A stretch of DNA of 64,000 nucleotides. Origin: Heterodontus francisci. Its lineage: Eukaryota. The stretch spans positions 57,934,559-57,998,558 of the forward strand of contig NC_090376.1 of NCBI RefSeq assembly GCF_036365525.1, given 5' to 3'. Shown here one piece after another: positions 1 through 64,000 of this stretch; positions within the stretch are counted from its first letter, which is position 1; every line of letters begins with the position of its first letter. A program made the translations under genes and the position numbers. The notes beneath the pieces were generated by a model. It saw nothing but the letters and a program-made list of their open reading frames with translations, ran no database searches and was not told where the DNA came from.

Positions 1-899
1 AGATGTGGTTATCCCGAAGCTTAAGAATGTGCAGGCAGAGAGGGAATGGGTGACCTCCAGGCAGTAAAGGAGGACCAGGCAGGCAGTGCAGGAGTCCCCT
101 GAGTTGATCTCGATCTCAAACCAGTCTTAACTTCTAAATACTGGTGAGAGTGATGGCTCCTCTGGGGAGTGCAGCCAGAGCCAAGTCCATGGCACCATGG
201 CTGGCTCAGCTGTACAGGGGGGCAGAAGGAAGTTTGGGAAAGCATTAGTGATAAGGAATTCTATAGCTAGGGGAAACAGACAGGCTTTTCTGTGGCTGCA
301 GATGCAAATCCAGGATGGTATATTGCCTCCCTGGTGTCAGGGTCCAGGATGTTACTGAGCAGCTGCAGAGCACTCTGAGGGGGGGGGAGGAGAATGAACA
401 GCCAGTGGTTGTGGTCCATATTAGTACCGACATAGGCAGAAAGAGGGATGAGGTCCTGCAGACAGATTTTGGGGAAGTAGGAAAGAAACTAGCAAGCAGA
501 ACCTCAAAGGTAATAATCTCTGGATTACTTCCAGTGCCATGCGCTAGTGAGTATAGAAATAGGAGGATACAGCAGATGAATGCATGGCTAGAGAGATATT
601 ACAGGAGAGGCAGCTTTAGAATTCTAGGGCATTGGGACTGATTCTGGAGAAGATGGGACCTGTACAGGCCAGATAGTTTGCATCTGAAAAGAGCCGGGAA
701 TAATGTCCTTATGGGGTGATTTTGGGGACAGTTTAAGCTAACTTGGCAGGGGGATGGGAACCAGGATTTAACATTAGAGAGGAAAAATAAGGTGAACAAA
801 GAATTGGGAGAGACAAATAGCACTAGGGTAGGAAATGGTAAGATATTAGATGGGATCAGAGTAAGAGGGAATGTAATAATTTCTAAATTAGGTTGAATA

Positions 900-3800
900 A
901 AAACGTTAAAAATGAGGTTAGTCTAAGATATGGCAGAGCAGGTTGTGTATCTGGACTGCAGAATGTGAGATTTTGCGCAGGGTGAGACTGTCCCAACCAA
1001 ATATGTTTGCAGGAGATCTCTCCCTTTCGACTCTCTCTGGCTCAGAATCATTGAGGTGGATGCGAGTTAGAGAGACTCCAACACATAAAGAAGGGAGGAA
1101 TTTCTGGACAGTTATATCCAGAATACAGTCACACCCCAGAGGAAAACACAGATTTGGGAAAGGAAGCTTGTGACTGTTAGGGAGTTGGGAAGTGGGGATT
1201 AAGGAGAGGTTGAGAAGGAGGTCCCCCAGGCATTGGTCCTGTCCAATCGGTACGCTGTACATGCTACCTGTTAGGAAAAGGAGAAAGACTGCAGGGAGGA
1301 CACCGTGACTCACAGGCTGTTTAAGGTGGTGGTGGGGTGGGGGTGGGGGGGAGCAGAATAGTGGCAGTAATAGGAGACTCTGTAATTAGGGGCATAAATA
1401 TCGTCCTCTTCAGCCAAGAGTGAGAATCCCGAAGGGCATGTTGTCTACCTGATGCCAGCCAGGATAAGGGATATCTCACGGCGACTGGAGAAAAACTTGA
1501 AAAGGTGAGGGGAGTAAATCCAGTTGTTGTGGTCGATGTTGGAACAAACGACATAGACAGCAACAGGGAGGAGGTCCTGCTGAAAGAGTATCAGGAAGGA
1601 GGCTCTAAATTAAAAAGCAGGACCTCGAGGGTAAGTGTCTCTGGATTATTGCTCGAGCCAAGTGCAAATTTGCATAGGAGCAGACAGATCAAGGGAATTA
1701 ACACATGGCTAAAGGGCTGATGTGGGAAAGAGGGATTCCTTTTCATGGGACTCAAGATCCACCTGAACCGGGATGAGGGGACCCGTGTCCTAGCAGAAAG
1801 AGTAAATAGGGAGGTGGCGAAGGCTTTAAACGAGTAAGATTGGGGGAGGGATATACAAGAAACGGAAGAAGCCTAAATGTAAACAAAACAGGGAAGGAGA
1901 GCATAGGAAAGAATAACGTAAGGGATAGCTAGGGAATAAATAGAGTTATAGAACAGGAGACTGAAGAGATAGTTAAGCATAAAGTGAAAGGAAATCTTAT
2001 TAAAAATGAGTAAAAATGTCTGTACAGCAATGCACACTGTGTCCATAATAAAACAGGGGAGCTGGAGGCAATTATGCATTGGGAGGAACCAGACATAATA
2101 GGGATTACTGAGACATGGGACTGAATTTTCCGAGCAAATGGGAGGCGGGGCGCCTGGTAAAATAATGATGGAAGGCGTCAGAATGGAAGTCCGATGCCTT
2201 GATTATCAGTTCCGGATTTTCTGAAGGGCGGCCGGCATGGCAGGAGGAACAGCCGCTTCGATGTGGTGGCAAGGTAATTAAGCCTGTTAATCAGAGAATT
2301 GACTCAATTTTTATGGGGCTAATGGAATTTTATAAGGGGCGCATGGGGATCAAGGGACTTCGAAGCTTCACCAGTTATATGGAGACGGTGTTGGGGCAGA
2401 GGTCAAGACTGGTCACAGACAGCCATTGGTGGTGAGAGCCTTGTACTGAGGGAAGGGTGTGACAGCGTGGGCATTGCCATTGACACCCAGGAGCAGTTTA
2501 GAAATATGTTTGGGTGCCAGGGATTGGCTGGCACAGTGCCAATCATCAGGTGGCACACCAGGGACTGTAGGAAGGCTGGGTGGGGAGGCGTGGAGAGTCT
2601 GGGGGAAGAAGGCTTTGTAACCTCTGTGCAGAGACTTGCCATGGGCCTCATCCAGTCAGGCTTCGGGACTTCCTGTGAGGAGGACCATGTGCACGCTGCT
2701 TTCTCCTCCGACGAGGAGCTGGAAGTAGATGACAAGCAGGCGTGAGATGAAGAGGCAGCTCAATGACCGCTACCAAGTCGAGAGGCAAGACACAGAAGGG
2801 AGGCTAGGGAGACATTTCAGTTGAAGCTGCTTGTATGATCTGAGCAATCCAATAAAATGCCAGGTTTCTGCAGCCCTGATGCCTACCGCTTCATTGTACT
2901 CAAAGTATGTCTGCACACAAGACATGACACAGTGTCATGGGGATGGCATTGACCTCATGCACTGTAGTGTCTTCCAGCATTCCCTTTAAGGGAGCCAGGT
3001 GCCTTGAAGGCCAGAGATCGCAAGATAAGTAGAGGTCTAACACTTGTCCTGCCACATTCCATTTTTATTTGGGGCCGTTCCAAATTGTACGTCCCCTTTA
3101 CAATACAAAGTAATCATCTGCGAACCTTGAGTGCAGCTAGGTGCTCAGCTTAAATCTTTTACAGGTGCTACTACGAGATGCTCCCCTGCACCGTCAGATG
3201 AGGTGGAGGCAGGCTGCTGATCCTGCTGCCCTTTTGCGGTCAATGGCCTTGGTGGCCATCCTCTGGATGCCTGAGGCCTGGAGGGCCTTGGCAAACTGAG
3301 AGCCTCCTGCACTGCTGCAGGGCTCACCTCCATCATTGGTCCACTTGAGGTTCAGGGGTCACTGTTGAGGGTCTGAGGGGGCGGCAGCCACTCCAGGCGC
3401 ACCCTGAGAGGAGCCTGAAGTTGCATCAGCCTGCCACTCCTCTTCCCTTTGAAGACACACTTGAACCTTCCTGCTCACCTGAGGTGCTTGAGGACCTGAC
3501 AGTAAATCCATGCGCCTCTCCCCCATCTTGCCCATCCACTGGTCCATGGAACAAATGGAAGTGGCGATGTCATGCAGGTTCGAGTATGTCTCCTGCATCC
3601 ACTAAGTGACCTTCTGCATTTGAGTTGCCAAGCTCTGAATGGAGGAAGCCAAGCTCGCGCACACCAGAGGCAAGGCTTCACTGATGGCCTGGATGGACTC
3701 CTCCATTGCCCACGCCAGGGTGTGCGTAGCCTCTGGCAGCTCCGCCTAATGTCCCCTGACCTCACACTGCAGATCCAGCAGCTGACTCCAGTGGCATGTC

Positions 3801-5230
3801 ATCAACCTGAGGCTCAGCATCGCCCTGGCTTCCCACAGTCCTCCAAGTGTCGGTGTCCTGGGCTGTCACAGACTCTGGCAATTGCTCTGGCGCTTGTGTG
3901 CTGTGCTCACCAGGTTGCGATCCCACATCTAAAGGCATGCGCATACCCACTGAGGTAAGAGCATCTATGCTGGTGGAGGTTGTGGGGGTATGGTGTGATA
4001 TTGTACCCTCTTAGGGCCCCTCCTCCTCCCCAGGAGTGGACGGCTGTCCCCCGGTCACAGCGGGTGGCTGCATGAGAAAGAAGAGTAATTAGTGGGTTGC
4101 AGGAATGCCAATGCACCCTTGAATCTGCCCTTGTTGCAGCGGTTGGTGCCAATAGTGAAGGACAGAGGAGTCCCCATCCGGGCCCAACATCAGGATCTGG
4201 GGCAGGAGGAAAATATTCAGCCCCTGGCTACTGAAAAAACAGGACTGGAAATTAAACATTGCAGTACTTACTAAGGATAATATAATGGCAGTAGAAAAAT
4301 GGATGTAGCTATCTGCAAGACAGCAATAGAATCCATATGAATAGAGATAAAAGATAATAAAGGATCAGTCACACTAATAAGTGTAGTCTGCAGGCCATCT
4401 AATAGTGGAAGTGAGGTGGAGGAAGAAATATGCAGACAAATTATGGAATTGAATAAAAAACAGAGAAATAATCATGGGGGATTTCATCTACCCCAATATT
4501 AATTGGACAGAAGAGATAGGTAAAGGGGATAAGAGAATGGAGTTCCTACGATGTGTACAGGTCTCCTTTCTAACCCAATATGTAAAAAGCCCATCTAGGA
4601 ATTACTCACAATTGGAACGAGTCATGTGGAATGAACCAGAGCAGAAATAAAAGTAGGGAACATCTCGGCAATCGTGACCATGGTATAATATGCTTTAAAA
4701 TAATGATAGAGAAGGACATAAATATGACAAAAACCAGGTTAATCGATTGGAGAAAAGCTGTTTTTGAAGGGCTGAGAATAGAACTTGAGAAATAAAATGG
4801 GCAATCAGCAATGTAGAACGACAATGGGGAACATTTAAAATGGTGTTCAACAGAGTGCATGAAAAATATATTCCGCTAAAAGGAAATAACAAACTAAACA
4901 TTAGTGAGACTCCATGCATGAATAAAGACATGCACGAAGGTTAAGAAAGGGGCATAGATTAAATACATAGACAGTAGAGGAGTGCATGATGAGAGAGATT
5001 ACAATGAGGTTAGGAAAGAAGTCAAAAACAATTAGGAAGACATAAAGGAACTATGAAATTAGATTATCGAGGAAGATAGAAACAAAATAGTAAAATATTT
5101 TGCAGGTTACAATGATAGATTTAGATGAGGAAAGATGGGTGGTGGCTTGAGTGGAGCATAAACACCAGCATGGTCTGGTTGGGCTGAATGGCCTATTTCT
5201 GTGCTGTATATCCTATGTAATCCTTTGTAA
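900..5230 (+). mobile_element. Second degraded CR1 LINE nested in the ORF1/ORF2 linker of the first
   Basis: ORF1 start at ~930 with a CxxCxMW-like motif; esterase 1360-1830 (VIGDS, VGTNDI); endonuclease start PDIIGITETW at ~2090, resuming after 4223; CR1-type 3' tail at ~5135-5230. Boundaries approximate. Confidence 0.7.
2118..4223. mobile_element. Internally deleted Harbinger/PIF-type DNA transposon inserted in the CR1 endonuclease
   Basis: Termini GGACTGAATTTTC ... AATATTCAGCCC. It interrupts CR1 exactly at ETW|L. The 3-bp flanks are ATG/CTG. GC-rich interior with minus-strand remnants resembling the Harbinger accessory gene. Confidence 0.65.
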
Positions 5231-6477
5231 TATTATGTACTGCGCCTGTAAGTGAATACATGGAATGTGGTAAATAAGGTTGTTGAGATGCAGGTGCAGA
5301 TAGCCACATGGAAATATGATGTTGTGTTGATAATGGAGATCTAGTTCATAAAAGGACAGGAGTGGGTACTCCATTTTTCTGGATACAAGGTGATCATGAA
5401 AGATAGGGAGGAAAGAAAGTAGGAGGGGTGGCAGTATTGATTAAGGAGAATATTAATGTGCCAGAGAGAGAGGATGTCCTAGAGGAGTCAAGTACTGAAT
5501 CTATTTGGTTAGAGTTCAGAAATAATGGAGATGCCTTTACACCACTGGGTGTATTCTATAGGCCACCAACCAGCGGGAAAAATATAGACGAACAAACTTG
5601 CAAGGAAATTACAGAGAGAAAATTACAAGAAATGTAGAGTCGTTAGGATGGGAGCTTTATACTATTCCTATCCCAGTCTATATTAGGATAATTAAAGAGC
5701 AGAGCTCATGAAGTGTGTTCAGGGGTATTTTCTAGATCAGTATGTTTCTGGCCTAATGAGGAAGGAGAACAAGTGGATCAAATGTCAGTAAGGGAACATT
5801 TAAGGGACAGTGGTCATAATATTATAAGGTTTAGGATGACTATGGAAAAAGACAAGGAGCAATCCAGAGTAAAAATAATTAATTGGGGGAGGGCCAACTT
5901 CAATGGGGTGAGAATGGATCTGGTCCAGGTAAATTGGAATCAAAGATTGGCAGGAAAAACTGTAACTGAACAATGAGATGCCTTTAAAGAGGAGGTACTT
6001 TGGGTATAGTCGAGGTACATTCCCATGAGGGGGAAAGGTAGGACAAACAAAGCCAGAACCCCCTGGATGGCAAAAGAGATAGAAAGTAAGATGAAGCAGA
6101 AAAAGGGTTCATATGACAGATGATAGTACAAGTGAGAATAAGGCTGAATATGGAAAGTTCAGAGGGAAAGTGGAAAAAGACATAAAAGAAGCAAAGAGAG
6201 AGTATGAGAAGAGACTGGTAGCCAACATAAAGGGAAATCCAAAAGTCTTCTATAGGTGTATAAATAGTAAAAGGGTGGTAAAAGGAGGAGTGGGAACTAT
6301 TAGGGACCAAAAAGGCATTTACACATGGTAGCAGAGGACATGGCTGAGGTACTAAATGAGTACTTTGCATCTGTCTTTACCAAGAAAGAAGATGCTGCCC
6401 AAGTCATAGTGAAAGAGGAGGTAGTTGAGACAATGGATGGGCTAAAAATTGATAAAGAGGAGGTATTAGATAGGCTG

Positions 6478-6577
6478 AAATAAAAACAAGAAATGCTGGA
6501 AATACTCAGCAGGTCTGGCAGCATCTGTGGAGAGAGAAGCAGAGTTAACGTTTCAGGTCAGTGACCCTTCTTATTAT
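6478..6577 (-). mobile_element. 100-bp 3' terminal fragment of a Penelope-like element
   Basis: Matches the Penelope-like 3' ends at ~41980-42070 and ~62740-62830. Perfect 14-bp duplication TATTAGATAGGCTG at 6464-6477 and 6578-6591. Confidence 0.8.
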
Positions 6578-7318
6578 TATTAGATAGGCTGGTTGTACTT
6601 AAAGTTGATAAGTCACCAGGACCAGATGAGAGGGATCTGAGGACACTGAGAGAATTAAGGATAGAAATTGCAGAGGCACTGGCCATAATCTTCCAATCCT
6701 CCTTAGATACAGGGGTGGGGCTAGAAGACAGGAGTATTGCAAATGTTACACCCTTGTTCATAAAAGGGTATAAGGATAAGCCAAGCAACTACAGGCCGGT
6801 GTCAGTGGTGGGAAAGCTTTTAGAAACGATAATTTGGGAAAAAATTAACTGTCACTTGGACAAATATGGATTAATTAAGGAAAGCAAACATGACTTTGTT
6901 AAAGGCAAATCGTGTTTAACTAACTTGCTTGAGTTTTTGATGAGATAACAGAGAGGGTTGATGAGGGTAATGAGGCTAACAAAATGTGTTTGATAAAGTG
7001 CCACGTAACAGGCTTGTCAACAAAATTAAAGCCCGTGGAATAAAAGGGACAGTGGCAGCATGCATACGGAGTTGGCTGAGTGACAAGAAACAGACTAGTT
7101 AGTGGTAAACGGTTGTTTTTCAGACTGAAGGGATCCCCAGGAGCCCTTTTCAGGACCACTGCTTTTTTTGATTTATATTAATGACCTAGACTTAGGTGTG
7201 CAGTTTACAAATTCAAAATTTGCAGATGACACAAAACTTGGAAGTATTGTGAACTATGAGGAGGATAATTATAGACTTCAAGAGAACATAGGCTGGTGGA
7301 ATAGGCAGACACGTGGCA

Positions 7319-8089
7319 AATAACATTCGCGCCACACAAGTGCCAGGCAATGACCATCTCCAACAAGAGAGAATCTAACCATCGCCCCTTGACATTCAAT
7401 GGCATTGCGGTCGCTGAATCCCTTACTATCAACATCCTGGGGGTTATCATTGACCAGAAAATGAACTGGAGTAGCCATATAAATACCGTGGCTACAAGAG
7501 CAGGTCAGAGGCTAGGAATCCTGCAGCGAGTAACTTCACCTCCTGTCTCCCCAAAGCCTGTCCACCATCTACAAGGCACAAATCAGGAGTGTGATGGAAT
7601 ACTCGCCACTTGCTTGGATAGGTGCAGCTCCAACAACACTCAAGAAGCGCGACACCATCCAGGACAAAACAGCCCACTTGATTGGCACTCCATCCACAAA
7701 CATCCCCTCCACCACCAACACACAATGGCAGTAGTGTGTACCATCTACAAGATGCACTGCAGCAATGCTCCTTCAACAGCGCCTTCCAAACCCATGACCT
7801 CTACCACCTAAAAGGACAAGAGCAGCAAATGGTTGGGAACACCACCACCTGTAAGTTTCCCTCCAAGCCACACACCATCCTGACTTGGAACTAGATCGCC
7901 ATTCCTTCACTGTCGCTGGGACAAAATCCTGGAACTCCCTTCCTAACAGCTCTGTGGGTGCACCTACCCCACATGGACTGTAGCGGTTCAAGAAGGCAGC
8001 TCACCACCACCTTCTCAAGGGCAATTAGAGATGGGCAATAAATGCTGGCCTTGTCAGCGATGCCCACATCCCACAAATAAATAAAAAAA
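7319..8089 (+). mobile_element. 5'-truncated copy of the Zenon-like CR1-clade LINE
   Basis: Collinear with 27413-28201 (HKCQAMTISNKRE..., MEYSPLAW); ends GCCCACATCCCA plus an A-rich tail. Confidence 0.85.
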
Positions 8090-9089
8090 GATGAAATTTA
8101 ATGCAGAGAAGTGTGACGTGATACATTTTGTTAGCAAGAGCAAGGAGAAGCAATACAAAATAAAGGGTACAGTTTTAAAGGAGGTGCAAGAGCAGAGGGA
8201 CCTGGTGATATATGTGCACAAATCATTGAAGGTGGCAGGGCAGGTTGAAAAAGTGGCTAATAAAACATGTGGGATCCTGGGCTTTATAAATAGGGGCATA
8301 GAATACAAAAGTAAAGAAGTTATGATGAATCTTTATAAAACATTGGTTCGGCCTCAAATGAGGCATTGTGTCCAATTCTGAGAATCACACTTTAGGAAGG
8401 ATGTGAAGGCATTGGAGAAAAGATTTATAAGAATGGTTCCGGGGATCAGGGACTTCAGTTATGTGCATAGATTAGAGAAGCTGGGACTGTTCTCCTTTGA
8501 GAAGAGAAGATTGAGAGGAAATTTGATAGAGGTGTTCAAAATCATGAGGGGTGTAGACAGAGTCGGTAGAAAGAAACTGTTCCCATTTGCGGAAGGGTCA
8601 AAAACAGCTTTATGAAGATTTGCTCATTTGAGAAGAATAAGACAGGGTAAGCAATTCCGTTTTATTGAACTGGTAATTAAAGTCCAGCAAATGTGTTTAC
8701 CAGCTTAGAAATGCGTATGATTGACAATTATAGCAGCTGGATTGAAATGAACACATAATAATCTTGTTTATATTTCTTTCCAACAAATTTGAAGAATTCA
8801 TTAATTTTTAATGACCTTGCAGAGAGCTGAATAAATGGAATATAGCATTTAGCAGGTGTGTGATAAAATATTTTCTCTGACTTGACTCTGCAGTGAATTA
8901 GATCAGTTATACATTGCCCTTTTTACTTTCATGTCCAGAAACCATTGCCAACATAGGCATTCGTGGTTTTTTTTTTAAAGAAAAAGCATTAATGATACAA
9001 TTTAAAGTAAAAAGCAAACAAATCAACATAAAGGGGAATTACAGAGCTCTCACCTTTACATTTTCAGCCATCTGATCAGTGCCAAAACT

Positions 9090-9912
9090 GGGCTGAACTT
9101 TATAAGGCGGCGAAGAAAATGGCAGCCCGCCTGCCAAGGAGCTACCGTGATTCCAAGCACGGTGGCTCATTTAAATAGCCAGGGTGGGCTGTCACCCCGC
9201 CCACCCCACGGTCACGTGGAGGGGGCGGGCTGTCCGACCCCAGCAATGGCGCCAGCTGCCTGTGCGCAGGCGCTGATGCCATTTTTAAAGGGCTGTCAAC
9301 CCGAATGGGTACTTTAAATATTTAAAGCGATATGGAATTGAAATAAATAAAAACATCTATTTTGCCCCTCTCCCACCCCCCCAAAAACAATTAAATTAAT
9401 TATTTGCCATTCCCCGCCCCAAAACACTTACTTTTACCATCTGACCTTCCCCCCCACCCTGACCAACTGCACAAACTTTAAACTATAATCCTTCCCACCA
9501 TCCCCTACACCCATGACATTAATTTGACCCCGTCTCCCCCCTTCCCTCCACACTGAGAAACGTACCTCCTTCCTCTCCCCACCAGTGCTGCGCCTCGTTT
9601 CCCCGGACGGGGATCCGAAGGTGCGGCAGTGCTGGCCGCCTCGGTGAAGATTGTGGCAGAACATCGGGATGCGGCGGGAGAGTAATTAACTCATGTATTT
9701 TAATTTATTTAAGTATTTAAATTGCAGTCCCGTCGCCGAGTGGGAGGGGCAGGGGTCGCCACGAGGCATCTCCACCACTGGTAATATCAGGCTGGGCCTT
9801 GCCGGGCTCAAGGTCCATGGCGGGCCTCATCCAGGGCCATCTTCAGGCACCACCACCCCTCCCCCCCACCCGTCATGAATCATGTCGTCAAAGACTCCTT
9901 AAACTCCAGCCC
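9090..9912. mobile_element. Harbinger-type MITE
   Basis: Inverted termini GGGCTGAACTTTA / TAAACTCCAGCCC; flanks ACT/ATT. The interior shares blocks with 34845-35694 (ATTTAAATAG, TTTTTAAAGGGCT, CCACCACYGGTAATAT). Confidence 0.7.
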
Positions 9913-10965
9913 ATTTGTCTGACAATAACCTTGTTGCCCTCGTGTGCCATTTTCAGCTCCAGTGCTATTTGTCCTTATGATATGTACAGGAGTTTGCTGA
10001 ATCAGTATCCAATTGATGAGCAGTTTTATGCTGCACTCATGTCCATTGGGAGTGCCAATTCATTCACTGAAACTCATTTAAATCTTTAACATGTAGCAGA
10101 AATAGAAGATATTCTCATTCCTGGATTCAAGCACGGTGAATAAACCTATTATTTCAACTTTTAATTTTTCTAATTTATTATACTGATTACCTATAAATGA
10201 AACTGTCATACTGTCTATCATTGTTTCATTGATTTTACAGCTTTGTTGACGTATTAAAGTACATTTTATGAGAGCTTTTTTTCACTTAGAATCAATGATG
10301 TCTGGCCACAATGAGCCTGTTGCTATATAATCTTATTTTTTTCCTTTCTGACACTGATTGACTCACTGTACATTTCTAGCATTTTTTATTTGTAATTTAG
10401 ATTTCCAACATTCACTTTTTTTCTCCTTATAGAATCCAAGGTTGAGCAAAATATAGTCAATATAAAAATTTTGACACTATGTGATAAAGTGGGCAAAATT
10501 TCCATTCAACAATGTCGTATATTTTTGTGTATCAGTACAAGTAATTGGTTTTCTGATAAATGAACACAATGACTATTGTTCCAATAGTTCGCTTCTAATG
10601 CTCTGTTTAAAGTGATTTCTTTTTATTTCTTTTATGTATATGTGTGTGTATATATAAAATGCGAATTTTTCCATCATATTTTAATGGTCCATTTCCTTGC
10701 ATTGTACCTTCTAAATGTCATCGACATTTCAGTTTACAAAAGCAGTTTTGCTACCTGTAGCAGAAAAAGAAGAATCCTTCTCTCCACAGAGGATAAATGG
10801 AGAGTAGGTATAAAATTTCTGTTTCTGTTTCTCTGTCTAATCTTAGAAATGCTACCATGGTAACAGTGGTGCTGCAGTGTTTTGGCAGAACTGAACTGTG
10901 GCGTTCGATATTTCTTTAATAGAAATGGTTTTGTTCAGATGATTTCTCATTGACAGGAATATGGG

Positions 10966-11145
10966 GGTAGAAATTCATCTTGGGCAGCAACACAAAATGG
11001 CGATATCGCATTGACCGTCTGTTATATTCACTGCCCCATATTGATTTCCATTGGTATCAGTGCAACTTAATATTGGGCTGAGCATATACGGGCAGCCGAT
11101 GCAATGCCACCCATCTCGCGCAGCCACTCCATATACGCTTCTACC
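10966..11145. repeat. Imperfect ~180-bp palindrome (fold-back MITE-like)
   Basis: Ends GGTAGAA / TTCTACC; internal arms ATATCGCATTGACCGTCTGTTATAT vs ATATACGGGCAGCCGATGCAATGC and GCCCCATATTGA vs TAATATTGGGC. Confidence 0.55.
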
Positions 11146-12019
11146 TGATTAGTTTTGTAAAGCCTTTTTAAAAGAAGTTAGACCTGCTGGATCCTGATCA
11201 GGCCCAAAGCACATAAAATTCTTTATACTCACCAAAGAAATTTGAACACTACCATTCTTAAATGCCTCTTTGTCTCTTGTTAAAACTCTTTGATCTTAAA
11301 CATTATGCTAAGATGTTTCTGAAGCTATGGCAGAAGAAAGGGTTCATTATTTTTAGAAAAAGGCCTTTGATTTACTCACTAAGAATACAAAATTCAGTTT
11401 TGCAGTACAGCTTTGCAGCTGTCTTATTGATTCTTGTTATAATGATGAGACTGAAAATGACTGGAAGTTTGTCTTCTCATTCCCATGAAAAACTTAAAGT
11501 GACACAAAGGAGGACATTAGAATATGAGAATTGTTTACAAATCAGAGATGTCAATATGTTCATTCAGAAACATCCAAATTAAAGTTTGGCATGGAGCTCT
11601 AGAGATATAGTAGGGAGGAATCCCCTTCATAGAACCCAATATGGCACGTGGCGCACATACTGCCCACTATATTGGGAGTATAGTATGTTGGTTAGCAACC
11701 AAAAAAAGAGAGAAGCTGCACGGTCAAATTTCTAAGCCACAGTTTCTGAGGTGCCCCATGTATCAAGAGATTATCAAGAGATCTCAAGGGATAAAGCTAT
11801 TTTAGATCCAGTATTGTGCATCGAATCAGGTTTAATTAGTAATCTCAGAGTAAAAGATCTTCTGGGAAATAATGATCATAATACAATTGAATTTCATATT
11901 AAATTTGAAAATGACATACAATAGGCCCAAACAAGAATCGTGAATTTAAACAAAGCCAATTACATAGGTATGAGGGGAGAGCTGGCTCAGGTTGATTGGG
12001 TAAATAGACTAAAAGATAT

Positions 12020-12658
12020 TAGAATTAGAATTAGAATTAGAATTAGAACATTACAGCGCAGTACAGGCCCTTCGGTCGTCGATGTTGCGCCGACCTGTGA
12101 AACCATCTGACCTACACTATTCCATTTTCATCCATATGTCTATCCAATGACCACTTAAATGCCCTTAAAGTTGGCGAGTCTACTACTGTTGCAGGCAGGG
12201 CGTTCCACGCCCCTACTACTCTCTGAGTAAAGAAACTACCTCTAACATCTGTCCTATATCTATCACCCCTCAACTTAAAGCTATGTCCCCTCGTGTTTGC
12301 CATCACCATCCGAGGAAAAAGACTCTCACTATCCACCCTATCTAACCCACTGATTATCTTATATGTCTCTATTAAGTCACCTCTCCTTCTCCTTCTCTCC
12401 AACGAAAACAACCTCAAGTCCCTCAGCCTTTCCTCGTAAGACCTTCCCTCCGTACCAGGCAACATCCTAGTAAATCTCCTCTGCACCCTTTCCAAAGCTT
12501 CCACATCCTTCCTATAATGCGGTGACCAGAACTGCACGCAATACTCCAGGTGCGGTCTCACCAGAGTTTTGTACAGCTGCAGCATGACCTCGTGGCTCCG
12601 AAACTCGATCCCCCTACTAATAAAAGCTAACACACCATATGCCTTCTTAACAGCCCTA
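12020..12658 (-). mobile_element. Young 5'-truncated CR1 (same family as 18531-22461)
   Basis: ORF 12112..12756 C-terminus is nearly identical to that of ORF 19816..22386; (TTCTAA)n tail; ATAT at 12016-12019 and 12659-12662. Confidence 0.92.
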
Positions 12659-13985
12659 ATATGGTGGTAAATAAATGGTGGGAAACATTTAAACAAACAA
12701 GATTCAACAAAAATACATTCCATTAAAAAAACAAAAGCTTTGCAGGAAAGATCCATCCGTGAATTTCTAGGGAAGTTAAGGATGGTATTAGATTAAAAGA
12801 AGAGGATTGGATTGGGTGTGTTTTAGAAACCAGCAAAGGGCGAACAAAAAGTTGATGAAAAGAGGAAAAATTAAAATATGAGAGTAAACTAGCCAGGAAT
12901 ATAAAAACAGATTGTAAGAGCTTTTACAAGTATACGCAAAGGAGGAGAGTAGCTAAAGTAAACATTAGTCCCAAAGAAGACAGGGGAAATTATCATGGAG
13001 ACTGAGGAAATGGCAGAGACGTCAAACAAATATTTGTGTCTGTCTTCACAGTAGAAGATACAAATTACATAGCAGAAATAAAGGGTAACCAAGGGCCTAA
13101 TAAGAGTGAGGAACTTAAGTTTATTAATATCAGCAGAGAAAAAGTATTGGAGAAACCTGAGGGACTAAAAGCTAACAAATCCCCAGGACCTGATGGCCCA
13201 CATCCTAGGGTTCTAAAAGAGGTAGCTGTAGAGATAGTGGATGCACTGGTTATGATCTTCCAAAATTCCCTAGATACTAGTAATGGTCCCAGTGGATTGG
13301 AAGTTAGCAAATGTAACACCACTTTTCAAAAAAGGAGGGAAAGAGAAAAAGACGACTACAGGTCAGTTGGCCTGACATCAGTCATCGGGAGAATGTTGGA
13401 ATCAATTATTAAGGAAGTCTTAACAATGCACTTAGAAAATCATAGCATGATCAGACAAAGCCAACATAGTTTTACAAAAGGGAAGTCACGTTTGACAAAT
13501 TTATTAGAGTTTTTTGAGGATGTAACTAGTAGGGTAGATAAAGGGGAACCAATAGACGTAATATACATGGATTTTCAAAAGGCATTTGTTAAGGTGTCAC
13601 ACAAAACGATAATACACAAGATAAGGGCGCATGGAGTTGGGCTAATATGTTAGCATGGATAGAGGATTGGTTAACGGACAGGAAGCAGAGAATAGGGATA
13701 AACAAGGCATTTTCAAGGTGACAGGCTGTAGCTAGTGGAGTGCCGCAAGGATCATGCTGGAGCCTCAGCTATTTACAATCTATATTAATGATTTAGACAA
13801 AGAGACAGAGTAATATATTTAAGTTTGCTGAAGATACAAAGCTAGGGAGTAATGTAAGCTGCGAAGAGGAATCAAAGAGGCTGCAAAGAGAACAGGTTAA
13901 GTGAATGGGCACAAGTTGGCAGGTGGAGTATAATGTGGACAAGTGTGAGGTTATTCACTTTGCTAGTAAAAACAGAAAAGCAGAA

Positions 13986-14610
13986 ACAAAAACAAAAATT
14001 GCTGGAAAAACTTAGCAGATCTGGCAGCATCTGTGGAGAGAGAAGCAAAGTTAACATTTCAGATCTGTGACCTTTCATCAGAACTGGCAAAGGTTAGAGA
14101 AGAATTAGGTGTTAAGCAAGTGAAGGGCAGTGGGGTGGGGGAGAGAACAAAGGGGAAGGTGTTTGATAGGGCAGTGGGTGATTAAATAACAAAACTGTCC
14201 TGGGACAAAGGCAAAGCATGTGGTGAAAGACAAAGCATTAGTCCAGAGAGACTGTTAATAGCGGAATACTGAGCAGCTCTGACTACATGAAAAGCAGACA
14301 CATGGTTAAAAAATAAAATATAAAAAAATATTTTAAAAAGGGCCAGTCATACTCTGAAGTTATTGAACTCAATGTTCAGTCCGCAAGGCTGTAGAGTGCC
14401 TAATCGAAAGATCAGGTGCTGCTTCACGAGCTTGCGTTGATGTTCACTGGAACACTGCAGCAGGCCAAAGACAGAAATGTTGGCATGAGAGCAGGGGGGA
14501 GTGTTGAAATGGCAAGCAACCTTGAGTTTGGGGTCATGCTTTCAGACTGAGCGGAGGTGTTCAGCAAAGCGGTCACCTAATTTGCGTTTGGTCTCCCCAG
14601 TGTCTCCTCC
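13986..14610 (-). mobile_element. 3' fragment of a Penelope-like element (end of GIY-YIG plus 3' region)
   Basis: Reverse strand reads GETKRKLGDRFAEHLRSV...HQRKLVKQHLIFRLGTLQPCGLNIEFNNFR; homologous to 41440-42090. Confidence 0.85.
14049..14085 (-). ncRNA. Minimal type I hammerhead ribozyme motif in a Penelope-like element
   Basis: Minus strand AGTT-CTGATGA-A-AGGTC-ACA-GATCT-GAAA-TG-TT-AACT: CUGAUGA and GAAA cores, a 5-bp stem II, AGUU/AACU stem I and a vestigial palindromic stem III. Confidence 0.7.
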
Positions 14611-17600
14611 ACAGAATACCTTTTAAAAGGCTTGAAACTTCTAAATGTTGATGTTCAGAGAGACTTGGGTGTACTCATACAAGGAACACAGAACATTAGC
14701 ATGCCGGTACAGCAAGCAATTAGGAAGGCAAATGGCATGTTGGCCTTTATTGCAAGGGGATTGGAGTACAAGAATAAGGAAGTCTTGCTACAATTGTACA
14801 GGGCTTTGGTGAGACCACACCTGGAGTACTGTGTGCAGTTTTGATCTCCATATTTAAGGAAGGATATAGTTGCATTGGAGTTGGTACAGCGAAGGTTCAT
14901 TAGATTGGTCCCTGGGATGAGAGGGTTGTCCAATGATGAAATGCTGAGTTAATTGGGCCTTTACTCTCTGGAGTTTAGAAGAATGAGAGATGATCTCACT
15001 GAACCATACAAGATCTGAAGAAGCTTGACAGGGTAGACACTGAGAGGTTGTTTTCCTGGCTGGGGAATTTAGAACATGGTAGCACAGTCTCAGGATAAGG
15101 GGCCGATCATTTAAGACTGAGATGAGGAGAAACATCTTCGCTCAAAGGGTTGTGAATCTTTGGAATTCCCGACCCCAGAGGGTTGTGGATGCTCTATCAG
15201 TGAATATATTTAAGGCTGAGACAAACAGATATTTGATCTCACAGGGAATCAAGGGATATGGAGTGTGGGCAGGAAAGTGGATTTGAAGCTGAAGATCAGC
15301 CATGATTATATAGACTGGTGGATCAAGCTCAAGGAGCCATATGGTCTACCCCTGCTCCTATTTCTTATGTTCTTATTCTATGCCAACCCCATGAGACAAA
15401 TACTTTAACCTCCTGAACTCACAAGGAGATCACAATGGTTTTCCTGAAGTGGCAGCTTGGGGTATCTGATATTCTCCATTCACAAAGTCTGTATTTTGGA
15501 ATTTAAAATACAAGCCTATTTTAAATGTTAACTTATTTTACCAAAACATTAGAGGGGCAGCCCTATCTATATTGCTGCGATGTACATGCACTTGGTATAT
15601 TTACTTGAATGTCATTCTCCTAGCACATTAAGAAGAAATAGCTGCTGCATCAATGATACTCAATAGCAGTATGCTCTTCTGATAAAACTGTTTAATTATA
15701 TGAACCTATGTTATGAAAGCTATTTTCTTTTTGGTCTTTAAATTTTATTATGAGGAGTGCGGAATTTGAGTTTATTATCAGTGTTATTGCTGTTAAATCC
15801 ATGTTCTGTAGCCAGGTGACAGGTTTGTAGATTCCAGGCTTGTACACAAGACTGCTGCCTGGTTGCAGAAAACAGATCAAACATTCCAAATGCTGGGAGC
15901 TGTTTAACATTGCTGGGCTCCTGGAATCCAAATTAAAAGACCAACATTAATCATTCATTGCTGATGATGTGGGTTTTTCTCAAAATCTGATACATTACAG
16001 CAAACATGATCTTGCTTTTTAATTATTATCCATTTTGCCAAGGGTCACTGTTCTTAAATCAGATCAATACTAGTAGTAATGTCTATTTCTTACTATTTCT
16101 CACGAGACTAGTAACCCAAAGCCCCAGGCTAATCCTCTGGGGATACAGGTTCGAATCCCACTATGGCAGATGATGGAAATCGAATTCAATTAATAAAAAA
16201 AATCTAGAATTAAAAGCTAGTCTAGTGGTGACCATGAAACTATTGTCAATTGTTGTAAAAACACATCTGCTTCACTAATGTCCTTTAGGGATGGAAATCT
16301 GCTGGCCTTACCTGGTCTGGCCTACATTTGACTGCAAACCCACAGCAATGTGGTTGACTCTTAAATGCCTTCTGAAATGGTCTAGCAAGCTACTCAGTTG
16401 TATCAAACCTTTACAACGCCTAAGAAAAGGAGTGAAACCAGACGGACCACCCGGCATCGATCCAGGCATCGGAAATGACAACGGCAAACCCAGCCCTGCG
16501 ACCCTGCTTCTGGGGGCTTGTGCCAAAATTGGGAGAGCTGTCCCACAGACCAGTCAAGCAACAGCCTGACATAGTCATACTCTGGGAATCATACCTTGAA
16601 GATAATGTCCCAGACACCACCATCACCATCCCTGAATATGTCCTGTCCCAACGGCAGGACAGATCCAACAGAGGTGGTGGCACGGAGGTATACAGTCAGG
16701 AGGGAGTTGCCCTGGGAGTCCTCAACATTGTCTCTGGACCCATGACGTATCATTGGATCAGGTCAAACATGGGCAAGGAAACCTCCTGCTGATTACCACC
16801 TACCACCCACCCCCCCCCCCCCCCGCCCCCCCCCCCCCCTTGGCTGATGAATCACGATCTCCATGTTGAACACCAATTGGAAGAAGCACTGAGGGTAGCA
16901 AGGGCACAAAAATGTACTTTGGGTGGGGGACTTCAATGTCCGTCACCAAGAGTGGCTCGGTAGCACCACTACTGACTGAGCTGGCCCAGTCCGAAAGGAC
17001 ATAGCTGCTAGACTTGGTCTGCGGCAGGTGGTGAGGGAACCAACAAGAGGAAAAACCTACTTGACCTCGTCCTCACCAATCTACCTGTCACAGATGCATC
17101 TATCCATGGCAGTATTGGTAGGAGTGACCACTGCACAGCCCTTTTGGAGACGAAGTCCCATATTCACATTGAGAGTACCTACCATCGTGTTGTGTGGTAC
17201 TACCAGTGTGCGAAATGGGTTAGATTTCAAACAGATCAAGCAACTCAAAACTGGGCATCCATGAGGCGCTGTGGGCCATTAGCAGCAGCAGAATTGTAGT
17301 CAACCACAATCTGTAACCTCACAGCCCGGCATATCCCCCACTCTACCATTACCATCAAGCCAGGGCATCAACCCTGATTCAATGAAGAGTGCAGGAGGGC
17401 ATGCCTAAAAATGAGGTTCCAGCCTGGTGAAACTGCAACACACGACAACTTGCATGCCAAACAGCAGAAGAAGCATGCAATCGAAAGGGCTAAGCGATCC
17501 CACAACCAATGGATCAGATCCAAGCTCTCCAGCCCTGCCACATCCAGTTGTGAATAGTGGTGGACAATTAACCAACAGAAAGGAGGAGGAGGCTCCACAA

Positions 17601-18572
17601 ATATCTCCATCCTCAATGATGAAGGAGCCCAGCACATCAGTGCAAAAGAAAAGGCTGAAGCATTTGTATCCATCTTCAGCCAGAAGTGCCAAGTGGATGT
17701 TCCATCTCGGCCTCCTACTGAAGTCCCCATCATCACAGATGCCAGTCTTCAGCCAATCCGATTTACTCCACGTGCTACCAAGAAACGGCTGAAGGCACTG
17801 GATACTGCAAAGGCTATGGGCCCTGACAACATTTTGGTAATACTACTGAAGACTTCTGCTCCAGAACTAGCCATGCCCCTAGCCAAGCTGTTCCAGTATA
17901 GCTACAACACTTGCATCTACCTGGCAATATGGAAAATTGCCCAGGTATGTCCTGTGCACAAAAGGCAGGACAAATCTAACCTGGCCAATTACCTCCCTTT
18001 TCATTCTACTCTTGATCATCAGCAAAATGATACGAACATACGAATTAGGAGCAGGAGTAGGCCACTCGACCCTTCGAGCTGGCTCTGCCATTCAATAAGT
18101 TTATGGCTGAGCTGATTATTCCACATTTCCACCTACCCCCTTGCTTATCAAGAATTCACCACCTCTCCCTTAAAAATATTCAGACTCTGCTTCCACCGCC
18201 TTTTGAGGAAGAGAATTCCAAAGACTGACGACCCTCTGAGAGACAAAACTTCTCCTCATCTCTGTCTTAAATAGGTGACCCTTTTTTTAAACAGTGACCC
18301 CGAGTTCTAGATTCTCCCAGAAGGGGAAACATCCTTTCCACATCAATCCTGTCAAGACCCCTCAGGATCTCATATGTTTCAATCAAGTTGCCTCTTACTC
18401 TTCTAAATTCCAGCGGATACAAGCCTAGCCTGTCCAATCTTTCCTCATAAGACAGCCCGCCCATTCCAGGTATTAGTCTCGTAAACATTCTTTGTACTGC
18501 CTCCAATGCATTCACATCCTTCCTTAAATATCATGTGATTGGTTAAAAACTTGGGAATTTAGAATAGTGGGA

Positions 18573-19502
18573 ATGGAGGTTAAGGCAGTTGAATGTTCCT
18601 CCTGCAGAATGTGGGAGGTAAGGGTCGCCAAGGGTGTCCCTGCTGACTGCATCTGCGGGAAGTGCACCCAGCTCCAGCTCCTCGAGGACCGCGTTAGGGA
18701 ACTGGAGCTGGAGGAACTTCGGATCATTCGGGAGGCGGAGGGGATTATTGAGAGGAGTTATCGGGAGGCAGTCACACCTCAGGTAAAAGAAGAAGGTAGA
18801 TGGGTTACCGTCAGGGGAAGGAGAGGGAACCAGCAGGCAGTGCAGGGATCCCCTGTGGCCGTTTCCCTCAACAACAGGTATACTGTTTTGGATACTGTTG
18901 GGGGAGACGACTTACCAGGGGTAGGCAATGGGATACAGGTCTCTGGCGCAGAGTCTGTCCCTGTTGCTCAGAAGGGAAGGGGTAAGAGGAGCAGAGCATT
19001 AGTCATTGGGGACTCCATAGTTAGGGGAACAGATAGGAGGTTTTGTGGGAACGAGAGAGACTCACGGTTGGTGTGTTGCCTCCCAGGTGCCAGGGTACGT
19101 GATGTCTCGGATCGTGTTTTTGGGATCCTCAAGGGGGAGGGGGAGCAGCCCCAAGTCGTGGTACACATAGGCACCAACGACATAGGTAGGAAGACAGATG
19201 GGGATTTAAGGCAGAAATTCAGGGAGCTAGGGTGGAAGCTTAGAGCGAGAACAAACAGAGTTGTTATCTCTGGGTTGTTGCCCGTGCCACGTGCTAGCGA
19301 AGTGAGGAATAGGGAGAGAGAGGAGTTGAACACGCGGCTGCAGGGATGGTGTAGGAGGGAGGGTTTTGGTTTCCTGGATAATTGGGGCTCTTTCTGGGGT
19401 AGGTGGGACCTCTACAAACAGGATGGTCTTCACCTGAACCAGAGGGGTACCAATATCCTGGGGGGGAGATTTGCTAGTGCTCTTCGGGGGGGTTTAAACT
19501 AA
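18573..19502 (+). CDS. CR1 ORF1 protein (zinc finger/leucine zipper plus SGNH esterase)
   Basis: Open frame from ATG 18573: CSSCRMW...CGKC, a leucine-rich coil, then GDS, GTND and DGLH esterase blocks; ends GGLN-stop. Confidence 0.9.
   Translation: MEVKAVECSSCRMWEVRVAKGVPADCICGKCTQLQLLEDRVRELELEELRIIREAEGIIERSYREAVTPQVKEEGRWVTVRGRRGNQQAVQGSPVAVSLNNRYTVLDTVGGDDLPGVGNGIQVSGAESVPVAQKGRGKRSRALVIGDSIVRGTDRRFCGNERDSRLVCCLPGARVRDVSDRVFGILKGEGEQPQVVVHIGTNDIGRKTDGDLRQKFRELGWKLRARTNRVVISGLLPVPRASEVRNREREELNTRLQGWCRREGFGFLDNWGSFWGRWDLYKQDGLHLNQRGTNILGGRFASALRGGLN
19493..19499 (+). promoter_or_regulatory. Candidate -1 ribosomal frameshift slippery site T_TTA_AAC
   Basis: X_XXY_YYZ heptamer in ORF1 phase directly before the TAA. 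The -1 frame is open into the ORF2 endonuclease N-terminus with no AUG. The same heptamer occurs at 1825-1831 (+) and 24999-25005 (-). Confidence 0.6.
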
Positions 19503-22386
19503 TTCAGCAGGGGGATGGAAACCTAAATTGTAGTTCCAGTGTGCAGGATGTTGAGAGTAGTGAGGTCAGGGATAAGGTTATAAGGACACAAGAGGGCACT
19601 GGCAAGCAAGAGCGTGGTTTAAAATGTGTCCACTTCAAGGCCAGGAGCATCCGGAATAAGGTGGGTGAGCTTGCAGCATGGGTTGGTACCTGAGATCTCG
19701 ATGTTGTGGCCATTTCAGAGACATGGGTAGAGCAGGGACAGGAATGGATGTTGCGGGTTCCGGGATTTAGATGTTTCACTAAGAACAGAGAAGATGGTAA
19801 AAGAGGGGGGGGGGTGTGGCATGGTTAATCAAGGAAAGTATTACAGCGGCAGAAAGGACGTTTGAGGACTCGTCTACTGAGGTAGTCTGGGCCGAGGTTA
19901 GAAACAGGAGAGGAGAGGTCACCCTGTTGGGAGTTTTCTATAGACCTCCAAATAGTTCCAGAGATGTAGAGGAAAGGATAGCAAAGATGATTCTTGACAG
20001 GAGCGAGAGTAACAGGGTAGTGGTTATGGGGGACTTTAACTTTCCAAATATTGACTGGAAATACTATAGTTCGAGTACTTTAGACGGGTCTGTTTTTGTC
20101 CAGTGTGTGCAGGAGGGTTTTCTGACACAGTATGTAGACAGGCCAACCAGGGGCGATGCCACATTGGATTTGGTACTGGGTAATGAACCCGGCCAGGTGT
20201 TAGATTTAGAAGTTGGTGAGCACTTTGGTGATAGTGATCACAATTCGGTTAGGTTTACCTTAGCGATGGGCAGGGACAGGCATATACAGCAGGGCAAGAA
20301 TTATAGCTGGGGGAAAGGAAATTATGATGCGATTAGGCAAGATTTAGGATGCGTAGGATGGGGAAGGAAACTGCAGGGGATGGGAACAATCGAAATGTGG
20401 AGCTTATTCAAGGAGCAGCTACTGCATGTCCTTGATAAGTATGTACCTGTCAGGCAGGGAGGAAGTTGTCGAGCGAGGGAGCCGTGGTTTACTAAAGAGG
20501 TTGAAGAGCTTGTCAAGAGGAAGAAGAAGGCTTATGTTAGGATGAGACGTGAAGGCTCAGTTAGGGCGCTTGAGAGTTACAAGCTAGCCAGGAAGGATCT
20601 AAAGGGAGTGATAAGAAGAGCAAGGAGAGGACACGAGAAGTCATTGGCGGATAGGATCAAAGAAAACCCTAAGGCTTTCTATAGGTATATCAGGAATAAA
20701 AGAATGACTAGAGATAGGTTAGGGCCAATCAAGGATAGTAGTGGGAAGTTGTGTGTGGAATCGGAGGAGATAGGGGAAGTGTTAAATGAATATTTTTCGT
20801 CAGTATTTACAGTGGAGAAAGAAAATGTTGTCGAGGAGAATACTGAGATACAGACTACTAGGCTAGATGGGATTGAGGTTCACAAGGAGGAGGTGTTAGC
20901 AATTTTGGAAAGTGTGAAAATAGATAAGTCCCCTGGGCCAGATGGGATTTATCCTAGGATTCTCTGGGAAGCCAGGAAGGAGATTGCAGAGCCTTTGTCC
21001 TTGATTTTTATGTCGTCATTGTCGACAGGAATAGTGCCGGAAGACTGGAGGATAGCAAATGTTGTCCCCTTGTTCAAGAAGGGGAGTAGGGACAGCCCTG
21101 GTAATTATAGACCTGTGAGCCTTACTTCGGTTGTGGGTAAAATGTTGGAAAAGGTTATAAGAGATAGGATTTATAATCATCTTGAAAAGAATAAGTTCAT
21201 TAGAGATAGTCAGCACGGTTTTGTGAAGGGTAGGTCGTGCCTCACAAACCTTATTGAGTTTTTCGAGAAGGTGACCAAACAGGTGGATGAGGGTAAAGCA
21301 GTGGATGTGGTGTATATGGATTTCAGTAAGGCGTTTGATAAAGTTCCCCACAGTAGGCTATTGCAGAAAATACAGAAGTATGGGATTGAAGGTGAATTAG
21401 TGCTTTGGATCAGAAATTGGCGAGCTGAAAGAAGACAGAGGGTGGTGGTTGATGGTAAATGTTCATCCTGGAGTATAGTTTCTAGTGGTGTACCGCAAGG
21501 ATCTGTTTTGGGGCCACTGCTGTTTGTCATTTTTATAAATGACCTGGATGAGGGTGTAGAAGGGTGGGTTAGTAAATTTGCGGATGACACGAAGGTCGGA
21601 GGAGTTGTGGATAGTTCCGAAGGATGTTGTAGGTTACAGATGGACATAGATAGGCTGCAGAGCTGGGCTGAGAGATGGCAAATGGAGTTTAATGCGGAAA
21701 AGTGTGAGGTGATTCCCTTCGGAAGGAGTAACAGGATTGCAGAATACTGGGCTAATGGGAAGATTCTTGGTAGTGTAGATGAGCAGAGAGATCTTGGTGT
21801 CCAGGTACATAAATCCCTGAAAGTTGCCACCCAGGTTAATAGAGCTGTTAAGAAGGCATATGGTGTGTTAGCTTTTATTAGTAGGGGGATCGAGTTTAGG
21901 AGCCACGAGGTCATGCTGCAGCTGTACAGAACTCTGGTGCGGCCGCACCTGGAGTATTGCGTGCAGTTCTGGTCACCGCATTATAGGAAGGATGTGGAAG
22001 CTTTGGAAAGGGTGCAGAGGAGATTTACTAGGATGTTGCCTGGTATGGAGGGAAGGTCTTACGAGGAAAGGCTGAGGGACTTGAGGTTGTTTTCGTTAGA
22101 GAGAAGGAGGAGAAGAGGTGACTTAATAGAGACATATAAGATAATCAGAGGGTTGGACAGGGTGGATAGTGAGAGCCTTTTTCCTCGGATGGTGATGGCA
22201 AACATGAGGGGACATAGCTTTAAGTTGAGGGGTGATAGATATAGGACAGATGTCAGAGGTAGTTTCTTTACACAGAGAGTAGTAGGGGCGTGGAACGCCC
22301 TGCCTGCAACAGTAGTAGACTCGCCAACTTTAAGGGCATTTAAGTGGTCATTGGATAGACATATGGATGAAAATGGAATAGTGTAG
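19493..22386 (+). pseudogene. CR1 ORF2 (APE endonuclease plus reverse transcriptase), disabled near the N-terminus
   Basis: 856 open codons from 19816 (YRPP, GDFN, DSDH, GVPQGSVLGP, FADD). Upstream, the -1 frame reads LKCVHFKARSIRNK...ISETW, with a TGA at 19691-19693 and a frame change in the G10 run at 19805-19814. Confidence 0.9.
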
Positions 22387-25300
22387 GTCAGATGGTTTCA
22401 CAGGTCGGCGCAACATCGAGGGCTGAAGGGCCTGTACAGCGCTGTAATGTTCTATGTTCTAAGGAGACCAGTATTGTACACAGAACTCCAGATGTAGTCT
22501 CACCAATGTCCTGTATAGCTGAAGCATAACCTCCCTACTTTTGTATTCAATTCCTGTCACGATAAATGATAACATTCTATTAGCTTTCCTAATTATGTGC
22601 TGTACCTGCATACTAACCTTTTGCGCTTCATGTACTAGGACAGTCTGCATCTCAGAGTTCTGCAATCTCTTACCATTTAAATAATATGCTTCTTTCTTAT
22701 TCTTCTTGCCAAAGTGGACAATTTCACACTTTCTCACATTATACTCCATTTCCTGGTCTTTGCCCACTCACTTAACCTATCTATATCCCTTTGTAGTCCC
22801 CTTATGTCCTCTTCACAAGTTACTTTCCTACCTATCTTTGTGTCATCAGCAAATTCAGCAACCATTCCTTCGATCCTTTCATCTAAGTCATTTATATAAA
22901 TTGTAAAAAGTTGAGGCTCCAGCACAGATCCCTATGGCACACCACTCATTACATCTTGCCAAGCAGAAAGTGACCCATTTATGCCCACCGTCTTGTTTCT
23001 TGTTAGCAAGCCAATCTTCTATCATGCCAATATGTTACCCACTACACCACAAGCTTTTATTTTCTGCAATAACCTTTGATGTAGCACCTTATCAAATGCC
23101 TTCTGGAAATCTCAGTACAATACATCCACTGGTTCCCCTTTATCCATAGCACATGTAACTCCCTCAAAGAACTCCAATAAATTGGTTAAACATGATTTCC
23201 CTTTCACAAAACCATGTTGACTCTGCCAGATTGCCTTGAATTTTTCTAAATGCCCTGCTATAATGACTTTAATAATAGCTTCGAACATTTTCCCTAAGAC
23301 AGATATTAAGCTGACTGGTTTGTAGGTTCCTGCTTTCTGTCTTCCTCTCTTTTTGAATAAAGGAGTTACATTTGCTATTTTCCAATTTAATGGAACCTTC
23401 CCCGAATCTAGGGAATTTTGGAAAATTAAAACTAACGCATCAACTATCTCACTAGCCACTTCCTCTAACATCCTAGGATGAAGTCCATCAGGACCCCGGG
23501 ACTTGTCAGCCCGCAGCTCCAACAGTTTGTTCAGTACCACTTCCCTGGTGATACTAATTTTCTTGAGTTCCTCCCTTCCTTCCATTTCCTGACTTACAGG
23601 TAATACTGGGATGTTACTTGTATCTTCAATAGTGAAGACCGATGCAAAATATCTGTTCAATTCATCTGTCATCTCCTTATCATCCATTATTAATTCCCCA
23701 GACTCACTTTCTATAGGAACAATGCTCACTGGTTAACTCTTTTCTTTTTAAAATATCTATAGAAACTCTTACTAGCTGTCTTTGTATTTCTAGCTAGCTT
23801 TCTCTCTTACTTTAATTTTACCTTCCTTATCAATCTTTTAGTCATTCTTTGCTGTTTTTTATATTCTGTCCAATCTTCTGACCTGCCTCCCATCTTTGCG
23901 CAATTACATGCTTTTTCTTTAAGTTTGATACTATCTTTAACTGTTTTAGTTAACCATGGATGGCGGGACCCAGCCTTGGAATTTTTCTTTCTCGTTGAAA
24001 TGTATCTATTCTGTGTATTCTGAAATATCCCCTTAAATGTCTGCCACTACATCTCCATTGACCTCTCCCTTAACCTGATATGCCAGTTCACTTTAGCTAG
24101 CTCTGCTTTCATGCCCTCATAATTGCCCTTTTTAAGTTTAAAATACAAGGCTTGGACCCACTCTTCTCTCCTTCAAACTGAATGTAAAATTCAATCAATA
24201 CCTAGGGGCACTTTAACTATGAGGTCATTAATTAATCCTATCTCATTGCACAACACCAGGTCTAGTACAGCCTGGTCTCTGGTTGGCTACAGAACGTATT
24301 GTTCCAAGAAATTATCCTGAAAACATTCTATGTACTCCTCATCTAGGCTACCTCTGCCCATCTAATTTTTCCAATCTATATGTAGGTTAAAATCCCCCAT
24401 AATTATCGCTGTACCTTTCTGACAAGCTGCCATTATTTCTTCCTTTATACCCCATCGTACAGTGTGGTTAATGTTGGGTGGCCTGCACACCACCCCCACA
24501 AATGACTTCTTGCCTTTCTGATTTCTCATCTCTACTCAAACTGCTTCTACATCCTGGTCTCCTGAACTTAGGTCATCCCTCTCTATTCCGCTAATACCAT
24601 CATTAATTAACAGACTACGCCTCCACCTTTTCCTAGCTTCCTGTCCTTCCTAAATGCCATGTACTCTTCAATATTCAGGTCCCAATCTATGTCAGCCTGC
24701 AGCCATGTCTCTGTAATGGTTATCAGATCGCACTTATTTATTTCTATTTGCGCTCCCAGTTCATCTGTTTTGTTTTGAATGTTACTTGCATTCAGATATG
24801 GAGCCTTTAGTTTTGTCCTTTTATTATTTTTGTAACCTCTAGCCTTATCTGTTGATTTACTCTTAGATTTGTATGCTCTGTCCCTTCCTGTCACAGTCTG
24901 TTTATAATTTCCCATATTAATACCTTTCTCTCTTGCCTTGTCTCTACTCCTTGATTTACTATATCTTCCCAAATTTGATCCCTTGCCCCCACTATTCAGT
25001 TTAAAACCCTCTCTACTTCCTTAGTTATGCGGCTCACTAGAACACTGGCCCAGCACAGTTCAGGTGTAGACCATCCCAACAGTACAGCCACCACTTTCCC
25101 CAGTACTGCTGCCAGTGCCCCACGAACCAGAACCCATTTCTACCACACCAGTCCTTGAGCCATGCATTAATTTCTCTAATCTTATTTGCCCTATTCCAAT
25201 TTGCATGTGGCTGAGGTAATAATCCAGAGATTATTACCTTTGAGGTTCTGCTTCTTAATTTGGCACCTAGTTCCTCATACTGACTATGCAGAATCTCTTT

Positions 25301-25671
25301 CCTTGTCCTACCTATGTTGTTGGTACCTACATGGACCACGACAACTGGATCCTCCCCCTCCCACTGTACGTTGCTTTCCAGCCCTGAGCAGATGTCCCAA
25401 ACCCTGGCACCGGGAAGTCAATACAGCTGTCTGAACCCTCGCTCTTTGCTGCAGAGAACAGTGTCAATCCTCCTCAGTATACTGTCCCCACTACATTCCT
25501 TTTTACTCCCTCCACTTGAATGACTTCCTGTACCATAGTGCCATGGTCAGGTTGCTCATCCACTCTGCAGCCCCCACTCTCATCCAAACAAGCTGAAAGA
25601 ACCTCAAACTTGTTGGACAATCGCAAAGGCTGAGGCTCTCGCACTCCTGTCCTTTGGGTCCCCTTACCTGT

Positions 25672-25868
25672 CATAGAGTCGTAGAGTAATACAGCACAGA
25701 AATAGGCCCTTCGGCCCATTGTGTCCATGCCAGCCATCAAGCACCGAGCTATTCTAATCCCATTTTCCAGCACTTGGCCCGTAGCCTTGTATGCTATGGT
25801 GTTTCAAGTGCTCATCTAAATACTTCTTAAATGTTGTGAGGGTTCCTGCCTCTACCACCTCTTCAGGC
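25672..25868 (-). mobile_element. Short CR1 3' end inserted in ORF1 of the minus-strand CR1
   Basis: Reverse strand reads VVEAGTLTTFKKYLDEHLK plus tail; same family as ~39405-39600. Confidence 0.75.
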
Positions 25869-26534
25869 TGTGCCTCAGCTGCAGCCACACTCTCCTGTTC
25901 CTGACCACTGACCAAATCAGAAGACCCTACCCTAAGGGGTGTGACTGCCTCCTTGTACAAAATGTTCAGGTAACTTTCCCTTCCCTGATGTGTCGCAGTG
26001 TCTGCAGCTCGGACTCCAGTGCAATGACTCTGAGCCGAAGCTCTTCGAGCCGCAAACACTTACTGCAGACGTGTTTGCCCTGGATCACACTGGCATCCAG
26101 GAACTCCCACATGCTGCAGCCATGACACATCACCTGTCCTGCCATCTTTAATGTGTTTTAATTATCTAATTAATTATTTTATTCAATTGTTTATTTTATT
26201 TTCCTTTTTTTGTGTATTTTATTAAGCTTACCACTAGTTCCTTTACCATTTACGACATTAGGATTAGAATGGACCTCAATCACTTATCAGATATTCACCA
26301 AACAGTTAGCTTCTTCCCAAACTAATCACCTACCTACTTACCTGTGATGTTTGATGCTATGTTTGATTTAAATTAAATTAAACTATATACCCACCCCAGT
26401 GGCTCTCTGTTTCCCTGCTCTCACTGTTAATTGTGACGTCACTCTGATGTCACTTTTCGATTTTTCACTGCTTCGCTCCCACTGTGCACCTCTCTCTCTC
26501 TTCACTCCCACTGTGCTTCTCTCTCTCTCTCTCT

Positions 26535-26900
26535 CCGCTCCCACCGTGCTTTTCTCTCTTGCTCTGTCTATCTCCGGCTCTGGGCTTTTGGTGCACTTTT
26601 TAAACCTCTGTTCCCACCGTGCTCCTCTCTCTTGCTCTGTCTGTCTCTGGTCTCTGACTCTGGGCTCTTGGCGCACTTTTTAAACCTCCGCTCCCACTGT
26701 GCTCCTCGCTCTCTTGTTCTGTCTGTCTCTGGTCTCTGACTCTGGGCTCTTGGCGCACTTTTTAAACCTCCGCTCCCACTGTGCTCCTCGCTCTCTTGTT
26801 CTGTCTGTCTCCAGTCTCTGACTCTGGGCTGTTGGCGCATTTTTTAAACCTCCACTCCCACCTAGCTGCTCTCTCTCTTGCTCTGAGTGTCTCCAGTCTC
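26535..26900 (-). repeat. 80-82 bp tandem monomer array (about 4.5 copies) forming the CR1 5' UTR
   Basis: The unit anchor G(C/T)GCA(C/T)TTTTTAAACCTC recurs at 26591, 26671, 26753 and 26835; the array ends at the element's target-site duplication. Confidence 0.9.
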
Positions 26901-28445
26901 TTCCATCAAAGTGATGGAAGGAGTCATCAACAGTGCTATCAAGTGACACTTGCTCAGCAATAACCTGCTCACTGACGCTCAGTTTGGGTTCCGTCAGGGC
27001 CACTGAGCTCCTGACTTCATTACAGCCTTGGTCCAATCATGGACAAAAGAGCATTTGACTGAGTATGGCATCAAGGAGCCTCAGCAAAACTGGAATCAAT
27101 GGGAATCAGGGAGAAAACTCTCCTCTGGTTGGAGTCATACCTAGAACAAAGGACGACGGTGGTGGTTGTTAGAGGTCAATCATCTCAATCCCAGAACATC
27201 ACTGCAGGAGTTCCTCAGGGTTGTGTCTTCGGCCCAACCATCTACAGTTGCTTCATCAAAGACCTTCCTTCCATGACAAGGTCAGAACTGGGGATGTTCG
27301 CTGATGATTGCACAATGTTCAGCACCATTCACGACTCCTCATGATACTGAAGCAACCATGTCCATATGCAGCAAGTCCTAGACAACATACAGGCTTGGGC
27401 TGATAAGTGGCAAAGTAACATTCGTGCCACACAAGTGCCAGGCAATGACCATCTCCAACAAGAGAGAAACTAACCATCTCCCCTTGACGTTTAATGGCAT
27501 TACGATCGTTGAATTCCCAACTATCAACATTCTAGGTGTTACCATTGACCAGAAGCTGAACTGGAGTAGCCATATAAATACTGTGGCTACAAGAGCAGGT
27601 CGGAGGCTAGGAATCCTGCGGCAAGTAACTCACATCCTGTCTCCCCAATGCCTGTCCACCATCTGAAAGGTACAAGTCAGGAGTATGATGGAATACTCTC
27701 CACTTGCCTGGATGGGTGCAGCTCCAACAACACTCAAGAAGCTCGATACCATCCAGGACAAAGCAGCCCACTTGATTAGCACCCCATTTACCACCCTCAA
27801 CATGCACTTCCTCCACCACCGATGCACAGTGGCAGCAGTGTGTACCATCCACAAGATGCACTGCAGCAATGCACCAAGGCTCCTTAGACAGCATCTTCCA
27901 AACCCGCAACCTCTACCATCTAGAAGGACAAGGCAGCAGATGCATGGGAACACCACCAGCTGCAAGCTCCCCTCCAAGCCACGCACCATCCTGACTTGGA
28001 ACTATATCGCTGTTCCTTCCCTGTCATTGGGTCAAAATCTTGGAACTCCCTTCCTAACAGCACTGTGGGTGTACCTACACCCCAAGGACTGCAGCAGTTC
28101 AAGAAGGCAGCTCACCATCACCTTCTCAAGGACAATTAGGGATGGGCAATAAATGTTGGCCGAGCCAGCAACGCCCACATCCCACGATCAAATGAAAAAA
28201 ATCTTGCATGTGCTATACATGTTAACATAGGATGCGCTTCCGCTCAATTTTATATAAACATTACAACGTTCTGTATTTATGACTATTAATTTGGCTAAAA
28301 TAAAATGTGAATATTTAGGACATCTTTCCTCATCTAGATATCTATCACTACCATAAGAGGAAGACAGGACTTTTAAAGGCTTCATATGCAGTAAGTCCTG
28401 AGGTTTGAAATGATTTTTGTTTAAGAAAAATCATTCAATTAGATT

Positions 28446-28921
28446 GGCATTTTTACACCTCTGGGGTGAGGCCAAGGTTCAGACACAGAATGCCAAGTTT
28501 TTGCCAACGTCATGGTTTCCAGACTGTTGTCCATGGCGACTTAATGACAAATGTAAGGTTTGTAATACAGTAGAGAACTAAGGTGAATTCAGAGTATACA
28601 GAGGGAGAGCACAGGAGCGCTCTTCCCTCCTCTACAGCACTACAGCAGGCTCCTGCCAACGCACAATCACCCTGCCCTCCTGTTCTCCTGCCTCCGCTTA
28701 TCCCCAACCCCCCAGGACTTACCTGGGACCTGGTGATGCACGCAGCCCTTATATTTGATGCGGCCACACGAGCATGCCGTTTCTGGAGGCACAGTAGGCA
28801 CTGCCAGCTTGCACTAATTATTGCAATGAAGCCTGAGACCCACTTTCTGTTGAGCCTCAGGCATCCCTGTTCAGGCATATGCTGGAAGCATGCCATCAGT
28901 TACATACATGTAAAAAAGGCC
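28446..28921. mobile_element. Possible old MITE
   Basis: Imperfect inverted termini GGCATTTTTACA / TGTAAAAAAGGCC around a GC-richer interior. Confidence 0.35.
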
Positions 28922-30076
28922 ATAACAAAACTTTTTTAGCTCCTTTGCTTCTCCTGGTGATGACTGTAAAATCCAGCCTACATGCTGCCAGACCACTACC
29001 TGGCAAGACACTTAGATATTCTAATGTACATTCTGATCCTAGTGTTGCTGCTCAAGAGGAATTGACCAAGGTAGACAGTTTGACAACTTGAAGTAACCTG
29101 TTAACTGCTTACCAGGGAAAAATCTATTGACCGAGGTGCTCAGATGATATTTGCTAATCAGTGAAACTGAACCTCTCAGTCTCTTTGTCTAATAATAGTG
29201 GATCTTCCATAACATTGCGCATGATAAATCAGAGCAAACACTGTTTTACAATTACAGGACCAGCATACCACATAAGATACAATGAGACTGAATCTTCTCT
29301 GATTAGCACCTGGGGAATGCTCAGCTTCTGGGCGGAATGCAGAGGGAAACGGGCCGGAGATTCAGCTCCACGGACCTTTTGTATAGCTGGGAGTTCTGGG
29401 GTTTCCCTGTGGCTGGGACAGAGTAAGCATTCAAATGCACTCAAATGAGGTAGGAGGGGCCTAATTAAGTCTCTGGCCTCAGTTTCCTCTCAGAACTCTA
29501 ATCCATCCAAGAAGATCGTTGTCAAAAGACTTCTGGCTGCAATTTTTGGACAGCAGTCAGAAGGCCCCACAGTGAATGGCCATTACTGCTGCTGCAAGTG
29601 TATTATGCAGATGGATTTCTGCACCCCAATTTTTGTCACAGGCCCATGGCAGGGACTTGCTAAAGACCTGAACCCAGAAATACAGGCAGATTCAAGTCAT
29701 GTCAAGTGGACCACACTCCAGGTGACTGGTCCCCACTTGGCGGGTGTCGGGGGTGGAAGGTGGGTGGTGCTGGGGAGTTGTGGATCATGGGGAGGTGATT
29801 CAAAAGTAAGTCCTGTGGAAGATGGAGCTACCTTAAGGGTGACACAAAGTCGAATTGCTAAAAGTTAACACTGTATGTGTGCAATCAGAGATTAATTGTT
29901 ATTGTGATGGAAATATACAGGTTGCAAGGTAATTTTGTTCCTGTTCAACATTATGTGTTGTTTTAGTTAACTATTTTCTGTGGGAATTCTGCCGTGAGAT
30001 TCAAAGTTGTGCTAAGCATTGTTGTAATATGCGTGTCTCTGGTTAAAGAATTTAATAAAGTACTTTTTTTTTTAAG

Positions 30077-30231
30077 TTGCGGATTGGGATCCATTCTGGC
30101 TCTGTACTGGCAGGAGTTGTTGGTGTGAAAATGCCTCGTTATTGCTTGTTTGGAAACAACGTGACTCTGGCCAGCAAATTTGAATCAGGAAGTCAACCGC
30201 GGTGCATTAATGTCAGTCCCACAACATACCA
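30077..30231 (+). CDS. GUCY1A2: Soluble guanylate cyclase alpha-2, penultimate coding exon (catalytic domain)
   Basis: T-tract plus AAG acceptor; 155 bp encoding [51 protein letters not shown](Q); donor CA|GTAAGT, phase 2, compatible with the next exon. Confidence 0.96.
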
Positions 30232-32309
30232 GTAAGTACAAAATACAGCATGGCTCACATACGTAATAGTACAGATAACGAAAGGCTGTTTGACAAGTTC
30301 TTTGACACAAAGAGCCCAGGACCTTTGAATCTAGGAGTGTGCATAAAGCAATAGTATTTAATGACCATCAGCTAATAGATTTGTTTCTCTCTATCATGAG
30401 CACACAATACACAGAATAAACTTAAACTGACACTTCAGGCGTGAAAATTCCTCTTGCCTTTTCTAGCCGTACTTATACTGAAATAAGTCTGAAGATAATT
30501 TTTTTTTCTTTTTAGTTTTCTCCCCTCCCACTTGGAATTATGAGTGGATTTTCTTCTTAGTTGAGCCTGAGGAACGCTTAGTTACATCAGGTCTTTAGCT
30601 CCACTTTGCTGAACCAGGATTTCCTGTGACTTCTGTAAAGTATATCACGAGGCCTGTCCTGTAGCGGCAGATGGAGTGACTAGTAACAGTAGGCCTCACC
30701 ACCATTTTTCCCCCTAAATTGTGCAGGTGCACAGTTGAGCAGCAATCCAGAATGTACCGCACAGCCAACGTTCCCTTTAAAATGCACGTGGGTGCAGTAG
30801 CACAGCAGTCTTTAAGTTACGACACAGTGCAACAAATAGGCTTCGCACAATGAGGAAATATTGGAGGGAACATGCTCACAATCCAAAATTTTCATCATTT
30901 TCTAAACAATCTCATCTGATTTCAGGCAGCATTGCAGAGGAGAATACCCCCATACCCCATGTTCCCTCATGACCTCCAGTACTTTAATGGTTCTAGTCAA
31001 TAATGGAGAAGCTTCAGGACAGAATCTTCTCCTGAAGAACTACACACACAAATCTACACAGTACCACTTTGTGGCATACATTTATACATAAGTGAAGCCA
31101 CAATTCTGTCACCTTTATTACAATTATTTTCATTAAACGTTATTTCTTGTAATAAACTTTGAGAAGTGTAATATGTTTCTGTTAAAGTAGTTATTTTATT
31201 TCAATTTTTGGCAATCACATTGGACCATACAGAGCTTTGATATACCTAATACCTTCACCAGATAGCAAACAAGCTGTCTTAAACCTCAGCACAAGGTAAA
31301 GCATGTGGTGATTCCCTTGTTGTTGTGCACCCAGCAAGAGTACAAAGTAACCCAAGCTCATTTGCATTGAGTGCCATTAAATTCTGGGCTCCATCATATG
31401 TTCTGGTACAAATTCAGCTCACTGCACTCTGTAAAGTACGCTGTTCAGCAATATTCTAATTGGATCCTCCAGCCAATGAGCATGTGTTTCATAGAAGGAC
31501 CTGCTGTAGCTACCAAGTGCAGATTTCAATCAACATCATTAATACAAGACCGTAAAAATCAAGTAAGTGCTCTTATTAATGCATTATGAATATTTTGTAA
31601 CACACTCCTAACAATAAGCTTGATCAGGCATTACAGAACTAATTGGTCCCTGCTAACAACTACCTCTCTGAGAATTGGAAAAGGCAGCACATCTAATTAT
31701 TTTGACATTTGCAAGTTTATTTTCAGCAGGCCAAATCTTTACCTATCCCAGGATTGGGTTATCTTAATCATTGGTACCTATTTTGGTATTTCTTTTTATC
31801 ACTGTTAATTAATTTCATGGAGCTTAATGGCCTAGAAATTTGATAGCGCTGCACTCAGTTAGGGGGTGTGAAACAGGCACTTAGGAGTCCAATATAATGA
31901 GCAACATGTGCCCCATCCTGAACCAGAAGTGCGCCTCCTGCCGTATTGGATTGGATGCGCCCATTAGCATTCAAAAGTATTAAAAAACCTAATGATTTTA
32001 TTAAAATAGGGTTGTACGCTCATTGTAGGATCTTTTTCTGAACACAACAATCAGGCAACACTTATAACCACCATTCATACAACCACCATCCAATTCCCCT
32101 GTTCCAGTCCAGCCTCATGAGTGTTGCCCTCACTTGAAATCAAAAATCAGCACCAAAGCTTAATCCAGAAAATAAAAGTCTACAAGAATTCATTTCATAA
32201 TTGGAAAACAGTCAATTTGCAGAATATAGAATCACCCTTTTACAAAGCCCCAGTGCTTGTGTGCTCATTTAATTATTCTATTGCCCTTACAAAGTGGGTC
32301 CCCAAAGAT

Positions 32310-32625
32310 TACAGTTTCTTCAAAAGCACCTCACAAACCCACAATCTCTACCACCTTGAAGGACAGCAGCAGTAGGTCCATGGGAACATCATCACCTCCA
32401 AGTTTCCCTCCAAGTCCTACATCATCCTGACTAGGCCATATGTTGCCATTCCTTCATCATCACATGGATCAAAATCCTGGAACTCCCTACATAACAGCAT
32501 TGTGCGAGAACCTTCATCACATGGACGACATTGGTTCAAGCATGCTGCTCACTACCACCTCTCAAAGGCAACTAGGGAGGACAATAAATTCTGGCCTTGC
32601 TAACAATGCCAAGAGTGATTTTTCT
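32310..32625 (+). mobile_element. Old 3' fragment of the Zenon-like LINE
   Basis: Collinear with ~27880-28200 (CATGGGAACA...CCCTCCAAG...CAAAATCCTGGAACTCCCT...AATAAAT). Confidence 0.75.
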
Positions 32626-33142
32626 TTTAAAAAGGTGGAAGGCTGCTGAGTTTCCATTGAGGACACTACATACTGCCGTTAGACGGTCAGCATCCTCGAG
32701 CAGCTCTGGTCCCTGAGGGCCTGGCCGCAGACTGCAGCATCTTGGCCTGATTCATAGACTGGGCTGCTGGTTAAGCACATCTGTCATTGTGTATGTACTC
32801 CTTTTGCTTACCACATCTAAAGACTACTTTTCTGCTTGTATGACAGGATAGTCCATAATACAAAAGAACTAACCAGAACCAGAAGAGGGCTTAGAAGTTG
32901 TAAGCCTTTCATTTCCTTGGAGAGAACATCCTGAGCATCCTTATATAAAAGAGCACTGACGGAGTAGGTAGAATCTGAAGCTGCCAATCTCTCCTGAGCT
33001 CTGTCCAAGAACCATCCATATGCATTATTTTGCTTCCTCTTCTCACGCTATCTAACACAGGCATACATAAATATCACACACAGTATCTTGCAATGCAGGC
33101 ATTATTTGAAGGTACCACCCTGAACCAGAATCCCAACATTTA

Positions 33143-33857
33143 GAGCTGGATTTTACCGTAGGCGGACGGGACTTCGCCACCGACGTAAAAGTCGGTGGTG
33201 AACCTGCTTCCGCCTAGCCCGGGGATCCGACCCACATTTTACCGGTCCCTGGGCTTTAATTGTCCTAAGATGGAACTACCACCCACGAGGGAGGAGGTCC
33301 TGCCTCAGTGAGCTGCCACCCAATCAGCGGGCCGGCAGCTCTTAGTTCCAGCAGCACCACGGGAACGGTGGCCACTGCTGGGACTGCAGCCCAGCCGACG
33401 TCATGGAGCCAGGACTTAAGGTAAGTTGGGCTTCCCTCACCGGGGGGGTTGATCGGTCGTGGCGGTGAGGCAAGAGTAGTCGGTTGGTTGGGGGGGGGGG
33501 GGTGGTGCGTCTTGGGTCCCGGGGGTGGGTTGGGAGGTGGGGGCAGCCCTCAATCTGCCATGGCACTCCCCCTGGCGAGCGGAACGCCTGGCAGCTATCG
33601 CTGGGCGGCCTTTCACATCCCCAGCATGCCCGCTTGCCACGGGTAAAATACCCATGGAGGCGGGAAAAGGCCCTTAAGTAGCCACTTAAGGACCTTGATT
33701 GGCCTCGGGTGGCGGGCCGTTTCCCCCCACCACCTGACCGGCGTAACGTTGGCCGGAGGCGGGAGCGGGACAGGAAGGCCTCCCGGATCCTCCCACTCAG
33801 TTTTACACCAACCCCATGCCACCATCCGACCTGCTGGGGCAGTGTAAAATTCAGCCC
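33143..33857. mobile_element. Harbinger/PIF MITE
   Basis: Termini GAGCTGGATTTTAC / GTAAAATTCAGCCC; perfect TTA duplication at 33140-33142 and 33858-33860; CpG-rich interior. Confidence 0.85.
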
Positions 33858-34844
33858 TTAATCTTTTTCTGTGATTATTGAAGATCAGGCTGCTAGCACT
33901 GTCAATGGCCCAAAACAATACAGCACCTTTGTCTTTCTCATCAATATTTAGAAGCATCAGCACAGTGATATATTTCTCAACGGCTGCAGTTAATGAACAC
34001 TGGGTGAGTCACCAGTGCACAGATTAAGAGGTGCAAATTGTGGTGGCAGAGGAGAAAGCTACTACCCTGATGTCTCTTTTGCTGATGCCAATGAACCCCC
34101 CTCTGCTTTGGGAAATGGAGCAGTACTGTGAAATTGAGAGGCCATATCATACTCCTGGTGCTATTCAGAGAGAAAGGAGATGAAAATGCTGGATATGTTG
34201 ACCGTCTGCTTGTTCATGTGAGGGTAGCACATTGGGTAATACTGCTGTTGCCCCTATAATAGACTGGAAGAAGGTGGAGGCAGAAAAGTTAAGGCACAGG
34301 TAAATCTTGACTGCACTTGAATGCCATTCATTTGATGCAGGCTGGCCGCAGATGTCCCTGGTAAATAGTTGCCTAATGATCCGCATGTACTTTTTTCTTT
34401 TATGTTTTCTGATGCAACATAAATGAGATGTGTGAAGTTTAGTTGGTTGAAGATGTCAAACAGGTTTATTACAGCTAACTTATTATGTACAGTACAGAGC
34501 AAACTATTTACAGAACCTTACTCTAGGCATTACAGTTACAGAGTGACTCTGGCTCCGAGTCACGTGACTGCATCCTGATACTTGGATCATTAGCAGACTA
34601 GGATCTTAAAGGGTTTACATATATGATTGGAAGCACAAAGGCGAATGCAGGCAGTTGGGCTCAGGTGCCTGCTGATCATCTTTTCTTGATTTAGTTCAGT
34701 TTGCACCATTCCAACTTGAAATATCATACTTCAGGCACGTGAAAATCAACCCCCATCATTAATTCAAACTTGACTTGCTGATGTCACAGGACTTATAGCT
34801 TTCACTTAGGTACCTTGTCACTCCCTGAGCAGCTGCAAAAGCTT

Positions 34845-35694
34845 GGGCTGGATTTTCTGAGTGCGCCGCAGTTCGTGGCGGCTCACTCTGATGGCAGTGT
34901 GCATCCCGCACCGATGTGCCATACCTGAGCCCCTGCGCTAATGCACGCGGGGTCTGATTTAAATAGAGGGGGCAGAGTGGCCGCCCCCGATGAAGTAGAG
35001 GGGGCGTCCGCCATATCCTCGGCAACGGCATCCGACGCCACCACGCAGGCACCGGCACAATTTTTAAAGGGCTTTAAGCCCTTAGAAGTAAGTTTAATTT
35101 TTAAAGGTAAAATATTAGAATTTTTAAATTCTCAAATAATAAAGATATGGAGGCCCTTCCCCAACCCCCCAGCCAATGGTCATTTCAATGCCCGAAATGC
35201 AACAAAACCCTTGCCTTTTTCCCTACCCGATCTTTACCCTCAGTCTTCTAACTTTTGCCCTTCAACCCCTTCCCACCATCCCCACATCCAATAAAAAGTG
35301 ATTTCCCCACTCCCCCACCCCTCCCGCCCTGAAATTTTATTCCTCTCCCCTCCTCACCAGGTTCTCACCTCAGAACTCCGTACGGAGTTCCGAAGGCACG
35401 TGAAGGATGAAGGGCAGCTGTAAATTCAGTGTGGGATAGCTGCCGCCTGCAGGTAGGCTAATTTACATGTCTTTATTGTTCATTTGAATATGCATGTGAA
35501 GGGCCCGCTGCCAGGCGGCAGGGTGTGGGGGGGGGGCCGCACCGAGATCCCCCCACCACCGGTAATATGAAGCAGGCCCTTCTTGATGTCACTGGTCGAG
35601 GCGGGCCTCTCCCCACAGAATTTTACCAGCCCCCCTCCCCCACCCCCACCCCCACCCCCACCCATAGCATCAAGGGGCCGATAAAATTCAGCCC
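34845..35694. mobile_element. Harbinger/PIF MITE
   Basis: Termini GGGCTGGATTTT / AAAATTCAGCCC; CTT duplication at 34842-34844 and 35695-35697. Confidence 0.85.
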
Positions 35695-37674
35695 CTTGTA
35701 TTGTAAGAGTCACTTTTTTCAGTTCTTTCCATTCTTCTGAAGTCTTCTCAATTAAAGTCTTCTGTCTGATGATTTTGCAGATGATATTCACAATTTTATT
35801 TTAACATAAGCCTTCTCTATTCTTGATACAAAACAATGACAAATAACTGTAAACAATTAAAAAGGGCGAAAATAAAAAAAAACTGAAAAAATAAAGCCAA
35901 AAAAACCAAAACAAGCTTTAAAAAGATGGTAGAAAAAGGAAAGTAAAAGAATTCCCAAACACCATTTACTTGTTTAAGAACTCTATTATCCATGGAGATT
36001 CCCTTTTTGCCAACCCGTGATGGGGAAGCAGAGCAAACATCACTATCCTGTTTTAAAAGGTGGAAGGGCAAATTAGGATGGTCTGGGCTGCCTGCCAGAA
36101 CATTGTGCATTTTGCAAGTCAGACAGGAATCCAGTGAAAGGGCTTTCCTGCCTAAATTTCTGACTCTGCCGCATGTTTATGTGACTGAGTCCATCAACCA
36201 GAAATGTACTCCTCTGTTCCTCTGACAGGGAAAATTAGATATTGCAGCAGAAATTTACCACGTGATCACAGGAGGTCACAGTTTCCTAGGTTACACTTTG
36301 AAAAGCACAATCTTAAACGGACAAAGATTTTCTCATTGCACCTTATCCATGAAGCCTCACAACAAACCGCCATACAACAAAGGGATGTTTCTAAGTTCCC
36401 AAGGTTCAACTTAACTCATCTGTAAGCTGTGGCTAATTAGTGGTTTATTGGTAACTCAAATCTTACATAGATAACATCTGAAACTGACTTTCTCACATTT
36501 GATTTTCAATTCTAACCAGCTGCTCAGCAGTGATAACCTTCATTACTCTTCCTGGGCTGCATTTGAATTCTTAAGAGAATTAAGGCTAATAGTACAATGA
36601 CTGAATGGTGCTCAACTTACTGCTTCCTGCAGTGACACATAGGCATTTGTAAAATACTCATAATACATTGTTATGTGGGAGAAAAGCACAATCATTTATT
36701 GTAGTGCCACAGGCACTCATTCCTTTTCCATCTGCAATATCACATAATTTCTTGCAATAGCAAAGAAAACTGCAACCATTGTCCACTTAGTAAGAATGTA
36801 TACCACCTGAGTATCTGAAATAGACAGCCAAAAAAAAGGCACTAAAGTATGGCAAGAAGCAAAAGTAATAGAGCTCAAACGATCTCCATACTTTCCTGGA
36901 AGATGTATAAGAAGTGATACTGTGCCACCACTTCCACCTCCAAAACTGTAGACCAGTACGACAGAAGTTCAATTACTTGACTAAAACAGGCAGGGTAAGT
37001 CACTGGACACTCTCCAATTTTTTCTTTGGACACCCTGGGCACAGAACACATTCTTCACCCTCTAAAAGTAAACACTGCGTAACGAACCCTTCAGCATTCT
37101 AGTTGCAGGGACACTAACTCGAGATCTTAACGTATGCCACAAACTCCCCAACCACCCTATTCCCACTCCCCATCTACCCACTGCCCCATCCCAGGCATCA
37201 ACTTAGCCAAATCTATGTACACCTTGAAGAAGTTCTGCTCTTCTCTCAGACGGGATTTCCTTTTGTCTCTTTTACCTTGTTCACTTTCATTGCTTTCTAT
37301 TTCCCTTCTCGTATCTACCAAAACTTGCTTTCACTGCCACATCTCATTCCTCAGTAACGTTCTCCAGCTGTGACTTATTCCACGTGAATTCCAACTGAAA
37401 TTCTGCCCTTTCTGTTTCGGATCTACCCAGATATTTCCTAGACATTCAGCATTCCTCAAAGCTCTGTTCTCGCTGTGTCCTGAGATCCACTCTCAAGGCC
37501 GTGTGCCACCACGTGCACACTCTAGACCTCCCTCTTCAGCAGCACCAACTCACTCTATTTCAAAGCTGTCCTGGTCCAAAGTTTTATTTCATCCTTTGTC
37601 TGCTCCGACACTTTAATAAAAGACTTCTTTTCTTCCTTTCAGGTTTGAAGGATTGCAAGCTTCAGCAATGCTTA

Positions 37675-38107
37675 GTGGGAGATGGTGTAATAGTGGTAAT
37701 GTCACTGAACTAGTAATCCAGATGCCCAGACCAATGCCCTGGGGACACGGGTTCAAATCGCACCACGGCAGCTGGTGGAATTTAAATTCAATTAATTAAA
37801 TAAGTTCAATTAACTAATAAAAAAAGTCTGGAATTGAAAGTTAGTCTCTGTAATGGTGCCATGAAACTATCATTGATTGTCATAAAAACCCATTTGGTTC
37901 ACTAATGTCCTTTAGGGAAGGAAATCTGCTGTCCTTACCTGGTCTGGCCTACATGTGACTCCAGACCCATAGGAATGGGTCTCTTAACTGCAACTGCCTT
38001 CTGAAATAGCTTAGCATGCCACTTAGTTGTTTAGGGCAATTAGCGATGGGCAACAAATGCTGGCCTTGCCAGCAATGCCCACATCCCATGCAAGAATTTT
38101 TTAAAAA
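37675..38107 (+). mobile_element. tRNA-derived SINE sharing both ends with the Zenon-like LINE
   Basis: Degenerate A-box at ~37684-37697; B-box GGTTCAAATC at 37750. The body matches 16106-16401. The tail GGCAATTAG...GCCCACATCCCA matches 28132-28185. Confidence 0.85.
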
Positions 38108-39399
38108 TGACTCTGGATCTTTCCTCCCCTTCACTTCCATCTGACCCCCATCTCTTTTTCTAATTTTATCCTTGCTGTGTATTCACCATACCCTCTGACC
38201 TTCCCCTCTCTGACCCTGAAGAATTTGTTCTTAGCAAAGGCCTCAGCTTCATCTCCTTACCCTCCCACCTCAGTGAATTTCGAGCTCAGCATGATGCTGT
38301 GTTTGTCTGTAGCCTTCGCCTCCACACCCACATCTTTGACTAGGAGTCCTCCCTTTGCACAGGGGACCCGTTTACCCATCTCCAGTATTCTCCCTCCAAC
38401 TGGACCCCTCCCTCTGGCCTCTTACCCTCACGAACTTTTCATTGAGAACTGCTAGCACAACATCAGCCATCTCAATTTCTCTGCTCCCCTTACTCACTCA
38501 AACCTGTTTCCCTCTGAACTTGCTGCACTCTGTTCTCTCAGGTCCAACCTCAAACCTGCTGACAATGGCGGTGCTGTTGTTGTCTGGCGAACCGACCTCT
38601 ACCTTACAGAGGCCAAACACCTACTCTCTGACACTTCCTCCAACCTTCCCCTGGACCATGACTCCACTACCAAACATCAAGCCACCATCTCTAGGTCTAT
38701 AACTGACCTCATCTCCTCTGGAGTTCTTCCCTCCACAGCCTCTAACCCTGTACAGCTCGCTTCTACCTCCTTCCCAAGATCCACAAACAGGACTGCCCTA
38801 GCAGACCTATCATATCAGCCTGTTCTGGCCCCACTGAACTGATTTCTTCCTATCTCAATGCTATTTTTTCTCCCTTGTCCAGGCTCTCCCCACCTACATC
38901 TGTGACTGTTCTGATGCTCTCCAACACTTTAACAGTTTTGAATTTCCCCCATTAGGATGGTCTGAGGGCTCCGCTTCTTCCTTTAACAGAGGCCCTACCA
39001 GTCTCCATCCACCGCCTCCTTACTGAAGATGTTCTCACATTGAACCTTAACTCCACTCACTTCCTCCAAATAAAAGTGTTGCTATGGATACCCACTTGGG
39101 CTTAGCTTTGCCTTCCTTTTTGTGAGATATTATGAACGCTCTTTGTTCCAGTTCTAATCAGGCCCCCTCCATCACTTCTTTTTCTGGTCCGTTGATGACT
39201 GTATTGGTGTTATTTCCTGCTGTCAACCTGCGCTGGAAAATTTCATCAACTTTGGTTCTAATTTCCACTCTTCTCTCATCTTCACATGGTCCTCCCTTCC
39301 CATCCTCAACTTTTCTGTCTCCATTTCTGGGGGTAGGCTATCAATGAATATTCACTATAAGCCCACTGACTCCCACAACTACTTTGACCACACTTATTA

Positions 39400-40855
39400 A
39401 GAGTGAGAGAGAGTTATACAGCACAGAAACAGGCCCTTTGGCCCATCTTGTCCATGCCAACCATCAAGCACCTATCTATTCTAATCCCATTTTCTCGCAC
39501 TTGGCCCGTAGCCTTGTATGCTATGGCGTTTCAAGTGCTCATCTAGATATTTTTAAAATGTTGTCAGGGTTCCTGCCTCTACCACCCCTTCAGGCAGTGT
39601 GTTCCAGATTCCAACCACCCTTTGGTTAAAAAAAGGTTTCCCTCTAAACCTCCTGCCTCTTACCTTAAATTGATGACCCCTGGTTATTGACACCTCCGCT
39701 AAGGGAAAAAGTTTCTTCCTACCTACCCTATCTATGCCCCTCATAATTTTTTATACCTCAATCAGGTTTCCCCTCAGCCTTCTCTGCTCTAAGGAAAACA
39801 ACCCTATCCTATCCAGTCTCTCTTCATAGCTGAAATGCTCCAGCCCAGGCAACATCCAAGTGAATCTCCTCTGCACCCTCTCCAGTGCAACCACATCCTT
39901 CCTATAGTGTGGCGACCAGAACTGTACACAGTACTCCAGTTGTTGCCTAACTAGCGTTATATACAGCTCCATCATAACATCCCTGCTCTTATATTCTATG
40001 CCTCAGTTAATAAAGATAGGTATCCCATATGCCTTCCTAATCACCTTATCTACCTGTGCTGCTGCCTTCAGTGATCTATGGACAAGTACACCAAGATCCC
40101 TCTGACCCTCTGTACTTCCTAGGGTCCTACCACCCATTGTATATTCCCTTGCCTTGTTTGCCCTCCCAAAATGCATCACCTCACACTTCTCAGGATTAAA
40201 TTCCATTTGCCACTGCTCTGCCCATCTTACCAGCCCACCTATATCGTCCTGTAATCTAAGGTTTTCCTCCTCACTATTTACGACACCACCAATTTTCATG
40301 TCTGCAAACTTACTGATCATACCTCCCATATTCACGTCTAAATCATTAATTTACATTACAAACAGCAAGGGTCCCAGCACTGATCCCTGCAGTACACCAC
40401 TGGTCACAGGCTTCCAATCGCAAAAACAACCCTCGACCATCACCCTCTGCCTCCTGCCACTAAGCCAATTTTGGATCCAATCTGACAAATTGCCCTGGAT
40501 CCCATGGGCTCTTACCTTCTTAACCAATCTCCCATGCGGGACCTTATCAAAAACCTTACTGAAGTCCATGTAGACTACATCAACTGCTTTACCCTCATCT
40601 CAACATCTAGTCGCCTCCTCGACAAATTCAATCAAGTTAGTTAGACATGATCTCCCCCTGACAAAGCCATGCTGACTATCCTTGATTAATCCCTGCCTCT
40701 CCAAGTGGAGATTAATCCTGTCCCTCAGAAGCTTTTTCCAATAGTTTCCCTACCATTGATGTTAGACTCACTGGCCTCTAATGACCTGGTTTATCTGTGC
40801 TACTCTTCTTGAATAATGGTACCACATTCGCTGTCCTACAGTCCTCTGGCACCTT
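39400..40855 (-). mobile_element. 5'-truncated CR1 LINE
   Basis: ORFs 40351..40569 (DFSKVFDKVPH, QGSVLGP), 40003..40335, 39751..39975 and 39553..39744. Confidence 0.9.
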
Positions 40856-41965
40856 CCTCACACCCTGCTTTCTGTAAGGGCTCCATTCCATTCTCCCAGT
40901 ATCTCCATCTCTGTTGCATCTGTTCTGATGATGCAACATTGCAAACCAGCATTTTTGATATGTGTTCCTCTTTCCTCATCCAAAGATTCCCCCCACTGTG
41001 GTTGGCAGGGCCCTTGACCGGATCTGTCTCATTTCCCGTACTTATGCTCTCACGCCTTCCTCTCCCTCCCAGAACTGCAGTAGAGCTCCACTTGTCCTCA
41101 CCAACCTCCACCAACCACCCTACCAACTTCCACATTCAATGGACCATCCGCTGCCATTTCCGTCACCTCCATTGCAATGCCACCAGAAACACATCTTCCC
41201 CTCCCCTCACCTTTCAGCATTCTGAAGATATCATTCCCTCTGCAACACCCTGGCCCACTCCTCAACAACCCTCAACACCCCCTCCCCTTTCCATGCAACC
41301 GCAGGGCATGCAACACCTTTTACCTCCTCACTCATCACCATCCAAGGCCCCAAACACTCCTTCCAGGTGAAATAGCAATTTATGTATACTTCTTGCAATT
41401 TAGTATACTATGTTCACTGCTCACAATGTGGCCTACACATTGGTAGGGGAAACCAAATGTAGATTGGGAGACCACTTTGTTGAACACCTCTGTTCAGTCT
41501 ATAAGCATGACCAGAAGTTTCTGGTTGCCTGTCATTTTAATTCTTCACCTTGCTCGCACACTGACCTCTCTGTGCTCGGCCTTCTACAGAATTCCAATGA
41601 AGCTCAATGTAAACTTGAGGAACAGAACCTCACCTTCCAGACTCAACATTGAGTTCAACAAGTTCAGATCATAATCTCTGGTTCTATTTTGCTTCCTTTT
41701 TCTTTGCAGGTTTCAGTTTTCATCTTGTTTTTCCCTTATTTTTGCTTTTGGGCAGCAGTGTTTATCATTCTGCCATTCACACCTCCTGTAGACACATTTT
41801 TTGTTTCTTTACTTGTCCCATTGCCACTCCCTTTGACCCTGTATCACCAGCTCTTTTGTCATTTAATCTTTCTTGTCTTCCACCCTATCACAGACCTTCC
41901 ATTTTGTTTTTTCCCACCCTCCCCCTTTCACTTGCTTAAAACCTGTTACATTTCTAACTTTTCAC

Positions 41966-42002
41966 AGTTCTGATGAAAGATTATTGACCTGAAATGTTAA
42001 TT
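41966..42002 (+). ncRNA. Minimal hammerhead ribozyme motif (degenerate stem II)
   Basis: AGTT-CTGATGA-AAGATTATTGACCT-GAAA-TG-TT-AATT. Confidence 0.55.
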
Positions 42003-42737
42003 CTGTATTTTTTCTCCACAGTTGATGACCTACTGAGTATTTCCAGCATTTTCTGTTTTTATTTCAGATTTCCAGCATCTGCAGTATTTTGCTTTTGTCT
42101 ATGTACACTGTAGTTTTAATGTCCTTTCTATAATGGGGCTTCCAAAACCGCACACAGTAGTCTATGGCCTGATCATTTTTTGTGCAGATTTATCATTACT
42201 CTCATACTCTATGCCCCCATTTATAACACCCAAATTACCAATGGCCATTGTTATGGCTTTATCTACCTTGCAGGCAGACTTTCAGGGAATTAAATCATTT
42301 GATCACCTACGTCTCTCTGTTCATCCCCAGTTTTCAGTATCTTTCCATTAAGTGCATCTCCCATTATTTATTTTTCTCCAAAATTGTATCACCTCTCACT
42401 TATACATGTTAAGTTCCATCTGCCACATTCCACTAATCTGTCTATGGATTTTTACAATCCTTCTACCTTCTATCTGAGAACAAAAATGGGCCCAGTTCCC
42501 AGTGTCTTTTCTTTGTCAATGCATTGGCTAGAGGAAAACTTTGATTTAAACTGAGCCCTGCCAAATCCGGTGAACTTAATTTGGTTTTTACACAAGCTAT
42601 GTGACCTTTCTAATCACAAGCTGTATTAAGTGTTGGTTATTCAATGCCTTTCTATTGCCTGCAGCCTAGTGAATGACAAATATAATATGTTGTGTTGTTT
42701 CATTTGACTTTTAACCTTGATTTCATTTTGAATGTAG

Positions 42738-42945
42738 GCTATTGAAGGGAGATGAGAGCTTTAAGTTCACACCACGCTCCCGAAGTGACCTTCCAGAAAA
42801 CTTCCCAAAGGAAATTCATGGAATATGTTATTTTCTGGAGGCCAGTGTTTCCCCAAATTCATCAAGAATGATAAGCATGTCTGCTTGCACAAGGAAAAAG
42901 TCATACAATGTTGGGACTATGTTCCTTCGGGAGACTAGTTTATGA
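42738..42945 (+). CDS. GUCY1A2: Soluble guanylate cyclase alpha-2, last coding exon
   Basis: Acceptor TGTAG|G completes the CAG codon; LLKGDESFKFTPRSRSDLPENFPKEIHGICYFLE...SYNVGTMFLRETSL-TGA. The FLRETSL end is characteristic of alpha-2 rather than alpha-1. Confidence 0.95.
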
Positions 42946-43359
42946 GACGAAGTGTGTTTTGGAGAGTGGCTTGGGAGCACATCTTGCACATGCGGTGAGA
43001 AGGACAAGACATCACATACAGGGTTCCTTGATAGCTGAACACTTGCCTCAAAGCTGAATCTGGAAAAGTCAATTGAGAGACATGATAGATTTGTTCTATG
43101 TTAATTGATATCCTCATTTCTGATGAGGTGGGAAAAAAGCAAAGTTAGTAACATTCTGCTTTAAATAATTCAAGTACAACAAAACTGCTTTCAGCTATTT
43201 AAATGTATTAGTAGCAAACATACACAGGTGTATAAGTGTTATGTTGAGGTGAGATTTTTAGGTGCGTGTCACCTAACGAGGGAAGAACATGACATTAAAA
43301 TTAACATACTGTTTTATTCTCTATTGACATTTTACATCTGTGCTTGCTGCATTTGCTCG

Positions 43360-43765
43360 CGGTTAAGCAACGCCTCAATTTTGAAATTCCCACCCTTGTT
43401 TTCATATCCCTGCCTCGGCCCTCCCTATCTCTGTACTATCTCCCAGCCTTACAACCCTTTGAGATATCTGTGCTTCTCCAATTCTGGCCTCTTGAGCATC
43501 CCTAATTTTAGTTGCTCCGCCATTGGCGGCTGTGCCTTCAGCTGCCACAGCTCTAAACTCCTCACCTCCCTAAAACCTCCTCACCTCTCTTTCCTCCTTT
43601 AAGATGATCCTTAAAACCTACCTGTTTGGCCAAGCTTTTGGCCATCTGCCCAAATATCTCATGTGGCTCAGTGTCAGATTTTCTTCGATAATGCTCCTGT
43701 GAAGCACCGTGAGACATTTTGCTACATTAAAGATGCTACATAAATACAAATTGTTGTTGTCATTG
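43360..43765 (+). mobile_element. L2-type LINE 3' end
   Basis: Reverse-complement similar to 60650-61080; encodes remnants of FKI...GGCAFS; (TTG)n tail. Confidence 0.7.
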
Positions 43766-44174
43766 TTGTAGTAAATTTCCTTTGGTAAAAAGACATTAAT
43801 TAGAGACATGACCAACCAAATGGCCTCCTTCGATCCTGAAAACTTTTATGATTCTGTGTTCTGAGCTTTCTGATATATATAAATATAAAACATATATAAA
43901 AATAGTGTATAAAGCCATACTGTTATAGTCCATTAGAACAATTTTGGAAGGTTTGCCAAAAAATAAGTCATATAAACCATACAGACTTTTGTTTTCAAAG
44001 TGATAATCTAAAATATTTTTGTTCATAATACCTACAGTAGGGCAGTGGTTGTTTAAGGAATAAACAATATTTCTTTTCAGGGTTTTCAAAGAGAAAAGCA
44101 GTTTGGATTCAGAATAACCAGGGGCCATGCTGAATCCAAACTGATCCCACTCTGTTTCTTTGCACTAATTCAAC

Positions 44175-45025
44175 AACAATAATGACAAAATTCATTTATA
44201 TAGTATCTTTAATGTAAAAAATGTTTCAAAGCACTTCATATAGGTGCAATGAAAAAGAGAACGTCAAGCAAAAAATGAGTGATTACAAAGGTTGACTAAA
44301 GCTTGATCAAAGAAGCAGGTTGTATAAAGAATCTTATAGGTGAGGAGGAAGATTCATGAAGAGAATTCTGAAATGTGGAACCTGAATGGCTGAAGGCATG
44401 GCCACTAATGGTGGGGCAAGGGGTGAGGAGTGGACAAGAGGATAGAGTCAGAGAAAGGGAGACTTTTTGGAAGGAGCTTACAGGGCTTGAGTAGTTGATA
44501 GAGATAGGAAGAGGTGAAATCATAAAGGGATTTAAGCACAAGAATAAGAGTTTGAAATCTGAGGCCTTGGAGGATTGGGAGCTAATATGGGTCAGTGAGA
44601 ACAGGGGTGATTGTTGTGTAGGACTTGGCGTGGAATAGAATATGGACACCATGGTTTTGGATAAGCTGAAGTTTATGGAGGGTGGAAGATGGGAGGCTAG
44701 CCAGGAAACCATTGGAATAGCTGAGTGTGGAGGTAATAAAAGATGGAAGAGGATTCCAGCAGAAAATAGGCTGAGATAAGTGCAGAGATGGAAGTAGGCG
44801 ATCTTTAAGATGGAGAGAATATGAGGTTGGAATCTCACCTCAGGTTGAATAGGAATTAAAGTCAGCCTGAGACAGTGGCTATGGTGCGGAATGGAGCTGG
44901 TGGCAAGGAAATAGAGTTTGTGGTAAAGGCTGAAGATAATGGTTTTGATCTTCACAATATTTAACTGAAGGAAATTGAAGATCATCCAGGACAGGATGTT
45001 GGACAAGTTGCCTACCAACACAGAA
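44175..45025 (-). mobile_element. Old L2-type LINE 3' fragment
   Basis: Reverse strand reads LSNILSWMIFNFLQLNIVK...KIAYFHL...GHAFSH; (TTG)n-like tail near 44175. Confidence 0.7.
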
Positions 45026-46249
45026 AGAGTGACTATTAATATGAATTTGGATGAATCTTAATTTTAGTGGATGTGCAAATAAAATAGCAATGTGGATAGG
45101 CAAAGGAACAGACGATCTATTGTCCATGGGTGATGACGATTTTTGCATGTGGAAATTATTATTTTAATTACTTGCAGAAACTACTCTCTCTGATTTTTCT
45201 GGACTGTTTCCTCTCCTATCTGTTAGAACATGAAAAACAAACCTTCATTTTTAAACAGAGAAATTGAGAGAAGGGGAAAAGCCCATACTGCAGAAGATCA
45301 GCAAGCTTTAAAAGAGTAGGAGGGATTGATAAAGGAGTAGTAATTAATTGGTGACAAATCTGGGGTTTAAAAGCCTTTAGATTGTAGGAGGAAGGCAAGA
45401 CTGAGGGAGGTAAGAGGTTTCACAGCTTTGAGGTCTGCAAAAGAATGAATTTGCTTAGGAGACTGTGATACTTCTGGATTGTAACTTGGTGAGGTTACAG
45501 CAGTAGAAAGTACATATAGCATGGTGTATTGGGAGTGTAAAAGGAGAAAGAGGGTTACAGTTTGAAGGAGCAAGGATCATAGTAGTGTTGACATAACAGT
45601 GTAGAAACAAAAATGGTTGTTGTGGAGATAAAGTTAAGAGGATACAGATAACAGAGGGATTGCCTATCAGACAAGATGTGTCTTATGCATCCTGTTCAAG
45701 AGAATGAAAGAAGTGTTAGAAAAGCCTCCCCAGAAATAGATCTTACATGACCTTGGTCTTCATAGAAAGTTAAAAACAAGTGCAAATCTAAGTTTGCACC
45801 CAAAAGACTGGAGTCCTGGGTTTTAATTATTCAGAATGTTTTATTGTACTTTAAACTAGTAGAACAAGTTAAATATTTTATCTTGTACATTTTAGAAGAT
45901 AAAAACATGTTAATCAGTGACTTGTATCTATATGTCAATAGCATTTGCAATTTTATAAATTGTAAAAATATAGAATATATTTGATTGACATGGAACTTCA
46001 AAATATTCCTGTTTCCCAAATTTAGTGTGTCCTATCTGTTATTTTTGAACAACCATTTATATTTCTTCCGCTAAAACTCTGGTATCAAATTCTGCCAACA
46101 GCTTACAGTGAGTTTCAAATATCCCTACCAACATTTGTATGGTAACGTGGATGGCTGCTGAAGGCTTTCTTGTAATTCGTTAATCTCCTTTTCCCAAATG
46201 TTGACATTGCTTTTAAGTACACTACCTATTGAGTAAGTTACAGTTTAGA

Positions 46250-47500
46250 TCATAATAACAGGAGTAGATGTTTTAAACATTCGCACCAGTTCCACCAATC
46301 AGTTAGCTCATGGCTGATCTGTATTTTAATTATATTTACCTACCTTTGCTCCATATCCTTCAATACTCTTACCTAACAGAAACCTAGTCTTGAAAATTGC
46401 AATTGATCCAGCATCCACAACGATTTGGGGGATAAAGTTCCAGACATCCACAACCTTGAAAATGTGCTTCATGATTTCGCTCTTAATTGGCCTAAGTCTA
46501 AGTTTAATATTATGTGCCTATGTTCTGGATTCCCGCACCAGAGGAAATAATTTCTCTGTATCAAACCCAATCAAATCTCTTTACCATTTTAAAGAACTTA
46601 ATTAAATCATCCCGCAAACTGCTAAACTCTAGGAAATAAACACAAAGTTTATGCAACCCATTCTCATAATTTAACTCTTTAAGCCCTGGTATCATTCTGG
46701 TGAATCTGCACTGTATCCCCTTTAAGGTTATTTATATCCTTTCTGACGTTCAATGCCCAAAACTAAATGTAGTACTGACCAAGGATCTGTACAACTGAAG
46801 CACACTTGACCACTTTTAGACTCCAACCCAAATGAGATAAAGGTCAACATTCTGTTAGCCTCTTTGATTACTTTTTATACCTGTGCACTATCCTTTAGTG
46901 ATTTGTATACATGGACTCCTAAATCCTCCACAACTCCAAATCTCTCAACATTCAGAAAATATTCCCATTTGTTTTTCTGGGATGCAAAGTGGATGACCAC
47001 ATTTATCCCCATATTGAACTTCATCTGTCATAATTTTGCTTCCTTACTTAGTTTGTCTATGTCCCTTTGTAATCTCCTGCTTCCATCTATACAATTTACC
47101 ATGCCTCCTAACTTAGTGGCATCTAGTAACTTGGAAATACAACTCTCTATTCCTTCATGCAAGTCATCAATATATATGGTGAAAAACTGAAACCCCAGTA
47201 TAGATTTCTGGGGGACATCATTTGCCACATTCCATTAACCAGGATACATTTCCTTTATTCCTACTATCTGCCTCCTGCCTCGCAATCAATTACCAACCTA
47301 TGTCAAAAGGTTCCCTCCCATTCCTTAGTCTTTCATCTTTGCTAGCAATCTCTTGTGTGGAACCCTATCAAATGCCTTTCACGTCCATTTAGACAACATC
47401 CATCATGCTAGTGGCCGCCTCAAAAGATTCAACTATATTAGTCAGATATGACATACAATCACAAATCCATACGGCAGATACGTATCCAAGTACTCAGTCA
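46250..47500 (-). mobile_element. Old CR1 3' fragment
   Basis: ORF 47028..47228 (VPQKSILG...IYIDDL...LQRDIDKL); CR1 tail near 46250. Confidence 0.75.
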
Positions 47501-48946
47501 CTCTGGGATGAATCTTATCTCCCAATAATAGATGGGTTGGGGTGTCAGGTCAGAAGTTAATATTAAAAAAATCTGAAACAAGAATCCAAGCCACCTTGAA
47601 CCTGCCCACTTCCAGAGGTGATATGAGCTGTGGATGGCTAATCCATTCATGGGAAGCAGCTTGCTCACTTAAATATTGTAATGAGGCTGCCTGCCTTCAT
47701 TTCAACAGGCATTCTATTTTTAACTCATGTAGCCCAGGTTTCCCAGGCCTTGGGAAACATGGCAGATGAGAGGAGGCGAGAAGGGCTGAATGCATAAGGT
47801 GAGTGCTTGTTCAGTTCTGCTTGTGGGCCAGGAGGAGCAGGAGTATTTTCTTCAGCTCCAACAAGCTACCCAGTAAACACCACCCTGCAATCTGTCTGCT
47901 ACCATCACCACCCTCACCATTGGACCCCCTGACCATCATCTGCCTCCCCTCTGGCCATTAATGGACACTCAATCCCATGACGGTTGTCCTCACCATCTGT
48001 CATCCCCTTTCCCACTATCTGAACACTCCCCAACCACCATCGGCCCCCCAGACCACCAATGGACCTGCCCCATAATCGGAACACCCTGCTATACTTCACT
48101 GGCAATTGGAATCCCATCCAATCTGGGCCTGCTCTTATCAGAACCACATCCCCTTCTCATGATTGGGTCCATCGCATTCATTCCTCCCCCCATTATCAGG
48201 ACCTCCCATGGTCGCAACACCCCATGATCGAAACCTCCTGCCTGTAATCAGCCTCGCAATCGGGAACACTTCCACGACCAGGGCCCCCCACCCCCCCACC
48301 CCGCTGCAATTAGGCTGACTCCTCACCATGATCAGGACCACCCACCTCTGCCCCCCACACTATACGCATTTGCTCTCCGGGGCTTCCCATCCCAACAGGT
48401 GTCTAGCCTGTCTCAATCAGGTGAAAACCTGTTCTTCTAGGTTTCTCAATCTCAAAACATCCTGCAGGCAATTTGCCTCAGGACTAACATTCAGGCCTCT
48501 GCCACTGATGGTAGATTCTGGTAACTGGCCGACGACTGATGTTAAACTGATTTGTCTGTCATTGCCTGGTTTCTATTCCTCACTCCTTCTTTATAATGGA
48601 GTGGCATTTGCAATTTTTAGGTAATTCCATAAATTAAACTTGCATATGGATGAACTAGCTTTTAACAATATACTGATTGGCTTGATTTTCATCCAGTGCA
48701 ATCACTCCGTTTTTCAATCAGTGCAATATATTTTTTCCCTAATTTTATACATGAAAGATCTTATATGGTGGACTTTATGCAAGGCAAGTTGCTGTCATTT
48801 ATCATGAAAATATTGATCCATTACCTCTTAAAAAGTTTGAGACATCCATTCTATAGCTTGTACTGTGCCTTGGGATCTGACTGCCTTTCTCCAAAACCTA
48901 CCTTATTACAACATTCTCGGAATAATAAATAAAGGTTTAATAATGA

Positions 48947-49700
48947 TGATCTGGATTTTGTGGTAGAAATAGCAGGCTAACAGCGCTCACCGTTAGTTAT
49001 CTGCAAATCAGACAGCAACCTCCAGCAACTGCACATGGGCAGTTAAATGCAGAAATCAGGAAGTCGCTCACTGAGACGCCCTTCTCCTCTCAAAGCTGTG
49101 TGATAACAGTATCTTGCTGAGAGACTCACCATTCAAATACATTGAACGACGTGAAGTTCCTGTATTTACCTCATAGATATGGATTAAAATTAACATAAAA
49201 AGTTAGGGCTTTGTCCATTCCAATGTAAGTACCCTTTTAGTGGTGTGATAAATTTTAATTACTGCCAAACAACTTCTCTGGCACTGAAAATTAACATTTG
49301 CAAATATCTAATTTTTTCAGATTTTAATTATTGTTGAAGATTTTAAAAAAATAATGAAAACTTTTTTTACATTTTTCTTGCTGTCTCGTTTATCTGTCTT
49401 AATCCAATCTTTCTTTCTCTCTCTTTATTTCACTTTCTGTTCCTGATTTTACATTGATTTCAAGACTGACACTTCTTAGTTCAAATACTGCATTGCTCAG
49501 TAATGATTCTTTTATATGATTGGTGAAGGAGATACACAGTTGCTTGGCTGTTCACACAGTTCCCAAATTCCCTATAGAGAGTGCTGCACTTTTGGTTTGC
49601 TGATCGGAACTTCCAATGCAACATCCATGGAAAGTCTAGGGGCAAATGCAAGTGTATCTTTTTGGCACCATTTGTTCACCGCTGATGGTAAAATCTGGCC
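48947..49700. mobile_element. Possible old Harbinger-like MITE
   Basis: Partial inverted termini CTGGATTTT / AAAATCTGGCC; no clear target-site duplication. Confidence 0.35.
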
Positions 49701-50971
49701 TACCACAGATTGCAGATATTAGACAGGAAGACTGAATAACTCCCAAGTTCTTCAAATTCAATTGAGATTCATTGGGCTTTCTCACAAATAAGATAATATT
49801 CTAGTTTTACAGTGTTCTATGTGCTATTCTATAGATCCTCTGGCTGTTTTAGTACATATAAGGCAAAATTGGGGGCAAAAGAAGGTGGAAGAGAGGCATT
49901 ATCATAGCTATCAAAAAGATTATCATGGTTAAGGCATATTGTGCTGGAGTTTTTGAAGAGTTATGAAACCTAACAGCAAAGTATTGCTTTCTAAATAGTA
50001 ACAGCAATACCTAATGGAGAATACTCTTGTAATAAATGGTTCAGTTTGGTGAAAAGTTTTAGATGAGGAGCTAGCTTTTAGATATAACAGAAAGTATATG
50101 TAATATTCACAAAAGCTATAATGCATGTTTTTAATGACTCACCAAATGGAATGATGCTTTCCATTCAACATCTGTGTACAAAGTTTTCATAATTACTTAT
50201 ATGCTACTATCTATAAAATATCTTTCATTCAATAAGCCTTCCTATGGAATAGTTTTCAGACGTGTTTTTCAAGCCAATTAAGATGAGAAAAATGTTGGAT
50301 AATTAAATTGTGTTGGGGAGGAGAAGTATTAGAGGCAGTACATTCAAACTACAGCAGGTTGTAACAATGGGTAAGAGCAGGGAATTACTTCCCAGTGTTT
50401 TGGTGAGACTCTACAAATTACGTTATTTCCATTGCAGTGAATAACTTTGGCATCAGGACACTGAATGCCATGTGTGGGTTGGAGTGACATCACTTACCAT
50501 TCAGATGGGTGAAGGAAAGTAGATATAACACAAGCGGATAAGTTACTAATCTGAGTGAGAACATGCTCTTAATTAGAGCTGGTCCTGGAGACTGAAAATT
50601 AGATCGGGAAATTCCTGCAGGCATTATAATCCTCACATATTCATGGTGTATGGACCTTTTGTTTAAAACTTGTAATGCCACTTTAGTACCAAAGATACCA
50701 ATGGTGTAATAAAAAACTGCAAAGGAATACTAATAAGCATTTATAATAAGTGTAACTGAGCACTTGTATTTATAATGTACAATAAAGCTATTTCAAAAAC
50801 TGAACACCATTTTTGTCATATATAGATGGATTTGGAACCTGTACCTACAGTAACGCTCTCCTGTCCATAGTGTACAACTCTTTGTGACATCTTAAAGATT
50901 TTGTAACCATTTGAATCTCTCTGTAAAATATAAGCTTATGTTTATTTGGATATGCATAGTGCATGATGTGA

Positions 50972-50977
50972 AATAAA
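50972..50977 (+). terminator. Candidate polyadenylation signal (distal GUCY1A2 3' end)
   Basis: AATAAA with upstream TGTA elements, CA about 12 nt downstream and a T/GT-rich tract at ~51022-51055; a second AATAAA at 50781. Confidence 0.45.
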
Positions 50978-51127
50978 AGGCTGCACAGCAGCACTGTGTC
51001 TGAAAGATGGTCCTGGAACTATTGGCATTTTGTTTGTTCATTTCTAATTTCTTTTAATGGCAGCTACAGTATAATAAGGAAAGAACTTTATTAATGCCAT
51101 CAACACTTATTAATGCCATCATTAATA

Positions 51128-51543
51128 TGTCAGCTGTGGCTCACTTGATAGTACTTTTGTCTCTGAGTCACAAGGTTGTAAGTGCAAAAATCAAGGCTGA
51201 CACTTATGTGCAGCACTGAGGGTGTGCTACACTGTCGGATGAGATGTTAAACCAAGGTCCTATTCTGGTGGATGTAAAAGATCCCATGGCACTATTTTGA
51301 AGAACAGCAAGGAGTTATCCCCATATCCTGGCCAATATTTATCCCTCAATCAACATCACAAAACAGATTATCTGGTCATTACCACATTGCTGTTTGTGGA
51401 CATTTGCTGTGTGCAAAATTGGCTGCCATGCTTCCTGCATTACAGTGACTACACTTCAAAAGTACTTCATTGGCTGGAAAGTGCTTTGAGATGTCCGGTG
51501 GTCATGAAGAGTGCTATATAAATGCAAGACTTTCTTTCTTTTA
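51128..51543 (+). mobile_element. DeuSINE-type SINE (AmnSINE1/SacSINE1-like)
   Basis: A-box-like TGGCTCACTTGA; Deu-domain-like GGATGAGATGTTAAACCAAGG...GTAAAAGATCCCATGGCACTATTT...ATTGCTGTTTGTGG; tail GCTATATAAATGCAAG(TCTT)n. Recognised from memory of the consensus. Confidence 0.7.
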
Positions 51544-53036
51544 ATTGTGTCATACAAATCACCAGTTATTCAATCTCTCAGAGGTGCTTTCCAATGTGAG
51601 CAATCAGTAATCATGATTAATGGAGTGCCTGCACTTGGACATTCTTTCTCTCAGATAGAGAAATAGCAAGTGTGTCACATTCCAATTAAATGTCTGTTGT
51701 CATAATTTGATACAGAACAATTTTGAAGGAAAACAATAAGTGTGTGTGTGTACTTAATGGAAAGATACTGAAGATTGTGAATGAACAGAGACCTTGGAGT
51801 TCAAATAATGATTCCCTGGAAGTCTGAGTGCAGGTGGATTAAGTCATAAAACTGCAAGTTTTAATCCTTCAAGTTGGACAGGAAATCCCTATGCTGTGCC
51901 AAAAAAGTATACTTCTTCCCTGCCTGCATGTGGAAGGCTGTGGAGAACTCCACAGGTCTAACCACCCTACAGCAGTGACTCAGAGAAGAGTATGTGCTGG
52001 CACAGATGCTGAAAATGTCAGTACAAATGATGGGTGATAGTAGAATTACAGAATAGAAAAGCTTAACTCTGTTAGCATCTGCTCTATATCTGACACTGAC
52101 ACAGCATGCAAAAACATTAGATTGCATTTCCCAGCATTGAAATCCTTCACAAAAAATACCTAAAGAACAAGTAAATCCATGAAGAATAGAACATTCTTGG
52201 AGTAGCACAGCACCACAGTACATTGGTGTCCAAATAGAGTCTTCTGTGGAGTGTCATTCAGAACAGAAGACTACATTTGCAATTCTCTAAAAGCTGAGTT
52301 CTCAATCAGCAATGTAGCCATGGGGAGCCACTGAGCGGAGACAAAGAATTCTCTAAACAAAAGATGGAACAATCAGAGGAAGAGTTGCCTCAATATGTTC
52401 TTGTGCAAGCAATTGGTAGGACATATTTAATCTCTTTTGGCCAACAATAGTCAATTACAAAAGAAGAACTAAAGATCGGTGGGGGGCGGGGGGTGGTGGT
52501 GGTGAGGAACAGGGAGAAACTAAATAAACAAATGTCTTACAAGAGAAGTTTACACAGGGAGAATGTGCTGGAACTCCAATGCAGTTTCACAACTTCATTT
52601 CTCCATGCAGTGAATCTTCATTCTCAACCATTCAGTTGCTGGGGTGAAGGCAGGTATTTCTAATAGAGGTCATACGTTTTCCAATGGCGTGAGAATCTGT
52701 CATCCTGGGTGCTGGCATTGGGTCTTTTCAATTGGGGAAGATGCATGTTGGAGGAATTTTTGTGAAAGGAAAGGAAAATAATTAAGAAGCAACAATTTTA
52801 TTATAGAGTTTCTGTTCATTCAACAAGGTAAACAGTAAATGTTATTTGAGGATTGTATGCACCTGAAATTCTACATACTGGGTGTGAGAATCCTTTGGTA
52901 ATGTCTCAAAATTATAGTCTGCCTAATGGCTTGCAATTCCTTTCACAATCCAATACCTTGAATAAGAATTTTAATAAGAAAATAATTGTTGCTCATAGCA
53001 AATAAACTAATATACTTAAGCAGCACTTCAAGGTCT

Positions 53037-53050
53037 GTTTCCATGGTAAC
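53037..53050. promoter_or_regulatory. RFX X-box consensus match
   Basis: GTTTCCATGGTAAC matches GTTNCCATGGNAAC, in apparently non-repeat sequence. Confidence 0.4.
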
Positions 53051-53636
53051 CTTAACTAAATTCAGCAGCATGTGAATGTAGATCCTGCAGCAAGATTAAA
53101 CAAAATTTAGTTATCTCAGTCACAATTTAAAAATAGATCTAAAATGCTGCAGAAAAATAGCACTAAACCAGTAGCCTTTGTGCATATTTAACTGATTAAA
53201 GGAAGTTTACAAACTCGCTGAGTCCCAGTGATTGCTATAATTTAACACCTTCTGTCTCAGCTGAGCCAATTAGGAGTTAAGAGGTAGCTCAATATTGAGA
53301 GGGTTATTTTGGTGACAGGGTGAAAACAGATGCTAAAAGTCACACCTGTTTGAAAGTTTGGTTTTAGAATGCAATTTTGGTTCTAATTGATGATTACCAT
53401 AATTTGAACTTACCTGGAGGTGCGAAAACAGAGACACACCTGCAGTTTAACACTCGAGTGCTGATTTCGACACAATTTTGTGGAGCAGTCTTTGTGGACT
53501 GCGTTCATTGGGGGAATAAATTGGATGACCCCAGAAACCAGGCACAGGGATCATGATGTGTGATTACTCATTCAATGCAATGCAGGTAGTAAGGCCTCTT
53601 TGTGGTGTCTGCTCATTATCATGATTTTGTTTGGTG

Positions 53637-56600
53637 TATGGCTCGGTGACGTCTTCTGCGGAAAAACACCTTTGACCACCGGTCCATCAGGCAGTGGTCT
53701 GCACGGAATGTCCTCAAGGCCCTACGGGAAAAGGAAACGGTGGATCCTGTCGGATGGTTCCCCGAGCAGACCGTCAAAGTCATTTGGCGGAATGCCTCAT
53801 CACCAGAACTTTCAAACAAGCACCAAGACGTAGCTTGGCTGGTGGTGAGAAGGGCCCTCCCCGTCAGATCCTTCATGCACACCCGAAGTCTCGCCCCCTC
53901 CGCACAGTGCCCCCGCGTTGGCTGTGGTGGGGAAGAGACGGTCGCCCACCTCCTCCTGGAATGTGCCTTTGCAAAGCAGGTGTGGAAAGAGATGCAGTGG
54001 TTTTTGTCAAGGTTCATCCCAAGCAGCTCTGTAACACAGGAGTCTGTGCTCTACGGGCTGTTCCCAGGGACGCACACCGAGACAAACATCAACTGCTGCT
54101 GGAGGACTATCAATTCGGTGAAAGACGCCCTTTGGTCTGCCCGAAACTTGCTGGTCTTCCAGCGCAAAGAGTTGTCCACCACCGAATGTTGCAGACTGGC
54201 ACATTCCAAGGTCCAGGACTACGTGCTGAGGGACGCACTAAAGCTTGGGGCAGCCGCAGCAAAGGCTCAATGGGGAAAGACCACAGTGTAAGGTTCCCCC
54301 ACCAAGCTGGACTGAGGGGCTGGAACCATGGGAAGCCCCTCGAACTGTATCGTTAATATTCTCAATTGCTGTAAATGTAAAACTGTAATTGACATGACAA
54401 TTGTGAAACGGAAGGGTTGGGAAGAAACTCATGACATTATTGAAAGAAACTGATCTCTTTTGCAATGTTTGTATTTTTTCGTGCTGTTTGGAAACTGTTT
54501 GGCAATGTAATTTTTACAGATTTTTATGAATAAAGTATATTTTGGGAAAAAAAAATGGCTCGGTGACGTCTTCGCAGTCCAACTTACTAAGGATCAGCAA
54601 ATCCTTTTATGCTGGGCTGTATGACGCGAAGCCCACAGACAGCAGAGCCTCCCAGTCCTTCCTGTCATCTATCACAGAGGTCTTAGATGACAGCAGGAGG
54701 GAGAGACTGGACAAGCCGCTAACTCTGGATGAGCTGACAAAGGCCGTCGAGACCTTCGAGACGAGTAAAACTCCCGGAAGTGACGGCTTACCGGTCGAGT
54801 TGTACTCGGCCCTATGGGACTGGGTCGGCCCGGACCTGCTGGAAGTATACGAGAGTATGCTCCTGGCTGGCAGCATGTCAGAATCCATGAGGAAAGGCAT
54901 CATCACCCTCATTTACAAGCTGAAGGTGAGAGGGCAGAAATCAGAAATTGGCGGCCCATCTCACTGCTTAATGTTGACAACAAGATTCTGTCCAAAGTCA
55001 TAGCCAGTCGAGTCAAGTCTGCTCTGGATTTGGTGATCCACCCCGATCAGACCTGTACTGTACCCGGCAGGAAGATCTCTGATAGTCTCGCGCTACTCAG
55101 GGATACGATCGCCTACGTACGGGACAGGAGGGTGGACGCATACCTCATCAGCCTGGACCAGGAGAAGCTTTTGACAGGATATCGCAGACCTACATGATGG
55201 ACGTGCTTTCCAAAATGGGGTTTGGGGAGGGAATCTGCAATTGGATCAAACTGCTCTACACAAACATCAGTAGCGCAGTCTCAATCAATGGATGGGAATC
55301 GGAAAGTTTCCCGATCCAATCTGGAGTCAGACAGGGCTGTCCTCTCTCCCCGGTCTTGTTTGTTTGCTGTATTGAACCCTTTGCTGAGTCTATTAGGAAG
55401 GATGCAAGCATAAGAGGGGTGACAATCCCAGGCAGCGGAGGCACTCAGGTTAAAACCGCCCTATACATGGATGACGTCGCCATCTTCTGCTCGGATCTGC
55501 TGTCTGTGCGCAGACTGATGAGCATCTGCGACCAGTTCGAACTGGCCTCGGGAGCCAAAGTTAACCACGGCAAGAGTGAGGCCATGTTCTTTGGGAACTG
55601 GGCTGACCGATCCTTTGTCCCCTTCACCGTCAGGTCAGACTACCTGAAGGTGCTGGGGATATGGTTCGGAAGGGCCGGGGCGTGCACCAAAATCTGGGAG
55701 GAGCGAGTAGCCAAGGTACAACAAAAGTTGAGCATGTGGAGGCAGCGATCTCTTACCATTGTGGGTTTGAACCTGGTCATCAGGTGCGAGGCGCTCACGT
55801 TGTTGCTGTACGTGGCGCAGGTCTGGCCCATATCCCACTCCTGCGCTGTGGCGGTCACCCGAGCCATTTTCCGCTTCATCTGGGGATCTAAAATGGACAC
55901 GATGTTCAAACCTCTGGATAAGGGCGGGAAAAACGTACCCAACGTGGCCCTCATCCTGATGACCACCTTCGTGTGCAGCTGCATCAAGCTGTGTGTAGAC
56001 CTCCAGTACGCAAACTCCAAGTGTTGAGGTTCTATCTGTCCCCGGTGTTGCGAAGGATGGGCCTGGTCACATTGCCGCGGAACGCTCCATGCAGTTGGAC
56101 CGTGCCGTACCACCTATCCTTCGTGGAGCAGTTTCTGCGGGAAAACACCTTTGACCACCAATCCATCAGGCAGTGGTCTGCACGGAATGTCTTCAAGGCC
56201 CTACGGAAAAGGAGACGGTGGATCCTGTCGGATGGTTACCCGAGCAGACCGCCAAAGTCATTTAGCAGAATGCCTCATCACCAGAACTTTCAAACAAGCA
56301 CCAAGATGTAGCTTGGCTGGTGGTGAGAAGAGCCATCCCTGTCAGATCCTTCCTGCACGCCCGAAGTCTCGCCCCCTCTGCGCAATGCCTCCGCGGTGGC
56401 TGTGGTGGGGAAGAGACGGTTGCCCACCTCCTCCTGGAATGTGTCTTTGCAAAGCAGGTGTGGAAAGAGATGTAGTGGTTTTTTGTCGAGGTTCATCCCA
56501 AGCAGCTCTGTAACACAGGAGTCTGTGCTCGACGGGCTGTTCCCAGGGACGCACACCGAGACAAACATCAACTGCTGCTGGAGGACTATCAATTCGGTGA

Positions 56601-57034
56601 AAGACACCCTTTGGTCTGCCCAAAACTTGTTGGTCTTCCAACGCAAAGTGTTGTCCACCACCGAATGTTGCAGACTGGCACATTCCAAGGTCCAGGACTA
56701 CGTGCTGAGGGACGCACTAAAGCTTGGGGCAGCCGCAGCAAAGGCTCAATGGGGAAAGACCGCTGTGTAAGGTCCCCCCACCAAGCTGAACTGAGGGGCT
56801 GGATCCATGGGAAACCCCTCAAACTGTATCGGGAAAATTTTGTGTGCTGTAAATGTAAAAATGTAATTGGCATGACAAATGTGAAATGGAAGGGTTGTGA
56901 AGCAACTCAGGATTGTATTGAAGGAAACTGATCACGTATGCACTGTTTGTATTTTTTGGTGCTGTTTGAAACTGTTTGGCAATGTAATTTTTATAGATTT
57001 TTATGAAAAGTATATTTTGGAAATAAAAAAAAAA
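53637..57034 (+). mobile_element. 5'-truncated Tx1-clade LINE (outer, older copy)
   Basis: KTPGSDGLPVELY, NWRPISLLNVD, GVRQGCPLSP, YMDD and a C-terminal zinc finger; poly(A) at ~57025-57034; duplication GATTTTGTTTGGTG at 53623-53636 and 57035-57048; several frameshifts. Confidence 0.9.
53657..54554 (+). mobile_element. 5'-truncated Tx1-clade LINE (inner, younger copy)
   Basis: Open ORF 53740..54291 with CPRVGCGGEETVAHLLLEC; AATAAA plus poly(A); 19-bp duplication ATGGCTCGGTGACGTCTTC at 53638-53656 and 54555-54573. Confidence 0.9.
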
Positions 57035-57437
57035 GATTTTGTTTGGTGCAATCAGAGCTAAATGATTGGTTCAATATCAGCGGGAGCGGGAGGGGTCAAA
57101 ATTGTTACTGTTAGCACTGCTTAAAAGGGAGGTACATTGTGGCTGGAACAGGTGCTGAGAGTCCTTTTGGGAGTTGAATCTGACCTGGGAAAGTGGGAAG
57201 AATAGCTGAATGGGGGAGAATGTGGGCACCCAGGTTTTCTTGTTAAACTGAAATCAAAATACTTCGCATGCTGAAATCTGAAAGAAAATGAAAGAAAAAT
57301 TTGAAAGAGAAAACCTGTTGCAAGCCTCACACCCACATCTCACAGATTGTGCACACTGGCAGATATTCAACCATGCCAATCACATCACCCAAACAGATTG
57401 CATGACGCTCACTGACACACTTCCTTCTTTCTTGCAG

Positions 57438-58330
57438 GAAAAGGTGGCACACAACTGGAGGTGGCAGGAACTAACTGGAGGACATGAAGTGTGGCTGCAT
57501 CCTCTAACCCCCATGGAGGAGACAGTGATGGAAGAGACCTAATCAGATGACCAGTGCTGAGGAGGGGACAAATCCATTGTAGATAACGGTATCGTCCAAT
57601 TCATACCTAATCCTCATTCTCATATCACACCTCTCCTCATCCCATACTCTTCTGATTTATAAGCTGCAGATGGTATAAGCATATACCTCTTACTTTCCCT
57701 CCTCTCCTCACTACAAACTTACCCTTGTGCCTTTTTCCTTTCAGATACCCAAAACGTGGAAGTGACTAGGCAGTGGAAGAAGACCAAGAAGACAGTGATG
57801 ATGAAGGTGCACCATCATTTGATTTCTCACTCACAGCCAGCAGTTTAGATACTGACACAGCAAGTATCTTAGAGGATGGATTAGAAGCAGAATATGCAAG
57901 TGGTGAGATACTGGGCATCAGTGTGCTGCAGCCAGTGCAATGGGCAAGGATAGCACAGGTGCCAACTTGCCAGAGAGCAAGATTGCTCACAAGTTCTGCT
58001 GCAGAGGTTGCAGATGAGGACTTTGGGCCAGCCTACAGAAAGCTGATGGGTGTACACAATGAACTGCTTGGTACATTGGGAAGCCTGCCAGAAAGCCTGT
58101 GTTCAATGTCAAGGAGCATGGAGGAGTCTGGTACTAACTTGGCACTGGGTTCTGCACAGAGCTTAGAGTCAATCCATTCCAGTATGGAAGTGTTGACCAA
58201 TTCTATGAACACACTTGTGGACCCAATCATGATGCAGCATTTAATGGCTGATGTCTCAGCTTCTATTGCAGAACAAATAGCTTCATGGCTGTGGATTATA
58301 GTGTTCAAAGGGACTTTCAGGGTAGCAAAG
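57438..58330 (+). pseudogene. Harbinger accessory (Myb/SANT-like) gene remnant with introns
   Basis: Acceptors CTTGCAG|GAAAAG (EKVAHNWR...LTGG) and TTTCAG|ATACCC; ORF 57773..58414 is homologous to 63127..63501; convergent with the transposase. Confidence 0.6.
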
Positions 58331-58369
58331 CAGTCTAGCAATCTGTGCTCCAACAATCTTGAGACACAC

Positions 58370-59288
58370 TCAGCCCAGTACTGCAGGGTTCCTCCAGAGC
58401 GGTCCAGACAGTAGAATCATTATTTCAGCATGCCAATGGTCTGCTCCATCATACTACTTGTGGCAGCATGGCTGTCATAGTATGAATGGTTTGCAGTTGT
58501 ACATGGGCTGTGAACTGGAGCCATGTCTTCAGGGAATACCCCTAATCATCCACTACCCTTTGGTTTGCCTTGGTGACTGAAATACAGCTGGCATAGCAAA
58601 CTACCATAGAATAAGGCATCATAACAGCTGCTAGGATACCATTGCCCTGCATGATGCGCTGCCCGTTGTCTCACACCAGCTGCACTTTAAGGGAGCGGAA
58701 TCCCTTTCGGTTCTGTACATTTCACAGTTGACATGCGGTGCCTGCAGAGCAATGTGTGCAATCAATGACACCCTGCACTATGGGGAAGCCTGCAAACATT
58801 GCAAACTATGCTTGCTCTGTCTGCTTGTCTCTGACAAGAGAGAATGAAATGAATTTGTCTCTTTTTGAGTAGAGAGCCTCAGTGATTTCTCTTTCGCAAC
58901 AGTGGATTGCAAGCTGCCAGATATTGCTAATATCTCCAACACCAGCCTGGATAGAGCCAGGCATATAACATTTCATGCCCACTGTCACCTTAACAACCAC
59001 TGGCAATGCAGTTGTTGCCCTACTTGGAGGTTGGAATTGCGGCTGCAATAGTTGACAGATTTTAGTGAAGCGCTGATGTCTCAAACATTGGTTGTGGCTG
59101 AGGTTCAGGTAGCAGAATGCTTCCTGTACACCTTGGGCATATATTGCCTCCTGCTGAGCGCCCTTCTGCTTTTCCTCCTCCTCCTCCCTCTTCCAGCAGC
59201 TTGTCTTGCTCTGTGGCCTCTCTTCATTCTCCAAGTCATGCTGTATCCTTAGAGAAATGTCTATAAGGGCAGTCATGTCTGGGAGCAA
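58370..59288 (-). pseudogene. Harbinger/PIF DDE transposase pseudogene (HARBI1-like)
   Basis: ALPVVVKVTV...GSIQAGVGDISNI, then AGFPIVQGVIDCTH, NRKGFRSLKVQLV and YPSSCYDA, with stops and frameshifts. Confidence 0.85.
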
Positions 59289-60647
59289 CTGGTTTGTGCA
59301 AAAGCCTTCAAGTCAGCAGAAAGTACTTCAGGAGCTCCCATACCACTCCCTGTAGACTTTTGAAACTTGAAACAATTATGGAAAGCATCAAAAATGTGTA
59401 GAATTGTAGCAACCGCCAGGAGAAATTAACAGTAACTAACCTGTAAGCAGCCGATAATCCTTTAAATAGAGCCTATATGGTGGGGGGGGTGGGGGGGGAG
59501 GGGGTCCTTCATGCCATTGAACAGGTGTTTCACTGTGCATGCTTGAGAGGGCATTGGCTGGAGCATGGAACTCCAAAATGGCAGCACTGGTGTCAAATCA
59601 GTGTTGCACACTAATTGAACATTATGATCTGCCTGCTTTGTATACTTACAACAGACATTAACTGCATGCATGCTGATATTGCTACCAAGATGCCATCTGG
59701 CATGCTACATGTCAGAAGTGTACCCGAGTCCAATTTGTTGCGCACCCACTTCCACTGAAGGTGTGGATTGTGCTGGCTGATGCATGGCGGCATATTTCAG
59801 GATGGCTCGGGGACCAAGTGAGAGGGTGCACAGGTTATTAAACACAGTACTGGAGGTTCCGAGGAGGATGGATGTCCTGTGCTCACGGTGGGGGGGTGGG
59901 GGAGAAAGTAGTCCACCTCGCCCTCTTGTCCCCCCTGTCCATCACTCCTGTTAGCAGCTGGTGCTGCTCTACTTGGCCTCATGTCCTCCTGTCCTCCTGC
60001 TGTTTCCCCTACAGACTAAGGGGACCCCTAGCAAGATGCCAATGACCAAGCACTCCCTTTCTCCTGGTGACTCCATAAGGTAGAGTAGCACAGCCCTTAC
60101 ACTTTTTAGGTGAAGTCCTCCGAGAACTTCCTGAATAATTGGTGAAGTCTTAACAAAGCATCCCAGAAAGTCTCCTGATGTGTTTCAAAAGGCCTTTTCA
60201 AACCTGCAGCAGCAAGTGAACAGTAAAAGGTGATGTACCTTTAAGTGGTACTCAATCTTCTGCAATAACTAGTTTACTCACAATCAGCTAGTCGCTGTTA
60301 GGAGATAGCTTTCATTCAAGTGCTGGCCTCAAAAATACATTGCAACCTACTTAATGAGCACTAACAGGCAATTTAAGTGGCCATCAGCTGCTTAACAAGC
60401 CTCCAGGCAGCCATTTCTAGTGCAAGCTTCAACTCCTTTACCAAGATGGCATCTTGCACTAAATGCAGGCTAGATCGGCACTTCAGCTTAAGACCCCATG
60501 TTGGCCACAGTGGAGGCTCTTTAGTCCCTAAAGTATCTGGGGAAAACCATCCCCTAAGTAACAAATATCTGCTATACCAATACCTAAATCAAATGACATC
60601 AATTGACACTAATACATTAATCCCATTGATTTGTAGTTTATTAATCA

Positions 60648-61300
60648 ACAGCAACAACAACAACTTGTATTTATATAGCACCTTTAATTTAATAAAATGT
60701 CCCTAGGTGCTTCATAGGAGCATTATAAAACAAAATTTGACACCGAGCCACATAAGGAGATCTTGGGTCAGTTGATAAAAAGCTTGGTCAAAGAGCTAGG
60801 TTTTAAAGAGTGTCTTAAAGGAGGAAGGCGAGGGAGAGAGATCTAGGGAGGGTATTCCAGAGCTTAGAATCTAGCCAACCGAAGGCATGGCCACCAATGG
60901 TAGAGCAATTAAAATTAGGAATGCACAAGAGGCCAGAATTAGAGGAGAACAGATATCTCGGAGGATTATGGGGCTGCAGGAGTTTACAGAAATAAGGACG
61001 GGCGAAGCCATGGAGGGATTTGAAAACAAGGATGAGAATTTTGAAATTAAGATGTTGCTTGACCGGGAGCCAGTGTAGGTCAGTGATCACAGGGCTGATA
61101 AGGGAAAGGGACTTGTTGTGAGTTAGGACACAGGCAGTGGAATTTTTGATGACCTCAGGTTTACGGAGGGTAGAATGTGGGAGACCAGCCAGGAGTGCAT
61201 TGGAATAGTTAAGTCCAGAGGTAACGAAGGCATGAATGAGGGTTTCAGCAGCAGATGAACTGAGACAGGGGTGAAGTCAGGCAATGTTATGAAGCAGCTT
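60648..61300 (-). mobile_element. L2-type LINE 3' fragment
   Basis: ORF 60815..61090 (LHWLPVKQHLNFKILILVFKSLHG...GGHAF...LWNTLP); (CAA)n at the 3' end. Confidence 0.85.
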
Positions 61301-62479
61301 AGTGATGGTATTCCCCATGCATAGAAATGGGATTCAGTTTCTCCAAAGACATAGGTGTCAATGAAGAAGTTGTGATCAACAGAATTATGATTCTTGTATA
61401 TTTTATGCTTTACACTCTTCAATAGCAAACAAATTATGCAATGTATGAAAAATATTGGGACGAAGGAGTTGCATTTTAATCCAGTTTAGAAGATTGGTGT
61501 CATTTTTGACACCATTCTGAATCAGAACAGAATTTAGATTTAAGAAACATTCCTCTTTTAATAAAAGATATCCCCTATGAAATGTTAACTTTTGTTCTTT
61601 ATAGATGCTGACACATTTACAATCTTTTTCTAACACTTTCTGTTCCATTTCAGAGCCTGGATTTTCCATTGGTCCCAGCCCAATTTTGTGACACTAAGTG
61701 GGCAGGTAGCAGCAGGAAATGGGATCAAGCTCCATAATGATAAATCATTGCCTATGCAATCAGCTGACCTATTTTCTGGTGTTAGTTTTGGGACCTGTGG
61801 GAAGCACTTGTCCATCTTCGGGAAAGTATGTGCAGATGAGGCAAGTGTGATATCATACAGCATCACTTCCACCTCACTTGAACTTATTTGTATTCATATG
61901 GTTTTATATAGACATCTAGGGTTGCTTGCTGTCATACAGAAGGTGAAAGAGCATTTTGACATATTGAATGTCAATAGCAACAGTTAAAAGGTTATTTCTA
62001 AGTATTTGTAATCTTTTTGTTATCTTTTACTTCTGCCAATCACTTTGTCACTAACCTTTCTTCCATTTGCTGATGGATCCCCATTTCCTCTCCCTCTGAT
62101 ATCAGGCAGGAAGCAATGCTCCCGATATTTAGCAGGAGATGGAGATGGAGGTGGAGAGGGAGCAGGGGGTTAGGATTGTAGTGACCGGAAATGCGTATAA
62201 TGTGGATGTCTTGCCAAATTTAATGGTGAGGCATCATTTGAATTTTTCTTTGTTTTCTGGCAGGCAGTTGGCCAGACAAAAGTGGCTGGTTGATTGTCGG
62301 GTGGGAAGGGCTGCTATGGAAGGCCACAGCTGGGGAGTTAAATGGGAAGGAAAGGGTGAAAAGATGGCAGGTTGGAGGGAGATTGCAGGTCCTGGGGGCT
62401 CTGTATTGCGGGTGGGGGACTTCGGATCATGGGGAGGGAAGCAGGCTTGCTTGTGGTGCTGGGGGAACCACCTGGCCAT

Positions 62480-62866
62480 TCTCTCTTCCCTTCAGCTGCC
62501 AGCTTTTAGTTGGCAGCTGTTCATCACTCTGTTGCTCACACCTCCTCTACACACCTTCTGTTTATTTACTCGTCCCTTATATCACTTCGTTTGGCCTTGC
62601 ACCATGAACCTTTTTTGTCGTTTAATCTCTCTTGTCTTCCACCCTTTCATAGACATCCCCTTTTTGTTTGTTTTCCCACCCTCCCCCGCTTTTACTTGCT
62701 TAAAACCTATTGCGTTTCTAACATTTCCTGGTTCAGATAAAAGGTCACAGACCTGAAATGTTAACTCTGTTTCTCTCTCAGCAAATGCTGCCTGACCTGC
62801 TGAGCATTTCCAGCACTTTCTGTTTTTATTTTAGATTTCCAGCAGCCGCAGTATTTTGCTTTTGTG
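62480..62866 (+). mobile_element. Penelope-like 3' region with a mutated hammerhead core
   Basis: Collinear with ~41750-42095; GGTT-CAGATAA-A-AGGTC-ACA-GACCT-GAAA-TGTT-AACT at 62730-62766. Confidence 0.8.
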
Positions 62867-63126
62867 TTTGAGGAGGGAAGTACTGTTTGAACAGAGCAAC
62901 ACAGAACCCCCCACCCATACCACCCACCCCCCCACCAGCCCCTCACAAAGAAAGCTGATCAGAAGCAGTGAAGAGAGAGAGTCGTGTTATCATTGCCAAT
63001 GTTAGCAACCCATGCACAGCAACCTAATGCTGGAGAAACATTGGCCTTATCAGGATGAGCAATGTAACAGGAGCCAGCCACACCGTCCTGGAGTGCATAA
63101 TACTGTACACTTACAAAATTATCCCC

Positions 63127-63940
63127 TCACAAGGTATTCAAATACTTAAATTGTTCACCATTAGTATCCATGGTGAACGCCATGTTGGAGATGGACTCCT
63201 CCACGCTGTTTGACAGTGACAAGAGGCTGTCTGGTAGGCCTGCCAATGCACCATGCATCTCAGTGTGCATGTTCATCAGCATTCTCCTGCATGCCACCCC
63301 ATTGAAGACCTCATCTGACTCCTCTGCAGCAGAATTTATCTGCAATCTCACCCTCTGGGGAGCTGACCCACGAACTATCCGTTCCCCCTGGCCTGCCTGC
63401 AGCCCATTTGTACCCAGTGACTCACCACATGCAGGTCCCGACTGTATACTAGTCTCTAAAGTTTGCGCAGTGCCAGTATGTGAGCTGGTGTATGCGAGCA
63501 CCAGATCAAGTGACCGTGCTTCTTCAACACTGGTGTGAATTTACTCACCCTCTTCCTCCTGGCTGTGCTGTGTTTGGCCAGTTGGAATTCTTGGGTATCT
63601 GACAGCATAAAAGCAGAAGGGGAGGGTTGAGATGAGGTGGGGGGTGGGGGGGGGGGGGGGTGGACAGGGTTGGGGGAGCTTGGAGGGGAGGAAAACAGGT
63701 CTATGGTCACACCATCTCCGGCTGTCACTTCATGCCAGATATTAGAATGAGAGTGAGGAGGGAGTTCAGAAGGAACATAAGACAGTAACATGCCAACATC
63801 CTGGATGGTCTTGGCAATGTCAGATGCCACAGGCTCCCTCACAGTCTGTTCCATGATTCACAGCACCTTCTCCTCCTTTATACACAGTATGCATGGATCA
63901 TGCTGGCCTCCTGCTGATTCTCTGTTTCTCCCTCCTGTTA
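63127..63940 (-). pseudogene. Second Harbinger accessory gene remnant
   Basis: Protein similarity to 57773..58414 (SAAE..DE.F...R.LM..H.E..G.L..LP.SL.S.S.S.EES); same acceptor context CAG|ATACCCAA at 63598. Confidence 0.6.
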
Positions 63941-64000
63941 CTGGATACTTTATCCCCCAGTAAGAGGGCAGAATTTCAGTGATTGTGTTGCTCTGAGTTT

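Follow-up and report, generated by a model that had tools for sequence, protein, structure and literature searches.

The window, a 64,000-nucleotide stretch of Heterodontus francisci DNA, holds a LINE copy in two pieces on the forward strand (16106-18030 and 26907-28200; Table 1). We assign both pieces to one insertion because the two halves meet with a 7-nt overlap in full-length genomic copies; in the window, 8.9 kb of nested repeats separate them. Judged by its sequence, this LINE is a decayed copy of elasmobranch Zenon, a 3.3-kb, single-ORF, poly(A)-tailed retrotransposon. An APE endonuclease and a reverse transcriptase (RT) were found on natural copies (Pfam PF14529, PF03372 and PF00078), and the 16 copies inspected have A-rich 3' ends, with a T run before the A run in four. 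The window copy is damaged at its 5' end: the ~15-25 nt that open the family head, an A-box-like motif among them, are missing or interrupted.

Table 1. Features of the Zenon copy and its relatives in the window (positions are those of the window)
Feature	Position	Strand	Remarks
Separate 5'-truncated copy of the same Zenon LINE family	7304..8089	+	
Candidate D-arm/A-box remnant of the head	16071..16083	+	Cut off by a short insert; found by eye, chance possible
tRNA-like head	16101..16170	+	Anticodon arm with AGT loop, long variable arm, T arm; older subfamily B type
B box	16148..16158	+	GGTTCGAATCC
Leader/body common to LINE and SINE	16171..16401	+	
Two-codon ORF	16377..16385	+	AUG, one sense codon, UAG
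Single ORF, 5' half	16386..18030	+	APE endonuclease and linker; decayed; three TTTT runs, probably acquired
LINE-specific linker	16402..16510	+	Start of out-of-frame uORF and Arg-rich in-frame stretch
Nested insertions splitting the Zenon copy	18031..26906		CR1-type LINEs and other repeats
3' half of the copy	26907..28200	+	RT domain, 3' UTR, A tail
Tail common to LINE and SINE	28127..28200	+	Last 4 codons, stop, 3' UTR, A tail
Partner SINE, older family	37675..38107	+	tRNA head and body up to 38030, LINE tail from 38031

A sequence-only reading of this DNA had proposed that the LINE begins with a head containing a B box, reaches its endonuclease about 100 bp later, and shares this head with a SINE that then jumps to the LINE tail. 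Each of these points holds: the B box is in place, the endonuclease starts ~105 nt after 16401, the head matches the SINE in a window self-comparison (16107-16401 versus 37709-38030, 74% identity, E = 1e-56), and the SINE end aligns to the LINE 3' ends at 28129-28184 and 8018-8073. The same reading had counted three sense-strand TTTT runs in the LINE by eye; we find them at exactly 17142, 17832 and 17998, and none in 26907-28200 or 7304-8089, in a window with 6.3 TTTT per kb overall. Since all three are absent from the family majority described below, they are likely mutations acquired after insertion.

The window contains other repeats as well. A CR1 LINE nested within the Zenon copy (18528-22386) has an ORF1-like frame of 324 codons and, in ORF2, an open stretch of 861 codons, and a 3' fragment 96% identical to this CR1 lies at 12037-12661 on the opposite strand. 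The endonuclease region of the Zenon copy contains a poly-C tract of ~30 nt (16806-16838). An L1/Tx1-like element at 53650-57030 has two 3' parts in tandem (53654-54555 and 56133-57030) that are 92% identical.

The tRNA-like head across the family

A query of the genome with the head-linker junction gave 40 of 40 scored matches, from 5,571 candidates. At 27 of 29 other loci selected in this way, the whole head is present from one sharp boundary with unrelated flanks; in this set L014 and L022 are truncated, and L019 and L021 share flanks. The bias of a junction query was removed by a second genome search with endonuclease DNA alone, and among the 29 other loci so selected 16 extend into the initial 7 nt of the head, eight end inside the head and five inside the linker. 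In this second set only L037 and L040 have a flank in common, and in both it precedes a complete head. The genome contains 3,532 exact copies of a 32-nt junction motif and a further 667 with one base changed, against none for the reversed control, and both the head-linker junction and the SINE joint are bridged in contigs from sequencing runs of other organisms.

Long copies with no such head, a different 5' UTR or an ORF1 had been named in the sequence-only reading as what would mark the locus as a one-off. We encountered none: no alternative common leader or ORF1 appears among the 29 endonuclease-selected loci, and the published shark and ray consensuses agree in the part compared. Seven of these (CarCar, RhiTyp, ScyCan and HypSab Zenon-1, and SquAca Zenon-1 to -3) open with the same head, leader and junction, as assessed by motif matches and by eye over their first 400 letters (Stuart et al., 2026; PMC13343379). 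Within the same 400 letters, the head is not present in two hagfish consensuses and one coelacanth Zenon consensus (PMC13343379). The tRNA-like head is a real, family-wide trait of a catalogued Zenon family.

We extended 20 loci to 4.8 kb, of which 19 reach the 3' region and 16 were aligned for a majority sequence; three loci with deletions or breaks (L067, L075 and L080) and one with a large insert (L069) were left out. In its 3,290 nt the majority runs from the tRNA-like head through the leader and a single frame of 972 codons (nt 310-3228) to an A tail. The absence of an ORF1, read from the window alone, is thus borne out and is ordinary for Zenon, which is defined by that absence together with a poly(A) tail, the latter unique in the CR1 group (PMC13343379). 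Thirteen of the copies form subfamily A; the other three form subfamily B, which is noisy, its majority containing eight stops. In a quick RT tree of 37 rows (two short rows dropped), which holds no named Zenon reference, the element groups weakly with one amphioxus protein and unnamed proteins (SH-aLRT 81) and lies apart from the CR1 of the window. Stretches of the LINE protein, at 64-83% identity, also occur in public shark gene models (P0003, P0008, P0011 and P0012; aldo-keto reductase, GPR139 and transporter), where they are likely annotation artefacts or exonised copies.

tRNA fold of the head

ARAGORN called 7 of 25 heads as tRNA under default settings, against 0 of 500 shuffles, and 22 of 25 under relaxed settings (85%), against 2 of 500; a conserved motif served to pick the heads, some of which are those of SINEs. 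In the fold, an AGT anticodon is accompanied by a long variable arm. We take the anticodon to point to Thr and the variable arm to Ser or Leu. Family heads conserve both A- and B-box motifs at the 5' end, and the window copy has lost its A box; ARAGORN found no tRNA in the whole window. An Rfam scan of one LINE copy gave chance matches only, with no tRNA, ribozyme or IRES family among them.

A search of the genome for a parent tRNA returned only Lys and Thr(TGT) genes. The tRNA-Lys(TTT) genes stand in tandem arrays with ~1.7-kb spacing (10.9-11.15 Mb of contig C28 in the genome labelled G000; loci L129-L158 cover C28 and C35), and tRNA-Thr(TGT) is present in many near-identical copies on C35 (18-26 Mb) and on small contigs.

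A partner SINE with both ends of the LINE

The SINE consists of nt 1-325 of the LINE majority joined to nt 3216 onward, that is, to the last 75 nt, which include the last four codons. It has the features of its class: it is short, non-coding and dispersed, with a tRNA-like head bearing A- and B-box motifs and a tail that aligns with that of the LINE. Two SINE junction motifs have 1,152 and 3,136 exact matches. The first belongs to the older family that includes the window SINE, which is 10% diverged from its majority; 17 copies form one clade (support 0.998), and by eye their diagnostic bases match the dogfish LINE head. The description of the SINE as just the two ends of the LINE stands for the family. 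The window SINE belongs to an older family, which has diagnostic bases of its own, and does not derive from the window LINE copy.

Most of the 3,136 matches come from the second junction, which is shorter by two bases. Among 21 full-length SINEs with this junction, ten heads are of the young LINE-A type, five are of the old type and six are mixed. A young group, 2% diverged, clusters with LINE A in a single clade (support 0.97) and has a mosaic tail of LINE-like and old-SINE-like bases; it comprises at least 40 copies at 96-100% identity (L104 and L189-L218; G000:C2:173343001 and others). Since young SINE heads track young LINE heads, the two head lines are not separate, and either the SINE was regenerated from the current LINE or heads were swapped.

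The sequence-only reading had offered two origins, capture of a SINE by a LINE or internal deletion of a tRNA-headed LINE. Both survive our comparisons, which instead indicate that the heads change together over time, and for the first origin we regard deletion and capture as about even. Deletion is favoured because Zenon is known to make such derivatives (PMC6740152). Capture is favoured because the shared 325 nt have no detectable match in head-less relatives and the linker has a weak one: in 15 comparisons in all, no homology of head or body to the leaders of head-less invertebrate-type relatives was found (body P = 0.18-1.0), and the linker alone gave alignments, to L118 (z = 4.4) and, more weakly, to L111 (P = 0.02). 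Further head-to-tail joints, at 592 to 3507 and 537 to 3508 of L072, occur in sequencing runs of three organisms and may be more SINE subfamilies or independent deletions.

T runs on the sense strand

The sense strand of the 16-copy majority contains no TTTT and 15 AAAA; single copies contain between zero and four TTTT. The sequence-only reading had suggested counting T4 runs against a codon-shuffled null. Avoidance of T runs survives a synonymous-codon null, and for TTTT alone it is borderline across the nulls used (P = 0.02-0.08). Synonymous shuffles with codon usage kept predict 2.1 TTTT (P = 0.08) and looser nulls 3.5-3.8 (P = 0.018); because the ORF is only 20% T, depletion of TTTT by itself is weak. 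TTT runs number four, compared with 12.8 ± 2.6 expected under the synonymous-codon null, and none of 300 shuffles was as low. Windows with four T in five number one, compared with 10.9 expected (P = 0.002). TTT is the sixth lowest of the 64 trimers and, with only CpG trimers below it, the most depleted non-CpG trimer, and its depletion recurs in each of five natural single-copy frames (P ≤ 0.02).

No TTT depletion was found in six head-less relatives from metagenome contigs or in the nested CR1 of the window, which served as a control; one of these relatives, L119, has a mild deficit of four-T-in-five windows (P = 0.013). Neither pyrimidine tracts nor splice motifs are depleted in the LINE. 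Avoidance of splice sites is thus not supported as the cause of the T depletion. On these counts, the sense strand, and it alone, avoids the Pol III terminator in the head-bearing lineage.

The idea that the element has its own terminator in the T run next to the A tail is not supported, as the run is present in only 4 of 16 LINEs and in 3 of 20 SINEs chosen without it; the sets in which 27 of 30 and 9 of 27 carry it came from queries holding that run. LINE and SINE tails often read GAA, a T run and an A run, about 10 in total (window 38093-38107, L062, L064, L070 and L190-L218), and old SINE heads have an internal A tract with similar T runs. The tail T runs could be mutations of the A tract, or the product of termination followed by polyadenylation.

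Reading frame and leader

The 972-codon frame has its first in-frame Met at codon 282, past the endonuclease, and ten AUGs lie upstream of the endonuclease in the majority. No fully open ORF was found among 20 copies. Differences between subfamilies A and B fall at third codon positions in 105 of 202 cases, a bias that suggests selection on the headed lineage's own ORF.

Within this genome's family, the two-codon ORF is in frame with the long ORF, its UAG lies directly 5' of the long frame, and the modal spacing of the leader AUG to the long ORF is in frame. The stop is present in 38 of 50 inspected copies and absent in 12. Read-through of the UAG from the leader AUG fits these observations; we do not favour it, because in the consensuses of whale shark and dogfish the AUG, codon and UAG do not, by eye, stay in frame with the ORF (PMC13343379). 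Variants with a sense codon in place of the UAG (16383-16385) are also found in the non-coding SINE; among the first 100 listed of the 667 matches of this kind, GAG far exceeds AAG, a pattern also seen in SINEs that points to a sub-lineage or to a hot spot of mutation. A second leader AUG (GTG at 16432 in the window, ATG in the family) opens an overlapping out-of-frame uORF of 43-46 codons, in which no canonical -1 slippery site was seen by eye.

In the published consensuses of five sharks and rays, from dogfish to stingray, a leader block of ~140 nt (~16260-16401) looks nearly invariant, more so than the tRNA head. The block gave no folding signal (z = -0.38). We regard it as a candidate element that may set translation entry, and AUG-independent entry or reinitiation as the likeliest class of start, this being the weakest step in the model discussed below.

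Discussion

Textbooks divide retrotransposons into LINEs, which code for protein and are transcribed by Pol II, and SINEs, which are non-coding and transcribed by Pol III. The elements described here suggest a path across that division. TFIIIC and Pol III would start at the tRNA-like head and, meeting no TTTT, continue for 3.3 kb. For the resulting uncapped RNA, with ten AUGs in its leader, translation would have to begin independently of AUG, by internal entry or reinitiation, and the conserved leader probably determines where. Once made, the EN-RT protein would recognise the 3' tail of the RNA and integrate it through target-primed reverse transcription; the same 3' tail would let it mobilise the SINE. 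Heads of LINE and SINE have likely been exchanged, by template switching or repeated internal deletion, and so stay alike.

The architecture of the family, the tRNA fold, the depletion of T runs, the absent in-frame AUG and the partner SINE made of two LINE ends are observed; transcription and translation we infer, the former on good indirect evidence, and we lean towards the reading that the Zenon LINE is a Pol III-transcribed autonomous element with AUG-independent translation. The bolder description, in which the element is a self-sufficient SINE that codes for protein and its 3.3-kb RNA a natural mRNA made by Pol III, we give an even chance. A Pol III reporter has been reported to make protein, with yield rising once TTTT was removed, from an RNA far shorter than 3.3 kb (PMC8223928).

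An alternative that we judge unlikely, and the most serious of those considered, accepts the head as real and family-wide and has Pol II make the coding RNA, which would either start at a cryptic promoter within the leader or the CpG-rich linker or be read through from host genes; the tRNA part would then be an RNA structure, an insulator or a relic, and T-poverty would have another cause. LINE promoters characterised to date are Pol II promoters and often replaced, which counts against a Pol III reading (PMC2881922). Pol II transcripts have also been reported from Pol III promoters, translation is easier for a capped RNA, and TTTT depletion by itself is borderline. Scanning from a cap would nevertheless be equally hard, with ten AUGs before the endonuclease and no in-frame AUG, and the leader contains AATAAA twice. 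The depletion, moreover, is specific to T runs, sparing pyrimidine tracts, and co-occurs with the head, and copies begin at the first base of the tRNA.

It is less probable still, and in our view very unlikely, that the headed form is transcribed by Pol III and is mostly a passenger, its protein supplied in trans by the minority of copies with a sense codon at the leader UAG, or by copies under host Pol II promoters. The 667 exact junction matches with a sense codon, versus 3,532 with UAG, and the stop-free copies among the 50 inspected would be the source of such protein. Against this, sense-codon variants are not peculiar to coding elements, the UAG is retained, or its region lost, in all seven published consensuses in which the site can be seen, the frame from the leader AUG is not kept in two species, and the third-position bias suggests that the headed lineage's own ORF was under selection. 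A one-off SINE-LINE chimera, or a SINE inserted beside a truncated LINE, might be imagined from the damaged 5' end and interruption of the window copy and is ruled out for practical purposes: the junction has exact matches by the thousand, copies with unrelated flanks start at one common 5' boundary, and other sharks and a ray show the same structure.

If the Pol III reading is right, a high-copy shark and ray LINE with a tRNA head and terminator avoidance crosses the division between LINEs and SINEs and offers a natural system in which to test the reach of Pol III and the translation of an uncapped RNA with no AUG. SINE and LINE heads that evolve together would also be a living case for the origin and movement of SINE heads and bodies. 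The element is compact (3.3 kb, a single ORF and a putative internal promoter of its own), which makes it easy to assay.

The elasmobranch Zenon LINEs of PMC13343379 belong to the same family as the window LINE, with no ORF1, APE and RT domains, poly(A) and a length of about 3.3 kb. The family itself is thus already in print, and its head is apparently unremarked there: 'tRNA', 'Pol III' and 'polymerase III' do not occur in the main text, nor 'tRNA' in the supplement, and in the portions of that report on which we drew we found no description of the head, the T-run depletion, the absent AUG or the partner SINE. A search of the open literature (with Repbase, Dfam, SINEBase and subscription journals outside its scope) found no report of a tRNA-headed or Pol III-transcribed Zenon LINE, nor of any other LINE transcribed by Pol III. 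RTE-1_DAn is a LINE that has been noted to hold a tRNA-like piece.

Transcription by a polymerase other than Pol II has a precedent in R2, a Pol I co-transcript with a possible IRES, which differs in having neither a promoter of its own nor a tRNA head; unconventional initiation has been discussed for R2 and for ORF2 of L1 and SART1, where ORF2 is coupled to an ORF1 and there is likewise no tRNA head (PMC2881922). Among shark SINEs, SacSINE1 (Deu, with an L2/CR1-4_DR-like tail) and HE1 (V-SINE, with a HER1 tail) are also tRNA-headed with a LINE-derived tail; going by their descriptions, they are set apart from the SINE reported here, as their reported partners are L2-2_CM and HER1 and its tail is that of Zenon (PMC5499810, PMC3747384).

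The closest parallels are elements that share both ends with a LINE. The lepidopteran Zenon derivative Persaeus, a SIDE, is likewise a short non-autonomous element made from two Zenon ends, with repeated origin and a poly(A) end, whereas it has no tRNA homology or Pol III promoter and the 5' end of the shark element is a tRNA head (PMC6740152). The shark SINE accordingly agrees with the definition of a SIDE in being two LINE ends and departs from it in its tRNA homology. The bipartite SINEs of RTE and Vingi (Bov-tA, MAR1 and AfroSINE) also share 5' and 3' sequence with a LINE, but there it was the deleted derivative that gained a tRNA head, which the LINE does not carry (Kojima, 2018; PMC5786205). 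The sequence-only reading took SINEs normally to share only a 3' tail with their partner; sharing of both ends is known from bipartite SINEs and SIDEs (PMC5786205, PMC6740152), and what is unusual in the shark system is a tRNA head on the LINE itself.

What the first reader, a model, noticed from the sequence alone, without database searches (positions are those of the whole stretch)
19480..19730. CR1 LINEs appear to use a coronavirus-type U_UUA_AAC -1 frameshift to make an ORF1-ORF2 fusion
Seen: ORF1 of the young CR1 ends GGT TTA AAC TAA, so TTTAAAC (19493-19499) is in canonical X_XXY_YYZ phase. The -1 frame reads LIQQGDGNLNCSSS...ERGLKCVHFKARSIRNKVGELAAW straight into the endonuclease, with no AUG before the first endonuclease motifs. 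The heptamer is in the same phase in two otherwise divergent CR1 families: GTT TTA AAC TGA at 24999-25005 (minus; -1 frame open into LNASNIQNK...ITETW, although this linker has one internal AUG) and GCT TTA AAC at 1825-1831. A decayed TTTAAGC lies at ~732-738. The preceding codon varies (Gly/Val/Ala) but its third base stays T, Leu-Asn is always TTA AAC, and a G-run follows about 8-10 nt downstream. Known: UUUAAAC is the coronavirus ORF1a/1b slippery site, and L1 ORF2 is made by reinitiation instead. Inference: these LINEs make a Gag-Pol-like esterase-endonuclease-RT fusion by programmed frameshifting. Overlapping CR1 ORFs may already have been noted in the literature, so novelty needs checking.
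Basis: partly seen in the sequence, partly recalled or inferred. Interest (0 to 1): 0.82.

Follow-up and report, generated by a model that had tools for sequence, protein, structure and literature searches.

The report
Ribosomal frameshift signal in CR1 LINEs
An abundant vertebrate jumping gene (a CR1 LINE) ends its first gene on a virus-style slippery sequence, and its second gene continues one base back, often with no start codon, so ribosomes likely slip back one base and make a fused protein, unlike the restart mechanism described for human L1.

Summary
Observation confirmed, interpretation well supported, not yet shown experimentally. The CR1 at 18529-22461 ends ORF1 with GGT TTA AAC TAA; ORF2 continues in the -1 frame, and in intact sister copies its first Met lies after endonuclease motif II. 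In this genome 76 of 79 junctions located without using the motif carry T_TTA_AAC; across 10 lineage representatives Leu/Asn are always TTA/AAC while nearby Leu codons vary. [quoted passage not shown] With U_UUA_AAC these are the four heptamers that PMC5009743 names among the most shifty. Against: no conserved hairpin or pseudoknot follows, only a G-rich motif; some families have a linker Met; the window copy is broken. A -1 shift is stated for Dictyostelium TRE elements; ten searches found none for CR1, but the primary CR1 papers were unreadable. The scan noted this before on two other genomes.

The parts
18529..22461 (+). CR1 LINE copy (98.3% identical to sister copy L238 over 3939 columns)
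   Evidence: blastn; Pfam
18573..19502 (+). ORF1, 309 aa, Cys-rich N-terminus and SGNH/GDSL esterase domain; ends ...RGGLN-stop
   Evidence: (Lipase_GDSL_2, E 1e-13)
19475..19477 (+). last stop of the -1 frame upstream; confines any shift to the last 6 codon pairs of ORF1
19490..19496 (+). upstream in-phase heptamer G_GGT_TTA (tandem site, only in lineages ending GLN)
19493..19499 (+). slippery heptamer T_TTA_AAC (last two sense codons of ORF1)
19500..19502 (+). ORF1 stop TAA directly after the heptamer
19510..19518 (+). conserved G-rich motif at +11 to +19 after the heptamer; candidate stimulator (inferred)
   Evidence: column counts; G4Hunter-type score
19493..19630 (+). -1 frame linker of 46 codons, free of stops and of Met, leading into endonuclease motif I
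19493..22386 (+). ORF2 (APE endonuclease + RT) in the -1 frame; broken in this copy (TGA 19691-19693, frame change in G run 19805-19814), 961 codons open in sister copy L238
24999..25005 (-). same heptamer plus TGA in a second CR1 family (GTT TTA AAC TGA)
1825..1831 (+). same heptamer in a third, older CR1 family (GCT TTA AAC; stop decayed in this copy)
732..738 (+). decayed heptamer TTTAAGC plus TAA and G motif at the end of a fourth ORF1 remnant

Best explanation
The last two codons of CR1 ORF1 form a canonical X_XXY_YYZ slippery heptamer with ORF2 in the -1 frame, so a minority of ribosomes likely slip back one base and make an esterase-endonuclease-reverse transcriptase fusion while most stop and release ORF1p. 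Shown by sequence: heptamer, phase, narrow overlap, open linker, no conserved AUG, heptamer swaps between lineages. Inferred: tandem slippage of tRNA-Leu and tRNA-Asn (UUA AAC to UUU AAA), giving the junction ...RGGLN-LIQQGDG...; a high ORF1p to fusion ratio; no cleavage, since Pfam shows no protease. Least certain: the stimulator. In vertebrate-type lineages it is probably the G-rich motif at +11 to +19 (a protein-bound G tract or a non-canonical G-quadruplex), perhaps helped by the adjacent stop. One lineage that lacks the motif (L171) has a hairpin 7 nt downstream instead.
For: (1) Own genome, junctions anchored on the esterase D-x-x-H-L motif and on endonuclease motif I, not on the heptamer: 138 calls in 136 of 210 loci, 92 distinct contexts, 79 with the ORF1 stop 26 codons after the Asp; 76 of 79 TTTAAAC, 69 of 79 in -1 phase, 60 of 79 with a stop-free linker, linker lengths 129-216 nt. 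(2) Ten lineage representatives: Leu TTA 10/10, Asn AAC 10/10, preceding codon Gly/Ser/Thr/Ala/Val with third base T 10/10. The invariant or near-invariant Leu codons at -24, -22 and -14 use 2 to 4 synonyms and never TTA; TTA is 40 of 273 Leu codons in ORF1 bodies. (3) A metagenome pattern that held only the esterase motif gave 20 loci. In-phase heptamers with ORF2 at -1: T_TTA_AAC (L158, L159, L170), G_GGA_AAC (L168, L171; L174 contig ends), A_AAA_AAC (L163, L164, L172, L175), G_GGT_TTT plus T_TTT_TTA (L177). A strict test found a heptamer in the overlap in 23 of 24 junctions and 11 of 12 metagenomic ones; background 6 of 3357 in-phase positions, 0.37 junctions expected. The four types need at least 3 changes on an endonuclease tree, with ORF1 identities of 24-38% between types. 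[quoted passage not shown] (5) First Met of the -1 frame lies after the motif II Glu in L238 (86 vs 76), L239, L163, L164, L172, L175 and L177. (6) In the A_AAA_AAC group the ORF1 stop is 11 codons beyond the heptamer; in L171 ORF1 has a long added tail yet ends on the heptamer. (7) Protein level: 41 of 45 ORF1 homologues with the motif near their end finish in LN, as do turtle, lizard and swallow proteins.
Against: No experiment and no ribosome data. No conserved downstream structure: MFE z between -1.7 and +1.7 in 18 of 19 representatives (L171 -3.4; L033 was folded from 4 nt upstream of its site); pseudoknot scores beat all shuffles in 2 of 19 only; no Rfam match; no shared long-range partner for the G motif. 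A Met lies in 25 of 60 open linkers, and one family has a TAATG stop-start overlap in the -1 frame. L160 has G_GGG_TTT, one base from canonical; L166 and L167 are decayed or unreadable. Lineages are related, so the counts are not independent events. Many more distant esterase ORF1s end in other residues (38 of 90); their DNA was not seen.
Confidence: 0.85

Rival explanations
1. Termination-reinitiation as in L1 and SART1: ribosomes stop at the ORF1 stop and restart on ORF2 at a nearby AUG or non-AUG codon, giving a free ORF2p; the heptamer is incidental.
For: Reinitiation is the described route for L1 and SART1 (passages of PMC5972666; PMC2881922). One family here has TAATG in the -1 frame; 25 of 60 open linkers hold a Met. 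That L1 ORF2 tolerates loss of its AUG is recalled; the paper was not held.
Against: It needs neither a fixed -1 phase nor a heptamer, and cannot explain swaps among four shifty heptamers. The codons at the stop (CTA ATT, CTA GTT, CTG AAT, CTA GGA) share no start codon. In the A_AAA_AAC group the heptamer sits 11 codons before the stop. It may still act beside the shift in the TAATG family.
Confidence: 0.08
2. ORF2 is read from a spliced RNA that uses the AG just before the G run as acceptor and joins an upstream AUG.
For: CAG|G or AAG|G precedes the G run in many lineages.
Against: No pyrimidine tract; no AG at that place in L242, L245 or L246. None of the 5 joints listed in four public runs has GT..AG ends or lands at 19503-19520, and contigs cross the junction unspliced (contigs of other organisms, RNA status only guessed, so weak). 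It does not explain the heptamer.
Confidence: 0.03
3. Protein-level constraint: Leu-Asn is needed at the esterase C-terminus and Phe-Lys-Leu plus Gly-x-Gly in the overlapping frame, so the DNA looks invariant without any slippage.
For: Overlapping frames do freeze synonymous sites; LN is nearly invariant in vertebrate ORF1.
Against: It presumes that the -1 frame is translated from upstream of the ORF1 stop, which needs the shift. The residues change (LN, GN, KN, GF; FKL, GKL, KKP, GFF) while the X_XXY_YYZ form stays.
Confidence: 0.02
4. Transcriptional slippage: RNA polymerase adds a base at the run, so some RNAs carry the frames fused.
For: A_AAA_AAC holds six A; G runs flank the site. Two RefSeq models from a stingray read through the junction in frame.
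Against: T_TTA_AAC and G_GGA_AAC have runs of three only, and codon phase would not matter for polymerase slippage. No insertion at 19490-19502 is listed among the 6 indels.
Confidence: 0.02

Closest known systems
Coronavirus ORF1a/1b -1 frameshift (IBV U_UUA_AAC, named in PMC5009743)
   Same: Identical heptamer in the same phase; the downstream frame encodes the polymerase.
   Different: No pseudoknot or stable hairpin follows; a stop follows at once and a G-rich motif lies at +11 to +19; host is a chromosomal non-LTR retrotransposon.
Dictyostelium TRE5-A / TRE3-A non-LTR retrotransposons
   Same: APE-type LINEs stated to require a -1 frameshift for ORF2 (figure legend of PMC5911963; primary papers not seen).
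   Different: Amoebal, tRNA-gene-targeting elements with another ORF1; I did not compare their junction sequence.
Retroviral gag-pol and PEG10 -1 frameshifts
   Same: Structural ORF fused to an RT-bearing ORF by -1 slippage at low rate (ALV-E passage). G_GGA_AAC as the PEG10 site is recalled.
   Different: LTR lineage, Gag and protease present, structured stimulators; here an SGNH esterase ORF1 and no protease domain by Pfam.
L1 and SART1 ORF2 translation by termination-reinitiation
   Same: Bicistronic LINE RNA in which ORF2 depends on ORF1 translation; one family here has a TAATG overlap.
   Different: Those make a separate ORF2p from a spacer or a UAAUG; here frames overlap at a conserved slippery site and most lineages lack the AUG.
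Arterivirus nsp2 protein-stimulated frameshift (nsp1beta + PCBP)
   Same: Frameshifting stimulated in trans by proteins; a short unstructured motif about 10 nt downstream is recalled.
   Different: That motif is C-rich and the main shift -2 (recalled); here it is G-rich, the shift -1, and no binding protein is known.

Membership tests
CR1 LINE with esterase ORF1 | ORF1 with SGNH esterase domain | tested here: met
   Pfam Lipase_GDSL_2 E 1e-13; PMC13343379 passage on esterase ORF1 in vertebrate CR1
CR1 LINE with esterase ORF1 | ORF2 with APE endonuclease and RT | tested here: met
   Exo_endo_phos, Exo_endo_phos_2, RVT_1
CR1 LINE with esterase ORF1 | RT falls in the CR1 clade on a tree with reference elements | not tested
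   Assigned from architecture and from like junctions in rows labelled CR1 in the supplement of PMC13343379; clade of the metagenomic relatives not fixed
Programmed -1 ribosomal frameshift | X_XXY_YYZ heptamer in phase inside the ORF overlap | tested here: met
   23 of 24 junctions, 0.37 expected
Programmed -1 ribosomal frameshift | Downstream ORF in -1 frame, open from the heptamer, without a conserved start | tested here: met
Programmed -1 ribosomal frameshift | Nucleotide-level conservation or compensatory change of the heptamer | tested here: met
Programmed -1 ribosomal frameshift | Pseudoknot or stem-loop 5-9 nt downstream (classical type) | tested here: not met
   exception L171, possibly L158
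Programmed -1 ribosomal frameshift | Measured frameshift or transframe protein | not testable with these tools
   needs reporter, ribosome profiling or mass spectrometry
SART1-type UAAUG translational coupling | Conserved overlapping stop-start | tested here: not met
   TAATG at the ORF1 stop in 1 of 22 representatives (L240)

The most novel reading that the evidence does not exclude
Esterase-type CR1 LINEs across jawed vertebrates, and their distant relatives, make reverse transcriptase only as an ORF1-ORF2 fusion by -1 frameshifting, and in the vertebrate lineages the shift is driven by a short G tract (bound protein or G-quadruplex) rather than by a hairpin or pseudoknot: an ancient, genome-abundant class of structure-free frameshift signal.
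Probability: 0.45. Interest if true: 0.9.

Novelty: new variant of a known kind. Interest (0 to 1): 0.8.

Why it matters
How LINEs translate ORF2 is called an open question (PMC3894237), and the reviews read give reinitiation as the route. CR1 is the dominant retrotransposon group in most vertebrates (abstract of PMC13343379). If CR1 uses -1 frameshifting, its RT is made tethered to the ORF1 esterase at a set ratio, a retrovirus-like logic in a non-LTR element that would offer a physical route to RNP assembly. ORF2 models that start at the first Met would then cut off endonuclease motifs I and II. A roughly 130-nt cassette makes the question directly testable. The 2016 review says natural G-quadruplex stimulators were anticipated but not known; this G tract is a candidate.

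Tried and rejected
Local hairpin or pseudoknot: none conserved; Rfam blank. Long-range partner of the G motif in 20 junctions with their elements: best duplexes differ between families. A strict two-tier G-quadruplex pattern within 40 nt was found in 10 of 20 junctions only, though the G score sits at the 71st-99.8th percentile of each element; unresolved. Viral contigs: no ORF1 relative; the six motif hits L151-L156 were not examined. Prokaryote genomes: one weak hit, L157, not examined. Longer homologues: 1 among 298 candidates, weak evidence on natural fusions. Sequencing runs: no RNA holder listed on record. Supplement of PMC4316615: the 4 hits lie in ORF2 3' parts, and one file could not be searched. 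The look-up of contigs by protein was closed, so amniote junction DNA was seen only as published consensus rows. Dropped before the strict count: metagenomic L161, L162, L173 (same family as L159/L170, heptamer seen), L165, L169 (same family, broken near the site), L166, L167 (decayed or cut), L176 (unrelated low-complexity).
Full report
Setting. The window lies in a 6.0-Gb genome whose ORF1 homologues are closest to shark and ray proteins, so the host is probably a cartilaginous fish (inferred). The element at 18529-22461 is a young LINE, 98.3% identical to a sister copy. ORF1 (18573-19502) holds an SGNH esterase; ORF2 holds an APE endonuclease and RT; Pfam shows no protease.

Observation. 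ORF1 ends GGG GGT TTA AAC TAA. The -1 frame is closed by a stop at 19475-19477, opens across the last six codon pairs and runs 46 codons into endonuclease motif I without Met. The window copy is itself dead: TGA at 19691, a frame change in the G run at 19805-19814, and an altered motif I. In the 30 best copies of the family the junction is intact in the 29 that my script placed correctly (L024 has an upstream indel), and the first Met of the -1 frame comes after the ETW motif. In L238 the -1 frame is open for 961 codons, the Pfam endonuclease profile starts at residue 47, the motif II Glu is residue 76 and the first Met residue 86. A scanning start at that Met would lose two catalytic motifs.

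Conservation in this genome. Seven searches gave 210 loci (best-scoring copies only, so not a census of families). A caller anchored on the esterase motif and on motif I made 138 calls in 136 loci. Of 92 distinct contexts, 79 have the ORF1 stop 26 codons after the Asp: 76 TTTAAAC, three one-base variants; stops TAA 34, TAG 34, TGA 11; phase -1 in 69; linker stop-free in 60, with lengths from 129 to 216 nt; a Met in 25 of those 60. Copies decay neutrally, so the test of selection is between lineages. In 10 hand-picked representatives the last codons are TTA 10/10 and AAC 10/10, and the codon before is Gly, Ser, Thr, Ala or Val, always ending in T. Leu at -24, -22 and -14 uses several synonyms and never TTA. 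G is fixed at +11, +13, +18 and +19. Two other third positions (-9, -4) are also invariant, so shared descent accounts for part of this.

Across vertebrates. 41 of 45 homologous ORF1 proteins with the motif near their end finish in LN, from sharks, rays and a turtle; a chimaera protein does too. Representatives named as turtle, lizard and swallow end RALN. In Supplementary Table 2 of PMC13343379, 22 of 23 hits for heptamer plus stop were shown. By eye 18 are ORF1/ORF2 junctions, in rows whose labels I read as alligator, crocodile, bearded dragon, bullfrog, coelacanth, bowfin, a teleost, chimaera, sharks and rays; 4 are not. These rows were selected by the motif, cut at 400 characters and not phased, so they show spread, not frequency.

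The decisive comparison. Of 90 representative proteins with the motif near their end, 43 finish in LN and 9 in GN (the query profile favoured LN). A metagenome scan with a pattern that held only the esterase motif gave 20 loci, 19 of them true ORF1s; hosts unknown. [quoted passage not shown] In 12 own-genome and 12 metagenomic junctions a strict X_XXY_YYZ lies in the overlap in 23 of 24, against 6 of 3357 positions in ORF1 bodies, or 0.37 expected. The own-genome representatives had been picked after their junctions were seen; the metagenomic ones were fetched blind (11 of 12, 0.26 expected), with eight loci left out as listed. The exception, L160, is one base from G_GGT_TTT. The four types need at least three changes on an endonuclease tree of 13 rows (deep branches weakly supported). 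To go from T_TTA to G_GGA to A_AAA, bases in two codons must change together and the peptides change in both frames; only slipperiness is kept. The review PMC5009743 lists these same four among the most shifty heptamers for mammalian ribosomes.

Mechanism. Most ribosomes end at the stop and release ORF1p. Some likely slip -1 with Leu and Asn tRNAs on UUA AAC and continue ...GGLN-LIQQGDG... into a fusion of about 1270 residues (309 plus 959). Lineages ending GLN have a second site, G_GGT_TTA, one codon earlier. The stimulator is unresolved: no conserved hairpin, pseudoknot, Rfam family or long-range partner. A G-rich motif at fixed distance is shared by the own-genome lineages and by L158, L159, L170 and L168; it scores high for G-quadruplex tendency but fits a strict two-tier pattern in 10 of 20 junctions only. 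It is absent from L171, L177 and the A_AAA_AAC group. L171 has a hairpin 7 nt downstream (z -3.4). A bound protein or non-canonical G structure is my best guess.

Rivals. Reinitiation explains the linker Mets and the one TAATG family but not the phase or the heptamer swaps. Splicing finds no support in four runs, which are contigs of guessed RNA status from other organisms. Protein constraint and polymerase slippage fit poorly.

Literature. Ten searches listed no paper whose title or abstract proposes frameshifting for CR1. Seen as term passages: PMC5009743 (first 300,000 of 449,034 characters; 'CR1' 0), PMC3894237 ('frameshift' 0), PMC13343379 ('frameshift' 0, plus supplement hits), PMC2881922 ('frameshift' 0), PMC5972666, PMC5911963, PMC5006619, PMC3905857, PMC4255032, PMC11835228 (first half), PMC4316615 (supplement only, one file unsearched). 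PMC5911963 states that TRE5-A and TRE3-A require a -1 frameshift, so the idea is not new for LINEs as a class. Kojima 2005, Alisch 2006 and Kapitonov and Jurka 2003 were not held; Haas 1997/2001 and Kajikawa 1997 (recalled) were not looked up and could mention the overlap. Two earlier notes of this scan report the same reading on other genomes; they are not independent evidence, and the first gave me the TRE lead.

Verdict. A real, strongly conserved signal; programmed -1 frameshifting is likely (0.85); canonical heptamer, non-canonical 3' context; untested at the bench.

Noticed in passing
window 19490-19499: Two overlapping in-phase heptamers, G_GGT_TTA then T_TTA_AAC, in lineages ending GLN; L177 likewise has G_GGT_TTT then T_TTT_TTA.
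   Followed up: partly
L240:1750-1765 (G000:C2), family of L091-L120: TAATG stop-start overlap in the -1 frame directly after the heptamer, as in SART1; both routes may be open in this family.
   Followed up: partly
P0025, P0234 (Hypanus sabinus RefSeq models): Gene models read ORF1 into ORF2 in frame exactly at the slip site (…REG-FKL…, …RGG-FKL…); probably copies with an indel; one is named hydroxyacid oxidase 2 isoform X1.
   Followed up: no
L171 (minus strand): ORF1 carries a low-complexity tail of about 125 residues yet still ends on G_GGA_AAC TAG; a hairpin replaces the G motif.
   Followed up: partly
P0007, P0074: CR1 ORF1 proteins labelled as a Pseudomonas aeruginosa SGNH hydrolase (likely contamination) and as 'Replicase polyprotein 1a' of Varanus (likely misannotation).
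   Followed up: no
P0142, P0160, P0197, P0201, P0206, P0209: Esterases with DGLHP instead of DGLHL end in varied residues; possibly L2-type elements without this signal, a useful negative control.
   Followed up: no
window 53600-56800: ORF pieces of another non-LTR element type with RT and a C-terminal Cys motif, Tx1/L1-like by eye.
   Followed up: no
window 26599-26849: TTTAAAC recurs four times at about 82-bp spacing in a tandem array upstream of the minus-strand CR1; may be the 5' repeat array of that element.
   Followed up: no
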